A stretch of 64,000 nucleotides of DNA, taken from positions 13,371-77,370 of the forward strand of contig JANRLW010000070.1 of the NCBI GenBank assembly GCA_033762295.1. Direction: 5' to 3'. Below are positions 1 through 64,000 of the stretch, piece by piece; the stretch's first letter is position 1; the number at the start of each line of letters is the position of its first letter. The notes beneath the pieces were generated by a model. It did no database searches. It was not told where the DNA came from and saw only the letters and a program-made list of their open reading frames with translations. Source of the DNA: Capsulimonadales bacterium (GTDB lineage: Bacteria > Armatimonadota > Armatimonadia > Armatimonadales > Armatimonadaceae). The position numbers were made by a program, and so were the translations under genes.

Positions 1-436
1 CCAGACCGTACGGGTGTTCCGGCCAGTGGGCGCGGTCGCGATGCCATCCCGTCGGTTTCTCGACCTCGCTCGGTTCGGTAATCTGGACCGCCGACTCCTC
101 GAACACGTACTCGCTGCCCATCAGGGCATCGAGCAGTTCGAGAACGGCCGGTGGGCGAAAGGCGACATCGACCGCCGGTTCGGTCAGGAGAAGGTTACAA
201 CCGCAATTGGGGTTCCCCTGAAACCACCAGAGAAACGGGTTCTCGCTCCGATCCCGGTCGATCGCCTCATGGATGGCGCGCACCTCGTCCGGCGAAAGCA
301 GGTTCGGCAGGACGACGTAGCTGTTCTCGCGGAAAAAGTCGAGGCGGTCCTTTGGCGCGGGCGCGTTCGCCTCGTTGGCGACCGTGGTCATGGTGGTCGT
401 GACGGTCGGTTCGACAGGATCGGAAATGGAACTCAT
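1..436 (-). CDS. Phytanoyl-CoA dioxygenase (PhyH)-family Fe/2OG enzyme, 3' end outside window
   Basis: Own translation of minus strand from ATG 436 (GGAG RBS): MSSISDP...FFRENSYVVLPNLLSPDEV...GWHRD; HxD motif typical of PhyH. Confidence 0.75.
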   Translation of the reverse strand, partial: MSSISDPVEPTVTTTMTTVANEANAPAPKDRLDFFRENSYVVLPNLLSPDEVRAIHEAIDRDRSENPFLWWFQGNPNCGCNLLLTEPAVDVAFRPPAVLELLDALMGSEYVFEESAVQITEPSEVEKPTGWHRDRAHWPEHPYGL

Positions 437-518
437 GTCTCCATCCTACCCAATTACCCGCCCGGAAATCCACCGGTCACGGGGCGGGTCTTCCGTGTCC
501 GTACGTACTTCACCCCTG

Positions 519-562
519 CGATACTATCTTTTGACGATACTATCTCGAAATAATAGTATGGT
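519..562 (+). promoter_or_regulatory. higBA promoter/operator
   Basis: TTGACG(531)-17 bp-TAGTAT(554); inverted repeat ATACTAT(537-543)/ATAGTAT(553-559) and direct repeat CGATACTATCT. Confidence 0.55.
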
Positions 563-568
563 GTCATC

Positions 569-830
569 ATGATCGGGTCCTTCAAAGACGCCGAAACGGA
601 ACGAATATTTCGCGGAGAGCAATCAGCAAAGTTCCCTGCGGATATTCAGAACCTGGTACGGCGCAAGTTGAGAATGATCGACGCAGCCACGAGGTTGGAA
701 GACCTTCGAATTCCTCCGGGGAATCGACTGGAAAAACTGCAAGGCGGCCGGGCAGACCAACACAGTATCCGCGTCAATGACCAATAGGGAATCCGCTTCC
801 ACCGGGAAGCCGGGACAAGGAAGGTTCGTT
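569..830 (+). pseudogene. higB: HigB toxin with premature stop
   Basis: MIGSFKDAETERIF...PPGNRLEKLQG..QHSIRVNDQ then TAG (785-787) where the family has W; read-through GIRFHREAG resembles WRICFRWEDG; no C-terminal DYH. Confidence 0.8.
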
Positions 831-836
831 GGAATT

Positions 837-1139
837 ATGGCGCGACTGGAGAACATACACCCGGGTGAGGTGTTGGAGGAAGAATTTTTGATTCCGATGG
901 GTATCACTGCATATAAGCTCGCAAAGAGCATCGATGTGCAGCAAACACAGATAAGTCAGATCATCCATGGCAAGCGTGCCATTACCGCCGCGACAGCATT
1001 GCGGCTTGCGGCCTTCTTTGGCACGTCGGCCCAGTTCTGGCTGAACCTTCAGGCACAGTACGACCTGGAGGAAGCACGGCAAGAGATGGGAGAAGCGCTG
1101 GCCGCCATCCCGCGCCATTCCGTGTTAGCCTCAGCTTAA
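837..1139 (+). CDS. higA: HigA addiction-module antitoxin (HTH)
   Basis: IHPGEVLEEEFLIPMGIT...RAITAATALRLAAFFGTSAQFWLNLQAQYDL. Confidence 0.92.
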   Translation: MARLENIHPGEVLEEEFLIPMGITAYKLAKSIDVQQTQISQIIHGKRAITAATALRLAAFFGTSAQFWLNLQAQYDLEEARQEMGEALAAIPRHSVLASA

Positions 1140-1228
1140 ATACTGACCTGTAGAATTTCTGTTTCCATGTCTTTGAAGGAGCCGGTCGCCGATTGACAGC
1201 GATCGTGCCGGGCCGTTACGATGACCGC

Positions 1229-2158
1229 ATGGACGGATACTTCGATCTACAGGTGAACGGTTATGCGGGTATCGATTTCAATCACGACGATCTGACGGCG
1301 GACGACCTGCGCCGCGTCTGCCGACGTCTGGCGGACGAGGGCGTCGCCGGGATTCTGGCGACCGTGATTACCGAGGAGATCGAAGTCATGGGTCGCCGCC
1401 TGCGCCGCCTGGTCGAACTGTGCGCCACCGACGCCGAAATCGCCGCCGTGATCGCCGGCCTGCATATCGAAGGGCCGTTTTTGAATCCGACCCCCGGTTA
1501 TCGCGGCGCGCACCCGGTCGACGCGATCCGTCCGGCGGAGATCGACGTCATGGCCCGTCTGGTCGAGGCCGGAGGCGGATGGGTCCGTCTGGTAACCCTC
1601 GCGCCGGAGCAGGATGCCGGGTTCGCCGTCACCCGGTGGCTGTCCGACCGGGGGATTGCGGTCGCCGCCGGCCACTGCGACCCGTCGCTCGACGTGCTGG
1701 ACGGCGCGATCGACGCCGGTTTGACTCTGTTCACCCATCTGGGCAACGGCTGTCCGATGACGATGCATCGTCACGACAATGTGATTCAGCGAGTTCTGAG
1801 CCGTAGCGACCGTCTGTTCGTTACCTTTATCGGGGACGGGGTTCATGTCCCGTTTTTCGCCCTGCGGAACTACCTGAACGTCGTGGGTCCGGAACGCGCG
1901 ATTATCGTGACGGATGCCATGGCGGCGGCCGGTCTGGGTCCGGGTCGTTATCAACTGGGTCGCTGGGCGGTCGACGTCGGCGAGGACGGCGCGGCCTGGG
2001 CGCCCGACCGCTCGCATCTGGTCGGCGCGGCGATCACCATGCCCCGGTGCGTCGAAAACCTGCGCACTCGCCTGGGCCTCTCCGAATCCGTCGTCCGTCG
2101 CCTCACCGCCGAAAACCCCGGAACGGTCGTAGGACTCCGGTCCCGGAATGTCGTATAG
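1229..2158 (+). CDS. nagA: N-acetylglucosamine-6-phosphate deacetylase-like amidohydrolase
   Basis: DLQVNG, HIEGPFL, TLAPE, GH, THLGNG, DGVHV motifs. Confidence 0.8.
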   Translation: MDGYFDLQVNGYAGIDFNHDDLTADDLRRVCRRLADEGVAGILATVITEEIEVMGRRLRRLVELCATDAEIAAVIAGLHIEGPFLNPTPGYRGAHPVDAIRPAEIDVMARLVEAGGGWVRLVTLAPEQDAGFAVTRWLSDRGIAVAAGHCDPSLDVLDGAIDAGLTLFTHLGNGCPMTMHRHDNVIQRVLSRSDRLFVTFIGDGVHVPFFALRNYLNVVGPERAIIVTDAMAAAGLGPGRYQLGRWAVDVGEDGAAWAPDRSHLVGAAITMPRCVENLRTRLGLSESVVRRLTAENPGTVVGLRSRNVV

Positions 2159-2246
2159 CCGGGTCTTCGTTTTTGGGTCTTTCCGATCATACGGGAACCA
2201 TCGATCGGCGTTATACTCACATCACCGGGAAAAACGGAGGCGGACG

Positions 2247-3617
2247 ATGGAAGAGCGAGAAATCACCCTGGAGCAGCGGTCGTGGCTGGAGCGAGAGATC
2301 GCGGAGTGGCGGCGGCGCGGGGTCGTGACGGACGAAACGGCAACACGTATTCTCGAACTGTATGTGCCCGCCGCCACAGTCGCCGAACGAAAGGGCGCGA
2401 CGCTGGTCTATGCCCTGATGACCATTGCTGCTCTCCTGACCGGCGTTGCCCTCCTCCTCCTGATCGGCTTCAACTGGGCGGCTATTCCCAATCCTGTTAA
2501 ACTTATACTGCTGTTCGCCATTCTCGGCGGCGTTCAAGGCATCGGATGGCATCTTCGCTACCGAAAAAACGAGCCGCGTCTTGCCGACGTCGCCTTCTTC
2601 CTCGGTTGCTTTATCTATGGCACGAACGTCTGGCTAGTTCAACAGGTGTTTCATGTCAGTGCCCCTGCCACGGTCGGCCTGCTCTGGTGGGCGGCGGGAG
2701 TCCTGCCATTCGTCCTGATCCTGGATCGCCCGGTCTTTCACGCCCTTCTCGTCGGCCTACTCGGTCTGTGGAGCCTGTACTTCGCGCCATTTTTCGGCGG
2801 CGGTTCGGGCGGCTTTCCCTGGCAACACTGGTTGCCGCCTTTGATCGTCCTGTTGCCGGTTGCTCTTCCGGGAATATGGGTTGGTCATCGCAACGAACGC
2901 CCGGATTTGATCCGTTTTTACGTGCCTTTGGTCGTCTGCTGGTCCGTTCTCCCGCTATGGGAGAGCGACGGGTGGACGCTTCCGCCCGTTCTCGGCCTGC
3001 TCGGGACCGTTTTCCTGATGGTTGCCGAATGGCCATCCCTCACCGAACCGATGCGAACACCGTACCGTCGGTACGGCGGACTGCTCGCCGGCGGCGTATT
3101 GCTCCCCCTCGGCTACTACGGATGGCATACCGCGTTTTCCGGGACGGGCGGGTTAAGGACCGGCTCACCAGGAACGGGGATGGTGATCCTGGCCGTCGCC
3201 GCCTCCGCCGTCTTTCTGCTCGTTCATGAGTTCCGGAACGGCAATCGCGCACGTTGGTTCCGCCAGGACTTCTTGTTGCGTTGCTCCCTGGCGATCCTGT
3301 TCGCCGCACAGACCGGACTGGCGTTCCGGCAACCGCCCCACGCCACCGAACTTGCCCTCCTCCTGAGTCTGCTTTCGAACGCGGCAACCCTTGGACTGGC
3401 CGTTTCCCTGATCCGCCGCGGACTTTTGCACGACCGGGGAACCCCCTTCGGTTTCGGAACCGCCTATCTGCTTCTTTGGATCTGCCTGCGGTACTTCGAT
3501 CTCTTCGGCGAAGTCGGAGGAATGCTCGGAGCCGGGTTACTCTTCGCGCTTTGCGCAGGCATCCTGTTCGGAGTGGCATTCCACTGGCGAAACCGAAAAG
3601 GAGTCCACCATGCCTGA
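2247..3617 (+). CDS. DUF2157 multi-pass membrane protein
   Basis: N-terminal WL..EIAEW...G..T....IL..Y, FNWAAIP, many hydrophobic helices; paired with GDYXXLXY gene. Confidence 0.75.
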   Translation: MEEREITLEQRSWLEREIAEWRRRGVVTDETATRILELYVPAATVAERKGATLVYALMTIAALLTGVALLLLIGFNWAAIPNPVKLILLFAILGGVQGIGWHLRYRKNEPRLADVAFFLGCFIYGTNVWLVQQVFHVSAPATVGLLWWAAGVLPFVLILDRPVFHALLVGLLGLWSLYFAPFFGGGSGGFPWQHWLPPLIVLLPVALPGIWVGHRNERPDLIRFYVPLVVCWSVLPLWESDGWTLPPVLGLLGTVFLMVAEWPSLTEPMRTPYRRYGGLLAGGVLLPLGYYGWHTAFSGTGGLRTGSPGTGMVILAVAASAVFLLVHEFRNGNRARWFRQDFLLRCSLAILFAAQTGLAFRQPPHATELALLLSLLSNAATLGLAVSLIRRGLLHDRGTPFGFGTAYLLLWICLRYFDLFGEVGGMLGAGLLFALCAGILFGVAFHWRNRKGVHHA

Positions 3618-4125
3618 TGAGAGGGAGAAACGCGGTCCGCGTCAACTGCTTGCCGCAATCCTGTTCCAGTTCGCGATCCTGTTGATCCTCATCGCCGGTG
3701 CCGCCCGTCCGCTGATGATCGGACAACCGGTTCTTCTGCGCGTGATTCCCGTCGATCCGCGCGATGTGTTCCGGGGAGAGTACGTGACGCTCCGCTACCT
3801 GGGAATCCACGATCGCCCGGTCCCGACAGGAACGGCGTCCGCATCGGTAGGGGGAGAGGCAGTCTACGTTCCGCTGACCCCGGACCCGGACGGGAAACAC
3901 TGGACGCCGGGAGCGCCGGTGTGGGAACGTCCGAAAATCGGACGGTTCCTCCGCGGAACAAGGCAGACGTCCGGGCAGGTACATTACGGCATCGAGTCGT
4001 ATTATTTGCAGAGCGGAACCGGTCGGACCTACGAGGAGGCACTGCGCGACCGACGCCTATCGGCGGAGATCGGGCTGACCTCCGACGGCCAGGGGATCGT
4101 GAAACGTCTGGTCATCAACCCCTGA
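3610..4125 (+). CDS. GDYXXLXY domain protein
   Basis: PVDPRDVFRGEYVTLRY and YGIESYY motifs. Confidence 0.85.
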   Translation: MPDEREKRGPRQLLAAILFQFAILLILIAGAARPLMIGQPVLLRVIPVDPRDVFRGEYVTLRYLGIHDRPVPTGTASASVGGEAVYVPLTPDPDGKHWTPGAPVWERPKIGRFLRGTRQTSGQVHYGIESYYLQSGTGRTYEEALRDRRLSAEIGLTSDGQGIVKRLVINP

Positions 4126-4213
4126 TCCGTTGGGCCGACGGAGGAGCAACGACCGCTCCCTGAAGGAATTTGCCGTTTTCCGAAGCGGAAACGACCGGGG
4201 GTAAATCATCGTC

Positions 4214-5563
4214 ATGAAACGCTACGCCATTGTCGGCCTGGGCAGTCGTTCCTCGCTCTACACTCACGCCCTGCACACCGATTTCCGCGAGTTCGGAACG
4301 CTCGTCGGCTTCTGCGATCCGAACCGCACCCGCATGAACTACTGGAACGCCCACTACGCCCGATCCCTCGGCGTCGAACCCGTTCCCACCTACACCCCGG
4401 CCGATTTTGAAACCATGCTGACCGAACAGGCCGTCGATACGGTCCTCGTGACGAGCATCGACCGGACACACGACGACTACATCCTCCGCGCGATGCGGCA
4501 AGGATGTGATGTCATCACCGAGAAACCGATGACCATCGACGCCCCCCGCTGTCAGCGTATCCTCGACACGATCCGAGAGACCGGGCGACAACTGGTCGTC
4601 ACCTTCAACTACCGCTACGCCCTCCTGCCGACCCGCATCCGGGAAGTGCTGCGGACCGGGGTGATCGGCGACATCCTCTCCGTCCATTTCGAATGGCTTC
4701 TCGATACCCGACACGGAGCCGACTACTTCCGACGCTGGCACCGCGACAAACGCAACTCCGGCGGCCTCATGGTCCACAAGGCGACCCACCACTTCGATGT
4801 CGTCAACTGGTGGCTCGGCTCCTATCCCGAAACCGTCTACGGCATCGGGCAACTGGCGTTCTACGGACGGGAAAACGCCGAAAAACGGGGCGTGACCGCG
4901 TTCTACGAACGGGCAAAAGGTAGCGAGGCGGCCAGAGACGACCCGTTCGCCCTGCATCTCGACCGGCATACCCGACTGACCGCCCTCTACGGCGACGCCG
5001 AGCACGAGGACGGCTACGTCCGCGATCGGAGCGTCTTCGCCGACGGCATCTCCATCGAGGACGATATGGCGGTCCTGGTCCGCTACGCCTCCGGTGCGAC
5101 CATGACCTATCACCTGACCGCCTACTCGCCCTGGGAAGGGTGGCGCATCGCGTTCAACGGAACGAAAGGCCGCCTGGAAGCGGAGATGCACCAGAATTCC
5201 TATATCAGCGGCGGGTCGGGCGACCCGAACACCCCGAACACCCCGAACACCCCGAACGCACGGACCGTCCCGTGGGCAAAGGAGGCCGATCTGCGCGAGG
5301 AAGCCTTCATCCGTGTCCGCCCCCACTGGGAGAAACCGTTCGATGTCGAGGTGCCGACCGCGACCGGCGGGCATGGCGGCGGGGACGAACGACTGTTGCG
5401 CGACCTGTTTCTGCCGGAACGCGAACCCGATCCGCTCGGACGCGCCGCCGGACCGATCGATGGCGCGTACTCCCTCCTGACCGGAATCGCCGCCAACCGA
5501 TCGTTTGCCACGGGACTGCCCGTGCGCATCGCCGACCTCGTCCGATTCCAATCCCGATTCTGA
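4214..5563 (+). CDS. Gfo/Idh/MocA family oxidoreductase
   Basis: YAIVGLGSR, EKPMT, FNYRY, HKATHHFD, GHGGGD. Confidence 0.9.
   Translation: MKRYAIVGLGSRSSLYTHALHTDFREFGTLVGFCDPNRTRMNYWNAHYARSLGVEPVPTYTPADFETMLTEQAVDTVLVTSIDRTHDDYILRAMRQGCDVITEKPMTIDAPRCQRILDTIRETGRQLVVTFNYRYALLPTRIREVLRTGVIGDILSVHFEWLLDTRHGADYFRRWHRDKRNSGGLMVHKATHHFDVVNWWLGSYPETVYGIGQLAFYGRENAEKRGVTAFYERAKGSEAARDDPFALHLDRHTRLTALYGDAEHEDGYVRDRSVFADGISIEDDMAVLVRYASGATMTYHLTAYSPWEGWRIAFNGTKGRLEAEMHQNSYISGGSGDPNTPNTPNTPNARTVPWAKEADLREEAFIRVRPHWEKPFDVEVPTATGGHGGGDERLLRDLFLPEREPDPLGRAAGPIDGAYSLLTGIAANRSFATGLPVRIADLVRFQSRF
5224..5257 (+). repeat. In-frame 9-bp tandem repeat (CCCGAACAC, PNT x3-4)
   Basis: cccgaacac cccgaacac cccgaacac cccgaac. 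Confidence 0.85.
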
Positions 5564-5712
5564 TCCCTTCCGATGCCGCTCGCGATTGCCAAGATTCGGG
5601 CGTTTCGTATATGATGGACCCCGGGAAGGGGGCATCGCCGGAAAAAGGCGAAGCGGGAACCTTCCCGGGGTTCAAGAACGAACCGACACACTTATTGTTT
5701 GGGGAGGGGCCA

Positions 5713-7539
5713 ATGCGGAAATCGCGACGATCTTTTGCCATCATCGGCGGGGCAACGGGCCTTGCCGCACTCGTCGGCGGGTGCGGTTCCGGTTCAGGGA
5801 ATCTGGCGGATTTGAACACGCCCGTGTTTCGCGGACGAGAATTCATCGTTCTGGGCGTGCCGGCGGTCGATCCCGTGACGTCCGAACCGCTCGAGTTTAC
5901 GCATGTAAACCCGGCGGCGCCGGACGGTGGGGACGGCACCGCTTTCCGGCCGTTCAAAACGGTCGCGGCCGCCGCCGCGGTCACCAAACCGGGCGGAATC
6001 ATCTATGTCCGAAGCGATGCGGCCGGGAGACTGCCCGGATTTGTCGTGCCAGCCGGCGTCAAGGTCCTTTCGGCCGGAATAGCCCAGAGCGTCGACGTCA
6101 GGGGCCGGGGAGCCGTCGCCCTTCCGTTCTCTGCAAACGGCGTCCGCCCCGTGGTGACCGGCACCGTGACTCTCAGCAGAGACACCAGGCTGTCCGGTTT
6201 CGATATCACCCCGTCGACCGGCGCCGGAATCGTGGGAGTGAATGTCACCGGCAATGTCGAGATCGCCGATAACATCGTCCGCCGGGCCGGAGCCGGCAAC
6301 AGCGCCATCTTCGTGTCCAATACGAGCGGCGACGCCACACTGCGAATCGCGAATAATTCGGTCTCCGGCGGCAATGACAGCGGAATTCAGGTAAAGAGCG
6401 ACGGCACCGCCGTGATTAACGCGACCGTGACCGGGAATACCTCGACCAATAACCTCGGATCGGGTATCTTCTTCTATCTGTTCCGGGGGCGCGTGACGGC
6501 AACCATCTCCGGGAACAACACCCGCGAAAACCGGGCGCGTGAGCCTCAGGAGGCAGGTATCCGCTTCGGAGTGTTCAATGACGCGGTCGGTAATCTGACC
6601 CTCACCAACAATACGTCCACCAACAACGTCGCCAACGGGTTCTTTGTCGGCACGCAGGGGACGAGCCGGACCCAGGTGGCCGTCTCCGGAAACACGTCGA
6701 CCGGCAATACGGGCAACGGCCTTTTCGTCGGAGCGAATGAGAATGCCGCCGCGACCGGAACGATCGAAAGCAACACCGTCAGCAACAACCGGATCAATAC
6801 CGCCTTTTCGCCCTTCCCGACCGGCAACGGTATCTTTGTCGGGGCGCAGGTGAATGCCAGCGCCGACATCACGGTGCGAAACAACACGACCGCCGGTAAT
6901 GGCGACATCGGCATTTTCTGCTTCACGGCGAACAACGGCAAGGAGACCGTCAACGTCCTCAACAATACGTCGACCGGCAATACGCGAAACGGTATCGAAA
7001 TCAACGCCGGTTTGAACGGCGGTCCCGGCGTTCCGGCGGCGCCCGGCGACCGACCGGAAGCGACCGCCGTCGTGTCCGGTAACATCATCACCGGAAACCT
7101 CGGTATCGGTCCGCCGCTCGGCGGCGGCGGCCTGTTCGTCCTGGGCTTCAACCGGGCGGTCCTGCGCGTCACTGCGCAGAACAATCGGATCGAGGGCAAC
7201 GCGACGTCCGCGGGCGCGTTCGGCGGAATGGCCGTCGTCAGCGTTCAGAACGCTCAGGTACTTGCGACGGTTCGGTCCAATACCTTCACCGGAAACCGGG
7301 GAGCCAATCCGGGCTTCACCGCCCTGGCCGGAGTGCCGCCGACCGTACTGGGGGGAACCCTGGCCGGTCCCTCCTCCATCGCTCTGCGCCTGACCGGCAA
7401 CGCGTCGGACAACGGCTACGCGCTGGTTCGCTCGCCCGGCACGACCCTGGCGGCGGAGACCACCGGCAATACCGGGGGACCCGTCGTCGTTCCCGCACTG
7501 CCCGTGGAACCTCTCGGCAGCATCGTCCTGCCCGACTAG
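5713..7539 (+). CDS. Right-handed parallel beta-helix lipoprotein
   Basis: Signal MRKSRRSFAII...VGGC lipobox; GDGTAFRPFKT (DUF1565-like); repeated xGNTSTxN..GI units. Confidence 0.75.
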   Translation: MRKSRRSFAIIGGATGLAALVGGCGSGSGNLADLNTPVFRGREFIVLGVPAVDPVTSEPLEFTHVNPAAPDGGDGTAFRPFKTVAAAAAVTKPGGIIYVRSDAAGRLPGFVVPAGVKVLSAGIAQSVDVRGRGAVALPFSANGVRPVVTGTVTLSRDTRLSGFDITPSTGAGIVGVNVTGNVEIADNIVRRAGAGNSAIFVSNTSGDATLRIANNSVSGGNDSGIQVKSDGTAVINATVTGNTSTNNLGSGIFFYLFRGRVTATISGNNTRENRAREPQEAGIRFGVFNDAVGNLTLTNNTSTNNVANGFFVGTQGTSRTQVAVSGNTSTGNTGNGLFVGANENAAATGTIESNTVSNNRINTAFSPFPTGNGIFVGAQVNASADITVRNNTTAGNGDIGIFCFTANNGKETVNVLNNTSTGNTRNGIEINAGLNGGPGVPAAPGDRPEATAVVSGNIITGNLGIGPPLGGGGLFVLGFNRAVLRVTAQNNRIEGNATSAGAFGGMAVVSVQNAQVLATVRSNTFTGNRGANPGFTALAGVPPTVLGGTLAGPSSIALRLTGNASDNGYALVRSPGTTLAAETTGNTGGPVVVPALPVEPLGSIVLPD

Positions 7540-7548
7540 GAAAACCCC

Positions 7549-7584
7549 GGACGGCAGACCGATCCCCCGATCGGTCTGCCGTCC
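7549..7584. terminator. Perfect 16-bp hairpin between convergent genes
   Basis: GGACGGCAGACCGATC-CCCC-GATCGGTCTGCCGTCC. Confidence 0.75.
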
Positions 7585-7593
7585 TCCCCGCAC

Positions 7594-9654
7594 TCAGCCC
7601 AGATGGTCGGCCAGATAACGATGGTACAGTTCGCACCGGAACCGGATCGCGCCGTCCCGCTTGCGGACGATTACCCCGGCGGACATCAGGCGATCGAACG
7701 AAACCGTGTCGGTTACCGTCGCCGTGCCGTTCAAAACCTGGCGCACGAACGCCCGGACCGTGGGCAATTCCGTAATCCCCAGCATCAGTCGCTGCAGATG
7801 GTCGTGGAACGGCCCGTCGTCCCGTATGGCGTCCTGTAGCAGCGCGGCGCAGGTGAACGTACCGGTCGCGACGCTATCCAGAGCACGACGCGAGAGAAAC
7901 GGCTGACCGGAGAGAAGCCCGTAGACCTGCTCCTCCTCGAACGACGACAGCGGGTTGCCGTAACGATGGTTCAGCAGGTGAAACTGTTCCGGATCGAAAT
8001 CGACGAGTTCCAGCTTTCTGCCGACGTTAAACGGCGACTGGTTCAGGTCCCGAATGAACAGGCGCGCTTCCGTCGCATAGGCGATGATCAGGGTGAGCCG
8101 GTCCCAGGGACCGTCGGGCCGGTTGGCACGGGAGTTGTGGAAGGAACGGATCAAACCGTAAAAATCGGAGGCGAATGTCGCCGGAAAGACCTTATCCGCT
8201 TCATCCAGGCACCAGACCAGCGGCGTGTCGGCCGAGTTTACCAGCGACTCCAGGAAATAGTTCAGATTTTCGTTGGGCGCGAGAAAGTCGTCCCATTCCT
8301 GTTCGAAGTCGTAACGAAACCCCTGCTGTTTGGCCATTGTGGCGGCCAGACCCCGATAGAAACGTTTCTCGTCGGCCAGGTAGGACGCATTCACCTGTTG
8401 GAAATCTGTCTGCAGAACGCGCGCGCCCGCGGCCCGCGCCTGCTGAGCCGCCCTCGCCAGCAGACTGGTCTTCCCGACCTGACGCGGCCCCGGAATCAGA
8501 ATGATGCTTTCACGGGCGTCCACCGCGGCGGTCAACAGAGTGTCGCACGGACGGGAAATATAGAACGCAGAGTTCAGCGGAACCGCGCCCCCGACCGGTT
8601 CCAGACGGGTCGCCTCCACCGGACGCAGGGGACCGCGAATCGCCGAAACGATCTCCGCGACGATCCGGTAATCGTCCTCGGAGGAGTTCCGGACCAGCGT
8701 CGGCAGATCGTGCAGCCAGCGGGTGACCTCGTCGTCCGCGTCAGGCAGTTCCTCGGTAAGCCCGACCAGCAACGGGAGAATAGCCGGTCGGCCCGTGTCA
8801 TCGAAAAACTCCCGGGCCTGCTCCAGTTCCCAGGGAAGCATCTCACTGCGGCGGCTTTCCGGTGAGACGACCGCAATCACCGCCTTTGCTGTTCGAATTC
8901 GCTCGCGCATCTCCTCGGCCCAGCCGGGCCGGAAGCACCGGTTGCGATCACGGAAGACGTGAAACCCCTGCTCCTCCAGAGAACGTTCGATAAAACGCAG
9001 TATCTCTTCGTCCCTTTTCCCGCCCCGACGACAGAGCAGCACCACGGTCGGCGAATCGGATTCGGAAACAAGATCGGACGCATTGATGGAAGGATGGACC
9101 CCTCCCCAGTGCGCCGGAATGGTCCGACTGCCGATCCGCATTCCCGCTTCCTCCGTCACCAGGGTGAACAGAGTCAGTTCCAATCCATGTTTGGCGATAC
9201 GCTGGCCGAGCGGGAAAAGGAGATTCCGCCAGTGATCGGACTGCCGAAGCCAGTTGGCATGCTGTTCCGAAAGCAGTATATGTCCGGCATCCCCCTGGTC
9301 CATGACGCGTTTGGCGGTATTGATTCCCTCGCCCACCACGTTCCGCTTCCCCGAAATATCGTTCAGGATATGCACCAGGCCGCTATGGAGGCCGATGCGG
9401 AGGGGGATGGCCCCGGCAATCCTCCGGGTCAATTCGATCGCACAGCGAACGGGCGCCGTGACGTCGTCCTGAAAGACGAGCGCCATTCCGTCTCCGGAGG
9501 GAACGGGAAGAACGCTTTCGGCCACCCGCGCCTCCACGAAAACGGGCAGTTGATCGACGGTTTCCGTCAGCAGCCCGAAGATGCGCGATTGCTCTTCCAG
9601 CGAAACCGTGCTGTAACCGACGATATCGACGAACAGAATGTGGGCGATCCTCAT
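7594..9654 (-). CDS. Class III nucleotide cyclase - TIR - AAA_35 (STAND-like) ATPase fusion
   Basis: LFVDIVGYS, SGDGM, RIGLHSG, GEGINTAKRV (cyclase); GFHVFRD..PGWAEEM...VVSPES..SE..WELE (TIR); GPRQVGKTS, LDEAD, SPFNVG (AAA_35); start uncertain. Confidence 0.82.
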   Translation of the reverse strand: MRIAHILFVDIVGYSTVSLEEQSRIFGLLTETVDQLPVFVEARVAESVLPVPSGDGMALVFQDDVTAPVRCAIELTRRIAGAIPLRIGLHSGLVHILNDISGKRNVVGEGINTAKRVMDQGDAGHILLSEQHANWLRQSDHWRNLLFPLGQRIAKHGLELTLFTLVTEEAGMRIGSRTIPAHWGGVHPSINASDLVSESDSPTVVLLCRRGGKRDEEILRFIERSLEEQGFHVFRDRNRCFRPGWAEEMRERIRTAKAVIAVVSPESRRSEMLPWELEQAREFFDDTGRPAILPLLVGLTEELPDADDEVTRWLHDLPTLVRNSSEDDYRIVAEIVSAIRGPLRPVEATRLEPVGGAVPLNSAFYISRPCDTLLTAAVDARESIILIPGPRQVGKTSLLARAAQQARAAGARVLQTDFQQVNASYLADEKRFYRGLAATMAKQQGFRYDFEQEWDDFLAPNENLNYFLESLVNSADTPLVWCLDEADKVFPATFASDFYGLIRSFHNSRANRPDGPWDRLTLIIAYATEARLFIRDLNQSPFNVGRKLELVDFDPEQFHLLNHRYGNPLSSFEEEQVYGLLSGQPFLSRRALDSVATGTFTCAALLQDAIRDDGPFHDHLQRLMLGITELPTVRAFVRQVLNGTATVTDTVSFDRLMSAGVIVRKRDGAIRFRCELYHRYLADHLG

Positions 9655-9655
9655 A

Positions 9656-9703
9656 GGTTTGGTCAATGGTTTGGTTAATGGTTGGGTTAATGGTTGGGTC
9701 AAG
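9656..9703 (-). repeat. 12-bp tandem repeat x4
   Basis: Minus strand ttgacccaacca ttaacccaacca ttaaccaaacca ttgaccaaacct. Confidence 0.8.
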
Positions 9704-9736
9704 GATTGGATGAAAGTTGGTGAATGCGGTGTTCTT

Positions 9737-12700
9737 CTACCGGGTCCCGGTCGGGCGAACCGCCGTCGCTCTCTCCGGATGGCCGGACGCTTCACGTCGA
9801 AGGACGAGAATCATCCGGCGATTGGGCCAGTCGGACGGGGCCGGGGGTCTGTTCGGCGCGTACTGTCCGGCCTGAAGCAGGCGCTCCCGTGCGGATTCCG
9901 GATTCTTCAGACGCGCCGCCGCCATGCCTCCGAAGGTCGCGCACCACGCTCGCTCCCAGTCCGACAGCGAATCCCACGCGCGCGAAGCGCGCAGCCGTTC
10001 ATACAGGGCGGATGCCTCGGCGTACCGGCCTTCCCGGTATCGCCAGGCCAGCACCACCGAAAGCTCGGGCGCCGACCCGTCTCCCATGAGATAGAAGGCC
10101 AACTCCGCGGCGTGCTCCCGGGTCTCCCGCGAGACCGACGGTGTGAGCGACGCCAGTCGGAGCGTGGAGACCGCCGCTTCGCGAATATTCTCCGCGGGCG
10201 TCTGCGGAGACGCGCCCAACCATTCGGTTACCAGTTGCGTCGCCCGGTCGCACAGAAACCGATACCCGCGTACGTCCCCTAACTCGAGGAGCAGTACCCC
10301 GCGTTCCGCCAGCAGATAGGTATTGCCGGAACCGCCCAGAAGGAAGGCGGTACGGTTCAGGTCCTCCAGCGCGCCCGCCGCCGCCCCCTGCCGAATCAGA
10401 GCGTAAGCCCGATGTTCCAGCGCCCATCGGTCGATCGGGTCCGCGGGGTCCGCCTCCGTGCTGTTGAGCAACTGCGTCAAATGCCCAACCGCCCCGGCCC
10501 AGTCGCCGCGAGCCAGACATACCTTCGCCCGCAGTTGCAGGACGCGCGTCGGGGCCGTCACCGGGTTCGTCCGATACGTCAGCGAAGCCCGCTTCAGCCG
10601 GGCCCAGGCGGAATCGGTCTCCGCCGGGGTCGGCAGCTTCATATCCCTCTCTTTCCGGTCACGGTTGAAAGGGAGAACATGCGTCGTCGCCAGTACGGCG
10701 GATAGGTCTTGCGCCTGGGACAGAGTCAGGGAGGAGATCGGCGTATCCCAGCAGACGACCCCCAGCCACCCACCGGAAGCGACCGATCGCCCGTCGGGGC
10801 TGATCGCCAGCGTCACACAGGAGTTGATTCGCTTACGCGGATCGTCCGTCCGGAGGAGGGACAGTACACGGGCGTCCTTGCGAAGGCCCATCAGCATGCC
10901 GGAGTCGGCGTCCCAGAAGCGCACGACACCATCCTTGTTGCCGGTTGCCACGAATTGACCGTCCGGGGAATAGGCGATTGACAGGATGGCGGTGCTGTCG
11001 CTGTCGCGGATCGGCGGGATGCTCCATCGTCCGGTTTGCAGGTCCCACAGGTAAACGGTATCGGCTTCGTTAAACCGGGTGAGAAGCCGTTGCCCGTCGG
11101 GGCTGAAATGCGCTTCGACCGGAGTATGCTCATGAGGAAGACGTCGCCATTCCTGGCCGTCGGCCACCCGATACAGGACGGCGTCCTGAGGTGCATCGTG
11201 ATCATTTCCGATCGCGCCGAAGCTGAGGAGGTGGCGCCCGTCAGGCGAGAAGCGGAGACAACTGCCCGAGGTATTTTCCTGACTCCGGACGAGTGAGCCG
11301 GAGTCGTTCAGGGAGCGTCGCCGGAGGTCTCTGAGTTCCATTCGCCGGTCTTGGGACAGGAGGGCGAGATACTGCCCGTTCGGACTGATATCCAGGTCGA
11401 CAATTCCGGCCGGCAGGCGCAGCGGAGTGTTCAAAGGACGTCGGGCACGCGGATCGACCGGAACGAGGGTCCCTTTATCGCCGGCGAGGTACAACGTACG
11501 GTGGTCGGCAAACCGGCAGCGACGGATGTTTTCGCCGCCGGGCAGGAGGAACCGACCGATGAGACGGCCTGACGGAACCTCATAGATCGCCACCCCCTCG
11601 GAGCGGGATTCGCTTCCCGTCCTGAGCGGCTCCGATAGAGGTGATCCGATCACCGTAACGTCCCGTTCGCTGCGGTACCTATCGAGAACGGCGACCAGTC
11701 GGCTGTCCGGACTGAAGCTGATGTGGTTCAGAGGGTAGAGATTGGACGCATTGAATGGCCGTGCGGACAACCAGGCCGTTTGCGCGATCCCGGTTCGGGC
11801 GTCGGTCAGCAGCATTCCCCCCTCACTCTTGATCAGAGCGATGAAATGGCTGTCCGGGCTGAAAACCGTTTGACGAACGAACATATCATGCCACATCGTC
11901 GTCAGTTGCCGGGCGGAGGACGGCGCGGTATCCCAGAGCCGCACCCGGTTACCATCATCCACCGTGAGAGCGAAGCGACCGTCCGGGCTCAGGTCCGCCG
12001 TTTTGGGAGAAGCCGCTATGCGCAAGGGAGAAGCGATACGCTGACCGGTCCGGGGATTCCAGAGGGCGGCGGTGTTATCCTTGCTGGCGGTAAGGAGTCG
12101 GTCGTTATCCCGTGCCATGACCAGGGAGACAAGCTGGGCGCCATGCGCATGGAAGGCCGTAATGAATCTGGCCTCAGCGCTGTTGCTACTAAGGGCATAG
12201 GTGAAGACGAGGCCGTTCATATTGGCGGCCAGAAGCAGTTCTTCGCCCGGTGCGAAGCAGGCCAGCGTGGTGTATTTTGTGTCGAGAAGGTGTTTTCCGT
12301 CGGGGTCTCTGGGAAACCGGACCTGTTCCTCCGCGCCGGGCGATGGCAGGGGAAGGAGGACGGTGCCGTACTCGGTAGCAAGGACGGCACGCCGGGCAGC
12401 GCGATCGAGGGCAACGGAATGAATCCCGCCCCAGACGGGAAGACGAGCGAAGGGGTCCGGGGAGGAGGCGGATCGACCGTCCGGCGGATCGAGTCGATAG
12501 AGGCAGAGAGAGTCCTGATTGTACGTTCGGGAGGGAAGCCGGACGGCGAGGAGTTGCCCGTCACGGCTGATCTCCGCCATGATCCGGGTGTCGGGGAGGG
12601 ATTGCTCGAACACGATGCGCCGTTCCTCGGTGTCAAAGACAAGGAATTTATTGAGTTCCCGTTTATCCGAAGATATCAGGCGAAGGACGATCCGACGGCC

Positions 12701-14800
12701 CCGGTCGGAGAGGCGGTAGCCGTCCGGTTCCATCCCGGGAGGAAGCGGCACGAAGAAGGGCGGACCGACCGTACGGACATGTTCTCCGATGATGTCGAGT
12801 ATTTGCGCCTGGAACCGACCGCCACGGGTTGTCCGAACGGTCAGCAGGCGATCCCGGTCCGCAGTGAAGGCCGCCACCCGGGGAAGGTCGTTCCGGTCGT
12901 CGTTCCGTTCCGCGAGCCGGGCGAGCGTGAATCCGTCCGGATCGGGCGTCGGAAACCGCAGTTTGAAAGCCGGGGACCGATCGGAGTCGCCGGCGGAAGA
13001 AATCAGTCCGCCATCCCGGCTAAAGGCGACAAACGGCGTATATCGGTCAACCGGCGTCGCCTGGAGGAGACGGGGCGACCGGTTCAACGCTTCCGTGATC
13101 TGGGTGCCATAGACCCGGCGTCGTTTCGGATCCTTTTCCCGGTTCCAGGCGTCGGCGAAGAACGGCAGGGAGGCCAGATAGTCTCCGGAGTGAACGGCGG
13201 CCATCGCCGTGTTGACGTCGCGAGTAATGACCTCCCATTCGGCGACCTGCTGGGATTGCTCGGCCCGTCGTCTCTGTCGGGCCTCGCTGATTCGCGCGGA
13301 GGAGGCGACCTGTTCCTGGCGTCGGGCCTCTCGGGCGGCCTTGTTGGCGCGTTGGCTGGCCTCCTCCGCCTGTCGCCTCTGCCGCTCGGCCATCCGTTTC
13401 TGTGTTTCGGCGACCCGTTTCTGCCCCTCGGCGATTTCGGTCTGCCGTCGAGCGTTATCCCGTTCCTCCTGGGCAATGAGCCGCTGTCGATCCGCTTCGC
13501 TCTTTTGGTTCTGGGCGATGGCCTTTTGTTGTTCGGCGATATTTTTCGCTTTCAGTGCCTCCGCCCGTTGCTGAAAAGCAAAAAATGCCAGTGCACCAAA
13601 AAGGAGGACCAGGGCGCTCAGGCCGAGCGCGGCCCGCTTTAACCCGGCGCGGTACGCGCTGCGCAGGCGGCGCTTCTCGGCGTCCGGACGGTTTTCGTCG
13701 ATCCATTCCCGGTCGAAGACCCGACGATAGATGCGGTTTCGGACACGAAGGCTACCCTGGTCCACGCGAACGATGCCGGACAGTTTCAGCAGTACGACCA
13801 GCGGGTTGGTTTCGTCATCGGGAACCTGCGACCGTTCCTTCAAAAGGCGCTCATACAGCGCCAGAATCGCCGCCTTCTGCGCGTCGTCCGCCGGGTCGAT
13901 CGATCCCGTCTTCCGGGTGAGCATCCGGTTGGCAACATCGGCCAGGTGGACGTTCCCCCGGCGCGCGGCGCGTTCGAAATACATCTCCTCGACGAGAGCG
14001 TCCACCATGCGGACAGTGCGAAGCGAGGTGTCCTCAGCGATGCGGGCGCAGAGAGATTGGGTAAGAAACGGGTGTCCGCCGGTCCAGTAGTAGACACGAT
14101 CCAGCCAGGCGTCGCCCGCGCGACCGGCGCGATTCAGCCCTTCGCCGAGGGGAGCGATCTCCTGCCGGGTGAAGTCGCGCAGGTCGATCAACCGCCCGAT
14201 ATTGAACGGGGACAGGCGCGTGTCGCTGACCAGATCCGCCGGCGCCGCGGAACCGACGAGGCAGAAGGTGAGATGACGGAGGGCGGGTTGAGAGACACGC
14301 CGGTTGTAGAGCGACCGCAGGGCTCCGAAAAACTCATCCCGGGAGAAGGAAAGGTTGAGAACGGAATCGATCTCGTCGAGAATCAGAACGATCGGGCCGT
14401 CGATGCGGGCCAGAGCGATCTCCTCCAGGGCGGAAAAGAGCCAGGAGACCGGCGTCTGCTCGGCGCGTTCCCGACGATGCTGAGTGAATTCGGCATGCAG
14501 ACCGAGTTCGCGTCCGATCCGACTGAGCAGCGTCGCATACCACGCGGCCGAGGTGGCGTTCACTCCGCCGATCGCGCTGAGTTCGAGGTAGACCGTGCGA
14601 ACGTTGCGCGCCTCCAGCTCCTGCCGAACGCGGACGCAAAGCGAGGACTTGCCCATCTGCCGCGTATTCAAAAGGTAACAGTACTCGCCGTCCAGCAGAC
14701 CATGGAGCAGTTTCTCGTCGGAGTCTCTGACCAGATAGGAGGGGGCGTCGGTGGGAAGTGTGCCTCCGATGCGGAAAAAAGTACGGTCGTGTGCGGACAT
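9737..14800 (-). CDS. AAA_35 (STAND-like) ATPase - TM - coiled coil - WD40 repeats - TPR-like protein
   Basis: NTRQMGKSS Walker A, LILDEID Walker B, SPFNIG, WTGGHPFLTQ; one TM (ALGLSALVLLFGALAFFAF); many FSPDG...WD repeats. Confidence 0.87.
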   Translation of the reverse strand: MSAHDRTFFRIGGTLPTDAPSYLVRDSDEKLLHGLLDGEYCYLLNTRQMGKSSLCVRVRQELEARNVRTVYLELSAIGGVNATSAAWYATLLSRIGRELGLHAEFTQHRRERAEQTPVSWLFSALEEIALARIDGPIVLILDEIDSVLNLSFSRDEFFGALRSLYNRRVSQPALRHLTFCLVGSAAPADLVSDTRLSPFNIGRLIDLRDFTRQEIAPLGEGLNRAGRAGDAWLDRVYYWTGGHPFLTQSLCARIAEDTSLRTVRMVDALVEEMYFERAARRGNVHLADVANRMLTRKTGSIDPADDAQKAAILALYERLLKERSQVPDDETNPLVVLLKLSGIVRVDQGSLRVRNRIYRRVFDREWIDENRPDAEKRRLRSAYRAGLKRAALGLSALVLLFGALAFFAFQQRAEALKAKNIAEQQKAIAQNQKSEADRQRLIAQEERDNARRQTEIAEGQKRVAETQKRMAERQRRQAEEASQRANKAAREARRQEQVASSARISEARQRRRAEQSQQVAEWEVITRDVNTAMAAVHSGDYLASLPFFADAWNREKDPKRRRVYGTQITEALNRSPRLLQATPVDRYTPFVAFSRDGGLISSAGDSDRSPAFKLRFPTPDPDGFTLARLAERNDDRNDLPRVAAFTADRDRLLTVRTTRGGRFQAQILDIIGEHVRTVGPPFFVPLPPGMEPDGYRLSDRGRRIVLRLISSDKRELNKFLVFDTEERRIVFEQSLPDTRIMAEISRDGQLLAVRLPSRTYNQDSLCLYRLDPPDGRSASSPDPFARLPVWGGIHSVALDRAARRAVLATEYGTVLLPLPSPGAEEQVRFPRDPDGKHLLDTKYTTLACFAPGEELLLAANMNGLVFTYALSSNSAEARFITAFHAHGAQLVSLVMARDNDRLLTASKDNTAALWNPRTGQRIASPLRIAASPKTADLSPDGRFALTVDDGNRVRLWDTAPSSARQLTTMWHDMFVRQTVFSPDSHFIALIKSEGGMLLTDARTGIAQTAWLSARPFNASNLYPLNHISFSPDSRLVAVLDRYRSERDVTVIGSPLSEPLRTGSESRSEGVAIYEVPSGRLIGRFLLPGGENIRRCRFADHRTLYLAGDKGTLVPVDPRARRPLNTPLRLPAGIVDLDISPNGQYLALLSQDRRMELRDLRRRSLNDSGSLVRSQENTSGSCLRFSPDGRHLLSFGAIGNDHDAPQDAVLYRVADGQEWRRLPHEHTPVEAHFSPDGQRLLTRFNEADTVYLWDLQTGRWSIPPIRDSDSTAILSIAYSPDGQFVATGNKDGVVRFWDADSGMLMGLRKDARVLSLLRTDDPRKRINSCVTLAISPDGRSVASGGWLGVVCWDTPISSLTLSQAQDLSAVLATTHVLPFNRDRKERDMKLPTPAETDSAWARLKRASLTYRTNPVTAPTRVLQLRAKVCLARGDWAGAVGHLTQLLNSTEADPADPIDRWALEHRAYALIRQGAAAGALEDLNRTAFLLGGSGNTYLLAERGVLLLELGDVRGYRFLCDRATQLVTEWLGASPQTPAENIREAAVSTLRLASLTPSVSRETREHAAELAFYLMGDGSAPELSVVLAWRYREGRYAEASALYERLRASRAWDSLSDWERAWCATFGGMAAARLKNPESARERLLQAGQYAPNRPPAPSDWPNRRMILVLRREASGHPERATAVRPTGTR

Positions 14801-15001
14801 CGTGGTTAATTATAACCCCGACCTGACAATTATGAGCGGGTTAATTTGTAAAAATCTAAAAATTCGGAGGGACGACGTTGTGGGAGGGGAAGGTATCATA
14901 TCGTGGCGACGTCCGCGCCTTCTTCGCTCCGGCGGATGGCATAGCCGGCAAATACGAACGACAGGCAGGCCGGTGAACTGCGCGGACGACAGGAGGATGA
15001 C

Positions 15002-16546
15002 ATGACCCAGGTGGGATTCGGCGTGCGTACCGGACGCCGTCTGCTGTTTCCAAGACTGGCGGTAGCCGCAGCAATCGCGGCGATCGGCGGCGGGGCGTTC
15101 GGTTTCGCCAGTGTGCTCTGGGGGCGTCAGCAACCGTCGCCTTATGCGAACGGCGTCTGGATGGCCGGTGACCACCATATCCACACCCGGTATAGCGGCG
15201 ACGGTCAGTATCAGATCGAGCAGCAGGTCGCTCATGCGGCGGCGCACGGTCTGCACTGGTGCGTCATTACCGACCATGGCTCGCGCCGCCATGAAAAGGT
15301 CGCGCTCGATCAGGCGTACCCGGACCTGGTTGCCGCCCGGCGCAAGCATCCCGAAATCATCGTGTTTCAGGGGCTGGAATGGAATATCCCGGCTGCCGAG
15401 CACGGCAGCGTGATCCTGCCGATCTCCGACGACGAAGCCCGAAGGATCTCGGAGTTCGAGGCCCGTTACGACGAGCGGAACGAATCCCTGCCGGACACGC
15501 CGGCGAACACGGAAGCCGATGCCGTCGCCGGGGTGAAGTACCTGCAGGGGCTGTCTCCGAAACCGCTGTTCATCGCCAACCATCCGGCGCGGCGCGGACT
15601 GGACAGCCCGCATGAGATGCGCGCCTGGTCGGACGCCGGTCCGGACGTCACCCGTGGCTTCGAAGGCGCGCCGGGGCATCAGGCGGCGGCTCTGAACGGA
15701 GGCGCGCGCGGCGGTTATGGCAGCGACCCGGCTCCTGCCTCGTTCTCCGGATATCCGACCGCCTCCTATCGAACCTGGGGCGGCTATGACTGGTACGTCA
15801 GCCAGGTGGGCGGGCTATGGGACAGCCTGCTGGGTGAGGGACGTTCCTGGTATATCACCGCCAACTCCGACAGCCACCGCCACTTCACCGATCGAACCAT
15901 CGTGGACGCCTCCACTCTGGCCGAAAAAGGGTATGTCACGCCGACGGATAAAAAAGCGGACAAAAACGACAACGAGGACTATTATCCGGGCGAGTACAGC
16001 AAGACCTGGGTGTTCGCGTCCCGACGTGAACCGGGGGCGGTTCTGGAGGCGATCCGATCGGGCAATATGTTTACGGTTCTCGGCGACCTGATCGACCGTT
16101 GCGAACTGTACGCTCTGTCGGGCGATCGGACCGCCTCGATGGGAGGCACGCTGTCGCTGGATCGCGCCGGGCAGGAAGTGAACATCCGTCTGCGGGTCCG
16201 CGTTCCGTCCCGGGCCAACTTCGGCGGGAAGCGCCCGACACTGCACCATATCGACATCATCACCGGCGACATACGGGGGACGGCAAGCGACCGGGACGCA
16301 ATGACGAACCCCGGCACGCGTGTCGTGGCGACCCTGCGGGCGAGCGAGGCGAAGCGGGACGGGGAGTTTCTGGAGTTCACGCATCGTATTCCGGACGTGC
16401 GCCAGGACTTCTTTGTCCGGGTGCGCGGCACCAATACGGATGTCGATGCCCCGCGTCAGGATGTCGGCGCGGCCGACCCGTGGGGCGACCTCTGGTTTTA
16501 CAGCAATCCGGTCCGTGTCCGACTTCCGCAATCCGGGCGTTCGTAA
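15002..16546 (+). CDS. Secreted PHP-domain metallophosphoesterase
   Basis: GDHHIHT, ITDH, GLEW, EH, NHP, ANSDSH; N-terminal RR-containing signal peptide. Confidence 0.82.
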   Translation: MTQVGFGVRTGRRLLFPRLAVAAAIAAIGGGAFGFASVLWGRQQPSPYANGVWMAGDHHIHTRYSGDGQYQIEQQVAHAAAHGLHWCVITDHGSRRHEKVALDQAYPDLVAARRKHPEIIVFQGLEWNIPAAEHGSVILPISDDEARRISEFEARYDERNESLPDTPANTEADAVAGVKYLQGLSPKPLFIANHPARRGLDSPHEMRAWSDAGPDVTRGFEGAPGHQAAALNGGARGGYGSDPAPASFSGYPTASYRTWGGYDWYVSQVGGLWDSLLGEGRSWYITANSDSHRHFTDRTIVDASTLAEKGYVTPTDKKADKNDNEDYYPGEYSKTWVFASRREPGAVLEAIRSGNMFTVLGDLIDRCELYALSGDRTASMGGTLSLDRAGQEVNIRLRVRVPSRANFGGKRPTLHHIDIITGDIRGTASDRDAMTNPGTRVVATLRASEAKRDGEFLEFTHRIPDVRQDFFVRVRGTNTDVDAPRQDVGAADPWGDLWFYSNPVRVRLPQSGRS

Positions 16547-16585
16547 ATCCCTTTTGAGGGCGGTCGATCACCGAACGAAAACAGT

Positions 16586-16626
16586 CTGATGGAAAAATCA
16601 TCCATCAGGCTGCCTGTTTTGGGTGC
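16586..16626. repeat. att-like copy 1: tRNA-fMet 3' end plus terminator hairpin
   Basis: 41 bp identical to 28631-28671 and similar to 36344-36382. Confidence 0.85.
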
Positions 16627-16789
16627 AGGTGCGGAACTTATCGCGAAGAATTCCTGCGCCAATCCTGTTCGGTACGCACCGATAATCGTAGAGACAGTCA
16701 TGCTGAAACCGACCCGCACCCAGGTTCGCGCCCTCTATACGACATGGCCCGACGATGGTACAGCAGGCCAGCGACCACACACGGCATGA
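16619..16789 (+). pseudogene. Orphan C-terminal coding tail starting in the att core (copy 1)
   Basis: LGAGAELIAKN...YAPIIVET..LKP.R.Q.RALYTTWP..GTAGQRP; homologous to 28664-28846 with many synonymous differences. Confidence 0.6.
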
Positions 16790-16859
16790 ACTGACTTGGC
16801 TCCCGAATGATCTACCCCTTCGGTTCGGGAGCCTCATCGTATATTGCTCGAATCTTGGC

Positions 16860-17085
16860 GGCATACACAGTATCGTTTACATTGTTGACCGCCGAGCGGT
16901 AGTGGCGGAACTTGGCGGCTATTTCCGCCGCGTCTGTCGAGGAACTGTTCGACCTGCTCGCCCAGCAGAAGGTCAAACCGGTGATCGCCGATGTCATGCC
17001 CCTGCGTGATGCGGCAAAGGCAAACGAAAGGCGCGAAAAAGGCGAAGTAAAGGGCAAATTAGTGCTGAAGTGCAATTTCGAGTAG
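16860..17085 (+). pseudogene. C-terminal remnant of a medium-chain dehydrogenase/quinone reductase
   Basis: ELFDLLAQQKVKPVIADVMPLRDAAKANERREKGEVKGKLVL*; no start, apparent frameshift upstream. Confidence 0.7.
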
Positions 17086-17098
17086 GGAACGGTTTGTG

Positions 17099-17308
17099 TC
17101 AGGCGAGACGGCGTTTTTCGACGATATCGATCTGGACCACCCGCCCGTCCTGAATAATCAGTTGGACAGAGCCATGGCGGACCTTCTCAATCGCGGCTTT
17201 GATTTCCTCAATCGGGATCGGGTGACCGTTTTTTACCGTATCCGATAGATCCGTCGGAGGAGCGGGGGGGTTGTCACTGACCTGAGCGATCTTTCCGGTT
17301 CGGTACAT
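17099..17308 (-). CDS. DUF2292 (YezD/OscA-like) small protein
   Basis: IKAAIEKVRHGSVQLIIQDGRVVQIDIVEKRRL. Confidence 0.85.
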   Translation of the reverse strand: MYRTGKIAQVSDNPPAPPTDLSDTVKNGHPIPIEEIKAAIEKVRHGSVQLIIQDGRVVQIDIVEKRRLA

Positions 17309-17347
17309 GGCATCCAATCCCTTAATCACCGATTGATAATTAAGACT

Positions 17348-18130
17348 TTATATCACTGATGCTACGTTTATGTCAATCTGACGTGCATCTGTTTCCGGTA
17401 CAGGCTTTTTTCGTCCAAGCAATTCGTCCAGGATATGCTCCTCGATCTTGGTGAACTCGATGGCGCTGTGGTTGCGGGGACGTGGAAGATCGACCGTTAT
17501 CGTATCCACGATCCGCCCCGCATCCAGCACGATCACACGGTCTGCAAGCGCAATCGCCTCCTCGACATCGTGTGTCACCAGAATGACGGTGAACCCCTCT
17601 TCAAGATAGAGTTCCTCGATCAATTGCTGCATCTCACGCCGGGTCAGCGCATCCAGCGCTCCCAGTGGTTCATCAAGCAACAGGAGCCTTGGACCGCTTG
17701 CCAGAGCACGGGCAAGCGCCACGCGCTGACGCTGTCCGCCCGAAAGAACGCCCGGCCAGTCCCCGGCGCGATCCTCCAGGCCGACATGCGATAATGCCCG
17801 CTGTACATGCTCGCCCGGCAACAATCCAAGCCCGATATTGTCGCGCACCCGTTGCCAGGGCAGGAGACGCGCCTCCTGAAACATCAGGCGTACATCGGGC
17901 GGAGTCCCGGCAAAGGTCTGACCATCGCGTCGAATCTGACCACGGGTCGGTGTATCGAGTCCGGCGGTCAGCCGGAGCAACGTGGATTTACCGCAGCCGC
18001 TCTTCCCGACGATGGCGACAAACTCCCCGGCCTCGACCGTGAGATCGATCCCTTTAAGGACGACCTTTGCTCCAAAAGATTTCTCCACCCCCTCGACGGT
18101 CAGGCGGGTGCCGCGCTCTTGCTGTCGCAT
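17348..18130 (-). CDS. ssuB: Aliphatic sulfonate ABC transporter ATPase
   Basis: [41 protein letters not shown]. Confidence 0.9.
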
Positions 18131-18990
18131 GTTGCCCTCTCCTTCCCCTCGGATCCCGGTGGCTGTGTCGCCTTTGCCCTCGTGTTTTGCTGACGTTCTG
18201 GCGGCGGTGTGGCCAGGTAATTCGCGTTCCAGGACAGCAGACGCCGTTCCAGCGCACGCGCAATCACATCGGCCAGTTTCCCCAGTAATGCATAGATCAG
18301 GGTTCCGACAACAACGATATCGGTCTGCATAAACTCCCGCGCCGTCGTGGTCAGATAACCGATGCCCGCCTCCGCTGCCAGCGCTTCCGCCGCAATCAAT
18401 GTCAGCCACATCGAGCCAAGCGAGAAACGCAGACCGACCAGGATAGAGGGCAGAGCGCCGGGAAAGATCACCAGACGGAACAATCGCCATCCGCGCAGAC
18501 CATAAACCTCTGCCATCTCGCGCAGACCGGGATCGATCGAACGAATGCCATGGTAGGTGTTGAGATAGAGCGGGAAGAAAACCCCGAGCGCGATCAGAAA
18601 GACCTTAGTCTCCTCCCCGATGCCGAACCAGAGGATGACCAGGGGAATCATCGCCAGGTTGGGGATCGTGCGCAACATCTGCACCGTGCTATCGAGCAAC
18701 GTGTAGGCGAGCCGTGACAGACCGGTGAGCAGACCAAGAGCAAAGCCAATGCTTCCTCCGATGAAAAGCCCGGTCAGCGCACGACCGGAGCTAACGGCGA
18801 GATGTTTCCAGAGATCCCCCGACTGGATCAAGGTCGACCCCGCCTTCAGGACAGCCGTTGGCGCGGGCAGGATCTTTGTCGGCAGAATGCCGGTGACGGA
18901 GAGAATATGCCAGAGCAGAAACAGCGTCAGAGGCAAGGCATAGGGCAATATGGCACCAGAAATCGCTCCGATTCGCCTGTTTATCTTCAC
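18100..18990 (-). CDS. ssuC: Aliphatic sulfonate ABC transporter permease
   Basis: [54 protein letters not shown]. Confidence 0.92.
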
Positions 18991-20024
18991 GGTCGAACGT
19001 TCTTTCTGTCAGCCGGAGCAAGAAGGGCATACTGCGCCGGGGTCAATGTCGCCTCGCGCACATCGATCTTTCGTGGCAGCAATCCGATCTTATAGAAGTT
19101 ATCCGCCGAGGTCTGTTGCGCTGCGATTATTTTTTCATCAATGGAACGAGCGCCCGTTCGAGAGCGCCGCTGCAAAAGAAACGTCAGCGTTTCCTTATCG
19201 ACTCCCGTGTTCCGAGCAAGCAGATCGGCGGTTTCCTGCGGATGCTGGTAGGACCATTCGCTCGCCCGATCCACCTCCTCCAGAACGATCTTGATCAACT
19301 CCGGATGCTCCTCGGCGAACTTGCGCGAGGAGAGATAGAACGCTCCCGGCGTGTTGATTCCCACACGATTGGCGATGATCCGTGCCCCGCTCTGTTTTAT
19401 CGCGACCGCGAGAAACGGGTCCCAGACGACCCAGGCATCGATCTTCCCGGACTCGAATGCAACGCGTGCATCCGGTGGCGCAAGATAGAGCGGTTGTATG
19501 TCCGAGTAGGCGATTCCCGCCTTCTGCAGATGCTGCAACAGCAGATTATGAGAGCCGGATGCCTTTTGAAAGGCGATCTTCTTCCCCTTCAAGTCCTGAA
19601 CCGATCGTATCGGTGAGTTTTTGGGGACGATGATCGCCTCACCATCCTCGGCATGCTCACCAAGGGGAATATTGGCAATATAGACAAGTGGGGTTCCGGC
19701 GGCCTGAGCGAACAGCGCCGGAGAGTCGCCGGTCGAGCCAATATCGATACTTCCGACTCCAAGCGCTTCAAGCAGAGGCAGTCCGGCAGTGAAATTGAGC
19801 CACTCGACGCTCACTCCTGCCGGTGCCAGACGCTTCTCCAGGTCGCCACGTAGTTTCAGCAGATTGAGCGGGTCGGCACGCTGATGCCCGATTCGCAGGA
19901 CGACATGCTTCCGGTTCGTGGCGGCAACACCTGTCGCCGCTGTCTCCCCGGCGGGCCGGGAACAGCCGGAAAGACAGACGCAGACCCCTAACAGCACCAG
20001 AATAAACCCGCACATCCTGCTCAT
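18987..20024 (-). CDS. ssuA: Aliphatic sulfonate ABC substrate-binding lipoprotein
   Basis: LSGC lipobox, LRIGHQ, F.AG.PLLEAL..GSID, DLKGKKIA, DAWVVWDPF. Confidence 0.88.
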   Translation of the reverse strand: MSRMCGFILVLLGVCVCLSGCSRPAGETAATGVAATNRKHVVLRIGHQRADPLNLLKLRGDLEKRLAPAGVSVEWLNFTAGLPLLEALGVGSIDIGSTGDSPALFAQAAGTPLVYIANIPLGEHAEDGEAIIVPKNSPIRSVQDLKGKKIAFQKASGSHNLLLQHLQKAGIAYSDIQPLYLAPPDARVAFESGKIDAWVVWDPFLAVAIKQSGARIIANRVGINTPGAFYLSSRKFAEEHPELIKIVLEEVDRASEWSYQHPQETADLLARNTGVDKETLTFLLQRRSRTGARSIDEKIIAAQQTSADNFYKIGLLPRKIDVREATLTPAQYALLAPADRKNVRP

Positions 20025-20044
20025 GTGTTTTCTCGTTCTCTACT

Positions 20045-20923
20045 TTAGTCTTCGATAAACCAGCCAGCGGCGCTCGGATACTTCACCCGGCTGTAGACGA
20101 CACCGTTGGGATTGGGATTCGGCACCAGATTCTGATAGGACGCAAGCGACCCATCGGTGATGGAGGGGTTCGGGTCGCCGGTGTAGGACGGCGTCGAGGA
20201 TCGGACCCACTTGGCATGTCCATCGCCGAACGCGTAGTTGCCGCCGTCACTATGGCGGCTGCGCCCGGTGAAATACTCCGCGCTACAGATCACGGCATCC
20301 GGGATCTGGGCCAGAACGACGGGATCATCGATGCCATCGGTCCAGACACAGCGGCCACGCGCCTCCGTCAACAGGATTACCTGCGCCGGGTACTGTGGCT
20401 TGGCCAGGGTGGCGGAAGGAATCCGTCGTTCGGCGGCGACATTGAGCGCCATGGTCCCAATCAGGTATCGATTGACCGAATAGGAGAGCGAGGGGCGATA
20501 GGGGTTGCCTGCGGTCGAGTTGCCCGCGGTCCGCCCGGACTTATCGAAGGCGGGGCAGACAAAGATGCTTTTGCCGCCAGCCTGGGCGACGCTCGATGCC
20601 ATCCCCGCCTTGATATAGGGATCGACGGTATAGAGCCAGGTAACGTTGCCGATGCCGGGCGTCGCGCCCTCCGGCGTCGAGTTGGCCAGGGGATAGGTCT
20701 CATCGTAATCCTGTGCATACATCAGAAAACCGAGACCAAGCTGCTTCAGGTTTGAGAGGCAGGTCGTCTGTCGTGCTTTGTCCCTTGCCTGGGCGAACAC
20801 TGGGAAAAGAATCGCTGCCAGTATGGCGATTATGGCGATAACAACGAGCAGCTCGATCAGCGTAAACCCCGCTCCGGGGTGGAAACCGGATATGATCTTC
20901 CGATACGTGGGAGATGGTTTCAT
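20045..20923 (-). CDS. Prepilin-type N-terminal cleavage/methylation DUF1559 protein (H-X9-DG motif)
   Basis: [43 protein letters not shown]...[17 protein letters not shown]. Confidence 0.9.
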
Positions 20924-20977
20924 AAAAACTCCTTCAACAACCGTTCCAAAAAAAGTAAAAGGGTAGTCTCCGTTTCC

Positions 20978-22054
20978 CTAACGTTCCTGGACAAGGGGCA
21001 GAAGTGGGAATACCAGTTCCGCGAACCGGTACGCCTCTTCAAGGTGGGGATAGCCTGACAGAATAAAACTGTCGATGCCGAGGTCCGCGTACTCGCGCAT
21101 CCGTTCGGCGACGGTCGCCGGATCGCCGACCAGGGCGGTGCCAACGCCGGGGCGCACCAGACCCAGACCGGCCCACAAGTTGGGACTGACCTCAAGGTGC
21201 GGGCCGCGTTTGCCTCCGTGCAGAGCCTGCATTCGACGTTGCCCTTCCGAGTTATCCCGTGAAAGCCAGTCCTGTGCGCGGGCGATCGTCTGATCGTCGA
21301 GACGCGAGATCAGTCGATCCGCCGCTTCCCAGGCCTCGTCACAGGTCTCACGCACAATGACATGCAGGCGGATACCAAAACGCACCGTTCGCCCGAACTC
21401 CGCCGCCTTCTCACGAACGCGATCTAATTTCTCTTTGACCTGCGCGGGCGGTTCCCCCCAGGTGAGATAGACATCGCTATGCCTGGCTCCGACCCGGATG
21501 CCCTCATCGGAGGAGCCGCCGAACCAGAGCGGCGGATAGGGCTTTTGTACGGTCGGGAACGGGTTACTCCCCCCCTCGATCCGGAAGAAGTCCCCCGCGA
21601 AGTCCGCTTTGCCCTCCTCCAAAAGAGAACGCCAGACGGTCAGGAACTCATCGGTCACCTGATAGCGGCGATTGTCCTCGACAAAGATCCCTTCCGCCGC
21701 CATCCGGTCCTGCGCTCCGCTCCCCGTCACGATATTGATCAGCAGACGTCCTCCGGTCATCCGGTCAAACGTCGCCGCCATACGCGCCGCCAGAGCGGGC
21801 TGCATGATCGCCGGGCGGATCGCCACCAAAAAGCGTAACCGCTGGGTCAATGCCGAGAGCCCGGATGCCAGAACCCACCCCTCCGGGCAGCCGACACCGG
21901 TCGGGAGCAATGCGCCATAGTAGCCAAGGGAATCCAGAGCCGTCGCCAGCGTCTTGAGGTAACCAAAGTCGGTCTGCCGACGCAGGACAGGTGAGCCAAG
22001 ATAATGCTCATCGCCCGGAGTCGGAAAAAACCAGAGAACGCGAATTCCACTCAT
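20978..22054 (-). CDS. ssuD: FMNH2-dependent alkanesulfonate monooxygenase (luciferase-like)
   Basis: LLPTG, RFLVAIRP, RLLINIVTG, FGGSS, YLTWGEPP, LEVSPNLWAG, FILSGYPHLEEAYRFAELVFP. Confidence 0.88.
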   Translation of the reverse strand: MSGIRVLWFFPTPGDEHYLGSPVLRRQTDFGYLKTLATALDSLGYYGALLPTGVGCPEGWVLASGLSALTQRLRFLVAIRPAIMQPALAARMAATFDRMTGGRLLINIVTGSGAQDRMAAEGIFVEDNRRYQVTDEFLTVWRSLLEEGKADFAGDFFRIEGGSNPFPTVQKPYPPLWFGGSSDEGIRVGARHSDVYLTWGEPPAQVKEKLDRVREKAAEFGRTVRFGIRLHVIVRETCDEAWEAADRLISRLDDQTIARAQDWLSRDNSEGQRRMQALHGGKRGPHLEVSPNLWAGLGLVRPGVGTALVGDPATVAERMREYADLGIDSFILSGYPHLEEAYRFAELVFPLLPLVQER

Positions 22055-22085
22055 ACTTATATTCTTATACTTCTTACGGCGTCGT

Positions 22086-22182
22086 CCAAAACGACGAAAG
22101 GCTGGAAACCCGGCCAGAAACCGCCCGATTCCTCCGGCAGTCTCCAGCAGAAAGGTTTCCAGCCTCCTGTTGACAGGTCAGC
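22086..22182 (-). ncRNA. Conserved structured 5' leader/attenuator, copy A
   Basis: GCTGA-CCTG-TCAA-CAGG-AGGCTGGAAACC...GGTTTCCAGCCT-TTCGTCGTTTTGG. Confidence 0.7.
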
Positions 22183-22202
22183 TACTTTCTCAAATTTATC
22201 GC

Positions 22203-22222
22203 ATACCGATTAAATCGGTCGA
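22203..22222 (-). promoter_or_regulatory. Putative operator (near-palindrome)
   Basis: TCGACCGATTTAATCGGTAT; 16/20 identical to 26919-26938. Confidence 0.55.
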
Positions 22223-22250
22223 ATTTTACAACAATATCTCATTCATCCAG

Positions 22251-22279
22251 AGTATAGCCTGGCATTTCAGGTATGTCAA
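22251..22279 (-). promoter_or_regulatory. sigma70 promoter of the ssuD-DUF1559-ssuACB-DUF2292 operon
   Basis: TTGACA-17 bp-TATACT. Confidence 0.8.
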
Positions 22280-22315
22280 GTTAAAGTAGCTCTTTTCTTG
22301 TTTTGCCTTACGCCC

Positions 22316-22344
22316 TTGACAACGGGGTTCTATCGGGGCATAAT
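22316..22344 (+). promoter_or_regulatory. sigma70 promoter of the ssuD2-ssuA2-tauD-AKR operon
   Basis: TTGACA-17 bp-CATAAT. Confidence 0.75.
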
Positions 22345-22438
22345 GCCCGAACAAGCAAAGTTGATTTTAGCAATCAACTAACCGGCAATTTAATAGCGTA
22401 TTCCGTTTTTACGCTATGCCGGCGGTCCGTTACGACCG

Positions 22439-22512
22439 GCTGACCCGTTAACGGGAGGCCAGAGCTTTATGAACGACATTTCGTTCGTAAAGCTCTGGCC
22501 TCGTTTTTTTGG
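22439..22512 (+). ncRNA. Conserved structured 5' leader/attenuator, copy B
   Basis: GCTGA-CCCG-TTAA-CGGG-AGGCCAGAGCTTTATGAACGA-CATT-TCGTTCGTAAAGCTCTGGCCT-CGTTTTTTTGG. Confidence 0.7.
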
Positions 22513-22538
22513 CGTGTCGCTTCGACAGGAGAAAGACC

Positions 22539-23744
22539 ATGAACGGACTCGATGTTTTCTGGTATTTACCGACACAGGGTGATGAACGATATCTCGGCAC
22601 CTCACACGGACTGCGAAAGCCGACGCCCGCCTATCTGCAACAGATCACGCAGGCGGTCGATTCCCTAGGCTACGGGGGCATGTTGCTCGGCACGGGCACC
22701 AAACTCGACCCGTTGATCGTGGCCACTTCCCTGATCCATGTCACAAAACGCCTCAAGTTTCTGGTCGCGGCCCGCCCCTCCATCATGACGCCTGCACTCT
22801 GGGCACGTATGGCGGCCAGTTTCGATCAGTTGTCGCAGGGACGGATTCTGCTCAATATCGTCACCGGCGGCAGCACCGAACAGTTGGAGAGCGATGGGAT
22901 CTTCGCCGATCATGAGGAGCGCTATGAGATCACCGATGAGTTCCTGCATATCTGGCGCTCCCTGATGCTCGGGGAAACGGTGAATTTCGAGGGCAAACAT
23001 CTCCGCATCAAAAACGGCCAGCAGCAGCTACAGCCGATCCAGAAGCCCTATCCTCCGCTCTACTTCGGCGGTTCCTCCCCTGCGGCGCTCGATGTCGCCG
23101 CCCGCCATATCGATGTCTACCTCTCCTGGGGCGAACCGCCGGCGATGGTCCGGGAAAAGATCGAGGAGGTGCGCCGCCGTGCCGCTACCCATGGACGCAC
23201 TCTTCGCTTTGGTATCCGTCTCCATATCATCGCCCGTGAGACCGATGCCGAAGCCTGGGCCGTCGCCGAGAAACTGATCCAGCATGTCAGCGATGAGTCG
23301 ATCCAGCGAACGCTTAAATCCTATGAGCGTTCTGAGTCCGAGGGACAGAAACGGATGGCGTCGCTTCACAACGGTCGGCGCGACAGTCTGGAAATCTACC
23401 CCAACCTCTGGGCGGGTGTCGGCCTTGCCCGTGGCGGCGCGGGAACCGCTCTGGTCGGATCGGGCCAATCCATTGCCCGTCTGATGGGCGAGTATCAGGA
23501 GCTTGGCATCGACACCTTTGTTCTTTCCGGCTACCCCTCGCTTGAGGAAGCCTATCACTGCGCCGAGTATGTTTTCCCCCATCTGAAACAGCCCGTTCCC
23601 GCGACCTCGCCCTTTAACTCAGGTACGGAAGGGCCACAGATGGCACGCTGGCGCACCGCCCACGATGTTTCCGAATCGGCAGTCCAGTCTCCGCTAACGA
23701 AGGTCGCCGCACGAAATGAACCGGCGCTTTCAGGAAGGAACTGA
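22539..23744 (+). CDS. ssuD: Alkanesulfonate monooxygenase paralog
   Basis: VFWYLPTQGD.RYLG, KFLVAARP, YLSWGEPP, LEIYPNLWAGVGLARGGAGTALVG. Confidence 0.88.
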   Translation: MNGLDVFWYLPTQGDERYLGTSHGLRKPTPAYLQQITQAVDSLGYGGMLLGTGTKLDPLIVATSLIHVTKRLKFLVAARPSIMTPALWARMAASFDQLSQGRILLNIVTGGSTEQLESDGIFADHEERYEITDEFLHIWRSLMLGETVNFEGKHLRIKNGQQQLQPIQKPYPPLYFGGSSPAALDVAARHIDVYLSWGEPPAMVREKIEEVRRRAATHGRTLRFGIRLHIIARETDAEAWAVAEKLIQHVSDESIQRTLKSYERSESEGQKRMASLHNGRRDSLEIYPNLWAGVGLARGGAGTALVGSGQSIARLMGEYQELGIDTFVLSGYPSLEEAYHCAEYVFPHLKQPVPATSPFNSGTEGPQMARWRTAHDVSESAVQSPLTKVAARNEPALSGRN

Positions 23745-23746
23745 TC

Positions 23747-24814
23747 ATGCGAGGTACACCCCTTCCTCTCCTGTCGCTCACGCTATGGATACTGACCATC
23801 ACCGGTTGTACGACAACGCCGACCGGGAGCGGCACAACAACAGCACAGGCTCCAGTGAAGCTACGGATCGGTTATGGCAAAGGCGGCAACTTCAATATCA
23901 TGCGCCTGCGCGGCACACTGGAGAAGCGGCTTGCCGGACAGAATGTGAAGGTCGAATGGATCAACTTCCCGATGGGGCCGCAGGCGATGGAGGCGATCGG
24001 TACACGTAGCCTGGAGATCGGCAGCACCGCCGCCACCCCTCCGCTCTTTGCGCAGGCGGCGGGAATCGACTTCGTCTATGCCGCCAACACTCCTCCTGGC
24101 AAATCCGGCAGTGGCGGCGCAATCATCGTCCCGATCGATTCGCCGCTTCGCTCCCTTCGTGATCTCAAAGGGAAACGAGTCGCTTTTCAGCCCGGCGCGG
24201 TCTGGCAGTACCTGCTGATCAAGGCGCTGGAACGTGAGGGAATGCAGTATTCCGATATCATTGCGGTCAAGATGCCGCCCGCCGATGCCACCGCCGCCTT
24301 TCATAGCGGTTCCATCGACGCCTGGGTTCAGGGTGAGCCCTACCTCACGCTGGTGCAGCAGAAGGGTGAGGGGCGCATTCTGGTCAGTACAAAGGACATC
24401 CCGACCTCCGGTGGCTTTATTCTCACACCACGCACCTTCGCCGCCGAACACCCGGAACTGATCCAGGTGACGCTCGATGAACTGCGAAAGACAGGCGATT
24501 GGGCGCGGCAGCACCCGCATGAGGCAGCCACCATGACCGCGCAGTCCGGCGGGTTAGACGTGCCCACCCTCGAACAGATGATCCGCCAGCAGGAGAACAC
24601 CGAACTGCGCCCGGTCGATGCCAGCGTCATTGCGCTTCAACAGGAGCAGGCCGACTATCTGACCCGTCTCAAGATCCTACCCCGGAAGATTGCGGTGCAG
24701 GATGCCGTGCTCTCCGCAGACCAGTACGCCCGTATTCTGCCGCCTCCCGCATCCCATCAGGAGGCGCGTGCGATACAGACCACTTCCACGATTCATCAGA
24801 CCCGCGAAAGGTAG
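23747..24814 (+). CDS. ssuA: Sulfonate ABC substrate-binding lipoprotein paralog
   Basis: ITGC lipobox, LRIGY, WINFPMGP, FAQAAG, DLKGKRVA. Confidence 0.82.
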   Translation: MRGTPLPLLSLTLWILTITGCTTTPTGSGTTTAQAPVKLRIGYGKGGNFNIMRLRGTLEKRLAGQNVKVEWINFPMGPQAMEAIGTRSLEIGSTAATPPLFAQAAGIDFVYAANTPPGKSGSGGAIIVPIDSPLRSLRDLKGKRVAFQPGAVWQYLLIKALEREGMQYSDIIAVKMPPADATAAFHSGSIDAWVQGEPYLTLVQQKGEGRILVSTKDIPTSGGFILTPRTFAAEHPELIQVTLDELRKTGDWARQHPHEAATMTAQSGGLDVPTLEQMIRQQENTELRPVDASVIALQQEQADYLTRLKILPRKIAVQDAVLSADQYARILPPPASHQEARAIQTTSTIHQTRER

Positions 24815-24821
24815 ATTTTCC

Positions 24822-25772
24822 ATGTCCACGCAAACTTTAGACGTGCCCGTCGCTTCACGGAACGCCGCTCATCTGACAATCTCTCCGGTGACGCCGGTCA
24901 TTGGCGCGGAGGTGTCCGGCATCGACCTGCGCCAACCGCTCGATGACTTCACCATCGACCAGCTTAAAAATGCCCTGCATCAATGGAAGGTCCTGTTTTT
25001 CCGCGATCAGCCGATCAGCGATCAGGACCAGTTGCGCTTCGGTCGCTACTTCGGCCCGCTGACACCGGCGCACCCGATCGCCGAGGGACTGCCAGAGCAT
25101 CCGGAGATCTGGGAGCGGTCGGCATCGGAGTACAAGCGCCATCGCCCTGATGTCTCCGTCGTGACGGCGCGTCCGCCCCGTGACTACAAGGGCTGGCATA
25201 TCGATATCACCTTTGTCGCAAACCCCAACAAGTACTCGATTCTACGTGGCGTCGAGATCCCGGCCTATGGCGGCGATACGCTCTGGAGCAATCTGGTTGC
25301 CGCCTATGAGGGACTATCCCCGAAGATCAAGGAATTGATCGACGACCTGCAAGCGGTGCACGGCACAAGCAGTTATGATCGCGGAAGCGGCGACAAACCG
25401 CGCAAGGGACCGTTCGTCTCCCTGCACCCACTGGTTCGCGTGCATCCGGAGACGCGGGAGAAAGCGCTCTTCTTCAATCCGGGAACGACAACCCATATCA
25501 TCGGACTGCGCGAGCGTGAGAGCCAGGCGATCCTCGACCTGCTTGCGGAGGAGGTGACGCGCCCGGAATATCAGGTTCGGTTCCACTGGTCCCCGAATGC
25601 AATCGCCTTCTGGGATAACCAGGTGACCGCCCATGCCGGTCCGATCGACTATGCCCACTTCACCGCGACGCGCACCGTGCGACGTATCACGGTGGCGGGT
25701 GACCTGCCGGAAGGACCGGACGGTTTCCGTTCCCGGCCGATTGAGGGCGAGCTTTTCGGAATTATCGGGTAA
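24822..25772 (+). CDS. TauD/TfdA family 2OG-dependent dioxygenase (taurine or alkylsulfate)
   Basis: IGAEVSGIDL, WHIDITF, GGDTLW, HPLVRVHPET, FWDNQVTAH. Confidence 0.9.
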   Translation: MSTQTLDVPVASRNAAHLTISPVTPVIGAEVSGIDLRQPLDDFTIDQLKNALHQWKVLFFRDQPISDQDQLRFGRYFGPLTPAHPIAEGLPEHPEIWERSASEYKRHRPDVSVVTARPPRDYKGWHIDITFVANPNKYSILRGVEIPAYGGDTLWSNLVAAYEGLSPKIKELIDDLQAVHGTSSYDRGSGDKPRKGPFVSLHPLVRVHPETREKALFFNPGTTTHIIGLRERESQAILDLLAEEVTRPEYQVRFHWSPNAIAFWDNQVTAHAGPIDYAHFTATRTVRRITVAGDLPEGPDGFRSRPIEGELFGIIG

Positions 25773-25830
25773 CACGGAAAGAGCGGTCCTATCGTTTCGG
25801 TGGGGCCATCTCGAAAGGAAATTTCACCGC

Positions 25831-26859
25831 ATGGCAGGAATCGTTCCGACTGTTCCACTGGGTAAATCCGGCCTAAAAGTCAGTAACCTTTGCCTTGGCT
25901 GTATGAATTTCGGGGAGTCTACGAGTGAGGAGGACTCGCTGGAAATACTGCGTCAGGCGCATGAAACCGGCGTCACCTTCTGGGATACCGCCAATGTCTA
26001 CAGCAATGGCGGCAGTGAGGCCATTCTCGGCAAAGCCTTTGAACAATTCGGCTTTCGGGATGAGATCATTCTTGCTACCAAGGTCAACGGTGCGATGGGT
26101 CCCGGTGCCAATGACCGCGGGCTTTCGCGTCGGCATATCTTAAAAGCCGTCGAGGACAGCCTGCGTCGTCTGAAGACCGACTATATCGACCTCTACCAGA
26201 TGCATCGCTATGACCCGACTGTGCCTCTGGATGAGACCCTGGAAACGCTCCATCTGCTTATCCAGCAGGGCAAGATCCGCTACTATGGCACCAGCACCTT
26301 TGCCTCATGGCAGATGGCGGATGCGCTCTGGCGGGCGCGGCTCAAGGGATGGAACGAGGCAGTGAGCGAGCAGGCCCCGTACAATATCCTCGACCGACGC
26401 ATCGAAAACGACCGGGCCGGGTTCCTGCGCCAGTACGGTTGGGGTCTGATTCCCTGGTCACCGCTCGCCGGGGGACAGCTTACCGGCAAGTACGGCCAGA
26501 TTCGCCCGGATAACCTGCCGGAGGGCTCCCGTATCCAGCGCAACGACCGCTGGCGCGAACGGACCAACTCCACCGCCGCTGAGGCATCCCTCGCCTTTAC
26601 CGCGCTCGCACAGGAGCATGGCTACGATCCCTCTGTCGCCGCCACTGCCTGGGTCCGTCAGCAGGACATCGTCACCGCGCCGATTGTCGGCCCGCGCACG
26701 CTGGAGCAGTTTACAGGCCTTCTGCCCGCCGCGAATCTGGTCCTGCCCGCAACCTTCCTGAGCGCCGTCGATGAGATCGTTCCACCGGGAACTGCCGTCG
26801 CCCACTTCCTGAACAACGCCGGATGGCAGATCGGTCGCCTCTCCGGCCTGGACAAATAG
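25831..26859 (+). CDS. Aldo/keto reductase
   Basis: LGKSGLKVSNLCLG, DTANVY, LATK, SLRRLKTDYIDLYQMH, WSPLAGG. Confidence 0.9.
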   Translation: MAGIVPTVPLGKSGLKVSNLCLGCMNFGESTSEEDSLEILRQAHETGVTFWDTANVYSNGGSEAILGKAFEQFGFRDEIILATKVNGAMGPGANDRGLSRRHILKAVEDSLRRLKTDYIDLYQMHRYDPTVPLDETLETLHLLIQQGKIRYYGTSTFASWQMADALWRARLKGWNEAVSEQAPYNILDRRIENDRAGFLRQYGWGLIPWSPLAGGQLTGKYGQIRPDNLPEGSRIQRNDRWRERTNSTAAEASLAFTALAQEHGYDPSVAATAWVRQQDIVTAPIVGPRTLEQFTGLLPAANLVLPATFLSAVDEIVPPGTAVAHFLNNAGWQIGRLSGLDK

Positions 26860-26868
26860 CGTTGCGAC

Positions 26869-26897
26869 TTGACAGGGAATCGCTTTCGTGTTATAAC
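26869..26897 (+). promoter_or_regulatory. sigma70 promoter of the second DUF1559 gene
   Basis: TTGACA-17 bp-TATAAC with extended -10 TG. Confidence 0.8.
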
Positions 26898-26918
26898 GAA
26901 AACGCAATCACATATTCG

Positions 26919-26938
26919 TCGATCAATTAAATCAGTAT
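26919..26938 (+). promoter_or_regulatory. Putative operator, copy 2
   Basis: TCGATCAATTAAATCAGTAT. Confidence 0.55.
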
Positions 26939-26952
26939 TAATCAAAACCAGT

Positions 26953-27017
26953 GCTGACCCGTCATCGGGAGGCCGGTAGAATCGCAAACCGCGATCTACC
27001 GGCCTTTGTCTTTTTGG
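26953..27017 (+). ncRNA. Conserved structured 5' leader/attenuator, copy C
   Basis: GCTGA-CCCG-TCAT-CGGG-AGGCCGGTAGAATCGC-AAACC-GCGATCTACCGGCCT-TTGTCTTTTTGG. Confidence 0.7.
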
Positions 27018-27029
27018 AGGAAACCAAGT

Positions 27030-27896
27030 ATGTCTTTACCATCCTCTCGCTCACTGAGAGCGAGCGCCTTCACTCTCATCGAATTACTTGTTGTTATCGC
27101 CATAATAGCGATTCTGGCAGCGATTCTTTTCCCGGTCTTTGCTCAGGCACGGGAGAAAGCCCGACAGACGACCTGCCTTTCTAACGAGAAGCAGCTTGGC
27201 CTGGCCATCCTTGGCTATGTTCAGGACTTCGATGAAACCTACCCGGTGGCGAATTACCCGGCACCTCCGAGTATCGAAGCCGGTCTCGATGCCAATTCGC
27301 GGCTACACTGGTATAGCCTGGTCGAGCCCTATATCAAAGGTGGCTACACCCGCACTTCCGCAAGCGCCGTCGGCACAACCGCCGGGAAGAAACTCAGCAT
27401 CTATGTCTGCCCGACCTATGATAAGAAGGCCCGCGCCTTCAATCTCAATCCCTCATGGAGCTATGTGATCAACTCGAATCTCGCGCCGCCTCGCGCCCAG
27501 AACCCGGCCACCCCGGATATCCCCCCGGCCTGGGCAAACCAGGCTCCGGGCACACTGGCCTCTGTCCAGGCCCCGGCGAACGTTGTTCTGGTTGCAGAAG
27601 GCTCTGGAGGACGCGTCTACACCCCCGGCAACGACACCGGCAACTATGAGTTTTACCCCGCCTACGGCACCGGGAAAGATACCAGTCTGACCTATATCTA
27701 TGCACGTACGCGCCATGGCGGCGGATCGAATGTCCTGCTGACCGACGGGCACGCCAAATGGTTCCGCTTTCCCGAACCGAGCTTCACCTCACCGGACAGT
27801 AACTACCTGAACGATGTGCCGGTGCAGAGCAATAACACCGTCGCCTATCAGAAGAGCCTCTCGCCCAACGCTCAGGCCTGGTTCCGCGAGGACTGA
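27030..27896 (+). CDS. Prepilin-type DUF1559 protein (H-X9-DG motif)
   Basis: [34 protein letters not shown]...[17 protein letters not shown]. Confidence 0.9.
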
Positions 27897-27956
27897 TCCG
27901 AACCCGCGCTTTCGCAGGGCCCCTCCCTTTTTCCGTGAGCCCGTTCTCTTTCTCTT

Positions 27957-28286
27957 TCAGACGGGTGCAGACAGGGCAGGGGCCGTTTTCAGTCGACCGA
28001 GACATCGACCATTCTCATGCACGATCGGATGATCGGGTAAAAGGGGGTAAAAGCGTTCGATAAGTCGAGCGCGACGGTCCGTTTCCTCCGGAGAAAGTCC
28101 CAAACCTCCCCGTGCGGAAATCGGTCTTGTGCTGACGTTCCAAAACTCGACCAGATTTTGGGAGACGTAATACAATTCTTCGCCCTGCTCCCGCAGCGTG
28201 CGAAGGGCGGTACGCACCACCATATGAGCCGGGTCGCCACGATGCGCGATACGGATCAGGATATTACTGTCGAGTAGATACGGCAT
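27957..28286 (-). pseudogene. PIN-domain (VapC) toxin, C-terminally truncated
   Basis: MPYLLDSNILIR...QNLVEFWNVSTRP..RGGLGLS...LLPDHPIVHE then unrelated sequence; expected HDARLVA...TFN..DF half missing. Confidence 0.75.
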
Positions 28287-28528
28287 TAATCGTGATCGGA
28301 GTAGATGTCTTCGCGATTGTAGGTGACGGTGGGGTCGGACGGGATGTCTTCGGTCCCTTCCCCGATGGCGTCCATAGCGGCTTCGAAATCGTCCGGGAAG
28401 AAGGAGGCGGTTTCGGGCAGTTCCGGCAGAATCATCACCCGGAGACGCTGGGTCCCGATCGCCTTGAAACGATCCGATAGTTCCTGTCCCGTTCCCTCCA
28501 GTATTTCGGCGGTCTGCATCCCAGCCAT
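28286..28528 (-). CDS. Antitoxin upstream of the PIN toxin
   Basis: 80 aa, acidic C-terminus ending YNREDIY; TAATG overlap with the toxin. Confidence 0.7.
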   Translation of the reverse strand: MAGMQTAEILEGTGQELSDRFKAIGTQRLRVMILPELPETASFFPDDFEAAMDAIGEGTEDIPSDPTVTYNREDIYSDHD

Positions 28529-28560
28529 TGCTCCTGCTCCTTGTCATCTCTCGCTTACGA

Positions 28561-28590
28561 TCGTTTCCAGTCGTTTCCAGTCGTTTCCAG
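28561..28590. repeat. 10-bp tandem repeat x3 in the TA promoter region
   Basis: TCGTTTCCAG x3. Confidence 0.9.
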
Positions 28591-28630
28591 TATAGCGCAG
28601 AACGCAAAGGCAGGCGAAAAACGAAGCAGC

Positions 28631-28681
28631 CTGATGGAAAAATCATCCATCAGGCTGCCTGTTTTGGGTGCGGGTGATGGA
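28631..28681. repeat. att-like copy 2: tRNA-fMet 3' end plus terminator
   Basis: TTGGGTGCGGGTGATGGA versus tRNA TTGGGTGCGGGGGACGGA (16/18); hairpin GCAGCCTGATGGA...TCCATCAGGCTGC. Confidence 0.85.
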
Positions 28682-28846
28682 GTTATCGCAAAGAATAGGC
28701 CCGCCACCCCTTCTCTGTACGCCCCGATCATCGTGGAGACGGACAAATTGAAGCCGTCCCGCGAGCAACGCCGCGCCCTGTATACGACGTGGCCCCGCGA
28801 GGGAACGGCAGGACAAAGACCGCGCACGGTGGCCGCTGACAGGTGA
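28664..28846 (+). pseudogene. Orphan C-terminal coding tail starting in the att core (copy 2)
   Basis: LGAGDGVIAKNRPATPSLYAPIIVETDKLKPSREQRRALYTTWPREGTAGQRPRTVAADR*. Confidence 0.6.
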
Positions 28847-28913
28847 ATCTGTCCCTGCCCGCTGTCAGGTGGCGGGGTGGAAACCCCACACCGCCGGTCG
28901 ATACCATCACTTG

Positions 28914-30218
28914 ATGGAAGAGACGAACGAAAGCCAACCCGCACCGAAAGCGGGAAAGAGAATTACACGGGCGAAGGAAAAAGAGAACGGTCTACCGTCC
29001 GTACCTTATAACCGTGTGGACGATCCCGCCGTGCGCGGCACCTATCGCGCCAAGACCTATGATCTCTTGCAGGCGTTGACAGGTGGGCAACGCGGTGTTG
29101 CGGGTTCGTCGTACATGGTCAGTCTCGCCCAGTGCTTCGCCGAGGCTGTCGCCCTGCCGCATGATCCAACCCCAACGCATAAAGAACTGGAAGCCCTTTA
29201 CGATGATGTCGATGCGGATGTTGATACCGCACCCTTCTTTGACGGAGGACGACGGCGGATTGAACAGTATGAGGGGTTCACGGAAACCACGGGCAACTGG
29301 CGGGCGCACGGTGTCGGGGATGTACGGTCGCTCTACTTCTTCGCGGTGCTGGCGATAAACGACTTCGGCCATGACGGAGACGAAGACCCCCTGCGGATGG
29401 GCGGCTTCCCGCCGACACCGCACGGGATCGTAGGAGTACGGCGACTGGTTGCCCGAAGCGGCCATCGTGTTGGCCCCCGTGCGTCGGAATGGCTGGCCTA
29501 CGATGCCTACCTTGGCGATGGTCTGAAGCATCTGGGCGTCGAATGGCTGGACATCGAAGATGCCGTTACCGCCGCGTTCCTCGGTTCGATCCCGAAGCAG
29601 TACCGTGCCCTCCTTGATGCTCAGGATGTGCCGCGCCCGCTTTCCCTCATTCTTTGGAGACACGATTTTGAGCGGTGGCAGGCTGTCATATCTCATGCGG
29701 CTGCGATATTGAAAGTGGAGAAGGCTCTGTCTGCCGCGCTTTGCCCGCTCCCTTTCGCTCCGCTTCTTGGCTCAGGAGTAGAGGACGTTCCCGCGATGCT
29801 GACACGGCTTCGACAGGTCGTGACCGTTCCTGAATGGCAGGTCGTGACCGTTCCTAAATGGGCGGATGCCGCGACATGGCGTCTCCCTGACTTCAAGAAG
29901 GTAAATCCCCCCACGGTGCGGCCCGTATACCGCGCGATTGCCGATACACTGGCAGATCGAATCGGTGGACTGTCGCGGGCGGCGGTTCCTCCCGATGATG
30001 CCCCCGTGTTCGCTCACCGACTTTTTGCGAGTATGGCAGGGAGCGGCGGCGAGAACGGGCGTCAGAGCCGCGATTTCCTTTCTCTGGTCGCTGACATCCT
30101 GTTCCATCTCGCGGTCGCACGTGGCTATCCTTCAGCCTATTGCCCCGATGGGTCGCTACAGTCCCCTACTTTCCACGACTGGAAAAACGTTCGTTACCTT
30201 CTGGCCGAACAGGAATAG
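28914..30218 (+). CDS. Hypothetical protein (about 434 aa)
   Basis: Long ORF with no recognised motif; internal 24-bp duplication QVVTVPEW/QVVTVPKW. Confidence 0.7.
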   Translation: MEETNESQPAPKAGKRITRAKEKENGLPSVPYNRVDDPAVRGTYRAKTYDLLQALTGGQRGVAGSSYMVSLAQCFAEAVALPHDPTPTHKELEALYDDVDADVDTAPFFDGGRRRIEQYEGFTETTGNWRAHGVGDVRSLYFFAVLAINDFGHDGDEDPLRMGGFPPTPHGIVGVRRLVARSGHRVGPRASEWLAYDAYLGDGLKHLGVEWLDIEDAVTAAFLGSIPKQYRALLDAQDVPRPLSLILWRHDFERWQAVISHAAAILKVEKALSAALCPLPFAPLLGSGVEDVPAMLTRLRQVVTVPEWQVVTVPKWADAATWRLPDFKKVNPPTVRPVYRAIADTLADRIGGLSRAAVPPDDAPVFAHRLFASMAGSGGENGRQSRDFLSLVADILFHLAVARGYPSAYCPDGSLQSPTFHDWKNVRYLLAEQE

Positions 30219-30720
30219 ACGGTTCTCCCCTCTTTTCGCGTAGGATTTTGCCCGAATGGGCGGTCTTCATCAGTTTTCCTACGCATCCCAGTTCCAAAGG
30301 TCGTTTCGGCCTACGATGCCTATGTCGTCGCGGACAGGCGGCAGGATCGTGAAAGCCCCGATCCCGCTGCCTTGCGACGATACGCAGGGTAAGACATTGG
30401 CACGGAAACCGCGACAACTGGACGCAGAACTGGAACCCGCACCGATACTCCCAGAGGGCATTAACCTGGAGAGCGACGGCGCGGTGTTATCAGTAGCGTG
30501 GGTACGAGCGACAGCGATTCTGCTGCGCGGTATGGCGCGTCGTGACGCCCGCCTGAGTACAGGCTCCGTCGAAACGTCTTTCGGGAGTATTGCCACTGTT
30601 GCTACCCTGCAAAAAACCAACATCAAAATCCCCTTACCGATGTGAGGATGCAAGGGAAAGCCATGTTTGACGCGACGACCATGACAACCACGACGGAGAA
30701 CACCGTCAACCAGCCCTCTT

Positions 30721-31074
30721 ATGAGGAAGCGACTCAGCAAGAGATCGAGGAGATGCCCCGATCCCTATGACCTCGGCACTTACGATGCCTGGGCCTGCGC
30801 GTCCTGCGGGGTCATCGCTGCGGAGTCGGGAGGCCCGCTGTATGAGTGCGGCGGATGCGGAACGCAGTTCAACCGCGACACCTCGCACGACGGATGCAGC
30901 CACCGATGCCCCGACTGCGGCAAATTCGCAGGGCGAATCGCCGATCACTCGTGCGCCGATTGCTGCATGGCTGAGGCGGAAGGTATTGAGGCTGTTCAGT
31001 GTCCTGAATGCTGCGAAGAGGTCGATGTCGAAACGTGGGAAGATCATTGGGACGATTACCACGCGACTTTCTGA
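30721..31074 (+). CDS. Small Cys-rich multi-zinc-finger protein
   Basis: CASC, CGGC, CPDC, CADC, CPEC plus H...H tail. Confidence 0.7.
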   Translation: MRKRLSKRSRRCPDPYDLGTYDAWACASCGVIAAESGGPLYECGGCGTQFNRDTSHDGCSHRCPDCGKFAGRIADHSCADCCMAEAEGIEAVQCPECCEEVDVETWEDHWDDYHATF

Positions 31075-31196
31075 CCAGACGGGGTCTGGGGGAGGAAAAG
31101 ACGGGAAAAGGAACAGTCCTCTAAGGGGGAGGAGCGGTGCGTCAACGAGGCTCACCGTCCGTCCAAACACGGGTTTTACTGCCCGAAACGAGCGCG

Positions 31197-31219
31197 GGGG
31201 CGGGGCTTCTCCCGCCCCC
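31197..31219. terminator. GC hairpin between convergent genes
   Basis: GGGGCGGG-GCTTCT-CCCGCCCC. Confidence 0.45.
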
Positions 31220-31259
31220 GTCCACCCCGCCGCGAACGGCACACCCAGAACCCGACAGA

Positions 31260-31901
31260 CTACTTAACAAAACTGTTGAACACGCCACGAACAACCAAGA
31301 GGGAAGTTGTAACGCTCATCAAACTTGGATAGGTGTCATTTGGATCGAAGTAGTCAGAGTAGTATCCGTTGTATCCAGTCTCTTTATAATTTTGAATCAT
31401 TTCACAGGGAATACCACTCCGACGCAGAAGAGCATAACCTGCCCCGTGCATAAACACATAGAAATGGCTAACACCCCTACTCAACGCATCTTCGCAGGCA
31501 ACTCCTAATAGGCCGAAGCGGATCATTAGGCTAAGGCGCGGATTCCGAACGTTGCTCGCTAAGGCAAATCTCCCTAACTCTGCAATCGCATCGCGTGGCA
31601 GAGCAGGAGGCGGCAAATTGAAAAACTTTTCTGTATAGGACGGCTTAGGGTATGAGTTATTATAGATTACGCGACAACAGGCGATAGGAACACCTTTGTA
31701 TGAAGCCAGAATGTGAGACGAATACGGATCGTATTCGTCTGAATCAAGACGGTCAGGGCAGGTTGACTCGTTTAGGTATCCGAGTTCTTCTCCGAACACC
31801 TGATAGCGGAAAGCCTGATGTTCTCGGAGCCGAGACATAGGCAACACCTCGAACTTGATCTGCGTGATTTCCAGGTCAGGAAACAGGTCATTATCAGCCA
31901 T
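31260..31901 (-). CDS. LuxI/FeeM-fold GNAT N-acyltransferase
   Basis: FRYQVFGEELGY...DSDEYD...IACCRVI...AELGRFAL matches the acyl-carrier-dependent N-acyltransferase pattern. Confidence 0.78.
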   Translation of the reverse strand: MADNDLFPDLEITQIKFEVLPMSRLREHQAFRYQVFGEELGYLNESTCPDRLDSDEYDPYSSHILASYKGVPIACCRVIYNNSYPKPSYTEKFFNLPPPALPRDAIAELGRFALASNVRNPRLSLMIRFGLLGVACEDALSRGVSHFYVFMHGAGYALLRRSGIPCEMIQNYKETGYNGYYSDYFDPNDTYPSLMSVTTSLLVVRGVFNSFVK

Positions 31902-31902
31902 C

Positions 31903-32694
31903 CTACTCCCCTCCCTGTTTCCGTTGAACGCATCGCACCAGCCAGTCCTGCCCCGCGTAGGTCGGCTTGATCTCGGTGATGTTCAGCCCGTTGGCGGCGA
32001 ACATACGGGTTAGTTCGTCTTGGCTCCAGAAGTACTGGGAATCGCGCCCGTTTTTCACGATCCAGATGTTCATGATGCCGACCATGATGAGCGCGGGGAT
32101 GATCCGCAGGGTGGCGAAAAAGTCCCCAATGCCGCGACACATCCCGCAGTGCGCCCAAAACACCCCCATCGGGTTGAAGCGGGTCTGCGGCGTGGCGTGA
32201 ACCATCAGGCCGTCAGGTTTCAGCAGGTCGCGCAGTTGGGCCAGCGTCGCGGCGGGATCAGGCAATGTGTAAAGGACGTTGGTGGTCACGATGCGGTCGC
32301 AGGAGGCGGGGCGCAGGCCCGCAGCGTCGGGGGAATCCCCAAAGACGAAAACAGCCCCCACCGACACGGGCACCTTGCGTTCGGCCCGCTGGAGCATGGA
32401 ACGGGATGAGTCGATGCCCGTCACGCGAACACGGGGAGCGCGGGCCAGGGCAAACCGTTCAAAGTTGCCCGTGCCGCAGCCGTAGTCCAGCACCGCCATG
32501 TCGTCCTGCAGTTCCAGGGCGTCCAGTATGTCGCCCATCATCTGCTGGTACGGCTTCAATCCTGTAAGCGAGTCGTAACAGACGGCGTACAGGTTCCAGA
32601 ACCCGCTCCGAAGGGTTCTGGGGGCCGCACCAGCATCTATTGGTGTTGCGGACGATGCCGCATCTGTATTCTTGGCAACGATGTCGCTGGGCAA
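31903..32694 (-). CDS. Class I SAM-dependent methyltransferase
   Basis: VLDYGCGTGN, GIDSS..ML, NVLYTLPDP, LKPDG. Confidence 0.88.
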   Translation of the reverse strand: MPSDIVAKNTDAASSATPIDAGAAPRTLRSGFWNLYAVCYDSLTGLKPYQQMMGDILDALELQDDMAVLDYGCGTGNFERFALARAPRVRVTGIDSSRSMLQRAERKVPVSVGAVFVFGDSPDAAGLRPASCDRIVTTNVLYTLPDPAATLAQLRDLLKPDGLMVHATPQTRFNPMGVFWAHCGMCRGIGDFFATLRIIPALIMVGIMNIWIVKNGRDSQYFWSQDELTRMFAANGLNITEIKPTYAGQDWLVRCVQRKQGGE

Positions 32695-32750
32695 GGCGTT
32701 CCCCTCCCTTCTGCACGTTCGACGCGGAAAGTGACGGTTCGCCGCGTCCT

Positions 32751-33515
32751 CTATTTGATGGCGTCGTTCGCGGCCTTCGCTCGCTCATATACGGCATCCC
32801 ACATGGCGAGCGGGTAGACAAACAGAAGACAGTCCATGCCATACATGATGGATGCGCCCGCGCCGTCGTACTGCTCGGTACAGTGTTCGATCAGGTGGCG
32901 CATCAGGTTCGAGTGCTGAATGTCCTCTTTAGCGTGGGTGGTGATAAACACCAGTCCGTCGCCCGACACGCCCATCTTGGCGAGGTTGGCTTCGATCATC
33001 TCCGCAAGGATCGAGGTCAGGTTCTCGAACAGATATTCCGCGCCGAGGAATACGAACGGGTCGCGAAGATACTGGATTGCCAGCCACACACCAAGCATGG
33101 CGACCGCGCCAGGACTCATCGGAGCGTTGCGAGCAAACTCCTTGTCACCGCCGAGCGCGACGTAACCGTTCAGGGCGACCTCACCGTGAGTAAACTCCTC
33201 GGCCATCAGGTTCAGCATCGCCTTGAATTTTCGTTCCTCCAGCGAGCGGGGAAACTGGGCAATACAAGCGATGGATGCCTCGACTACCTGGGCCTCGTAA
33301 AAGTAAATCTCCAAGTACAACTCGCGCATGATCGCCTGCACGAGTCTGGGGTCGCTGTCGGGCGAGGAGACGACTTTCCAGTATTCCTTCTGCTGTATTT
33401 GTCCCACCAGGGCAGCGATTTTGCCGTCCAGGTAATCCATCACCTCCTGCGCCGTGTAGCGGCGGTCGGAGATGGATTTCTGCATCGGGCGTAACAAAAT
33501 AGAGGCTTCGGCCAT
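32751..33515 (-). CDS. Heme-oxygenase-like diiron enzyme (iron-containing redox enzyme, PqqC/CADD-like)
   Basis: Helical protein with AEEFTH, YLFE and HAKEDIQH ligand pattern. Confidence 0.8.
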   Translation of the reverse strand: MAEASILLRPMQKSISDRRYTAQEVMDYLDGKIAALVGQIQQKEYWKVVSSPDSDPRLVQAIMRELYLEIYFYEAQVVEASIACIAQFPRSLEERKFKAMLNLMAEEFTHGEVALNGYVALGGDKEFARNAPMSPGAVAMLGVWLAIQYLRDPFVFLGAEYLFENLTSILAEMIEANLAKMGVSGDGLVFITTHAKEDIQHSNLMRHLIEHCTEQYDGAGASIMYGMDCLLFVYPLAMWDAVYERAKAANDAIK

Positions 33516-33527
33516 GTTCTTTCCTTA

Positions 33528-34199
33528 CTATGCGTAGGCAGCGACGGATGCGACCAAGGGTATCTTCTCCTGTGGTTTGTGCGCGTCGGCGGCAAGACAC
33601 TCACGGCACACGTCCACATAGGGGGAGCGAACTTTGATGAGATGCGATAGATCGCGAAATCTACAAACCATCAACCGAGACGGGCCGAACTCTGGATGCT
33701 CGGCAGGTTCCCGATACTCAACATAGCCGATCCGCTTGTAGTAACGCTCAAGATGTTTGAGGTTGACGTCAACAGTGATGAAATCCAAACGCGCTCCCAT
33801 ATTCCAGGTGGCGCGATATGCTTCGATTCCAATACGGGTCGGCAAAAGGGAATTGCGATGCGCGGCGGCGACCAACATCTTTGTGGTCATGGAAACCTGA
33901 CGGGGGTAGGCGTCGCCCGCATATTTCGCCATTTCGCACAATTCAAGATAGTAGCCCAGATCGCAGGTCAATCCGAAGTTTCTGCGGACTGTTCCTACTA
34001 CTTCGTCGCCCTGAAACGCTGCAACAATCACGCCCGTAGCGTCCAGTGGTTCCTCGACTTTGCGTCGTTCGTGATTGGCGTAGTGTTGCTTCCAGCCGAG
34101 TTCCTCGACATATACCTCGTAGCGGAAGCGGTATACGGCGGCGCGGTCTTCGTCTGATTGCGCGATGCGTATTGCGATTGATTGCTCGTTATTTTTCAT
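33528..34199 (-). CDS. GNAT N-acyltransferase (N-acyl amino acid synthase/LuxI fold)
   Basis: IRIAQS.EDRAAVYRFRYEVYVEELGW...LD...VVGTVR...YYKRIGY. Confidence 0.78.
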   Translation of the reverse strand: MKNNEQSIAIRIAQSDEDRAAVYRFRYEVYVEELGWKQHYANHERRKVEEPLDATGVIVAAFQGDEVVGTVRRNFGLTCDLGYYLELCEMAKYAGDAYPRQVSMTTKMLVAAAHRNSLLPTRIGIEAYRATWNMGARLDFITVDVNLKHLERYYKRIGYVEYREPAEHPEFGPSRLMVCRFRDLSHLIKVRSPYVDVCRECLAADAHKPQEKIPLVASVAAYA

Positions 34200-34375
34200 A
34201 GCGACCTAACAGACGGTGTGACTGCTGCTGAACCCGTCATATAAGGAAAGAGAAACGCAGGGGGCAGCATATTACCGACGCACAAAGAATTTTTTGAAGC
34301 GGTTCCACGAATCGCCTCGACGCTACCAACGGTTCTTACAGGGGAGCGATCTTCCTTGCTCTCCACGGTTTGCAT
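34196..34375 (-). CDS. 59-aa small ORF, first in the operon
   Basis: AAGGAG RBS before ATG; ATGA overlap with the downstream GNAT gene. Confidence 0.5.
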   Translation of the reverse strand: MQTVESKEDRSPVRTVGSVEAIRGTASKNSLCVGNMLPPAFLFPYMTGSAAVTPSVRSL

Positions 34376-34401
34376 GTGATCTCCTTTTCTCATACCTGCA
34401 T

Positions 34402-34445
34402 ACCTTACAAGCGTTTCCGATGGCAGGCAATATCGAAAAACGATA
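34402..34445 (-). promoter_or_regulatory. Putative activator-dependent promoter
   Basis: TTGCCT-17 bp-TAAGGT with palindrome TATCG-N5-CGATA abutting the -35. Confidence 0.4.
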
Positions 34446-34491
34446 CGATTTGGGGCGAATCACAGCGAGAAAAATCAAGAGAAGTCTGCCG

Positions 34492-34840
34492 ATGTTTTTG
34501 CGCTTTCGCCCTGTTCGACTCGATGACTTACCCGTGTGCGCGAGGATCACGCGGGATCGTTTTGCCTTCTCGACAGAAGCCGACCGTTCTGGTCTGGTGG
34601 AGATGTGGGGCGACCTTCAGAACGAGGAGTGGATGATCGGGGCAATGACAGAAGATGGTGCTACACTGTCGAGCAGGGCATAGCGTGGATGTGCTTCAAA
34701 GTGTTCGCCACCTCCGACAGCGGAGAGAAGGCTCGTAACAGGTAACTTACGTGTGGGATTGCGGCAAACAGGAAGCAGGTTGTTTTTCACGTCCGCGAAA
34801 GACCCAAAGCCGACCAGGAAACAGTTCATATGCTTGTGAG
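34492..34840 (+). pseudogene. Degraded paralog of the 34914-35873 regulator
   Basis: MFLRFRPVRLDDLPVC..ITRDRFAF.....LVEMW..LQNE aligns with MIFRYRPTRPQDLLSC...ARDAFAY.....IKAMW..MLNE; frameshift and stop near 34683. Confidence 0.7.
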
Positions 34841-34913
34841 AACGCATAGAGTGACAATGAAATTGCCAGTGTTCGTAAGATAAAAAGAGATTGACAGGTG
34901 CTATCGGGAAACA

Positions 34914-35873
34914 CTATGTTGCCTTGTAAGGGCGCAACTCCTCCATATGATGCTCAAGGTAGGACAGTAGACGACGTTTTTTTTCCGCGCCGCGCTTGCC
35001 AGCACTCTCCTTGTCCATCTCTGAGCCGAAAAAATTGGGCTGAACGTCCATAACCCGCCGATAGATCGTATCCCAACGCTTTCTGATGGTTACGGAAGCC
35101 AAACACAGACTTTCACTCAGCGACGTATCCGTATCACTGGACAATGCCCAAAGCAGCATTTCCTGCTCAGGGGGCGTAAATCCAAATCGCGGCGTTTGAT
35201 AGTGAAAAAATGTAGTTACCATCGAACCATATTTTTGCAAGGCTTGTGTTCGTGTAATCCCGTATAAATGGGGTCGCTTCTCGCCATAAGAGGCTGGGAC
35301 ACCACCATTTCGGTCGTACCAGTCAGTAAAATCGGTTATCCTGTTATAGCCGAAGGTATCGCCCCAGTCACAAGTTACCTTGTCGTATAACTCAACATAG
35401 ATACCGTTCAAGCGATAACCAGCAAAAGCAAAGGGATGGCAGTCATTTATCTTGCTCAGCAAAAACGGTAGCCGCCCCGCCTCAATGATGTCGAATGCCA
35501 TTCCTGATGCGATGCAAAAGAGAGTGACCCCGCTCGTGGCGTTCGCCCCCCTTACCTGTTCCGCCGATAAAACAGGAAGTGTCCCAGATCGACATTCTTG
35601 TAACCAATAGCCCGATGTGAGTGGGGGGACATCAGCGGTCGCGAGTCGTGATGCAAACGCTGTGTTCACAAACGCCATAATAACAAAAAAGACGATCTGT
35701 CGCGTATCACGCTCCTCAATGACCATACTCATGGCGTTTCCTTCGTTTAGCATACTTAACCACATCGCCTTTATGTCCTCGTGATCGGACGATTTATAGG
35801 CAAAGGCATCACGTGCCTGAGCAACACAAGATAGCAAATCTTGAGGGCGAGTGGGACGGTAGCGGAAAATCAT
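34914..35873 (-). CDS. Transcriptional regulator with C-terminal LuxR-like HTH and uncharacterised N-terminal domain
   Basis: FTPPEQEMLLWAL..DTD..LSESLCLASVTIRKRWDTIYRRV; KRGAEKKRRLLSYL..HMEELRP tail. Confidence 0.72.
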   Translation of the reverse strand: MIFRYRPTRPQDLLSCVAQARDAFAYKSSDHEDIKAMWLSMLNEGNAMSMVIEERDTRQIVFFVIMAFVNTAFASRLATADVPPLTSGYWLQECRSGTLPVLSAEQVRGANATSGVTLFCIASGMAFDIIEAGRLPFLLSKINDCHPFAFAGYRLNGIYVELYDKVTCDWGDTFGYNRITDFTDWYDRNGGVPASYGEKRPHLYGITRTQALQKYGSMVTTFFHYQTPRFGFTPPEQEMLLWALSSDTDTSLSESLCLASVTIRKRWDTIYRRVMDVQPNFFGSEMDKESAGKRGAEKKRRLLSYLEHHMEELRPYKAT

Positions 35874-36090
35874 GAATCTGTCCCAATTATACTAGACACG
35901 ACTCGAAAGGCAATACCCTGTCAGCATTGAGAACGGAGTAGTGCGACGCTGATACGCGACCCTAATGATAACCGTGAAGACCACAAAGGAAATGACTTTT
36001 CATATCCGCGCTACCGCTTTCCATCGAAGCAATCCGAACACTGGAACATCCACATAGTTCCGCTTGGGCCAAGCCGATACAATGGCATAG

Positions 36091-36330
36091 ATGCCCTACT
36101 TTCTCCTGTCGGATGACGAACGCACCGCCTACCGCGACCGAGGCTTTGACCTTCTCGAAACGGCGATGAAGGGCAACCTGTTCGGTTGGTTTGGCGGTAC
36201 ATCGGTGCGTGGGTTGTGCGATATGATCGGGGAAGCAACCATCGAACCCCACGACTTCGTCCCGACCGACGCCGAATGGGAAGCCGCCTTCAGTAACTTC
36301 TTCCAAAAGCATACGCTTCGAGAGGGATAA
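36091..36330 (+). CDS. Short hypothetical protein or gene remnant
   Basis: 79-aa ORF ending just before the tRNA terminator. Confidence 0.3.
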   Translation: MPYFLLSDDERTAYRDRGFDLLETAMKGNLFGWFGGTSVRGLCDMIGEATIEPHDFVPTDAEWEAAFSNFFQKHTLREG

Positions 36331-36338
36331 AAACAAGA

Positions 36339-36369
36339 CAGCCCGATGGAAAATTCTTCCATCAGGCTG
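36339..36369 (-). terminator. tRNA terminator hairpin (part of att copy 3)
   Basis: CAGCCCGATGGAA-AATTC-TTCCATCAGGCTG followed by T-rich tract on the minus strand. Confidence 0.75.
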
Positions 36370-36375
36370 CTTGCT

Positions 36376-36451
<76 letters not shown>

Positions 36452-36462
36452 TCAACAAAATC

Positions 36463-36491
36463 ATCCTATCATTCCATTCGATGACTGTCAA
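36463..36491 (-). promoter_or_regulatory. tRNA promoter
   Basis: TTGACA-17 bp-TAGGAT. Confidence 0.75.
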
Positions 36492-36890
36492 GAGCCACCG
36501 AAACGTGTCAGGAAGTGTGAGAGCCACCACCAAACAACAGACCCCGAACAATGAAAAAGCGACCGCTCCGCCAAACGAAGGGTCGCTCCGAACTTTTTTC
36601 GGAGGTTTTCAGGATGATTACACTTTTAGTATACCATCCCTTTAACCCGATCACCATCCCATCAACGTGAAAGAATGCTCGGAATGTTCCTGAAATCAGG
36701 CAAAAATACGCCCGATAACCCTCGAAAAAACGATCAAAAAAGAAAAAATCGCCGTCGAACCCGATAGTTCGACTCATAAATGTATCGGATATATCTCCGG
36801 ACGGGCCGGAGATCTGTCAGAGGAAAAATGTCGGTTTCCGAAGAATGTAAACAACATAGATTGTCGACATTTAAGGAAGCGATCCGGTTC

Positions 36891-38012
36891 ATGAATTCCA
36901 TCCCCCTCGCTCCGCCGGAAGCCGACCCCGCAGGCGTGACCGGCACGCCGCGCCACGCAACCGAACGACCGGGCGACGCCGGGACGTCCCACCGCGACAA
37001 TAACTTCAACTTCCTGCGACTCGTCCTCGCCGCCCTCGTCATGGTTCAGCATGCCCCCGAACTCAAAGACGGAGACCGACACCGGGAAATCCTCACCGCC
37101 CTCTTTCATACCGTCGGCTTCGGAACCGTCGCCGTCAACGGCTTTTTCCTCCTCAGTGGCTACCTGATCGTTCAGAGCTGGCAGAGAAACCCACGGCTTC
37201 TCGAATTCCTCAAAAAACGCGTTCTGCGCATCTATCCCGGATTCGTCGTCGCCTCCCTGATCTCCGCACTCGTCGTCGGACCCCTCGGCAGCGATCCCGC
37301 CACCTATTTCCGCCAGCTCTCCGTCACCGACTACGTCCGATCCCTCCTGCTACTCAACGCCCCCGCCGTCCCGGAATCCTTTCCCGGACAACCGTTCCCC
37401 GTTGTCAACGGCTCGCTCTGGACCATCGCCTACGAATTCCGATGCTACCTCGCCGTCGCTCTCTTCGGAATCCTCGGAATCCTGAGACACCGGGCCTGGT
37501 GGCTGATCGCGACCGTCCTGCTCCTCCTCGTCCATCTGGCATCGCTCCGATGGACCGTCCCCGCCAAAATCTTCCCCGGATCGGTGATTCTTCTCGGTAA
37601 CGCGGAAAACATTCCCCGATTGTTCACCTACTTCTTTGTCGGTGGTTGCTTCTATCTGTACCGGGACCGAATCCGATACACCGACCGCCTTGCCCTGCCT
37701 GCCGCCATCCTCGTACTGCTGGCCTTTTTCCGGATGGAAACGGTACACCTGATCCTGCCCACCCTCGGCGCTTACGTGTTTCTCTGGTTCGCGTTCAAAC
37801 CCCTGCCCGCTTTGCGACGGTTCGGCGCTTCCGCCGATATCTCCTACGGCGTCTATCTGTATGGCTGGCCCGTACAGAAACTGCTATACTTCCACTGGCC
37901 GCAGCTGTCACCCTGGTTCGCCCTCGCGCTCGCGATGCCGCTTGTCGCCCTCTGCGGATGGCTCAGCTGGACCTTCGTCGAAGGCCCCTTTCTACGCCTG
38001 AAAGGAAAATAG
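36891..38012 (+). CDS. Acyltransferase-3 (OafA/YrhL) membrane O-acyltransferase
   Basis: NNFNFLRL, AVNGFFLLSGYLI, KRVLRIYP, NGSLWTIAYE, DISYGVYLY. Confidence 0.9.
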   Translation: MNSIPLAPPEADPAGVTGTPRHATERPGDAGTSHRDNNFNFLRLVLAALVMVQHAPELKDGDRHREILTALFHTVGFGTVAVNGFFLLSGYLIVQSWQRNPRLLEFLKKRVLRIYPGFVVASLISALVVGPLGSDPATYFRQLSVTDYVRSLLLLNAPAVPESFPGQPFPVVNGSLWTIAYEFRCYLAVALFGILGILRHRAWWLIATVLLLLVHLASLRWTVPAKIFPGSVILLGNAENIPRLFTYFFVGGCFYLYRDRIRYTDRLALPAAILVLLAFFRMETVHLILPTLGAYVFLWFAFKPLPALRRFGASADISYGVYLYGWPVQKLLYFHWPQLSPWFALALAMPLVALCGWLSWTFVEGPFLRLKGK

Positions 38013-38090
38013 ACGCCGCTCAACGAATGGAACGCTACCATCCGTCGGTTCGTTCACAACGAATCGATCCGTAAGGAGGCCACCCGGCCC

Positions 38091-40244
38091 ATGAACTCTC
38101 TGCCATCCGGTTATGAGGAACGCGTCTACGCCGGCGTTCTCGGCAAAATCATCGGCGTCTATCTGGGACGGCCGTTCGAGGGCTGGAACCATCGAAAGAT
38201 CGAGGAGGAACTCGGCGAGATCCATTACTACGTCCACGAAAAGCGCGGAACGCGCCTGATCGTCGCCGATGATGATATCTCCGGCACCTTCACCTTTGTC
38301 CGCGCCCTCCAGGACCATAACGCCGGGTACCAGCTGACGGCCGAGCAGATCGGGAAGACCTGGCTCAACTACCTGATCGAGAAGAAGACCGTCCTCTGGT
38401 GGGGCGGAATGGGAGTCTCCACCGAACACACCGCCTATAATCGACTCAAGGCCGGTGTCCCCGCCCCGAACTCCGGCAGCATCGCGCTCAATGGCCCGGT
38501 GGTCGCCGAACAGATCGGCGCGCAGATCTTTATCGACGCCTGGGCCATGGTCTGCCCCGGTGACCCCGATAAGGCCGTCGCCCTCGCGGGAAAAGCGGCC
38601 AGCGTCTCTCATGACGGAGAGGCGATCTATGGCGCACAGATCATCGCCGCCATCGAGTCCATGGCCTTTGTCGAAGACGACCTGCTGACCCTGATACGGC
38701 AGGCCATGGCCTATATCCCTCGCTCCTCCGTCATCCATACCCTGATCGAGGATATGCTCGCCTGGAAGGAAGCCGAGCCCAACGACTGGCGCGCCACCTT
38801 CCGCAAAATCGAGGACAAGTACGGCTACGATAAGTACGGCGGCGGCTGCCACATGGTCCCCAACCACGCCGTCATCCTCCTGGGTCTGCTCTATGGCGAT
38901 AACGACTTCCAGAAAGCGCTCATGGTGACCAACACCGCCGGATGGGACACCGACTGCAACTCCGCCAACGTCGGCTGTATCATGGGTATCAAGAACGGAC
39001 TGGACGGCATCAACGCCTCGGTCGATTTCCGAACCCCGGTCGCCGACCGGCTCTACCTGCCGACCGCCGATGGCGGACGCTGTATCACCGATGCCGTCCG
39101 GGAAACCTTCGCCCTCATCAACATCGCCCGGTCCCTCCAGGGACTGAAGCCGGTGACGCCCAATCAGGGCATGCGTTACCATTTCAATCTGCCCGGCTCC
39201 CTGCAGGGGTTCCGTTGTGAGGACAGCATCGAGTGCGCCGATGTCGTCCGCCTGGAAAATGTTCGCGCCGGCGAGAGCCGGATCGACGGACCGCCCGATG
39301 AACGTCTGCTGGCCATCCACTACCAGGGGGTCGGGCCGGGACGCGTCGCGCGTGTCGCCACCTGGACGTTCCTCCCCCCCGAGGACCTGAACGCCGGCGG
39401 GTACGGACTCGTCGCCACGCCGGTGCTCTACGCCGGGCAGATCGTTCGCGCCCGCCTGATCGCCGACGAAAGCAACCCGGCCCGCGCCGCCGTTCGCCTC
39501 TATCTCAAGGTCTACGGCAAGGACGATCGGCTCGAACAGGTCGACGGAGAGACCGTCCTTCTCGACAAAGGACAGGTTTTTCATGTCGAATGGAAAGTGC
39601 CCGATACCGGTGGACGACCGATCGCCGAAATCGGGGTGGAAGTCGGCGGAAACTCGCGCAGCGGAACCGTCTATCTCGACTGGCTCGGCTGGACCGGAAC
39701 ACCGCAACTGACCCTCGGGCGCAATACCGAGGGACGCGCCGGGCGACGCTCGTGGGTGGTCGCCGCCGATGAACTGCGCGAATGGGGCGTCTCCCGCAGT
39801 TTCGCCGTCGTCCAGAACGACGGCACGGGCATGGTCTACACCGGAACCGACGAATGGACCGATTACTCCATGAGCGTCGAAGCCCATGCGCATCTGGCCG
39901 AAGCCTGGGGAATCGTCGCCTGCGTACGCGGTCTGCGACGCTACGTCGCCCTCGCCCTCGACCGTCAGGGCGAACAGGGACGACTGCGACTGATCGAACG
40001 ATACGATGAGGAGGAGCGGTGTCTCGCGGAAGCCGCGCTCCCCTGGGAACTCTATACCACCGTTTCCTTCTCGCTCACCGTTCACCGGGAGGGAAGCCTG
40101 ACCGCCATCTGCACCGGTGGCGATTGCACCGTGACTCTGGACACGCCACTGCCCGCCGAACGAGCCGCCGGCGCCGCCGGGTTCTTCGTGCAGGTCGGCC
40201 ATTGCCAGTTCGGCGATCTCGAGATCGAACCGGCCAACGCCTGA
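38091..40244 (+). CDS. ADP-ribosylglycohydrolase family protein with C-terminal beta domains
   Basis: GKIIGVYLGRPFEGW, ADDDISGT, SHDGEA, GWDTDCN. Confidence 0.85.
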   Translation: MNSLPSGYEERVYAGVLGKIIGVYLGRPFEGWNHRKIEEELGEIHYYVHEKRGTRLIVADDDISGTFTFVRALQDHNAGYQLTAEQIGKTWLNYLIEKKTVLWWGGMGVSTEHTAYNRLKAGVPAPNSGSIALNGPVVAEQIGAQIFIDAWAMVCPGDPDKAVALAGKAASVSHDGEAIYGAQIIAAIESMAFVEDDLLTLIRQAMAYIPRSSVIHTLIEDMLAWKEAEPNDWRATFRKIEDKYGYDKYGGGCHMVPNHAVILLGLLYGDNDFQKALMVTNTAGWDTDCNSANVGCIMGIKNGLDGINASVDFRTPVADRLYLPTADGGRCITDAVRETFALINIARSLQGLKPVTPNQGMRYHFNLPGSLQGFRCEDSIECADVVRLENVRAGESRIDGPPDERLLAIHYQGVGPGRVARVATWTFLPPEDLNAGGYGLVATPVLYAGQIVRARLIADESNPARAAVRLYLKVYGKDDRLEQVDGETVLLDKGQVFHVEWKVPDTGGRPIAEIGVEVGGNSRSGTVYLDWLGWTGTPQLTLGRNTEGRAGRRSWVVAADELREWGVSRSFAVVQNDGTGMVYTGTDEWTDYSMSVEAHAHLAEAWGIVACVRGLRRYVALALDRQGEQGRLRLIERYDEEERCLAEAALPWELYTTVSFSLTVHREGSLTAICTGGDCTVTLDTPLPAERAAGAAGFFVQVGHCQFGDLEIEPANA

Positions 40245-40472
40245 TACCGTGACGGATCGGGCGGGGGAATGGCCACCGCCCGGTCAGCGGACCGTGTCTC
40301 CTTTTGTTCCCGACATCCCGGTCGGGCCCTTGACATGCCGTCAGCGAACGGGTACACTGCCGACGAAAGCGAGAATCATTATTGATAAGCGGTTGGTCCG
40401 CCTCGCGTTTCATCGATCCACCGGCGCTCGTCCGGAACCCATTCCTGTAGAAAAATAGGAGCAGGACGTATC

Positions 40473-41033
40473 ATGTCGCTCGCTAAAGTAGGGCAGCCCG
40501 CCCCCGAATTTACCGCTCAGGTCGCCTACGCTTCCGACTCTCCCGCCGGAGAGGTGAAGTCCGTTTCCCTTTCCGATTTCCGCGGAAAGTGGCTCGTGTT
40601 CTTCTGGTACCCGCTCGACTTTACCTTCGTCTGCCCGACCGAGATCACCGCTCTGTCGGACCGCTACGAGGACTTTGAGGGCATCGGCGCGGAGATCCTG
40701 GGCGCTTCCACCGATTCGGTCTACTCCCATCGCGCCTGGCTGCGCACGTCCCGCACGGACAACGGGATCGAGGGCGTCAAGTTCGGCATCATCGCCGATA
40801 TGACCCAGCAGATCGCCGCCGATTACGGCGTTCTGATCGACGGTCAGGGAATCGCGCTTCGCGGTCTGTTCATCATCGACCCGGACGGCATTCTCCAGTA
40901 CGGCGTCATCAACAACCTGAACATCGGACGCTCCGTGGACGAGACCCTGCGCGTTCTGCAGGCCCTCCAGTCCGGCGGCCTTTGCCCGTCCGACTGGCGA
41001 CCGGGTATGAAGACCCTCGCCCCCGGCGAATAG
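40473..41033 (+). CDS. ahpC: 2-Cys peroxiredoxin (AhpC/TSA)
   Basis: YPLDFTFVCPTE, RGLFIIDP, GLCP. Confidence 0.92.
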   Translation: MSLAKVGQPAPEFTAQVAYASDSPAGEVKSVSLSDFRGKWLVFFWYPLDFTFVCPTEITALSDRYEDFEGIGAEILGASTDSVYSHRAWLRTSRTDNGIEGVKFGIIADMTQQIAADYGVLIDGQGIALRGLFIIDPDGILQYGVINNLNIGRSVDETLRVLQALQSGGLCPSDWRPGMKTLAPGE

Positions 41034-41121
41034 GGATCGTGGGTGTCAGCCGTCTCCGGACCGCCGGCACCCAATGCCTGACACCCCATGTCTGACATCT
41101 TCCCTGAAAGGATGTTTTCGG

Positions 41122-41577
41122 ATGGCTTTGCGAATCGGAACGGAACTGCCGTCGCTGGACGGCGCGACGGAGTGGCAGGGGGGCAGCGTCGAGCGTGACA
41201 CGCTGACCGGTTCCCCGACCCTCGTCCACTTCTGGTCCGTCTCCTGCTATATCTGCAAGAATAACCTGCCGACGCTGGAGGAGTGGCAGAAGACCTACGG
41301 CCCGAAAGGGCTCAAGGTCGTCGCCATCCACGCGCCCCGCGCCGAGGACGAAACCGATACCGAACGGGTGAAATCCGTACGCGAAGAGTTCGGAATGACG
41401 GAACCGTGCGCCGTCGATAATACCTTCGCCCTGGCCGACCGCTTCGAGATCGGCGGACTCTGGCCGCATTACTTCCTGTTCGGCAACGACGGCAAACTCA
41501 AGAGCCGGGCCGCCGGCAATGCCGGCCTGACCATGATCGGCACCGCGCTGAAAAAACTGCTCGATACCCCGGCCTGA
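41122..41577 (+). CDS. TlpA/YkuV-like redoxin
   Basis: HFWSVSCYICK thioredoxin-fold motif; adjacent to the peroxiredoxin. Confidence 0.85.
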   Translation: MALRIGTELPSLDGATEWQGGSVERDTLTGSPTLVHFWSVSCYICKNNLPTLEEWQKTYGPKGLKVVAIHAPRAEDETDTERVKSVREEFGMTEPCAVDNTFALADRFEIGGLWPHYFLFGNDGKLKSRAAGNAGLTMIGTALKKLLDTPA

Positions 41578-41696
41578 AACCCGAAGGATCGCTCCGGGAC
41601 GGCATCCGCCCGACCTCCGGTATTTCGTAACGAAGTTCCTTGCGTCGAAGGGCGCGCATTGAGCCCGGACCCGGAAGGAGCAGGTACAATTCGCGC

Positions 41697-42710
41697 ATGG
41701 GCGACCGGGAGTACCATCGTTTCGGTTCGGAGGAACTGTATCGGACGCAGGAGATAAGGTATGCGCCGGACACCGTCCGGCGCATCGCGCTGGCGCTCGG
41801 CCCGACACCGCCCGACGACGCCCGACACCTCCTCGCCCCCGTATCCCTCCCGCCGCCCTTCCCACCCCTGCCCGATGGCCCCCTGCCCGCCACCGAGTTT
41901 GTCGTCGAACTGGTCGGTCGCTACCCGATCTCCGCCGCCGCGCTGTCACAGGCTTTTCCGCCCGGCGGGACCGGGTTGGGATTCGGACGCCTCCGGATAC
42001 AACGGGAACGATCTCAGGGCCGGTGGTCGCCGTTCGACCGCGAACGGATCGACGGACGTATCGAGGGGATCGCGTTCTCCTGGGAACTGGCCTCACTGCT
42101 CACCGAGGGAACGGAGGCCGTCCGGGAACTCGCCGGTTATCTGCTCCGCACCGAGGAGATCGCCGGACGCCTTTTCCTGCAAACTGCCCCGTCCGACACG
42201 CCGGAGGAGGCCGCCGTCCGCGCCGCCCGGCTGGCGGAGATCAAACGTCGCTTCGCCCGATCGGTCGAGATGCGGCTGCTGCCGCAGGGACGCTCCTTCC
42301 CGACGCGGGCGGTCTGGCGACACGCCTATGCGCTCGGACTGCGCTGGGGCGACCTCGACCTCTTCCACTGGCACGATCCGGTGGCGGACCTCCGTCTCTT
42401 CTCGCTGAACGCTCTGGGGCATCCCGGCTACTTCCTGCCCGAACGCGCGGCGGAGGGAGAGGGAACGGCAGGAATCGCCCTGTCGTTCGAACTGCCTCGC
42501 TGCCCCGCGCCGATCGAAACGTACGATCGTATGGGCGTCGCTCTGGCCTACCTGCGCCAGCACCTCGGGGGTCGCCCGCAGACCGGCGACGGCCGGGAAC
42601 TCGACGCCGATCGGCTTTATGACGACCGGGATGCGCTGGACGACGCCGTGCGCGAGATGAACCGGTTCGGTATCGCCCCTGGCTCTCCCACCGCCGTCCG
42701 CTTTTTTTGA
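41697..42710 (+). CDS. Protein with ZipA C-terminal-like domain
   Basis: GLRWGDLDLFH...LFSL....PGYF...GIALSFELP...YDRM...LRQHLGG. Confidence 0.55.
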   Translation: MGDREYHRFGSEELYRTQEIRYAPDTVRRIALALGPTPPDDARHLLAPVSLPPPFPPLPDGPLPATEFVVELVGRYPISAAALSQAFPPGGTGLGFGRLRIQRERSQGRWSPFDRERIDGRIEGIAFSWELASLLTEGTEAVRELAGYLLRTEEIAGRLFLQTAPSDTPEEAAVRAARLAEIKRRFARSVEMRLLPQGRSFPTRAVWRHAYALGLRWGDLDLFHWHDPVADLRLFSLNALGHPGYFLPERAAEGEGTAGIALSFELPRCPAPIETYDRMGVALAYLRQHLGGRPQTGDGRELDADRLYDDRDALDDAVREMNRFGIAPGSPTAVRFF

Positions 42711-42720
42711 AAGATCGACA

Positions 42721-42939
42721 TCAGTCCGGGTCGGTCGTGCGCGGTATCTGATTCCAGAAGATCGCGTCCTCGGCGTAAAGCGGGCGCGGACGATGAACGC
42801 GCAGGCGGGTCTGCGGGTTCACCTGCTCTTCCTGCTTCTCAATCATCACTACCACAGGCGTATGGTCGGGCACCTTGACGTCCGGTGAAAGGCGGATAAT
42901 CCCCTCTTCGACAATCCCGGAAACGGCAACGAGAGACAT
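42721..42939 (-). CDS. Small DUF104/AF2212-like orphan antitoxin-type protein
   Basis: VSGIVEEGIIRLSPDVKVPDHTPVVVMI; GGAGG RBS. Confidence 0.5.
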   Translation of the reverse strand: MSLVAVSGIVEEGIIRLSPDVKVPDHTPVVVMIEKQEEQVNPQTRLRVHRPRPLYAEDAIFWNQIPRTTDPD

Positions 42940-43179
42940 GGTTTCGTTCCTCCTGTTTCCATCGTACAACCGGTTTCGGTCGATCGGACGCTGTCGTGCG
43001 CAAAATCCGCCGTTCGCAGGATAGCCCGTCGGGTTCCGGGAAACCTTTACCGCCGTCGCGCTTGCGGCTATACTGCTATACTGTGGATACCGTTCGCCCC
43101 GGACCGCCGGAAATCGCCGGAGATTGCCGAACATCACCGGGGCGAACGGGACGCAAACCTACCCGAGAAAACGATTTTT

Positions 43180-45822
43180 ATGCAAGCGCGTGAACTACGA
43201 AAGAAATATCTGGAATTTTTCGAGAGCAAGGGGGCGCTCCGTCTGCCCTCCGAATCGCTGGTATCGGACGACCCGACCCTGCTCTTTATCGTGGCCGGAA
43301 TGGTCCCTTTCAAAGCGTACTTTGAGGATCGCGCCGTGCCGCCCCGCCCCAGTGTGACGACGACGCAAAAGTGTCTGCGAACGAAGGACATCGAGGATAT
43401 CGGCGATATCTCCCACTGTACGTTCTTTGAAATGCTCGGCAACTTCTCGTTCGGCGACTATTTCCAGGCCGAAGCGATCGCCTGGGCCTGGGAGTTCCTG
43501 ACACAGGTGCTGAAACTCGATCCGCAGAACCTGCGCGTCACCATTTACCGGGACGACGAGGAGGCCTTCCGCCTCTGGCGCGAACAGGGACTGCCCGCCG
43601 AACGGATCACCCGCCTCGGACAGAAGACCAACTACTGGCCTGCGAACGCGATTCAGGAGCGGTCGCAGGGGCCGTGCGGCCCGTGCAGCGAGATCTTCTT
43701 CGACCTGAAGCCGGAACTGCCGTTCGATACCGACTGGGATGGCGAAGGAACGCGCTGGCTGGAAATCTGGAACCTGGTCTTCACTCAGTACACCGGGCGT
43801 GGCGAGGGCGAAAACTTCCGGCTGGTCCCGCTGCCCAAAAGGAATATCGACACCGGCATGGGGCTGGAGCGAACGGCGGCGGCGATCAATCGGCTGTCCG
43901 GACCGTTCGAAACCGATGTCCTGCGCCCGATCATCGCCCAACTGGAGACCCTCGCGGGCAAAGAGTACCGTTCCACCCCGGATAGCCCGGACGATATCGC
44001 CTTTCGCCGAATCGCCGACCACATCCGCGCGACCGCGTTCCTGCTCTCGGACGGCGTGACTCCGGACCGCTCCGGTCGGGGATACGTCCTGCGTCGCCTG
44101 ATGCGCCGCGCCATCGTCGCCGGTATCCGTCGTCTCGGGTTCGAGCAGCGCCCGTTCCTGCACGAAGCGATTCCGACCGTGATCGAAGTGATGGGCGATG
44201 CCTATCCGGACCTGGTCGAACGCCGGAAGGCGATCCTCGATGCCGTACAGCAGGAAGAGACGCTGTTCCGCCGGACGCTGCAGAACGGACTGGTGCGGCT
44301 GGACGAGGAACTGGCTCTCGGCGAACTGACCGGACGACGGGCATTCTATCTGTACGAAACCTTCGGGTTGCCCTTCGAAATCACGAGTGAGATCGCCGCC
44401 GAACGAGGTCTCAGCATCGACCGGGAAACCTACGACGAGGCGGAGGAGGATGCCCGACAGCGGTCGCGCGCCGTCTCGGAACTCGGGGGCACCTGGGAAG
44501 CCGTCTCGGACGAGGCGAAGGAACTGCTCCGATCCGTTCCGCTCACCCGGTTCGTCGGGTACGAGACACCGGAGACGACCGCGCGGATTCTGGGCATTCT
44601 GGCCGAGGGAAACCCGGTCGAGCGGATCATCGAGGGTCAGTCGGCCGAAATCCTGCTGGATGCCACGCCGTTCTATGCCGAATCGGGTGGTCAGGTCGGT
44701 GATGCCGGTTCGCTGCGCGGCGCCCTCGGCGGATTCACGGTCGCCGACACGGTCAAGAAAAACGGCCTCTGGTTCCACCGGGGAACGGTGGCGACCGGTA
44801 CGCTGTCGGTCGGCGACGGGGTGGCGGCGGAAGTCGATAGCGATCGTCGCCGCGACATCATGCGCAATCACACGGCAACGCACCTGCTGCATAAGGCGTT
44901 GCGCTCCCGGCTCGGAGCGCACGTCCAGCAGCGTGGTTCCCTGGTCGCTCCGGACCGGCTTCGGTTCGACTTCGCTCACGGCGCACAGATGACCCCGGAG
45001 GAACTGCGCGATGTCGAGAACGAGGTGAACGAGGCGATTCTTTCGGAACTGCCGGTGGAGATCGCCGAGAAGCCGATCGAGGAGGCGCGTCAACTCGGAG
45101 CGATGATGCTGTTCGGAGAGAAGTACGGCGACGTTGTTCGGGTGGTCTCGGTCGGGGGGGATTACTCCCGGGAGTTCTGCGGCGGGACCCACGTCACCAA
45201 TACGGCCCGAATCGGTCCGTTCCGCCTGGTCTCGGAGGGATCGGCGGCGGCGGGCGTTCGGCGGGTCGAAGCGCTGACCGGGCGTGGCGCGGAAGCGTTC
45301 GACCTGGCCAACTTCGACGCGTTGAAACGGGTGGCTTCCCTGCTCGGCGTCCGGGCGACCGACGCGCCGGAAGCGGTCGAGCGGTTGCTCGCCGACCTGA
45401 AGGCGACGCGGGACGCGCTGACGAAGGCCCGGCAGGCGCAGAGCGGCAGCCGGGCGGCGCAGCTGGTGGAGTCGGCTCGGACGCTCGCCGGCTTGCCCGT
45501 CGTCGTGACCGCCGTCGAGGACGTGGAGGACGGCGCGGCCCTGTCCGCCCTGGTCGACGACGTGCTGAACCGGCTCAAATCGGGAGCGGTCCTGCTGGCG
45601 GCGGAGATCGACGGAAAGATCGTCTTCGTCGCCAAGGCGGCGAAGGACGCCGTCGGCAAAGGGGCGCATGCCGGCCATCTGGTCAAGGCGGCGGCGCAGG
45701 TCGCGGGCGGCGGCGGCGGCGGACGTCCCGACTTCGCACAGGCCGGTGGCAAGGACCCGGACAAACTCGGGGAGGCGCTGGCCGCCGCGGAGGCGACACT
45801 GACCCGGCAACTGGAGGGTTGA
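43180..45822 (+). CDS. alaS: Alanine--tRNA ligase
   Basis: DPTLLF..AGMVPFK, FFEMLGNFSFGDYF, IDTGMGLER, NHTATHLLH, EFCGGTHV, GGGRPDFAQAGG. Confidence 0.98.
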   Translation: MQARELRKKYLEFFESKGALRLPSESLVSDDPTLLFIVAGMVPFKAYFEDRAVPPRPSVTTTQKCLRTKDIEDIGDISHCTFFEMLGNFSFGDYFQAEAIAWAWEFLTQVLKLDPQNLRVTIYRDDEEAFRLWREQGLPAERITRLGQKTNYWPANAIQERSQGPCGPCSEIFFDLKPELPFDTDWDGEGTRWLEIWNLVFTQYTGRGEGENFRLVPLPKRNIDTGMGLERTAAAINRLSGPFETDVLRPIIAQLETLAGKEYRSTPDSPDDIAFRRIADHIRATAFLLSDGVTPDRSGRGYVLRRLMRRAIVAGIRRLGFEQRPFLHEAIPTVIEVMGDAYPDLVERRKAILDAVQQEETLFRRTLQNGLVRLDEELALGELTGRRAFYLYETFGLPFEITSEIAAERGLSIDRETYDEAEEDARQRSRAVSELGGTWEAVSDEAKELLRSVPLTRFVGYETPETTARILGILAEGNPVERIIEGQSAEILLDATPFYAESGGQVGDAGSLRGALGGFTVADTVKKNGLWFHRGTVATGTLSVGDGVAAEVDSDRRRDIMRNHTATHLLHKALRSRLGAHVQQRGSLVAPDRLRFDFAHGAQMTPEELRDVENEVNEAILSELPVEIAEKPIEEARQLGAMMLFGEKYGDVVRVVSVGGDYSREFCGGTHVTNTARIGPFRLVSEGSAAAGVRRVEALTGRGAEAFDLANFDALKRVASLLGVRATDAPEAVERLLADLKATRDALTKARQAQSGSRAAQLVESARTLAGLPVVVTAVEDVEDGAALSALVDDVLNRLKSGAVLLAAEIDGKIVFVAKAAKDAVGKGAHAGHLVKAAAQVAGGGGGGRPDFAQAGGKDPDKLGEALAAAEATLTRQLEG

Positions 45823-45846
45823 GGACTGGAAACCTTCGGTCGGCGG

Positions 45847-46938
45847 GTGAGGGCGGTCGGCGTGACGCTGCTGCTCGGAGCGCTTGCCTTCGGCGGGGCG
45901 ACCTGGGCCGCTCCGCCGAAGCTCGTGTTGCTGCTCGTCACCGGCGTGTCCGCCGCCGACGTCGCGCCGGGCGGCCCCTATGAGAAACTGAGGACGCTGG
46001 CGGAAAGGGGAAGCGTCGGGCTGGCCGAGATCGGTTTGCCCGGCGAACCGACCGAGGCGGCGGCGTTCCTGACCGTCGGGGCGGGTGTCCCGCTGGCCGT
46101 CCCGGACAAAGCCGGGCCGCGCGTCCGGGAGGGCGGGATCGACCTGACCATGGCCGAGGTCGCGACCCTGGTATTCCGTTCCGACACGCGGGAGGGCGCG
46201 GTCGTCTGCCGGGGGTATCGCAAGCGGTACGGCCGGTACGCACCGCTTCGCTCCCGGATCGTCCATCTGGGAGTCGGAACGCTGAGTCGCCTTCCGGAGA
46301 ACGCCCGGTCCGCAGGGAGGATCGGCGAACTCGGCGAACGCTGGAAGCGGGCCGGAAAACGAGTGCGCGTCGTCGGAAACTGGGCGGGCGTCCTCGTTGC
46401 CATGGACCGCCGTTACGCCGTCTATGATGGCTCGTTACGGACGCTCGCCCCGCGCGAGATCGGGAAAGTCCTGAAGCCGTGTGATATTCTGGTCGTCTCG
46501 GAGGACCGTCCCCGCCAGGGCCTGACCCTCGCTATGGCCCTGGAAAAGCTGGCGCGCCGGCAAGAGATCCATGCCGTGATCCTCTGCCTGCCGCGTCCCC
46601 TGGCCGACAACCCGACGCCCGGACTGGTGTTCGGACTAGGCCCCTCCTTTCCGCCCGACACCGTCCTGACCGGCAACCGGGAAGGGTGGGCGGCGTTGAC
46701 GGATCTCGCGCCCACCCTTTCGCGTCTCGCCGGAACGGAATTCGCGACGGATTCCGGGCGACCGCTCCGGGCGACCGGGGTCGTCGGCGGCAGCATGGCC
46801 CGGATTGAGGGGCACCTGAAATGGCACGAGTTCGTTCGGCACTGGGGACTCGTTTTCCAGGTCGTCTTCTGGGGAACGGCGCTGGCGCTTTCCTGGCTCG
46901 TCCTGGCGGCGGCGTTCACCCGATGGCGACGGCGGTGA
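45847..46938 (+). CDS. Hypothetical exported protein with C-terminal TM
   Basis: Signal peptide, LTDLAPT (alkaline-phosphatase-like), C-terminal TM plus RRR. Confidence 0.6.
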   Translation: MRAVGVTLLLGALAFGGATWAAPPKLVLLLVTGVSAADVAPGGPYEKLRTLAERGSVGLAEIGLPGEPTEAAAFLTVGAGVPLAVPDKAGPRVREGGIDLTMAEVATLVFRSDTREGAVVCRGYRKRYGRYAPLRSRIVHLGVGTLSRLPENARSAGRIGELGERWKRAGKRVRVVGNWAGVLVAMDRRYAVYDGSLRTLAPREIGKVLKPCDILVVSEDRPRQGLTLAMALEKLARRQEIHAVILCLPRPLADNPTPGLVFGLGPSFPPDTVLTGNREGWAALTDLAPTLSRLAGTEFATDSGRPLRATGVVGGSMARIEGHLKWHEFVRHWGLVFQVVFWGTALALSWLVLAAAFTRWRRR

Positions 46939-46952
46939 CGGAAGGAGCGGCG

Positions 46953-47420
46953 ATGCGTTTTCTGGGGGTGGATTACGGAACGAAGCGGGTCGGCCTGGCG
47001 GTGGCGGAGGATCCCGGTCTGGGCGCGTATCCGCTGACGACCCTGCACCGCTCCCGCTCCCTGAATCATGATCTGGGGGAGATCGTCCGTCTGGCGAAGA
47101 AAGAGGAGATCGACGCGATGGTCGTCGGCCTGCCGGTCAACGCCGACGGGACGGAAGGACCCGCCGCCCGCAACGCCACACAGTTCGCGCGCTCCCTGCT
47201 CAAACACACGACGTTGCCGGTCTACCTGTTCGATGAGTTCCTGACGACGGCGGAGGCGGAGGAGGAACTGCTGGCGGCGGATGTCTCCCGTCGGAAACGG
47301 CGCGAGGTCATCGACCGGATGGCGGCCGTCCACCTGCTGGAAGGCTTCCTGCGCGCCCGCCGCGAGAACAAGATCGCCCCACCGCTCGAAAGAAAGCCCG
47401 CCCCGTCCCCGGAATCCTAG
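46953..47420 (+). CDS. ruvX: Holliday junction resolvase RuvX / YqgF
   Basis: MRFLGVDYGTKRVGLAV, VVGLP, DEFLTT, IDRMAA. Confidence 0.93.
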   Translation: MRFLGVDYGTKRVGLAVAEDPGLGAYPLTTLHRSRSLNHDLGEIVRLAKKEEIDAMVVGLPVNADGTEGPAARNATQFARSLLKHTTLPVYLFDEFLTTAEAEEELLAADVSRRKRREVIDRMAAVHLLEGFLRARRENKIAPPLERKPAPSPES

Positions 47421-48625
47421 ATGATCTTGTTGAAGCCCTTGACCTCGCGAACCGGCGTCCGAAGCTGGGTGAGCCAGGCTTTTACGGCGTCGCGAAACTC
47501 CGACGGCCAGCGCGGGTTCATGAACGGTTTCTCGGTGATCAGGAAAAGCGCCGCGCAGATCGCCAGAATGATCGGAGAGAGGACGACGAACTGTAGCAGA
47601 ACATTCGGCAGGAAGAAGGAAGTGAGGCGCGGAAGGTGTTGCGTCACCGGAATCAACGCCGACATGATCTGGGAGTGGTAGAGGTAGATCGTATAGCACA
47701 TGCCGCCGACCACGGTCACGAACGGAAGCCGCAGGAACCGACCGAAACCGTTCCCGCGGAATCCGGCCACGACAATACCGCAGAGCAGGATCGGTGTGAC
47801 GATTTCCAGGAGGGTCGCATTTTGCGGCAGATACTGAGTCCCGAGCAAAAGAGCGACCGAAACCAGTCCGACCACGTCCCAGGCGCGTGTTCGGGGCAGG
47901 TCGGCGGTCCGGGTGGTGCAGTAGAGGTCGGCCAGGCCCATGCCGAGGACGAAGTAGGCGATCCGGCTGATGACGCACCAGGGAATCGTCTGCGAGAAGA
48001 AGGACTGGAACGGCGCAAGAACGGGAATAAGTAAAAACGGAATCGCATAGCGAACGTGCGTCCGACGAACCGAATAGAGCCGGTGCGCCAGAAACGGAGC
48101 GATCAGGTAGAATTGGACCTCATACTCCAGCGACCAGGTGACGTAGTTAATGGTGCTCGGCTCCTGGTAGATCAGGGTATGGGCATAAAGGATGCTGGCC
48201 AGGAAATGCGGCAGCATCGTTCCGGCGTCGTACTGCCGGAAAAGGAGAAGGGCGGAGGCCACCAGACAGAGATTGATCAGAAACGGTGGCTCGATTCGGG
48301 TAAAACGACGGAGAAAATAGGAACGCAGCTCCACTTTTTTGCCGTCACGAAGGTAGAACTGCGCAAAGGGCAATCCCAGAATGAACCCGCTGACGATAAA
48401 GAACAGCAGAACCCCCAGTTCGCTGCGTCGGAACAGCGGAAGGGCGAGCGACAGGTTCTCGGAAGCGAACGTGGCGCTCAGATGATGTGTCATCCATCCG
48501 GCGATGTGAATGATGATGACATGAAGAACGGCCAGGAAGCGCAGGCCGTCGATCTCGGGAATATAGCGACCGGAAGTGGTAATACGGGAAAATCGGGAGA
48601 GAAAAGACGAAAGGCGGTTGGGCAT
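47417..48625 (-). CDS. Acyltransferase-3 family protein
   Basis: IDGLRFLAV, GVLLFFIVSGFIL, RRFTRIEPP, WSLEYEVQFY, YTIYLYH. Confidence 0.9.
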   Translation of the reverse strand: MPNRLSSFLSRFSRITTSGRYIPEIDGLRFLAVLHVIIIHIAGWMTHHLSATFASENLSLALPLFRRSELGVLLFFIVSGFILGLPFAQFYLRDGKKVELRSYFLRRFTRIEPPFLINLCLVASALLLFRQYDAGTMLPHFLASILYAHTLIYQEPSTINYVTWSLEYEVQFYLIAPFLAHRLYSVRRTHVRYAIPFLLIPVLAPFQSFFSQTIPWCVISRIAYFVLGMGLADLYCTTRTADLPRTRAWDVVGLVSVALLLGTQYLPQNATLLEIVTPILLCGIVVAGFRGNGFGRFLRLPFVTVVGGMCYTIYLYHSQIMSALIPVTQHLPRLTSFFLPNVLLQFVVLSPIILAICAALFLITEKPFMNPRWPSEFRDAVKAWLTQLRTPVREVKGFNKII

Positions 48626-49074
48626 GGTCTAGCGGTTTCCGGAAAGGGGAGAAGACGTCATCGAACGGATCACTGAAAACCGAGCAGTCGCCATGAATTC
48701 GCTTTCCTTATCACCCGTGGTCGTATGTTTCCCCGACCGTGTCGGACTCGCCGTCCGGACGACCTGAGGAAACGATGCTCCGTATTGATTATGGCACAAA
48801 TGAATGGAATTAATAGACGAGCGGAATTCTCACTGATTTTTGTATGTTATTCCGAAATTGATCAGTAGAGAAACGCTTCCTCTTTATTCCCCCTTTTCCG
48901 CGTTTTCAAACGGTTGGTAAAAGCAATTTCTTGCTTCGACGCCCTGTCGGCCCGAGGGTGTCCGACCCGGACCGGGGGAGGACGAACGGGCGGAACGGCG
49001 AAACGTCGGTGAAAGCGGCTCGCGGGCCGCTTTGCCCGATTTCCCGCGCCGGAGGCGGGAGAACAGGTCCGAAA

Positions 49075-50076
49075 ATGTATAAACGTTTGCGTTGGTTTAT
49101 CGTCTTTTTGCTGCTGCTGACGCTGGTGGCGGCCTATCTCGGCGGGACGGCCTACTGGCGATGGCTGCTCGCCCCGGCGGAGCCGACCGTCACCCGCCGT
49201 CAACGGATCGTGATCCCGCCCGGAGCGACGGTGACGGCGGTCGGGCAGCAGTTGGAACGGGAAGGCGTGATCCGTTCCGGACGCGCGTTCGCCTTCCTCG
49301 GCAAAGACCGGACGATCAAGCCGGGTACGTACGACCTTTCACCGTCGGAGACGCCGGTCGGCCTGCTGCGCCGCCTGGAAAAGGGCGATGTGGCGACGAA
49401 CCGGGTCACCTTCCCGGAGGGGTTCACCCTGCGCCAGATCGCCGCGCGACTCGCCCGGCAGGGCTTGATCGCCGACCCCGAGACGTTCCTTAACCTGACG
49501 ACGACCCGGGGGGGGACCTTCAAGGCGTCGTTCCGACCCCCGGCCAACCTGGAGGGCTACCTGTTTCCGGATACTTACCTTTTCCCGGTCGGCGATGACG
49601 ACCGACGGATCGCCCAGCGGATGCTCGATAACTTCGACCGGCTTTTCTCGCGCGGCAAGGCGGACGACATCCGGGACTCGGGCCGTACCCTGTCGGAACT
49701 GGTCAATGTGGCGGCGATGGTGGAGCGGGAGGCCGAGACGGAACCGGACCGGGCGACGATCGCGGGAGTTATCTATAACCGTCTGGCCCGAAAAATGCGT
49801 CTGGAGATCGATGCGACCGTCCAGTACGCGCGGGGACAGCACAAGAACCGTCTGCTGTTCCGGGACCTGGAAATCGATTCGCCGTACAACACGTACCGGG
49901 TGACCGGGCTGCCGGCGGGGCCGATCTGCTGTCCGGGACTGCCGAGCCTGGAGGCGGCGCTCCATCCGGAGAAGCACGACTACCTGTTTTACGTCGCCCG
50001 TCCGGACGGATCGCATGCGTTTTCGCGCACGTTCGCGGAGCATCAACGAAACATCGCCGAGATTCGCCGGAAATAA
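49075..50076 (+). CDS. mltG: Endolytic transglycosylase MltG
   Basis: TFPEG, LEGYLFPDTY, MVEREA, IYNRL, SPYNTY, GLPAGPI. Confidence 0.95.
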   Translation: MYKRLRWFIVFLLLLTLVAAYLGGTAYWRWLLAPAEPTVTRRQRIVIPPGATVTAVGQQLEREGVIRSGRAFAFLGKDRTIKPGTYDLSPSETPVGLLRRLEKGDVATNRVTFPEGFTLRQIAARLARQGLIADPETFLNLTTTRGGTFKASFRPPANLEGYLFPDTYLFPVGDDDRRIAQRMLDNFDRLFSRGKADDIRDSGRTLSELVNVAAMVEREAETEPDRATIAGVIYNRLARKMRLEIDATVQYARGQHKNRLLFRDLEIDSPYNTYRVTGLPAGPICCPGLPSLEAALHPEKHDYLFYVARPDGSHAFSRTFAEHQRNIAEIRRK

Positions 50077-50090
50077 CGAACGGAACCGCC

Positions 50091-50615
50091 ATGCTGAACT
50101 CGAACCTGAAACGCCTGATCACGCCGAACCGGATCGTCCGTCATGTGTCCGATGTGACGGTGGAGTCCCTGCGCGAACGGGGCGTCCGCGCCGTCGTCTC
50201 CGACCTGGATAACACGCTGGTCGCCTATCGTGAGGACCATGCGGCCGAGGAGATCGCGAACTGGCTTCGCCTGTTGCGGGAGGCCGGTTTCGGGGTCTGC
50301 CTCGCCTCAAACACGCGGAAACTATCGCGTCTGCGGCGGATCGCCGACCATTACGGCATCCTGCACGTTCCGGCGAACTGCGGGAAACCCGGCACAAAGG
50401 GTTTGCGTCAGGCGCTTCAACTCCTGAACGTCCCGGCGTCCGAAGCGGCGATGGTCGGCGATCAGGTCTTCACGGACATGGTCGCCGGGAACCGTCTGGG
50501 CATGTTGACCATTCTGGTCAACCCTCTGTCCCGGCAGGAGTTCCTCGGCACGACCCTGATCAGTCGTCGCCTGGAACGGGTGGTCCTGCGCGGCCCCCTC
50601 CGCCGCCCGGAATAG
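50091..50615 (+). CDS. yqeG: YqeG family HAD IIIA phosphatase
   Basis: DLDNTLV, SN, KP, VGDQVFTD..AGNRLG. Confidence 0.9.
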   Translation: MLNSNLKRLITPNRIVRHVSDVTVESLRERGVRAVVSDLDNTLVAYREDHAAEEIANWLRLLREAGFGVCLASNTRKLSRLRRIADHYGILHVPANCGKPGTKGLRQALQLLNVPASEAAMVGDQVFTDMVAGNRLGMLTILVNPLSRQEFLGTTLISRRLERVVLRGPLRRPE

Positions 50616-50648
50616 CGCCGTTCGAAACGATACAATAGGGAAGAAGCC

Positions 50649-51587
50649 ATGCCGCAAATCCCTTTCTGTATCGTTGATGCCTTTACCGAGACGCCGTTTC
50701 AGGGCAACCCCGCCGGGGTGTTCTTCGACGACGCCGGCCTGTTGAGCGACGAGGACGCCATGCGCCTCTGTGCCGAAGTCTCGCTCGAATCGGCGTTCGT
50801 GCTGCCGGTCGATCCGGCGGAGGCGGATTTCCGTTTGCGCTACTTCACCGCGGCCGGAGAGGTTCCGCTCTGCGGACATGCGACCGTCGCCGCCCTGACC
50901 GTCCTGGTCGATTCCGCGCGTACGGCTCCCCCTGCGACCCTGCGCATTCGTACCGAAGTCGGCATCCTGAGCGTCGATCTCCGGACCGCGCCGGACGGAC
51001 GGCTCGACATCACCCTGCATCAGAACGCCCCGCAGTTCGGCGAACCGCTCGCGGAACCGGACATCGAGGACCTCGCCGGGGTCCTGGGCATCGAAGCGGA
51101 ATCGATCCTCGCCACCGGGTTGCCCGTCCGTGTCGTCTCGACCGGTACTCCCTGGCTTCTGGTGCCGGTCGCCGATCGCGATTCCGTCGACAACAACCGC
51201 GCCCTCGAGAACGCCGCCGTCATCACGCACCTTTCCCGACGGGATGGCACGTTCGGTATCTATCTGTTCGCGGTCGAATGGGAGGAGACCGGAGTCGCCG
51301 TTTGGAGCCGTTGCTTCGCTCCGATCGCCGAACTTCCCGAGGACCCGGTCACCGGCAGCGGGTCCGGCGCGCTGGGAGCGTATCTGGCCGAGCAGGGCGT
51401 TCTGACCGTTCCGGACGACGGCGCGGCGAGTTTTACCGTTCGGCAGGGATTCGCGGGCGGGCGCGGCGGAACCGTGCGCGGACAGGTGGCACGGCGGGAC
51501 GGACACTGGCGCGCGTCCGTTACCGGCACCGCCCTGATTACCGCCGCAGGCATGTTCTCTCTGCCCGCACGCGACTCCCGGAGTTAA
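50649..51587 (+). CDS. PhzF family isomerase
   Basis: VDAFT..PFQGNPAGV, EVPLCGHAT, EDPVTGS. Confidence 0.92.
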   Translation: MPQIPFCIVDAFTETPFQGNPAGVFFDDAGLLSDEDAMRLCAEVSLESAFVLPVDPAEADFRLRYFTAAGEVPLCGHATVAALTVLVDSARTAPPATLRIRTEVGILSVDLRTAPDGRLDITLHQNAPQFGEPLAEPDIEDLAGVLGIEAESILATGLPVRVVSTGTPWLLVPVADRDSVDNNRALENAAVITHLSRRDGTFGIYLFAVEWEETGVAVWSRCFAPIAELPEDPVTGSGSGALGAYLAEQGVLTVPDDGAASFTVRQGFAGGRGGTVRGQVARRDGHWRASVTGTALITAAGMFSLPARDSRS

Positions 51588-51592
51588 CGGCC

Positions 51593-52504
51593 ATGTTTCA
51601 GGTAGCCGCCCTCTACAAGTTCTGCCCGATCCCGCCCGAACGCCTGCCGATCCTCCGCCAGGAAACGCTCGATTACTGCGCCGCGTCCGGGATACGCGGA
51701 CTGCTACTGCTCAGCGTCGAGGGGGTGAACGCGACCATGGCCGGACTCCCCGCCGCGATGGACGACTTTCTGACCTGGTTGCAGGCCGTTCCCGAGATCG
51801 GCGAATTGACCGTCAAGTTCAGCCGGGCCGATTCCTGGCCGTTCGAAAAACTGAAGGTCGATCTGCGCGAGGAGATCGTCGCCCTGAAGCGCCCCGACAT
51901 CGTTCCGCCGTCGGGAAATAATTATCATCTCTCGCCGGAGGAGTGGCACGCCTTCCTGAACTCGGACCGCGACTTCCTGCTGATCGACACCCGCAACACC
52001 TACGAGTCGGACATCGGGAAGTTTCGCGGAGCGATCACGCCGCCACTGGCGAACTTTTCCGACTTCCCGGAATACGTGCGACAGGCCGACATCCCGCGCG
52101 ACAGGACGATCCTGATGTACTGTACGGGCGGCATCCGCTGTGAGAAAGCGCTGATTTTCCTGCAGCAGGAGGGCTATCGGAACGTCTTTCAACTCGATGG
52201 CGGCATTCTGAACTATCTGGAAAAGTACCCCGACGGCGCGTGGGAGGGCGAGTGCTTCGTTTTTGACGAGCGGATCGCGGTCGATAACCATCTGCAGCCG
52301 ACACGCCGCTACCGTCGCTGCCCGCATTGCGGCGACCCGGCCACGGAATCGGTTCTCTGCGCCTTCTGCGGCGCGAACGGCTATAACTGCTCCCGCTGCG
52401 CCGTCCGTTCCGAGGCCGCCACCTGCTCAAAGAACTGCGCCTACCAGTTCCGGCTCCGACAGGCGAAGGAAAAATCTCCGGAAACGGGGAATAAAATGCC
52501 ATAA
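51593..52504 (+). CDS. trhO: Rhodanese-domain tRNA U34 hydroxylase (TrhO/YceA-like)
   Basis: EGVNAT, IDTRNTYE..IGKF.GA, MYCTGGIRCEKA, GECFVFDER. Confidence 0.88.
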   Translation: MFQVAALYKFCPIPPERLPILRQETLDYCAASGIRGLLLLSVEGVNATMAGLPAAMDDFLTWLQAVPEIGELTVKFSRADSWPFEKLKVDLREEIVALKRPDIVPPSGNNYHLSPEEWHAFLNSDRDFLLIDTRNTYESDIGKFRGAITPPLANFSDFPEYVRQADIPRDRTILMYCTGGIRCEKALIFLQQEGYRNVFQLDGGILNYLEKYPDGAWEGECFVFDERIAVDNHLQPTRRYRRCPHCGDPATESVLCAFCGANGYNCSRCAVRSEAATCSKNCAYQFRLRQAKEKSPETGNKMP

Positions 52505-52531
52505 TCAAGCGAGGGAGCAAAACAACGAGCG

Positions 52532-52792
52532 ATGACCAGTCAAAAGGAGGACCGATGGCTAATGGTGATCGCGTCCGCCTGCGCCCTCCTGTTCTGTGTT
52601 ACCGTGCATCGTCTCCGGCCCCTGCCGCCGATCGATCTCTTCCCCGACCGCGACCGCCTCACCCGACAGGCCCGCGCCTTCCTGAACGAACTCGGACTAC
52701 CGGCGGACCGTGCCGAACTCCAAAACATATCGCTGTCCGTCCCGAAACCGCCCCCCGACCCGCCTGAATCGATCCGCCCGGCGCCGGTATAA
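52532..52792 (+). CDS. Short hypothetical membrane protein, possibly a remnant
   Basis: RBS-like GGGAG upstream, one TM, 86 aa. Confidence 0.35.
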   Translation: MTSQKEDRWLMVIASACALLFCVTVHRLRPLPPIDLFPDRDRLTRQARAFLNELGLPADRAELQNISLSVPKPPPDPPESIRPAPV

Positions 52793-52851
52793 TCTACCGG
52801 GGAATCGGACTGCCGAACGGCGGACCGGGCATTGTTGAAAGGCGGAATTCC

Positions 52852-54435
52852 ATGAAGCAAAACGCGGCCTTCCTGATACTGGCGATGGGATGGGTGATCC
52901 TCGCGCCGGTGTCGGCGCAGACCGAGGCGACCGGAATCGTTTATGACGACCGGAACGGTAACGGCAAACGCGATCCCGGAGAACCCGGCCTTCCGGGCGT
53001 GCCGGTCTCCAACGGGCAGGAGGTCGCGCGGACCGATGATGCCGGTCGCTACCGGCTGCCGGTGACCGACGACACGGTTCTTTTCGTGATCAAGCCGCGA
53101 GACCGGATGCCGCCGCTCGATCCGTACGGCGTGCCTCGTTCGTTCTACCTACATAAACCCAAGGGATCGCCCGCGATGAAGTACCCCGGCGTCGCCCCGA
53201 CCGGACCGCTCCCTGCCTCGATCGATTTCCCGCTCCGGAAAACCCCGGAACCGGACAAGTTCCGCGTCGTGATGCTCGGGGATACGCAGGGCACCGGAAA
53301 TGACGGCTTCTACGGCGTCGGCAAACTGGCCACCGAGGAACTGGCCGGGGAATCGTTCGCGTTCGGAATGACCCTGGGCGATATCACCTGGGATGATCTG
53401 ACCGGCTTCCAGCCGATGAAAGAGGCCGTCGGCGTTCTCAAACGTCCCTGGTTCTACGTTCTGGGCAACCACGATATGAACATGGACGTCCCCGATTTCG
53501 ACCATGCCGACGAGACGTTCGAACGGCATTTCGGCCCGTCGTATTACGCGTTCGACTATGGCCCGGTTCACTTCCTCGTTCTGCACAATGTCGAGTACCG
53601 GGGAACCTCGGCTTTTCAATCCCCGCTGGGGCGGCGGGAGTTGACTTTCCTGCGGAACGATCTCGCCCTGGTCCCGAAGGAGCGTCTGGTCGTCCTGTCG
53701 AGCCACTTCTCCCTCTGGGATATGCCGGAAGCCGACCGGAAAGCCCTCTTCGCGCTGTTGAAAGACCGCCCGAACGTCTTCCATATCTGCGGTCACTGGC
53801 ATATGAACCAGCATTTCTTCGTGACGAAGGAGCAGGGCTGGGAGGGGCCGAACCCGCTGCATCATCTGGTCGCCGGGGCCGTTTGCGGCTCCTGGTGGCA
53901 GGGAGAGCATGACGAATGGGGTCAGCCGCAGGCCATGATGCGTTGCGGCGCGCCGAAGGGGTACTGGTTCGCGACCTTCGAGGGGAATCGCTACTCGCTG
54001 GAGTTCAAACCGTCCCAGCGTCCGGCAAGCTTCGGGCTGTCGATCTACGTCCCGGCGGACAACGAATGGGACCCCGAAAGCAACCCGCCCGCGGACGCCG
54101 ACCGGAACGAGGTGCTCGTCAATGTGTTCGCCGGCTCGGCGCGTTCGACCGTCGAGATGCAGGTCGATGACGGCGAGTGGACGCGTCTCGATCGGGTGGA
54201 CCGACCCGATCCGTATTTCGCCCGCCTGATCCGGCTGCAGAACCTGAAACGGTACCCGACGAAAAAGGCGTCCGCCTACGGACCCGGTATCGGCAACTCG
54301 CCGCACCTCTGGCGCGGCGAGTTGCCTGCGAACCTGTCCCCCGGAGCGCACCTGATCCGTGTCCGAACCACGGATATGTTCGGCCACCGGTACGAGGGCT
54401 ATCAGGTCTACAAAAAAGAGACGTCGCGCAATTAA
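52852..54435 (+). CDS. Secreted calcineurin-like metallophosphoesterase
   Basis: GDTQ, LGDI, GNHD, SH, GHWH; N-terminal DDRNGNG SdrD-like domain. Confidence 0.88.
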   Translation: MKQNAAFLILAMGWVILAPVSAQTEATGIVYDDRNGNGKRDPGEPGLPGVPVSNGQEVARTDDAGRYRLPVTDDTVLFVIKPRDRMPPLDPYGVPRSFYLHKPKGSPAMKYPGVAPTGPLPASIDFPLRKTPEPDKFRVVMLGDTQGTGNDGFYGVGKLATEELAGESFAFGMTLGDITWDDLTGFQPMKEAVGVLKRPWFYVLGNHDMNMDVPDFDHADETFERHFGPSYYAFDYGPVHFLVLHNVEYRGTSAFQSPLGRRELTFLRNDLALVPKERLVVLSSHFSLWDMPEADRKALFALLKDRPNVFHICGHWHMNQHFFVTKEQGWEGPNPLHHLVAGAVCGSWWQGEHDEWGQPQAMMRCGAPKGYWFATFEGNRYSLEFKPSQRPASFGLSIYVPADNEWDPESNPPADADRNEVLVNVFAGSARSTVEMQVDDGEWTRLDRVDRPDPYFARLIRLQNLKRYPTKKASAYGPGIGNSPHLWRGELPANLSPGAHLIRVRTTDMFGHRYEGYQVYKKETSRN

Positions 54436-56900
54436 CGATCCTGGCCGATCGTGATCGCGCTGCGGACGACGCCCGGGTACGGTGTGTCCTTGCCCTTGAA
54501 ATGGTGCCACAGCACCCGGTTCATCCGGTCCTCGTCGGCGACCGTCAGGCGGTCGTAGCCGCTCAGGTCGATCTTCGAGGATTCGGCCGCGCCGACCGCG
54601 CTCCCCGGGTTCTTCGCCATCAGGTCGATTCGCGCCGGAAGGGCGGTATACGGGGTCAGGTCGGCCTTATCGGTGAACGCGTTGAACATCGGCGTCGCGG
54701 CGGCGGTGTACTGCGTCATCGGGGTCAGGCCGAAGATCAGTTCGATCGAGCGCAGCATCGAGGCCGTGCCGTACATGGTACTGTCGACCGTTTTACGCCG
54801 GGTGTAGGGCGAGATCACCAGCCCGACCGTCCGGTGGCTGTCCACATGGTCCGGCGCGTTCTGGGCGTCGTCCTCGATCACGAAGATGGCGAACCGGTTC
54901 CAGAGCGGACTTTTGCTGATCGCCTCCACGATCTTGCCGAGACCGACATCGTTCGATCCGACGCAGGCCTGCGGGGTGAACTTGCCGGGCGCGGAGAAGT
55001 CGGTGTGGTCCTCGCCGAGCGACATGATCATGAAGTTCGGGACGCGATTTTCCCGGACCATTTCCTGGAACTCGCGGACGAAAACATCGGCCTTCTCGAA
55101 GTCGCGCCCGGGCGGGTTCTGTCCCGGTTTGACCTTGCCGATATACTCCTCGCTGATGTCCTTGCCGAACGAGGGGTGCTGGTCGTACTCGCCGTAGGAG
55201 CGGACGGTCAGCCCCTTGCGTTTGCAGGCCTCCCAGATATAACCGCCCTTGGACTCGTTGACCTTTTCGTTTTCGTTCAGTTCACCGTGTCCGGAGTACC
55301 CGACGACCCAGGCGCGCTGGTTGAACGACGTCGAGATCCCCTGTGTGCTCCACGGATGACCGTCCTGCGAAACCTCGCCGTTGCAGTAGAGATTGTCGAG
55401 CAGAACGAACTGTTCGGCGAGCGCATGGTGGTTGGGCGTGATCTCGCGCGGGAAGTAGCAGAGCGTCTTATCGCCGTTCCCCTGCGGCAGATCGCCGAAC
55501 ACCTGGTCGTAGGTACGGTTCTCCTTGATGATGTAGAGAACGTGCTTGATCGGGGACGCATCGCCGACCTTGCGCGGAATCGCCGTCTTTCGGTCGCTTT
55601 CGGCCCGTGTCAACTGGCTGTCCCGATAGGGAACGTTGTCGCGCACGATCTTCGTGTAGTCGGCCAGACGGGCTTCGTCGGGAACGTCGACAAAGGACAG
55701 CAGGCCCCGGAGCAGAGCGCCATGGTAGGTGTAACTGCCGTCCGGGATCGGGCCGCGGTTGGCCGGTCCGTTCGGGCCGGTGCCGGTGCCCTTGCCGGTG
55801 CCGATCACGAGCTTGCCGCCGTCCGGAGTCACGCAGACCGCCGTCGGGTACCAGCCGGTCGGGAGGAAACCGCGCACCCGACTTTGCCCTCGTTTCGCGG
55901 TATCGATAACGCAAACACTGTTATTGTCGGCGTTCGCCGCGTAGAGCGTTTTACCGTCGGGAGAGAGCGCCAGAGCGTTGGGGGTGGAACCGTAGGGCGC
56001 TTTCGGCGAGAGGGTCGTGCGAACGGTCTCCATCCGCTTGCCGGTCTTCAGATCGTGGACGGTGACGGAGTCATCGCCCGCGTTGCAGACGAACAGGCGA
56101 TTATCGGCGGATATGGTCAGGTCGTTGGGATGGAGTCCGACGGGGATTTTTCCGGAGACGGTCGGCTTTTCGCGGTCGCGCACATCGACCACCGCGATCT
56201 CCTTCCCGCCCCAGCAGGCGACATACAGCGTGCCGCCGTCGCGACCGAGACGGCAGACCCCCGGATGGTCTCCGACGGGCATCCGGGCAAGCGTCCGCCC
56301 GGTTGCGGCGTCGAGCGCATAGAGATGATCATCGCTGTTGTTGGCCGCGAACAGGGTTTTGCCGTCGGCGGAGAGCGTGATCCCTCCGATACAGGTCCGT
56401 TCGCGCCGGTTGCCGGTCAGTTGGAACGGTTTGTCCTCGGCCCAGCCGCCATCGGCCTTCCGGGTGAAGATCAGGATATCGCCATCCGGGTTGCTCGAAC
56501 CGCCGGAGAGGAACAGACGATCGCCCTCCGGTGACCAGGCGATGCCGTTCCAGGCGCGTCGAACCGGGAACGAGGCGACCTCTTTTTCGGTCACGGGGTC
56601 GATCAGGTGCAGGGCGTAGCTGTTGAAGCCGGAATTGACGAACGCCAGCTGTTTTCCGTCGGGACTGAAGGCGTTGGCGAGCGGGAAGTCGCCGAGAGAA
56701 AGGGAGCGACCGACCGGACGAACGCGCCAGCCGTTGTGCAGCATCAGGTCCTCCCCGATCTGACCGGGAACGAGAATACGTTCGCCGGAAACCGGGTGAC
56801 GGACAAACGCGGAGCGGACGGCGGGCAGCGCGGCCAGAGCGCAGAGACTGCCGACACCGGTCAGGCCGAGAAAGAGGGACAGGAACAGGGAACGGCGCAT
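54432..56900 (-). CDS. YVTN/YncE beta-propeller plus phosphoesterase (alkaline-phosphatase-like) protein
   Basis: VGLHPNDL, PTGWYPT, IKHVLYIIKENRTYDQVFGD, EDDAQN..DHVDSHR. Confidence 0.88.
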   Translation of the reverse strand: MRRSLFLSLFLGLTGVGSLCALAALPAVRSAFVRHPVSGERILVPGQIGEDLMLHNGWRVRPVGRSLSLGDFPLANAFSPDGKQLAFVNSGFNSYALHLIDPVTEKEVASFPVRRAWNGIAWSPEGDRLFLSGGSSNPDGDILIFTRKADGGWAEDKPFQLTGNRRERTCIGGITLSADGKTLFAANNSDDHLYALDAATGRTLARMPVGDHPGVCRLGRDGGTLYVACWGGKEIAVVDVRDREKPTVSGKIPVGLHPNDLTISADNRLFVCNAGDDSVTVHDLKTGKRMETVRTTLSPKAPYGSTPNALALSPDGKTLYAANADNNSVCVIDTAKRGQSRVRGFLPTGWYPTAVCVTPDGGKLVIGTGKGTGTGPNGPANRGPIPDGSYTYHGALLRGLLSFVDVPDEARLADYTKIVRDNVPYRDSQLTRAESDRKTAIPRKVGDASPIKHVLYIIKENRTYDQVFGDLPQGNGDKTLCYFPREITPNHHALAEQFVLLDNLYCNGEVSQDGHPWSTQGISTSFNQRAWVVGYSGHGELNENEKVNESKGGYIWEACKRKGLTVRSYGEYDQHPSFGKDISEEYIGKVKPGQNPPGRDFEKADVFVREFQEMVRENRVPNFMIMSLGEDHTDFSAPGKFTPQACVGSNDVGLGKIVEAISKSPLWNRFAIFVIEDDAQNAPDHVDSHRTVGLVISPYTRRKTVDSTMYGTASMLRSIELIFGLTPMTQYTAAATPMFNAFTDKADLTPYTALPARIDLMAKNPGSAVGAAESSKIDLSGYDRLTVADEDRMNRVLWHHFKGKDTPYPGVVRSAITIGQDR

Positions 56901-57224
56901 GGACACCTCCGGACAATGCAAAAACCGGGTCTCCTCCGCACGACGAGGAGACAAAATCTCTTACCGTATCCATCTTAACGATGCCCGGTCCTCCCTGTCA
57001 ATCGGCCGGACGGGGCCGCCGTCACCGAAACCGATCCGGCTTGATGACACGAACAGCACAAACAGAAGGGTGACCTTTTAGGGACGATATCTCCGTCGAT
57101 ACGTTCGTACCCTTTGTCGAAAAGCCACTCCGCCGCAACAAGACCTTCCACTGGATCGATATTCCACCGCCATACGGGGGACGGTTCGATGATCCGTGGT
57201 ACGGTCGGTCCGCCTGACGGTCGG

Positions 57225-58460
57225 TTACGACGGCGATTCGGCGGGCGGTTCCTGCCATTTGCCGTCGGATTTGATCAGCGCGATCAGTTCCGCGACGCCC
57301 TGCTCCTGCGCGACGGTCTTCAGCGGCTCGCGCTTGCGATACAGCGTGATCTGTCCGCCGCCCTTGCCGACGTAGCCGTAGTCGGCATCCGCCATCTCAC
57401 CGGGGCCGTTTACGATACATCCCATAATCGCTATATCGACGCCTACGAGGTGTCGGGTAGCATTTCGGACTTCGTTCAGTACGGTAGGGAGATCGAATTT
57501 CGTGCGCCCGCAGGAAGGACAGGCGATGTACTCCACCTGGGTCTTGCGCAGACCGAGGGACTGCAAAATCTCGTAGCAGACGGGAAGCTCGTTGATCGGG
57601 TCTTCGGCCAGCGAGACGCGGATCGTGTCGCCGATCCCTTCCGAAAGCAGGGTCGCGATTCCGGCGGTCGACTTGACGCGGGCATACTGGCCGTCGCCCG
57701 CCTCGGTGACCCCCAGATGGAGCGGGTAGTCCATGCCCTCCTCCTCCATCCGCTTGACCATCAGACGGTTCGCGGCGACCATGATCGGGACGCGCGACGC
57801 CTTAAGCGAGATCACCAGATTCCGATAGCCATGCTTCTCGCAGATACGGAGGTACTCCATCGCCGATTCGACCATGCCCTGCGGCGTATCCCCGTAGGTG
57901 ACGAGCATCCGTTCGGCCAGCGATCCGTGATTGACTCCGATGCGCATGGCGATATCGCGCCGCCGGCAGACCTCGATGACCGGGATCAGACTTTCCTCGA
58001 TCGCGGTTCGCTGCTCCTCATGCTCCTGCTCGGTAAACTCCGCCTTGCCGGTATGCTTGTGGAACACGAAGAGGCCGGGGTTGATCCGAACCTTGTCGAC
58101 GAACTCGGCGACGATCTGTGCGATCTTCGTTCCCTGGTGGTGAACATCGGCGACCAGGGGGACGCTGCCCGTCAAAAGACGCTGTTCGACCTTTTGTTTG
58201 ATTTCGGCCAGACACTGCGCTTCCTCAACCGTCGGGGTGGTGACGCGGACAATCTCCGCCCCGGCACGGTACATGGCGATGATCTGACGGACACAGGCAT
58301 CGACATTCCGGGTCTCCTCGGTGATCATCGATTGAACGACGACCGGGTGGTCGCCGCCGATCGTCACATTACCGACACGCACCGGGCGGGTCTTGCGCCG
58401 GGGAAAAGTCAGCGGCAGGGCATCGTACGGGCCGGGCATCGGATGGTCAAGGTTGCTCAT
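57225..58460 (-). CDS. ispG: (E)-4-hydroxy-3-methylbut-2-enyl-diphosphate synthase
   Basis: [48 protein letters not shown]. Confidence 0.97.
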
Positions 58461-58524
58461 GGCATCATTGTACCAGCGGTTCGGGGCCGACGTACCTGTC
58501 AGGAAACCATGAAAACCGCGTTCC

Positions 58525-58887
58525 TTACCCCGTCTCGACGGTACGTCCCCGTTTTTTCGGCGCGTGAATCCGCCAGGCATCGGTCAGGAGTTCGGTCAGG
58601 TGGTCGAGATCGATCGCCGTCAGCCGCACCAGCACCGCCGGGTAACCGCGATAGTGGTCGTCAGTGAAGAACCGGTCGGGAAAGGCGGCGATCATCGCGA
58701 GTTTCTCATCGACGTTCGCGACCCGGACGGCCAGCACATCGTCGTGCCGAACGCGCCCCTTTTGCCCCGGCACCTTCTCCATATAGATCCAGGCGATTCC
58801 CTTCTCCCCGACCCGGAAGCCGGTTTCCTCCGCCACCGTTCCCGGCAGCGACAAGGCAATCCGACGCGCGTCCTCAAAATCGGGCAT
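58525..58887 (-). CDS. MmcQ/YjbR family protein
   Basis: [29 protein letters not shown]. Confidence 0.85.
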
Positions 58888-58898
58888 GGGATTCTCCT

Positions 58899-59495
58899 TC
58901 AGGGCAACAGGTCGGCGACGGCGAGGGGGCGGTCCGGCGCGGAGAGCGGCGCAATTCGCTCCGATTCGCCGAAAGAAAGGCCGGTCTCCCAGCCGTCGGA
59001 GTGCGGATGGCGGAAGACATCGACACAGCGATCGCGCAGGTTCACGATCCAGTACTCGGGAACTCCGGCGTCCGCATAAAGACGGCTTTTGTTTCGACGG
59101 TCGGTCAGAAGCGTGGAGTTCGCGACTTCGATCAGCAGTAACACGTCCTCCGGACCGGGATGCCGTCGGGCGTACTCCCGAATACTGCCGCGCAGGACGA
59201 GGACATCCGGTTGCGGGGCGTCGTTCTCGGAGAGGACGAGCGGGTTTTCGCTCTTAAAGGTGACGTCCGTTCCGGCAAAGGCAGCGACCATCGCAGCGCG
59301 AACCAGTTCGACCGTGGCGGAGTGCGGCGGATCGGTCGGCATAATTCGGAGGATCTCCCCTTGAATCAGTTCGAGACGTTCTTCAGGGGCGAAAATGCCC
59401 AGGCGGGCCAGACGGAAGAACTCTTCGACCGTCCAGCGGCGCGGACCGGGCATTTCCTCCGGGAAGGATGCAGGGACTATCGGTCGAATGGACAT
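58899..59495 (-). CDS. Uma2 family endonuclease
   Basis: RLELIQGEI, PQPDV, LLIEVA, KSRLYADAGVPEYWIVNL. Confidence 0.9.
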   Translation of the reverse strand: MSIRPIVPASFPEEMPGPRRWTVEEFFRLARLGIFAPEERLELIQGEILRIMPTDPPHSATVELVRAAMVAAFAGTDVTFKSENPLVLSENDAPQPDVLVLRGSIREYARRHPGPEDVLLLIEVANSTLLTDRRNKSRLYADAGVPEYWIVNLRDRCVDVFRHPHSDGWETGLSFGESERIAPLSAPDRPLAVADLLP

Positions 59496-59585
59496 TCCGC
59501 TTCTCCTGACGTCATTATAAGCCATCAGCCTCCCCAACTCCGAGCGGGGGAACGGAAGCGGAACGACATCTTATCCCGAAGGAGC

Positions 59586-61391
59586 TTACCGTCGCGTCTT
59601 CCCGAGCACCTTCAGGTACAGGGTGAGGTTGTCGCATTCCCGTAAGAGCGCCTGACGGGCCGGTTCGGTCATGCCGGGCCGGGAGGCATCCCGGCGCGCG
59701 GACGCCAGCCAGAAACGGCAGCGTTTCATCGCCTCCTCCATCGCTTTCCGGTACGGGACCGGATCGCCCTCCGACGACCGGGACGCCTGATCCATCCGAC
59801 CCTGAAGGTTCTGCGCACGGTTGAAATAGTAACGCACGCGGGCGAGGGCCGCCGCCGGACGGATCGGTATCAGCCCGTTCGGACCGCTCAGACCGTTCGG
59901 ACCCCGGTCGTTGACCGGAAGCGTCAGGGAACGGGAAACCACGGCGGGCAGCGGCAGTGTCAGGTCGAGGGAGGAAGGATCGGAGTTGAAATAAACCTGC
60001 GGAAGTTCATCCGGTATATGGTCGTTCCAAAAGACCGCCACCTGCGCCTTCAGGGTTGCGGATCGCGGATTCCCCTTCTTCGATCCCGGCTCCAGCGGGA
60101 TCATGATCCGATCGCTTTGACCGAAATCACTGAACCCACCGGAGGAACCGAGGGAGATATAGTCGTTGCCGACATCATCCCGGAACAGTATTTCGTTTCC
60201 GCCGGAGTACGTTCGATCGGCGTCCGGGAGGGGAGACAGGTAGAATTGCGTCGGAAGGTCGGCAAGGTTTTTCCCCCCTCCCCAGCCTTTGATCCGCAGA
60301 AGAAGATGCCCGTCCGCATCCCGCCCGGTGACCTGGATATCGACGACCGTGCTGCCCGGCGCCGCAATCTCCTTTTCGCTCTCCCGGATCGTCACCGGCA
60401 GACGCCGGTCGACAATCGGCGTTCCGGGCGGCGGATCGATCGTCCGAACCTGCTCCGGTATCGCCAGGCCGTAGGTCAAATTCAGTTCCCCTTTGGGCCG
60501 AACCGCATCCGAATCGGCCGACGCGCCGTTCACGACCGTTTGCGACTGGTACGGCGATCTCCCTTTCCACTCCAGAAAGATCCGTGTCGGCAGTCCGGTT
60601 TGCCGGTTCAGGACGACGGTCGCGCGTTCCTGCAGCCCGTTCGCCTCCATCGTCATGCCCATCGTGGGGGCTGTCAACGGCGCGAACGGGGTTTTTACCG
60701 TCATGGTCGCCGCATTCTGCGAAAGAATCTCCTTCGACTTCGACAGGGAGCGGGAAAAGCGTGTCCAATCCTCCAGCGGGTCGACACGATAGGTCAGCGT
60801 CCCATGGTTGTAGGGTCCCCCCGCGCCGCCGTTAATGCGCGCATCGATCAGGATCACGCCTTTCTTCCCCGGCTCGCGCGGCGCGACGTACCGCAGGGAG
60901 AAGTCGTTCTCGGTGATCAGGAGGTCGTCGCCCAGTTGCTCCCGATAGAAAACGGGCTTTCGCTGTCCCCAGATCTCCCAGCGCTTCTTTTCCTTGCCGA
61001 CCATGCGCCAGCCGACGAAATGCCAGGTTTCCGGTCGGGGAACGGACGGTCGTTTCCGGGCGATGGCCGGAACCTCCGGGGGCGGCGACAGGACATACTG
61101 CCGGGCGAGCAGAGCGACCCCGATCAGGGCCGCCGCCGTGATACCGAGAGCCGGATAAAGCGAGGATCGTTTCTTTTCCATGGCATTCCTTGGGTGGGGA
61201 GGGGCGTCCCCGAGCGAAGCGAGCGCGGGCGGCGCGGACAGTCCCGATCGACGCGCCAGACCGTCGATGCGGTTCAGCGCCAGGGCGTACGCGCGACAGG
61301 AAGCGCAGGTGACGAGATGAGCCAGTATCGCCGGGGTCCGGACCCGCTGGCGGATCTCGGAACGAACGGAATCACAGTTTTCGAGGGACAC
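59586..61391 (-). CDS. Zinc-binding anti-sigma factor with TM and large extracytoplasmic domain
   Basis: C..V...HLVTCASC (ZAS HxxxCxxC), single TM; overlaps the ECF sigma gene. Confidence 0.75.
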   Translation of the reverse strand: MSLENCDSVRSEIRQRVRTPAILAHLVTCASCRAYALALNRIDGLARRSGLSAPPALASLGDAPPHPRNAMEKKRSSLYPALGITAAALIGVALLARQYVLSPPPEVPAIARKRPSVPRPETWHFVGWRMVGKEKKRWEIWGQRKPVFYREQLGDDLLITENDFSLRYVAPREPGKKGVILIDARINGGAGGPYNHGTLTYRVDPLEDWTRFSRSLSKSKEILSQNAATMTVKTPFAPLTAPTMGMTMEANGLQERATVVLNRQTGLPTRIFLEWKGRSPYQSQTVVNGASADSDAVRPKGELNLTYGLAIPEQVRTIDPPPGTPIVDRRLPVTIRESEKEIAAPGSTVVDIQVTGRDADGHLLLRIKGWGGGKNLADLPTQFYLSPLPDADRTYSGGNEILFRDDVGNDYISLGSSGGFSDFGQSDRIMIPLEPGSKKGNPRSATLKAQVAVFWNDHIPDELPQVYFNSDPSSLDLTLPLPAVVSRSLTLPVNDRGPNGLSGPNGLIPIRPAAALARVRYYFNRAQNLQGRMDQASRSSEGDPVPYRKAMEEAMKRCRFWLASARRDASRPGMTEPARQALLRECDNLTLYLKVLGKTRR

Positions 61392-61965
61392 GACCGGCTC
61401 CTTTCGGCAGGGTGACGACGTCGGATACGTGACAGGAAAGGCGGTCGTACAGCAGACGGATCGCTTTGTCCAGTCGGGATTGGACCGTTCCGAGCGGGAT
61501 TTCGAGCAGTTCGGCCACCTCGCGATACTTCATCTCCTCAACCCGCGTCAGCAGGTACACCACCCGATAGTGCTCCGGAAGACTCGCCAGGACGGTTTCC
61601 AGCGCCGACTCCAGTTCCCGGGCGGAGAGCAGGGCAAACGGATCGGCGTCCGGCGCGGCGACCGGCAGGTCCTCGTCCAGAGGAACGTTCTGCGGGGCGT
61701 CACGCCGGGAAGCGCACCAGCGACGGTACGCGATCCCGCAAAGCCAGGTCGGGAACGCCCCCTCCCCCCGCCAGTCGGCCAGATGCTGGTACGCGGCCAG
61801 GAACGTCTCCTGAACGAGGTCCTCGCTTTCGGCGTTGTTGCCGCCGGTCAGGCGACGCAGCAGGCGAAAAACACGGGGACCGTGCCGACGGTACAGGAGG
61901 GCAAAGGCGTTTTTGTCCCCCGCGAGCGTCTTTCGAACCAGAACGGTATCCATCAGCCGGTGCAT
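61372..61965 (-). CDS. ECF RNA polymerase sigma factor
   Basis: GDKNAF..LY, EDLVQETFL, FPTWL, LP..YRVV, YREVAELLEIPLGTVQSRL. Confidence 0.92.
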   Translation of the reverse strand: MHRLMDTVLVRKTLAGDKNAFALLYRRHGPRVFRLLRRLTGGNNAESEDLVQETFLAAYQHLADWRGEGAFPTWLCGIAYRRWCASRRDAPQNVPLDEDLPVAAPDADPFALLSARELESALETVLASLPEHYRVVYLLTRVEEMKYREVAELLEIPLGTVQSRLDKAIRLLYDRLSCHVSDVVTLPKGAGRVPRKL

Positions 61966-62106
61966 CTTTTCGGATTCCCTGATGATGAGTATCCCGAATC
62001 GTCCGATTGTTCGAACCGTCCGGTGTCGATTCGAAACTTTCGCCGGAATCTTTTCGGCGAAACGACCCGCACAAGATCGGAGGTCGAGGTTCCGTTGCGC
62101 GGACGC

Positions 62107-62140
62107 CCGTCCGATCCGTCCGATCCGTCCGATCCGTCCG
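62107..62140. repeat. Intergenic 9-bp tandem repeat
   Basis: CCGTCCGAT x3 plus a partial copy. Confidence 0.85.
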
Positions 62141-62256
62141 GCGGGAAGGGGACCCGCACTCTTCCGTCTAATCTAAGGCGGCGTTTCCCCGTCCGGGGTC
62201 GGGCGGGGCGCACCGCACTCTTTCGTACTGAAAATCCGATCAAGGAGCCCCTATAC

Positions 62257-63282
62257 ATGAAAGTCGGTATCCTCACCGGGGGAGGCGATTGCCCCGGCCT
62301 CAATCCCGCCATTCGCGGCGTCGTCTATCGCGGCCTGGACTTCGGTTTCGAGTTCGTCGGCATTCAGGAAGGCTGGCGCGGCCTGGTCAAGGGTATCTAC
62401 GAGCCGTTGACCCTGAAGGACGTCGAAGAGATCCACTACCAGGGCGGAACGATCCTCGGTTCCTCGCGGACCAACCCGTTCAAGAAACCCGAAGACCTGG
62501 AAGCCGTCCTGGGCAATATCCGATCCGCCGGTTTCGATGCCATCGTCGCCTGCGGCGGCGAGGATACCCTGGGTGTGGCCGCCAAACTCTTCAGCCAGCA
62601 TAACGTTCCCACGGTCGGCGTTCCCAAGACGATGGATAACGACCTGAACCTGACCGACTTTACCTTCGGTTTCGACACGGCGGCGGCGGTCGGCATGGAA
62701 GCGCTGGACCGCCTGCGGGACACCGCCCGCTCCCATCGGCGCGTCATGGTCCTCGAAGTCATGGGTCGCCATGCCGGCTGGGTCGCCCTCTACGTCGGAC
62801 TTGCCGGCGGCGCGGACTGGATCACGCTGCCGGAGGAAGCCCTGGATGTGGACGCCCTGTGCGCCCATCTGGAGGCGGTGAAGGCTCGCGGCAAGAAATA
62901 CGCCCTGATTGTCGCGTCCGAAGGCACCGAAATTCCGATGAACGACGAAGAGAAGACGGTCGATGCGTTCGGACATGTCAACCTCTCCAACCGGAATGTC
63001 GGCGAGTATCTGGCCTCGGCGATCCAGGAGAAGACCGGATGGGAGACCCGATCGGCGGTCGTCGGCCACGTGCATCGCGGCGGCGCGCCCACCCTCTTCG
63101 ACCGGGTGCTCGGTCAGCGGGTCGGCGTCAAGGCGGCCGAGATGGTGCGTGATAAGGACTTCGGCAAGATGGCCGCCCTCCAGGGCACCCGGGTCGTCGC
63201 CGTCGATATCGTCCAGGCAACCGCCAACCTGAAGATCGTGCCCGCCGAACTGATCGAAACGGTCAAGACGTTCCGAAAATAA
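62257..63282 (+). CDS. pfkA: 6-phosphofructokinase (group III, GGED/PKTMDND type)
   Basis: LTGGGDCPGLN, GGTILGSSR, GGEDT, PKTMDND, EVMGRHAGW. Confidence 0.93.
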   Translation: MKVGILTGGGDCPGLNPAIRGVVYRGLDFGFEFVGIQEGWRGLVKGIYEPLTLKDVEEIHYQGGTILGSSRTNPFKKPEDLEAVLGNIRSAGFDAIVACGGEDTLGVAAKLFSQHNVPTVGVPKTMDNDLNLTDFTFGFDTAAAVGMEALDRLRDTARSHRRVMVLEVMGRHAGWVALYVGLAGGADWITLPEEALDVDALCAHLEAVKARGKKYALIVASEGTEIPMNDEEKTVDAFGHVNLSNRNVGEYLASAIQEKTGWETRSAVVGHVHRGGAPTLFDRVLGQRVGVKAAEMVRDKDFGKMAALQGTRVVAVDIVQATANLKIVPAELIETVKTFRK

Positions 63283-63369
63283 ATCGGACGAGCCGGCAGC
63301 CGGTCGGGGCCGCGCCGCAGGGTACGGCCCCGATCTTCGAATGATACAATACGCCGGGGGTACGGGATA

Positions 63370-63708
63370 TTGGCTATGGAGGCGGAGGAGTTTCGTCGAC
63401 GAGTACGTCAGGCATTCGGGGAAGACCTGCACCGCGCCTCTCCGGCCTCCGTCCGGGAGTTCCTGGATCACCTGCCCCTGACCACCGTCGTCAAAGATGA
63501 CGGAAAATACTACCTGGACGAGACCGCGAAATCGTACGAAGAGGTGATGCGCACCTTCTTCAACCGGGTTCTGGACCTTCCCGCCGAACAGGCGGCGCAG
63601 ATGCTCTGGGCCGTCGCTTTCGACCTGGCGTACGCCGTCATCGAATCGCATGACGCCGAACGCATCGGTCACCTCTTCCGTGGCTTCGACGACCCCTCGA
63701 TGGACTGA
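63370..63708 (+). CDS. Hypothetical protein
   Basis: 112-aa ORF with host-like codon usage. Confidence 0.65.
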   Translation: MAMEAEEFRRRVRQAFGEDLHRASPASVREFLDHLPLTTVVKDDGKYYLDETAKSYEEVMRTFFNRVLDLPAEQAAQMLWAVAFDLAYAVIESHDAERIGHLFRGFDDPSMD

Positions 63709-63720
63709 GTCCGCTCCGGT

Positions 63721-64000
63721 TCAGGGCTCCTTCAGGCAGGCGACGGCATACGGCAACAGGGAGACGTTAATCCGTCCCTGCTCGGACAGGAGATATGTCC
63801 CCGCCGAAATCAGGAACGGTCCGGGGCGGGCGCAGGCTTCCACGACGTTGCGTTCGTCCAGAAAGCGGGCATGGGCCGTCGTCCCCGTGAACGGCACGGT
63901 CACGGTGATCGGCTGGTGCGTGAGGTTGGCGATCAGCGTCAGCGGTCCGACGCGCACGCCCGCCGCGCGGCGCGGATCGTCCGCGGACAGGGGGAACGCC
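63721..64000 (-). CDS. C-terminal part of a hypothetical protein, start outside window
   Basis: Open frame to the edge, ending LIANLT...FLDE...LLPYAVACL. Confidence 0.6.
   Translation of the reverse strand, partial: AFPLSADDPRRAAGVRVGPLTLIANLTHQPITVTVPFTGTTAHARFLDERNVVEACARPGPFLISAGTYLLSEQGRINVSLLPYAVACLKEP

Follow-up and report, generated by a model that had tools for sequence, protein, structure and literature searches.

The window, i.e., the whole stretch of DNA that was analysed (64,000 nucleotides), harbors on its minus strand an open reading frame (ORF; 17099-17308) whose translation consists of 69 amino acids followed by a stop codon. The protein matches the Pfam family PF10055 (DUF2292) with 54.9 bits (E 6.4e-15; gathering cut-off 22), its residues 33-68 being aligned to positions 2-37 of the 37 positions of the profile. 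It also matches the NCBIfam OscA equivalog NF033785 with 26.7 bits (E 4.1e-6), a score lying under the cut-off of 85, so that the protein is related to OscA without being an orthologue of it. The ATG start codon at 17308 is backed by homologues sharing 57-81% identity and beginning with MY(R/T)T(G/A)K. No other DUF2292 gene was found in the source genome, which is 94.5% complete. Of 14 control genomes, that of Bacillus subtilis alone had a PF10055 match.

The DUF2292 gene closes a minus-strand operon with the order ssuD-DUF1559-ssuA-ssuC-ssuB-DUF2292. The first gene, ssuD (20978-22054), encodes an FMNH2-dependent alkanesulfonate monooxygenase (TIGR03565, 537.5 bits, cut-off 518.2) and is followed by a DUF1559 gene (20045-20923), whose product is of the prepilin type (N-methylation motif and H-X9-DG; Pfam and NCBIfam). 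Then come two genes assigned with Pfam, i.e., an ssuA-like gene for an NMT1-type substrate-binding protein (18987-20024) and an ssuC-like ABC permease gene (18100-18990), and an ssuB-like ABC ATPase gene (17348-18130, with an approximate start; PRK11247, 319.9 bits, which does not reach the equivalog cut-off of 395), whose stop codon at 17348 is separated by 39 nt from the DUF2292 gene. The ORF, the PF10055 match and the gene order agree with the first-pass annotation, according to which the protein is encoded by the last gene of a leader-controlled ssu operon. Nothing lies 3' of it except for a convergent, broken zinc-dehydrogenase fragment: two overlapping short ORFs on the plus strand (16755-17085), the second of which resembles a zinc-binding dehydrogenase at its C-terminal end (ADH_zinc_N_2), are probably a frameshifted pseudogene.

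A second unit (22539-26859) is divergently oriented on the plus strand and embeds ssuD2 (22539-23744), ssuA2 (23747-24814), tauD (24822-25772) and an aldo/keto reductase gene (25837-26859), and a second DUF1559 prepilin-type gene (27030-27896, plus strand; Pfam) represents a third unit. Promoter-like sites were recognized for the ssuD...DUF2292 operon (TTGACA-17-TATACT, 22251-22279, minus strand) and for the divergent ssuD2-ssuA2-tauD-aldo/keto reductase operon (TTGACA-17-CATAAT, 22316-22344, plus strand); each of them agrees with the consensus at 11 of 12 positions and both look constitutive. A further TTGACA, followed by a 17-nt spacer and TATAAC, was spotted by eye before the third leader (26870-26898, plus strand) and is missing from the promoter scan list because its last base is not T. 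The absence of any other regulator from the island, which had been claimed on first inspection, was borne out in that Pfam recognizes none between 14.8 and 30 kb, a region that also carries a PHP-domain protein, a weak PIN match and one ORF without a Pfam family. Beside the sulfur island, a gene for a TIR and AAA_35 protein (7594-9795, minus strand, 733 amino acids) and one for an AAA_35 and WD40 protein (9737-14800, minus strand, 1687 amino acids) can be read as a STAND-like NTPase pair.

Each of the three units is preceded by a leader containing a hairpin of 23 nt, in which two 4-bp stems, a lower and an upper one, are separated by a GA/A internal loop and the upper stem is capped by a tetraloop. 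Copy 1, AGCUGACCUGUCAACAGGAGGCU (22161-22183, minus strand, -8.9 kcal/mol), provides with its 3' side the 5' base of a terminator-like stem (22090-22166, minus strand, -47.9 kcal/mol) followed by UUUCGUCGUUUU. Copy 2, GGCUGACCCGUUAACGGGAGGCC (22438-22460, plus strand, -12.1 kcal/mol), has 6 nt in common with an intrinsic terminator (22455-22510, plus strand) consisting of a 22-bp stem (-41.2 kcal/mol) and U7, and copy 3, UGCUGACCCGUCAUCGGGAGGCC (26952-26974, plus strand, -10.1 kcal/mol), precedes the second DUF1559 gene together with the terminator of the third leader (26969-27016, plus strand, -28 kcal/mol, UUUGUCUUUUU). Hence, in all three leaders the last 5-6 nt of a hairpin of -8.9 to -12.1 kcal/mol are at the same time the base of a terminator stem of -28 to -48 kcal/mol ending in a U-rich tract, and this overlap between hairpin and intrinsic terminator is the arrangement of antitermination-type leaders.

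The pattern GCUGACC-N-GU-N-A-N-C-N-GGAGGC is present in each leader, its third copy being at 26953. Allowing up to three mismatches, it occurs six times in the window (0.29 expected); three of these matches are those of the leaders, and the remaining ones are read as chance matches, two of them from their context (at 45798 inside an ORF and at 52531 over a ribosome-binding site), besides one at 40073. All three hairpin matches of the source genome (E<=0.1) are located within 10 kb of its sole DUF2292 gene. The search of the whole window against Rfam 15 returned only a tRNA above the gathering score and no hairpin family, and that of the leaders (E<=5) gave chance miRNA and snoRNA rows, far under their gathering scores.

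In the predicted structure of the 69-aa protein (mean pLDDT 67, about 80 in the core, i.e., moderate confidence), an N-terminal stretch of about 30 residues, variable among homologues and poorly modelled, is followed by a helix (33-42) and a beta-hairpin (46-53 and 56-64) whose QDG turn is invariant. The conserved core is about 40 residues long, its net charge is close to +1, and the invariant positions are G46, V48, Q53, D54, G55, Q59, K65, R67 and L68. The C-terminal end is EKRRLA; the basic C-terminus that had been noticed in the sequence is thus found locally (KRR), not over the last 41 residues, whose net charge is about +0.9. Given the small size of the unit, the modelled protein probably needs to oligomerise. 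It has neither Cys nor internal Met, which fits a protein of sulfur starvation. A persulfide or sulfur carrier of the TusA/YeeD type is ruled out, as 22 of the 23 aligned members are devoid of Cys and the single Cys is in an over-extended N-terminus.

The comparison with known families and folds did not place the protein anywhere else. The single sequence had no match in the PDB, and the best profile match (E 0.26) covered 23 residues in a reductase that is unrelated. The Foldseek search of the model against the PDB gave nothing at E<=0.001, its top rows being the N-domain of AbrB, MazE and dodecin at E of about 2 (a dodecin-like flavin carrier was considered). The best Z with VIA-align against 48,161 chains was 2.8, for a modelled core of only about 37 residues, and the ESM Atlas search returned DUF2292 clusters only. 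The HutP, CAT_RBD and ANTAR families did not match the protein, the Pfam scan at E<=0.01 giving PF10055 alone. The search for fused forms disclosed no more than two longer DUF2292 proteins, so that DUF2292 normally stands alone. Only one of the two is a clear case (P0008, 266 amino acids, on a 1.1-kb contig); it joins DUF2292 to acyl-CoA dehydrogenase domains and could be either a true fusion or a gene-calling artefact.

A model of the hairpin was built on 21 sequences, three from the window and 18 from relatives, most of the latter adjoining DUF2292 genes. In this set, 93.5% of the cells pair and 21 cells change on both sides, and none of 500 shuffles reaches the covariation score. Among 46 matches from public loci, 96.5% of the cells pair, with 60 double-sided changes and again none of 500 shuffles reaching the score, values to be read knowing that alignment to the model leans towards its structure; none of the 46 departs from G14, A15, A28 or the closing pairs, a U-G wobble dominates (40/46), and the tetraloop of the hairpin matches is usually (A/U)CAA. 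The hairpin is a real co-varying RNA element that competes with terminators. A different view would be that DUF2292 is a small AbrB/MazE-type DNA-binding protein and that the "hairpin" is its palindromic operator, as the Foldseek rows might suggest, but their E of about 2 is not significant. A DNA palindrome would not account for the prevailing U-G wobble, nor for G14, A15 and A28, which are invariant and asymmetric, and both traits indicate RNA. The asymmetry of the internal loop, the free variation where bases pair, an orientation that is constant with respect to the gene that follows, and the fusion with terminators point in the same direction, and we regard the operator explanation as very improbable.

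The co-occurrence of DUF2292 and the hairpin, the check that had been proposed together with the first reading of the locus, gave a clearly positive result, both in two lineages unrelated to each other and in loci of about eight phyla. Among 41 relatives (two families of one order), DUF2292 was found in 18 genomes and the hairpin (E<=1e-3) in 17, 16 genomes having both, one the hairpin only (G013, 90% complete), two the protein only and 22 neither; at a looser threshold (E<=0.1), the hairpin is found in 24 of the 41. Of the two genomes with the protein only, G024 has a weak protein match and G033 a weak hairpin directly after the gene. In a sample of 151 genomes of the phylum, six of whose positive genomes are also in the sample of relatives, DUF2292 occurs in 14 and the hairpin (E<=1e-3) in 13; all 13 carry both, one genome has the protein only (G070, a weak match), and 137 have neither, a class including four genomes with weak hairpin matches alone (E 0.002-0.006). 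In the order of a Geobacter-labelled genome, 46 of 101 genomes have DUF2292 and 32 the hairpin (E<=0.01), i.e., both in 30, hairpin only in two (G228 and G229), protein only in 16 and neither in 53. The genomes within these samples are related and the counts, which ignore kinship, are not independent; moreover, given that the model derives mostly from hairpins adjoining DUF2292, divergent hairpins of DUF2292-free genomes could be missed in them.

The ssu genes do not account for this association, since ssuD (at least 500 bits) is present in only six of the 16 relatives having both elements, and G039 and G040 harbor ssuD in the absence of both DUF2292 and the hairpin. The ANTAR family, used as a control, is present in 41/41 relatives and does not track the hairpin. 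We consider a functional link of some kind between DUF2292 and the hairpin to be very likely.

The two elements are also close to each other in the genome. Of the 18 relatives having DUF2292, 14 carry a hairpin that begins within about 120 nt 3' of the gene on the same strand. A scan with one genome per species disclosed 514 DUF2292 loci; the best 80 of them were inspected, and 78 of these had at least 120 nt past the stop codon, the public loci counted having played no part in building the model. Within 250 nt after the DUF2292 stop codon, a hairpin of at least 20 bits is present in 43 of these 78 loci (at least 15 bits in 50, at least 30 bits in 25), typically 10-70 nt past the stop codon. 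This zone makes up 1.8% of the sequence searched, yet it contains most of the 74 hairpin matches. The loci are labelled in their records as Armatimonadota, Chloroflexota, Planctomycetota, Omnitrophota, Bacillota (Thermincola, Pseudobutyrivibrio and Eubacterium), Geobacter, Actinomycetota and Proteobacteria. The remaining 35 of the 78 loci from the best 80 of 514, including one of the Bacillaceae (L133), have no hairpin of at least 20 bits in the 250-nt zone. DUF2292 and the hairpin are tightly linked in genomes, and they display the genetic linkage between regulator and target that characterizes systems of the HutP/LicT type.

A hairpin 5' of DUF2292 is rare, as in Actinomycetota, where the order is hairpin, TauE, DUF2292. 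Since the hairpin is mostly 3' of the gene, the protein is usually not under the control of the hairpin and is encoded just before it. In a close relative (L137), the order is DUF2292, hairpin and terminator, ssuD, DUF1559, ssuA, and the last three share 65, 56 and 67% identity, respectively, with their counterparts in the window operon; the DUF2292 gene is therefore at the front of the operon in L137 and at its back in the window. DUF2292 follows an ABC ATPase gene, as in the window, in seven of the best 80 of the 514 loci, one of which, the Isosphaeraceae locus L134, contains an ssuA-ssuD-ssuC-ssuB-DUF2292 cluster. In five Planctomycetota loci (L104, L106, L128, L085 and L134), two hairpin matches lie about 46 nt apart after DUF2292, a tandem arrangement that could be a hint of binding by an oligomer.

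On these grounds, DUF2292 is the best candidate for a trans-acting antiterminator that would read the 23-nt leader hairpin, as the first-pass annotation had proposed; we take it to be HutP-like, a reading for which we see an even chance. The small size of the core, its net charge near +1, the moderate confidence of the model and the fold searches, which matched no solved structure, weigh against it. An overlap with the terminator, as a target of antitermination should have, and a link maintained across phyla are what is expected if DUF2292 reads the hairpin. The hairpin would be transcribed first, and its last 5-6 nt double as the bottom of the far stronger terminator stem; without any factor, the terminator would prevail and transcription would halt in the leader. 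DUF2292, probably as an oligomer and perhaps together with a sulfur-related ligand, would clamp the hairpin, so that the base of the terminator could not form and RNA polymerase would continue into the ssuD, ssuABC, tauD and DUF1559 genes. RNA binding by DUF2292, the direction of its effect, its oligomeric state and the point of entry of the sulfur signal are what we infer in this scheme.

In the source genome, the DUF2292 gene is located 3' of the terminator that its product would relieve. Some leakage is needed for this arrangement to work, which, like the constitutive look of both promoters, counts against the antiterminator reading; leaky read-through would yield more DUF2292 factor, from which the positive feedback suggested in the first-pass annotation would follow. 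Such feedback is a local variant, most genomes placing the gene ahead of the switch. Control of the hairpin by a leader peptide, through the translation of an ORF located before it, was also considered and rejected for the window, given that the DUF2292 gene is 5 kb 3' of the hairpin and that the leaders contain no convincing ORF.

Some known antiterminators allow a comparison. In the BglG/LicT/SacY systems, the RAT is a short hairpin interrupted by internal loops, which has part of its sequence in common with the 5' arm of the terminator and needs stabilisation by the protein. The leader hairpin of the window is likewise short, has an internal loop and overlaps a terminator, whereas DUF2292 has neither the CAT RNA-binding domain nor a PRD, and its core of about 40 residues is far smaller. 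Response regulators with an ANTAR domain (PF03861) are RNA-binding antiterminators acting on hairpins that overlap terminators, and their targets are two hexaloop hairpins; unlike DUF2292, ANTAR occurs in every one of the 41 relatives, hairpin or not. The closest analogy is with HutP. In the case of hutP, the regulator gene comes first and the target follows. The same holds for most DUF2292 loci, in which the gene is directly before the terminator that the protein would act on; in the window, on the contrary, the DUF2292 gene is the last and not the first of its operon. The Pfam and fold searches showed no relation of HutP to DUF2292, and HutP binds XAG-rich single-stranded sites, whereas the candidate target of DUF2292 is one structured hairpin of 23 nt. 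The likeness is in the proposed role, that of a small protein which blocks a terminator stem and thereby allows the transcription of the catabolic genes behind it, as HutP does with the hut terminator of Bacillus subtilis (PMC2425495).

The distribution of the two elements is open to another explanation, in which DUF2292 is a co-regulated accessory protein of sulfur starvation that does not bind RNA and the hairpin is read by a small molecule, i.e., as a minimal riboswitch embedded in the terminator, or by another protein. Very small hairpin riboswitches, such as guanidine-II, exist, so the size of the hairpin alone is no bar to a metabolite sensor. Nevertheless, a self-sufficient riboswitch would not need DUF2292, yet all 13 hairpin genomes of the phylum sample and 30 of the 32 of the Geobacter-type order carry it. 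In the window, DUF2292 is a downstream member of a gated operon, as an accessory protein might be; in most loci, instead, it is just 5' of the hairpin and hence unregulated by it. Among other proteins, one universal candidate was checked, i.e., ANTAR, whose presence in all 41 relatives makes it unspecific. The fold searches disclosed no RNA-binding fold for DUF2292, and 16 of the 46 DUF2292 genomes of the Geobacter-type order have no hairpin match, two points that are in line with an accessory role. The latter point, together with the 35 of the 78 loci, implies that the family may have another or wider role, or else that the model misses variants of the hairpin; conversely, the hairpin without a detected DUF2292 is limited to G013, G228, G229 and four weak matches. 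The accessible part of the work on OscA assigns no function to this small protein, described only as encoded in a sulfate-transporter cluster and induced together with sbp (PMC2996968), a picture that would suit an accessory protein. Overall, we consider this explanation unlikely, about half as probable as the antiterminator reading.

It might also be that DUF2292 does act on the hairpin without being a stand-alone antiterminator, its effect consisting in the stabilisation of the mRNA or of its 3' end or, where the hairpin has no terminator behind it, in translation control, or requiring a partner protein. The paired hairpins of Planctomycetota, 46 nt apart, would agree with this, as would two genomes (G006 and G020) in which the hairpin is followed by a ribosome-binding site and a start codon, with no terminator. 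In all three copies of the window and in most of those of the relatives, however, the hairpin abuts a terminator-like stem with a U-rich tail. This possibility appears to us less probable still than that of an accessory protein.

The antiterminator reading can be extended to the whole family. Slightly more tentatively than for the window itself, we propose that the DUF2292/YezD/OscA proteins, whose core has about 40 residues, are RNA-binding antiterminators of minimal size found across bacteria, which together with an uncatalogued 23-nt hairpin would switch on sulfur scavenging in at least eight phyla; the odds of this broader claim are just short of even. If it is true, sulfonate and sulfate transporters, SsuD, TauE, MetK and the DUF1559 pseudopilin-like genes are under one protein-RNA switch, and the short list of protein-dependent antiterminators gains a protein family and an RNA element, both of them new. 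To our knowledge, little is known about sulfur regulation beyond the proteobacterial CysB/Cbl and the Gram-positive S-box/CymR models; the switch would cover Armatimonadota, Planctomycetota, Chloroflexota, relatives of Geobacter and others. The DUF2292/YezD/OscA family is widespread and known only as induced by sulfur starvation, and an RNA partner gives a precise hypothesis on it. Among the matches listed in the searchable literature, no paper assigns a molecular function to DUF2292/YezD/OscA and none links the family to RNA; the hairpin and the proposed antiterminator role of DUF2292 are undescribed in Rfam 15 and in that literature. The sulfur-starvation context of the window gene matches the context of oscA in the accessible part of the published work, where the inactivation of oscA is reported to make Pseudomonas corrugata sensitive to chromate (PMC2996968). 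The proposed switch, if true, would account for these reported oscA phenotypes, which concern sulfur and chromate.

The genes located downstream of the hairpin were surveyed starting from 49 hairpin matches and taking the first ORF of at least 70 amino acids; one match had no ORF and five ORFs of up to 100 amino acids were dropped, leaving 43. The most populated class is that of DUF1559 prepilin-type proteins (11/43), followed by NMT1/SsuA-like binding proteins (6/43), TauE/SafE (4/43), luciferase-like proteins of the SsuD type, MetK and ANTAR response regulators (2/43 each), and one sulfate-type binding protein (SBP_bac_11); nine ORFs belong to other families, one each, and six to no family. 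From these assignments, the hairpin-gated genes share a sulfur theme. The DUF1559 genes behind the hairpin come from loci L082, L083, L089, L092, L102, L104, L106, L108, L111, L124 and L139, and these prepilin-like genes, whose role is enigmatic, would thereby be placed in a sulfur-limitation regulon. In L011 (from G006) and L039 (from G020), the hairpin without a terminator is 25-45 nt before the start codon of DUF1559 and may also act on translation or mRNA stability. In two Chthonomonas-type loci, an ANTAR gene is located directly after the DUF2292-hairpin pair (L078:2665-3321, with a receiver domain in addition, and L084:1651-2400), which would place a second, putative RNA-binding antiterminator beside the first candidate, DUF2292. 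Finally, in the Geobacter-labelled locus L150, whose genome has three DUF2292 matches and seven hairpin matches, hairpins are found before a NifH-like ATPase gene and a gene encoding a B12-binding domain, so that in some lineages the regulon may extend beyond sulfur.

Follow-up and report, generated by a model that had tools for sequence, protein, structure and literature searches.

An uncatalogued hairpin-terminator RNA ahead of sulfur-acquisition genes in many bacterial phyla, with a DUF2292 protein as its probable partner

Three copies of an uncatalogued RNA element, which precedes genes of sulfur acquisition across many bacterial phyla, lie in the window, the whole stretch of 64,000 nucleotides of Capsulimonadales DNA analyzed here. 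Our best reading, held with somewhat more confidence than doubt, is a conditional terminator/antiterminator switch for sulfur starvation that is probably run by a DUF2292 protein. The three leaders comprise the following features:

22251..22279, minus strand: sigma-70-type promoter of the copy-1 transcript, TTGACA-17-TATACT, 11/12 (promoter scan)
22182-22162, minus strand: copy 1 motif, GCTGACCTGTCAACAGGAGGC (exact pattern match)
22165-22099, minus strand: copy 1 terminator helix (minimum-energy fold), then an interrupted U-run, UUCGUCGUUUUGG
22086..22182, minus strand: whole leader element of copy 1 (sequence, exact match, fold, model R1 38.6 bits)
22316..22344, plus strand: sigma-70-type promoter of the copy-2 transcript, TTGACA-17-CATAAT, 11/12 (promoter scan)
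22439-22459, plus strand: copy 2 motif, GCTGACCCGTTAACGGGAGGC (exact pattern match)
22456-22501, plus strand: copy 2 terminator helix of 20 pairs (minimum-energy fold), then a U-run
22439..22512, plus strand: whole leader element of copy 2 (sequence, exact match, fold, model R1 38.3 bits)
26869..26897, plus strand: probable promoter of the copy-3 transcript (read by eye)
26953-26973, plus strand: copy 3 motif, GCTGACCCGTCATCGGGAGGC (exact pattern match)
26970-27005, plus strand: copy 3 terminator helix (minimum-energy fold), then a U-run
26953..27017, plus strand: whole leader element of copy 3 (sequence, exact match, fold, model R1 39.4 bits)

All three copies put forward in the original prediction were recovered in place from the sequence and by pattern matching. 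They share the plan GCUGA-CCYG-NNNN-CRGG-AGGC, each continuing into a long terminator whose stem opens with AGGC and ends with GCCT and a T-rich tail (3/3 copies). Pattern GCTGACCYGNNNNCRGGAGGC has three exact matches in the window; allowing two mismatches raises this to four, against 0.07 expected, and 0/100 shuffles reached this number. In the whole genome (5.16 Mb) up to one mismatch gave six places, only the three window copies being exact and followed by a terminator. The terminator helices folded in 3/3 copies while their interiors bear no sequence relation to one another, in keeping with the prediction of unrelated stems with retained pairing; a simple terminator scan returned copy 2 only, because the stem loops of copies 1 and 3 exceed its limit. 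A promoter was likewise located ahead of each copy, two by scan and the third by eye (TTGACA at 26869-26874, a 17-nt spacer and TATAAC at 26892-26897), the latter being absent from the scan list because the scanner demands T at the last position. AT-rich inverted repeats, possible operators, were also seen between promoter and motif, e.g. at 22205-22219.

The genes behind the three leaders are listed below:

20978..22054, minus strand: SsuD, FMNH2-dependent alkanesulfonate monooxygenase (TIGR03565 537.5 bits, cut-off 518.2; Bac_luciferase)
20045..20923, minus strand: DUF1559 / prepilin-type N-terminal methylation protein with H-X9-DG domain, within the ssu operon (domain matches)
18987..20024, minus strand: SsuA-like NMT1-family substrate-binding protein (domain match)
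18100..18990, minus strand: ABC permease, SsuC-like (BPD_transp_1)
17348..18490, minus strand: ABC ATPase, SsuB-like (ORF as listed)
17099..17329, minus strand: DUF2292 (OscA/YezD-like) small protein (PF10055 54.2 bits, cut-off 22; ORF)
22539..23744, plus strand: second SsuD alkanesulfonate monooxygenase (TIGR03565 535.3 bits vs 518.2)
23747..24814, plus strand: SsuA-like NMT1-family binding protein (domain match)
24690..25772, plus strand: TauD-family dioxygenase, ORF as listed (PF02668 206 bits)
25633..26859, plus strand: aldo/keto reductase, ORF as listed (domain match)
27030..27896, plus strand: DUF1559 prepilin-like protein (domain matches; Cys+Met composition)

Two SsuD-type sulfonate operons thus stand under the motif in the window, in the order ssuD - DUF1559 - ssuA - ssuC - ssuB - DUF2292 behind copy 1 and ssuD2 - ssuA2 - tauD - aldo-keto reductase behind copy 2, and a sulfur-poor DUF1559 prepilin-like gene lies downstream of copy 3. 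The true start of the SsuB-like ORF is probably further downstream, as suggested by an ABC domain that begins only at residue 145 and by the overlap with ssuC. The TauD-family ORF scored 224.5 bits with the taurine dioxygenase model NF007104, under the cut-off of 313.

In the 21-nt hairpin, an inner stem (C-Y-N-G/C-N-R-G) capped by a 4-nt loop is separated by a G-A/A internal loop from an outer GCU/GGC stem, the latter contributing -3.2 kcal/mol to the isolated hairpin in folding calculations. The proposal that the GCU/GGC extension and the AGGC-based terminator are mutually exclusive proved thermodynamically plausible, the terminator fold beating the fold with enforced outer stem by 5.0, 8.1 and 5.3 kcal/mol in the three copies, and read-through would therefore need a factor. 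The covariation claimed for the small hairpin was borne out by 26 sequences at the two middle pairs of the inner stem (pair 2: CG 15, UA 11; pair 3: CG 13, UA 8, GC 2, AU 1, UG 1), with 99.5% of cells paired overall versus 29.9 to 52.7% with slid partners, and both closing pairs are invariant. A pattern scan without a complementarity requirement found complementary arms in 28/28 terminator-bearing matches versus 43/95 others. The outer GCU/GGC pairing is barely tested by covariation because it is nearly invariant, the only change being U-G to C-G in 2/26 sequences.

Based on this anatomy, each copy would work in cis as a conditional terminator, placed in the 5' leader of a transcript for sulfur starvation. 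During transcription the hairpin would fold first, its 3' AGGC doubling as the 5' base of the long intrinsic terminator. Unaided, the RNA would refold to the full terminator and transcription would halt. Held shut by a factor, the hairpin would serve as antiterminator, leaving the terminator without its bottom 3 to 4 pairs, away from the U-run, and RNA polymerase would read on into the genes. The factor would most likely be DUF2292 (OscA/YezD family), encoded last in the copy-1 operon here, binding the hairpin and turning the switch on in sulfur starvation.

The covariance-model search (model R2, E <= 0.01) returned only the three window copies in the genome, all in the sulfur island, with no sign of the genome-wide scatter regardless of sulfur genes that was looked for. 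Elsewhere it matched 30/71 genomes of the window's order, 15/151 genomes sampled from its phylum, other families included, and 33/81 genomes in a sample of the order to which a Geobacter record belongs. By pattern scan, motif and terminator were found in records titled Moorella, Geobacter, Methylomirabilis, Rokuibacteriota, Actinomycetota, Ktedonobacterales and Bacillota, with five copies each, in sulfur islands, in Moorella thermoacetica and one Geobacter. Genes following the motif there include sat-cysC, a sulfate-binding protein, ssuCBA, cysK, metK and cysH, nifH/nifDK-like genes with a radical SAM gene, and an Rrf2 regulator with cysK, and first downstream ORFs also encode SsuD-like, NMT1, sulfite reductase, PAPS reductase, ATP sulfurylase and Porin_O_P proteins. 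The proposed tie to sulfur genes held in other genomes, where terminator-bearing copies stand before sulfur genes and 36/39 pattern matches without a called terminator stand before unrelated ones. In some relatives (L007, L008, L010) the hairpin is present and the terminator absent, which requires a second output there, such as translation.

A constitutive leader structure (pause, processing or stabilizing site) followed by a leaky terminator, with all regulation at the promoters, appears highly improbable. The possible operator repeats would suit it, and regulated termination is here something that we infer; however, the hairpin-terminator overlap is kept across phyla while terminator interiors are free to vary, the motif is confined to sulfur-linked leaders, and a strong terminator between promoter and genes would otherwise be pointless.

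Neither the window copies nor 13 loci of other phyla matched any Rfam 15 family in cmscan, which upholds the view that the element belongs to no known family and is not a SAM riboswitch, and our full-text literature search found no description of such an RNA element. One Methylomirabilis locus (L099) carries a separate SAM-I riboswitch ~360 nt upstream of a motif copy. SAM riboswitches and the sul1 (PMC5737381) and dauA (PMC11109978) motifs, as far as the excerpts of these sources describe them, are likewise cis-regulatory RNAs in sulfur or methionine gene leaders, but our sequences gave no cmscan match to them and structures and taxa differ.

While the attenuation element of the original prediction stood, its probable trans-acting partner, the DUF2292 protein at 17099-17329 (minus strand), had been overlooked. 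It is encoded by the sole DUF2292 gene in the genome. Motif and DUF2292 co-occurred in 13 genomes of the phylum sample (motif only 2, DUF2292 only 1, neither 135; n = 151), 28 of the window's order (2, 3 and 38; n = 71) and 31 of the Geobacter-order sample (2, 9 and 39; n = 81), for which Fisher p-values make too strong a case, since these are interrelated genomes, many of them incomplete. Thus 13/15, 28/30 and 31/33 motif-positive genomes carry DUF2292, against 9/48 motif-negative ones in the Geobacter-order sample. Six motif-positive genomes across the three samples, two in each, lack it; one of them (G176) probably represents a false motif match in coding sequence. No DUF2292 match was obtained in one Rokuibacteriota MAG with motif copies. 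In the window's order, 27/34 DUF2292 matches are followed on their own strand by a motif copy no more than 100 nt away, a layout shared by records titled Geobacter, Methylomirabilis, Ktedonobacterales, Actinomycetota and Lachnobacterium; in Moorella and in one genome from the window's phylum a motif copy comes first and DUF2292 after it. Anywhere from 2 to 88 nt separate the DUF2292 stop codon from the motif (33 cases), a spread that speaks against a ribosome-position-dependent mechanism. The co-occurrence could also reflect DUF2292 being merely the most faithful regulon member.

The chief rival to a DUF2292-operated switch is a true riboswitch, possible but clearly the less probable of the two, in which a sulfur-status metabolite would bind the hairpin at the G-A/A internal loop and stabilize it against the terminator, and DUF2292 would be only a commonly co-regulated gene. 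Candidate ligands would be O-acetylserine or N-acetylserine for an ON switch and, with a different geometry, sulfate, sulfite, APS or cysteine. Near-invariance of the RNA over six or more phylum-level groups by record title, alongside covariation within the helix, resembles the extreme cross-phylum sequence conservation typical of metabolite-binding RNAs; multiple copies per genome ahead of non-homologous sulfur genes and the few motif-positive genomes without DUF2292 agree with it as well. On the other hand, a 21-nt hairpin with a 2x1 internal loop leaves little for a specific pocket, the co-occurrence with one protein is unexpected for a self-sufficient riboswitch, DUF2292 upstream of the terminator, as in 27/34 cases in the order, occupies a regulator's rather than a regulated gene's place, and the invariant inner closing pairs and whole outer stem resemble sequence-specific helix recognition. 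A precedent for a tiny aptamer exists in the HMP-PP riboswitch (thiS motif; Atilho et al. 2019, PMC6478431), described in the excerpted source as a compact 5'-leader switch whose small sensing hairpin lies nearly all inside a classic intrinsic terminator. Its conserved sequence is unrelated to the window motif, which has no Rfam match, and it controls thiamin rather than sulfur-acquisition genes without a specific small protein, whereas our motif co-occurs with DUF2292.

Alternatively, another trans-acting factor, such as an ANTAR-type or other RNA-binding regulator, a small RNA, or the ribosome via GAGG in the 3' half, might bind the hairpin, DUF2292 playing a different role in sulfur starvation. 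We consider this unlikely. Three ANTAR proteins are encoded in the genome, the conserved GAGG looks like a Shine-Dalgarno core, and no known RNA-binding fold was recognized in DUF2292 from its predicted structure (one helix and two strands, mean pLDDT 72), by Foldseek (no match at E <= 0.001) or by sequence search of the PDB (no relative). However, the ANTAR genes sit on other contigs, unlinked to the island, and the family, taken as control, occurs in 108/151 phylum-sample genomes including motif-negative ones; in the three window copies no start codon stands at a conserved distance after GAGG, and no further gene family was seen traveling with the motif across phyla. ANTAR regulators (EutV, NasR, AmiR) also antiterminate through small hairpins, but their targets are two hexaloop hairpins, one overlapping the terminator, unlike the single hairpin with variable tetraloop found here.

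A DUF2292-operated switch would have parallels in other systems. BglG/SacY/LicT proteins prevent termination by binding to the RAT hairpin, which, like our motif, has an internal loop and overlaps the 5' arm of the terminator. The predicted likeness to BglG/SacY holds only as an analogy: sequence and size differ, the window motif has no PTS link, and neither a CAT_RBD domain nor a HutP family gene was found in the genome. HutP of Bacillus subtilis, a small oligomeric protein, binds spaced UAG triplets in its leader RNA to prevent termination, and the hut operon has the regulator gene first, then the terminator and the structural genes, comparable to the DUF2292-motif layout. DUF2292 is unrelated to HutP, its proposed target is a single hairpin, and it is last in the copy-1 operon; as with HutP or BglG, which can sit within the regulated operon, it would be encoded under its own control.

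The window protein, one of a family of ~50 to 70 aa, resembles OscA, the Pseudomonas sulfur starvation response protein, likewise a small DUF2292-kind protein encoded beside sulfur-uptake genes; with 26.7 bits against NF033785 (sulfur_OscA, cut-off 85) it is an OscA relative, not an equivalog. No RNA role for OscA was described in the literature searched. Inactivation of oscA renders Pseudomonas corrugata chromate-sensitive (Viti et al. 2009 as cited in PMC2996968) and oscA-sbp is induced upon chromate exposure (PMC2996968); as given in that excerpt, both would fit a positive factor in the sulfur-starvation response. The copy-3 DUF1559 protein is the poorest in Cys+Met among the genome's 101 paralogs (0.73 per 100 aa; median 3.83), that of the ssu operon has 2.56 (rank 9/101), and in relatives 24/24 motif-controlled DUF1559 proteins fall below 3.83, with a median of 1.26. 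Sulfur-poor DUF1559 proteins behind the motif suggest the direction of control, namely sulfur starvation.

The original prediction placed three copies of a leader element in the window, and the corresponding sequence was found in each place. The copies and the terminator helices obtained by folding are as follows:

22086–22182, minus strand: leader copy 1
22439–22512, plus strand: leader copy 2
26953–27017, plus strand: leader copy 3
22165–22099, minus strand: terminator helix of copy 1
22456–22501, plus strand: terminator helix of copy 2
26970–27005, plus strand: terminator helix of copy 3

All three copies consist of GCUGA, a 4-bp stem with a 4-nt loop and then AGGC, together forming a 21-nt hairpin (termed the motif), where the stem reads CCUG/CAGG in copy 1 and CCCG/CGGG in copies 2 and 3. 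In each copy a long helix starts at AGGC, is closed by GCCU and runs into a U-rich tail, and AGGC is thus common to the hairpin and to the terminator base in 3/3 copies. A promoter scan identified strong sigma-70-type promoters upstream of copies 1 and 2, and a proposed promoter for copy 3 was identified by eye. Based on calculated fold energies, the isolated hairpin gains −3.2 kcal/mol from an outer GCU/GGC stem, and the full terminator is more stable than the fold with this outer stem enforced by 5.0, 8.1 and 5.3 kcal/mol for copies 1, 2 and 3, respectively. As the terminator fold is energetically ahead, termination would be the default state and read-through would need a stabilizing factor. 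The element is probably a conditional switch between hairpin and terminator, with regulated termination as its candidate function.

The AT-rich leader between the copy 1 promoter and the motif also contains a perfect inverted repeat, ACCGATTAAATCGGT, at window 22205–22219, and comparable AT-rich inverted repeats lie upstream of motif copies at three further loci (L039, L045 and L060). These repeats could be operator sites or additional leader hairpins.

The unit headed by copy 1 starts with an SsuD scoring above the TIGR03565 cut-off and continues with a DUF1559 prepilin-like protein, the SsuA-, SsuC- and SsuB-like parts of a transporter and, last, a small DUF2292 protein. In the copy 2 unit, another SsuD is followed by an SsuA-like protein, a dioxygenase of the TauD family and an aldo-keto reductase, and copy 3 precedes a further DUF1559 protein. 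The window has 39 other ORFs of ≥100 aa; Pfam analysis of 38 of them, omitting one antisense ORF inside tauD, revealed no additional sulfur-scavenging genes, indicating that the three units are the entire island. Three listed ORFs carry long N-terminal extensions overlapping the preceding genes, and the true starts of these genes are probably internal:

17348–18490, minus strand: SsuB-like ORF with N-terminal extension
24690–25772, plus strand: TauD ORF with N-terminal extension
25633–26859, plus strand: aldo-keto reductase ORF with N-terminal extension

Elsewhere in the window, two adjacent large genes (7597–9795 and 9740–14800, both minus strand), one encoding TIR_2 and AAA_35 domains and the other AAA_35 and WD40 repeats in 1687 aa, resemble a STAND-type pair for signalling or defence.

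The 21-nt pattern matched exactly three times within the window, and four times with up to two mismatches versus 0.07 matches expected by chance. Beyond these three, the 5.16 Mb genome contains no other exact copies and no other copies with a terminator. For wider searches, two covariance models of the motif were built, R1 from 11 and R2 from 26 sequences. In the own genome, R2 yielded at E ≤ 0.01 exactly three matches, the window copies, whose scores were 38.3 to 39.4 bits (R1) and 35.8 to 37.7 bits (R2). These copies show the features of the family as a whole: G-C-U-G-A, a 4-bp stem, defined in the family by invariant closing pairs C-G and G-C, a 4 to 5-nt loop and A-G-G-C running on into an intrinsic terminator, with a sulfur-linked gene downstream and a DUF2292 gene in the genome, usually within one transcription unit with the motif and here within that of copy 1. 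No Rfam 15 family matched the motif in window 21500–27500 (cmscan, E ≤ 10), where merely three chance matches to miRNA and snoRNA models appeared, far under the gathering score. The same was observed for 13 loci from other phyla (cmscan, E ≤ 1), in which SAM, cobalamin and tRNA matches lay away from the motif. The proposed novelty of the element thus stands as far as Rfam 15 is concerned.

Counting genomes at R2 E ≤ 0.01, we detected the motif in 30 of the 71 genomes of the window's order, which is the whole class in the collection, as a class-level search returned the same 71 genomes. It was likewise present in 15/151 genomes of a phylum sample, in six further families, and in 33/81 genomes sampled from the order to which a Geobacter record belongs, where a single genome carried as many as 12 copies. 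A pattern scan across contigs, using one genome per species, gave at least 121 loci, of which flanking DNA was examined for 80; the resulting list of phyla is a sample, not a census. Among the matches listed, 123 were distinct, and 28 of these had a stem of ≥8 pairs and a T-rich tail, in records titled Candidatus Methylomirabilis, Candidatus Rokuibacteriota, Geobacteraceae, Desulfuromonadales, Actinomycetota, Ktedonobacterales, Lachnobacterium, Caproicibacter and other Bacillota. The terminator caller, our own script, overlooks stems with mismatches, as it did the imperfect terminator of the Moorella thermoacetica match L154.

Several loci depart from the common arrangement. In three genomes of one genus, g7 (loci L007, L008 and L010, position 1501), the hairpin lies 15 to 19 nt past the DUF2292 stop codon and the terminator is absent, with only a 3-bp GGC/GCC mini-hairpin (GCU in L007) ahead of the DUF1559 start, so the output in this genus is probably other than transcription termination. 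Locus L055 (G064:C292, 1472–1535, minus strand) contains two tandem copies without terminators, which have extended outer stems, one with A-U replacing G-C, and are directed at the 3′ terminus of an opposite-strand DUF2292 gene, an atypical arrangement. Furthermore, a SAM-I riboswitch (77.8 bits; 2913–3044, minus strand) lies about 360 nt upstream of the motif copy at the Methylomirabilis locus L099, and a cobalamin riboswitch (111.6 bits; 1970–2192, plus strand) about 300 nt upstream of that in a Bacillota MAG (L145); these may be stacked RNA controls.

The structure of the small hairpin is supported by covariation. In the 26-sequence alignment each of the two middle stem pairs shows two-sided changes in 11 sequences, with pair 2 being CG or UA and pair 3 CG, UA, GC or AU, and 99.5% of all cells are paired versus 29.9 to 52.7% with the partners slid. 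These sequences were recruited by a model containing CCYG/CRGG stems only, which therefore did not presuppose the new stem types. The pattern scan, which imposed no complementarity, provides a less biased test: among the matches listed, the stem was complementary in 28/28 with a terminator versus 43/95 without, and the 28 comprise eight stem types. The outer GCU/GGC stem is near-invariant, varying only by a U-G to C-G change in 2/26 sequences and, in a few atypical copies, by A-U and G-U. Its sequence is compatible with pairing, which is not proven by covariation; that its nucleotides are shared by two structures would itself account for the invariance.

To delineate the regulon in other genomes, we analyzed the genes behind the motif. 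Five copies occur within about 30 kb in Moorella thermoacetica and five within about 11 kb in a Geobacter, each heading a transcription unit. The Moorella units encode (i) sat-cysC, an FAD protein, a ferredoxin, a sulfate-binding protein and a permease, (ii) ssuC-ssuB-ssuA-cysK, (iii) a NifX-like protein, a NifH-like protein and cysK, (iv) a radical SAM protein and two NifD/K-like proteins, and (v) two proteins without a Pfam family. Those of Geobacter encode (i) a NifH-like protein, (ii) an Rrf2 regulator and cysK, (iii) metK, a PNPOx-like protein and an MFS transporter, (iv) a BcrAD/HGD-D set, and (v) a porin with SsuA-like and permease genes. The motif-headed nitrogenase-like genes are located as follows:

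L226 (Moorella, G208:C3:30001-46000), 2009–4344 and 4904–9929: NifX-, NifH- and two NifD/K-like proteins and a radical SAM protein
L227 (Geobacter), 3015–3935: nitrogenase-like gene

We take these genes to resemble the methylthio-alkane reductase type of sulfur-salvage enzymes. The first downstream ORF was scanned in 64 cases, comprising 56 of 68 terminator-bearing instances and 8 of 16 others, these eight being instances from the window's phylum without a called terminator; omitted ORFs were scanned elsewhere, N-containing, short, near-duplicate, cut or from doubtful matches.

Families of the first ORF downstream of the motif (64 ORFs)
DUF1559/N_methyl: 22
NMT1-type binding proteins: 5
SsuD-like luciferase family: 3
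Porin_O_P: 3
PALP (cysteine synthase-like): 2
Radical SAM: 2
DUF2292: 2
TPR: 2
Sulfate-binding SBP_bac_11: 1
Sulfite reductase: 1
PAPS reductase: 1
ATP-sulfurylase N-domain: 1
DUF1847: 1
adh_short: 1
SBP_bac_5: 1
No family: 16

In a control set of 39 pattern matches lacking a called terminator, 36 lay ahead of unrelated or Pfam-less genes, and the remaining three with sulfur genes (L139, L153 and L154) are real copies with imperfect terminators.

The DUF1559 proteins provide an indication of the direction of the switch. Of 101 DUF1559 paralogs in the own genome only two are located in motif-controlled units. The copy 3 protein (27030–27896, plus strand) contains two Cys and no Met in 275 mature residues, corresponding to 0.73 Cys+Met per 100 aa, the lowest value among the 101 paralogs (median 3.83), and the copy 1 operon protein (20045–20923, minus strand) ranks 9th lowest. 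Among relatives (loci L021–L084), 24/24 motif-controlled DUF1559 proteins fall below this median, the background distribution being that of the own genome only, with a median Cys+Met of 1.26 and two proteins devoid of any Cys or Met. The motif-controlled members thus look like sulfur-sparing paralogs of an abundant surface/periplasmic protein family. As sulfur-poor paralogs are sensible only under sulfur scarcity, the element most likely turns its genes on in sulfur starvation.

A hairpin competing with a terminator follows a logic known from RAT/BglG, HutP and ANTAR systems, and we compared the element with each. The CAT_RBD RNA-binding protein (PF03123) that distinguishes BglG/SacY-type RAT antitermination had no match in the own genome, which is 94.5% complete, with the control positive in 4/14 well-known genomes. 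Likewise, HutP (PF09021), required for HutP-type antitermination, gave no match in the own genome, with a positive control in B. subtilis. ANTAR targets have a two-hexaloop shape, which is not seen in the window copies. The own genome encodes three ANTAR genes, all on other contigs, and ANTAR, which serves as a negative control for co-occurrence, is present in 108/151 phylum-sample genomes, motif-less ones included, versus the motif in 15; an ANTAR protein is therefore unlikely to be the specific partner. Competition between hairpin and terminator is also described for the HMP-PP riboswitch or thiS motif (PMC6478431), whose small hairpin overlaps an intrinsic terminator as in the window copies, but which binds HMP-PP and is associated with thiS/thiamin-precursor genes, whereas sulfur-acquisition genes and DUF1559 are found here. 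The sul1 and dauA motifs, as described, are different RNAs. A leader-peptide attenuator was rejected because the three leaders lack a conserved start codon and a Cys/Met-rich mini-ORF, and ribosome binding at GAGG because a conserved start codon is absent.

We found a candidate for the stabilizing factor in DUF2292. The own genome has a single PF10055 match (window 17105–17212, minus strand), in the last gene of the copy 1-headed operon. The protein scores 54.2 bits against a PF10055 cut-off of 22, and 26.7 bits against a cut-off of 85 for its nearest NCBIfam family, the 'sulfur starvation response protein OscA' (NF033785, sulfur_OscA). It is a member of the DUF2292 family and not an OscA equivalog. 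Motif and DUF2292 gene co-occurred in all three genome samples.

Genomes with the motif and DUF2292 (both; motif only; DUF2292 only; neither)
Phylum sample (151): 13; 2; 1; 135
Own order (71): 28; 2; 3; 38
Geobacter-order sample (81): 31; 2; 9; 39

Fisher p-values were 7e-16 (phylum), 4e-14 (own order) and 4e-12 (Geobacter order), which overstate the co-occurrence because the genomes are related. One motif-only genome of the phylum sample is probably a false match in coding sequence, the DUF2292-only match there is weak (29 bits), and two of the three DUF2292-only genomes in the own order carry a sub-threshold motif directly after the gene. Presence is patchy inside genera, with 3/6 genomes in g7 and 9 to 10/24 in a second genus, g14, rendering simple shared ancestry a weaker explanation.

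The gene layout links the two further. In the order, 27/34 DUF2292 matches have a same-strand motif copy ≤100 nt downstream, and this layout also occurs in records titled Geobacter, Methylomirabilis, Ktedonobacterales, Actinomycetota and Lachnobacterium. In hutP and some bglG-type systems, the regulator gene likewise precedes the terminator under its control. In 33 cases the motif lies 2 to 88 nt past the DUF2292 stop codon, a spread that counts against a mechanism relying on the ribosome stopping position. A motif copy precedes DUF2292 in this window, as it does in Moorella and in one genome from the window's phylum, an arrangement that would create feedback.

Alignment of DUF2292 proteins revealed a shared core of about 37 residues (...IRFGxVQIIIQDGRVVQIDKTEKIRL), devoid of a conserved cysteine, in which G, V, G, Q, K and R positions are invariant and the carboxy-terminus is basic. 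The AlphaFold2 model comprises one helix and a two-stranded hairpin, with a mean pLDDT of 72 and 85 to 91 in the core. Foldseek against the PDB yielded no structural relatives at E ≤ 0.001, and the top rows, AbrB and MazE, were rejected, as E values of about 2 are not evidence; phmmer gave no sequence matches in the PDB. Lacking a PDB relative by structure or sequence, the protein offers no independent sign for or against RNA binding. In Pseudomonas corrugata, inactivation of oscA results in chromate sensitivity and oscA-sbp is strongly induced upon chromate exposure, as reported in PMC2996968. The literature searched contained no proposal for the mechanism of DUF2292/OscA in sulfur starvation or chromate resistance.

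Together, co-occurrence and layout point to DUF2292 as the probable protein partner of the hairpin. That DUF2292/OscA/YezD is a hitherto unrecognized family of small RNA-binding antiterminators, constituting with the 21-nt GCUGA...AGGC hairpin a multi-phylum sulfur-starvation attenuation system, we consider an evenly balanced proposition. Its targets would then depend on the lineage, including sulfate assimilation, sulfonate scavenging and cysteine synthesis, for which we see the chances as equal either way, and, held with the same middling confidence, nitrogenase-like organosulfur reductases and sulfur-sparing paralogs. The full-text literature searched, mostly outside subscription journals, contained neither a description of the motif nor an RNA role for DUF2292/OscA, and as far as this search extends, no previous description appears to exist of the putative RNA family or of its regulon and candidate partner protein. 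The original prediction of an undescribed attenuation element is thereby supported, and can be extended to a family that spans multiple phyla and probably has a protein partner.

The regulators known to act in sulfur starvation are mainly DNA-binding proteins (CysB/Cbl, CymR, McbR) and SAM or T-box RNAs, and we know of no sulfur regulator that the phyla carrying the motif have in common. Were the RNA itself to bind a metabolite, it would rank with the smallest riboswitches and, as far as the literature was searched, be the first for general sulfur status. The link to the motif supplies a concrete candidate function for DUF2292/OscA. Moreover, the motif flags DUF1559 pseudopilin-like proteins as likely sulfur-sparing paralogs in the window's lineage, as well as nitrogenase-like enzymes in Moorella and Geobacter. 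One tiny RNA element marks the probable sulfur-starvation regulon across phyla and is therefore usable to read out this regulon in uncultured bacteria.
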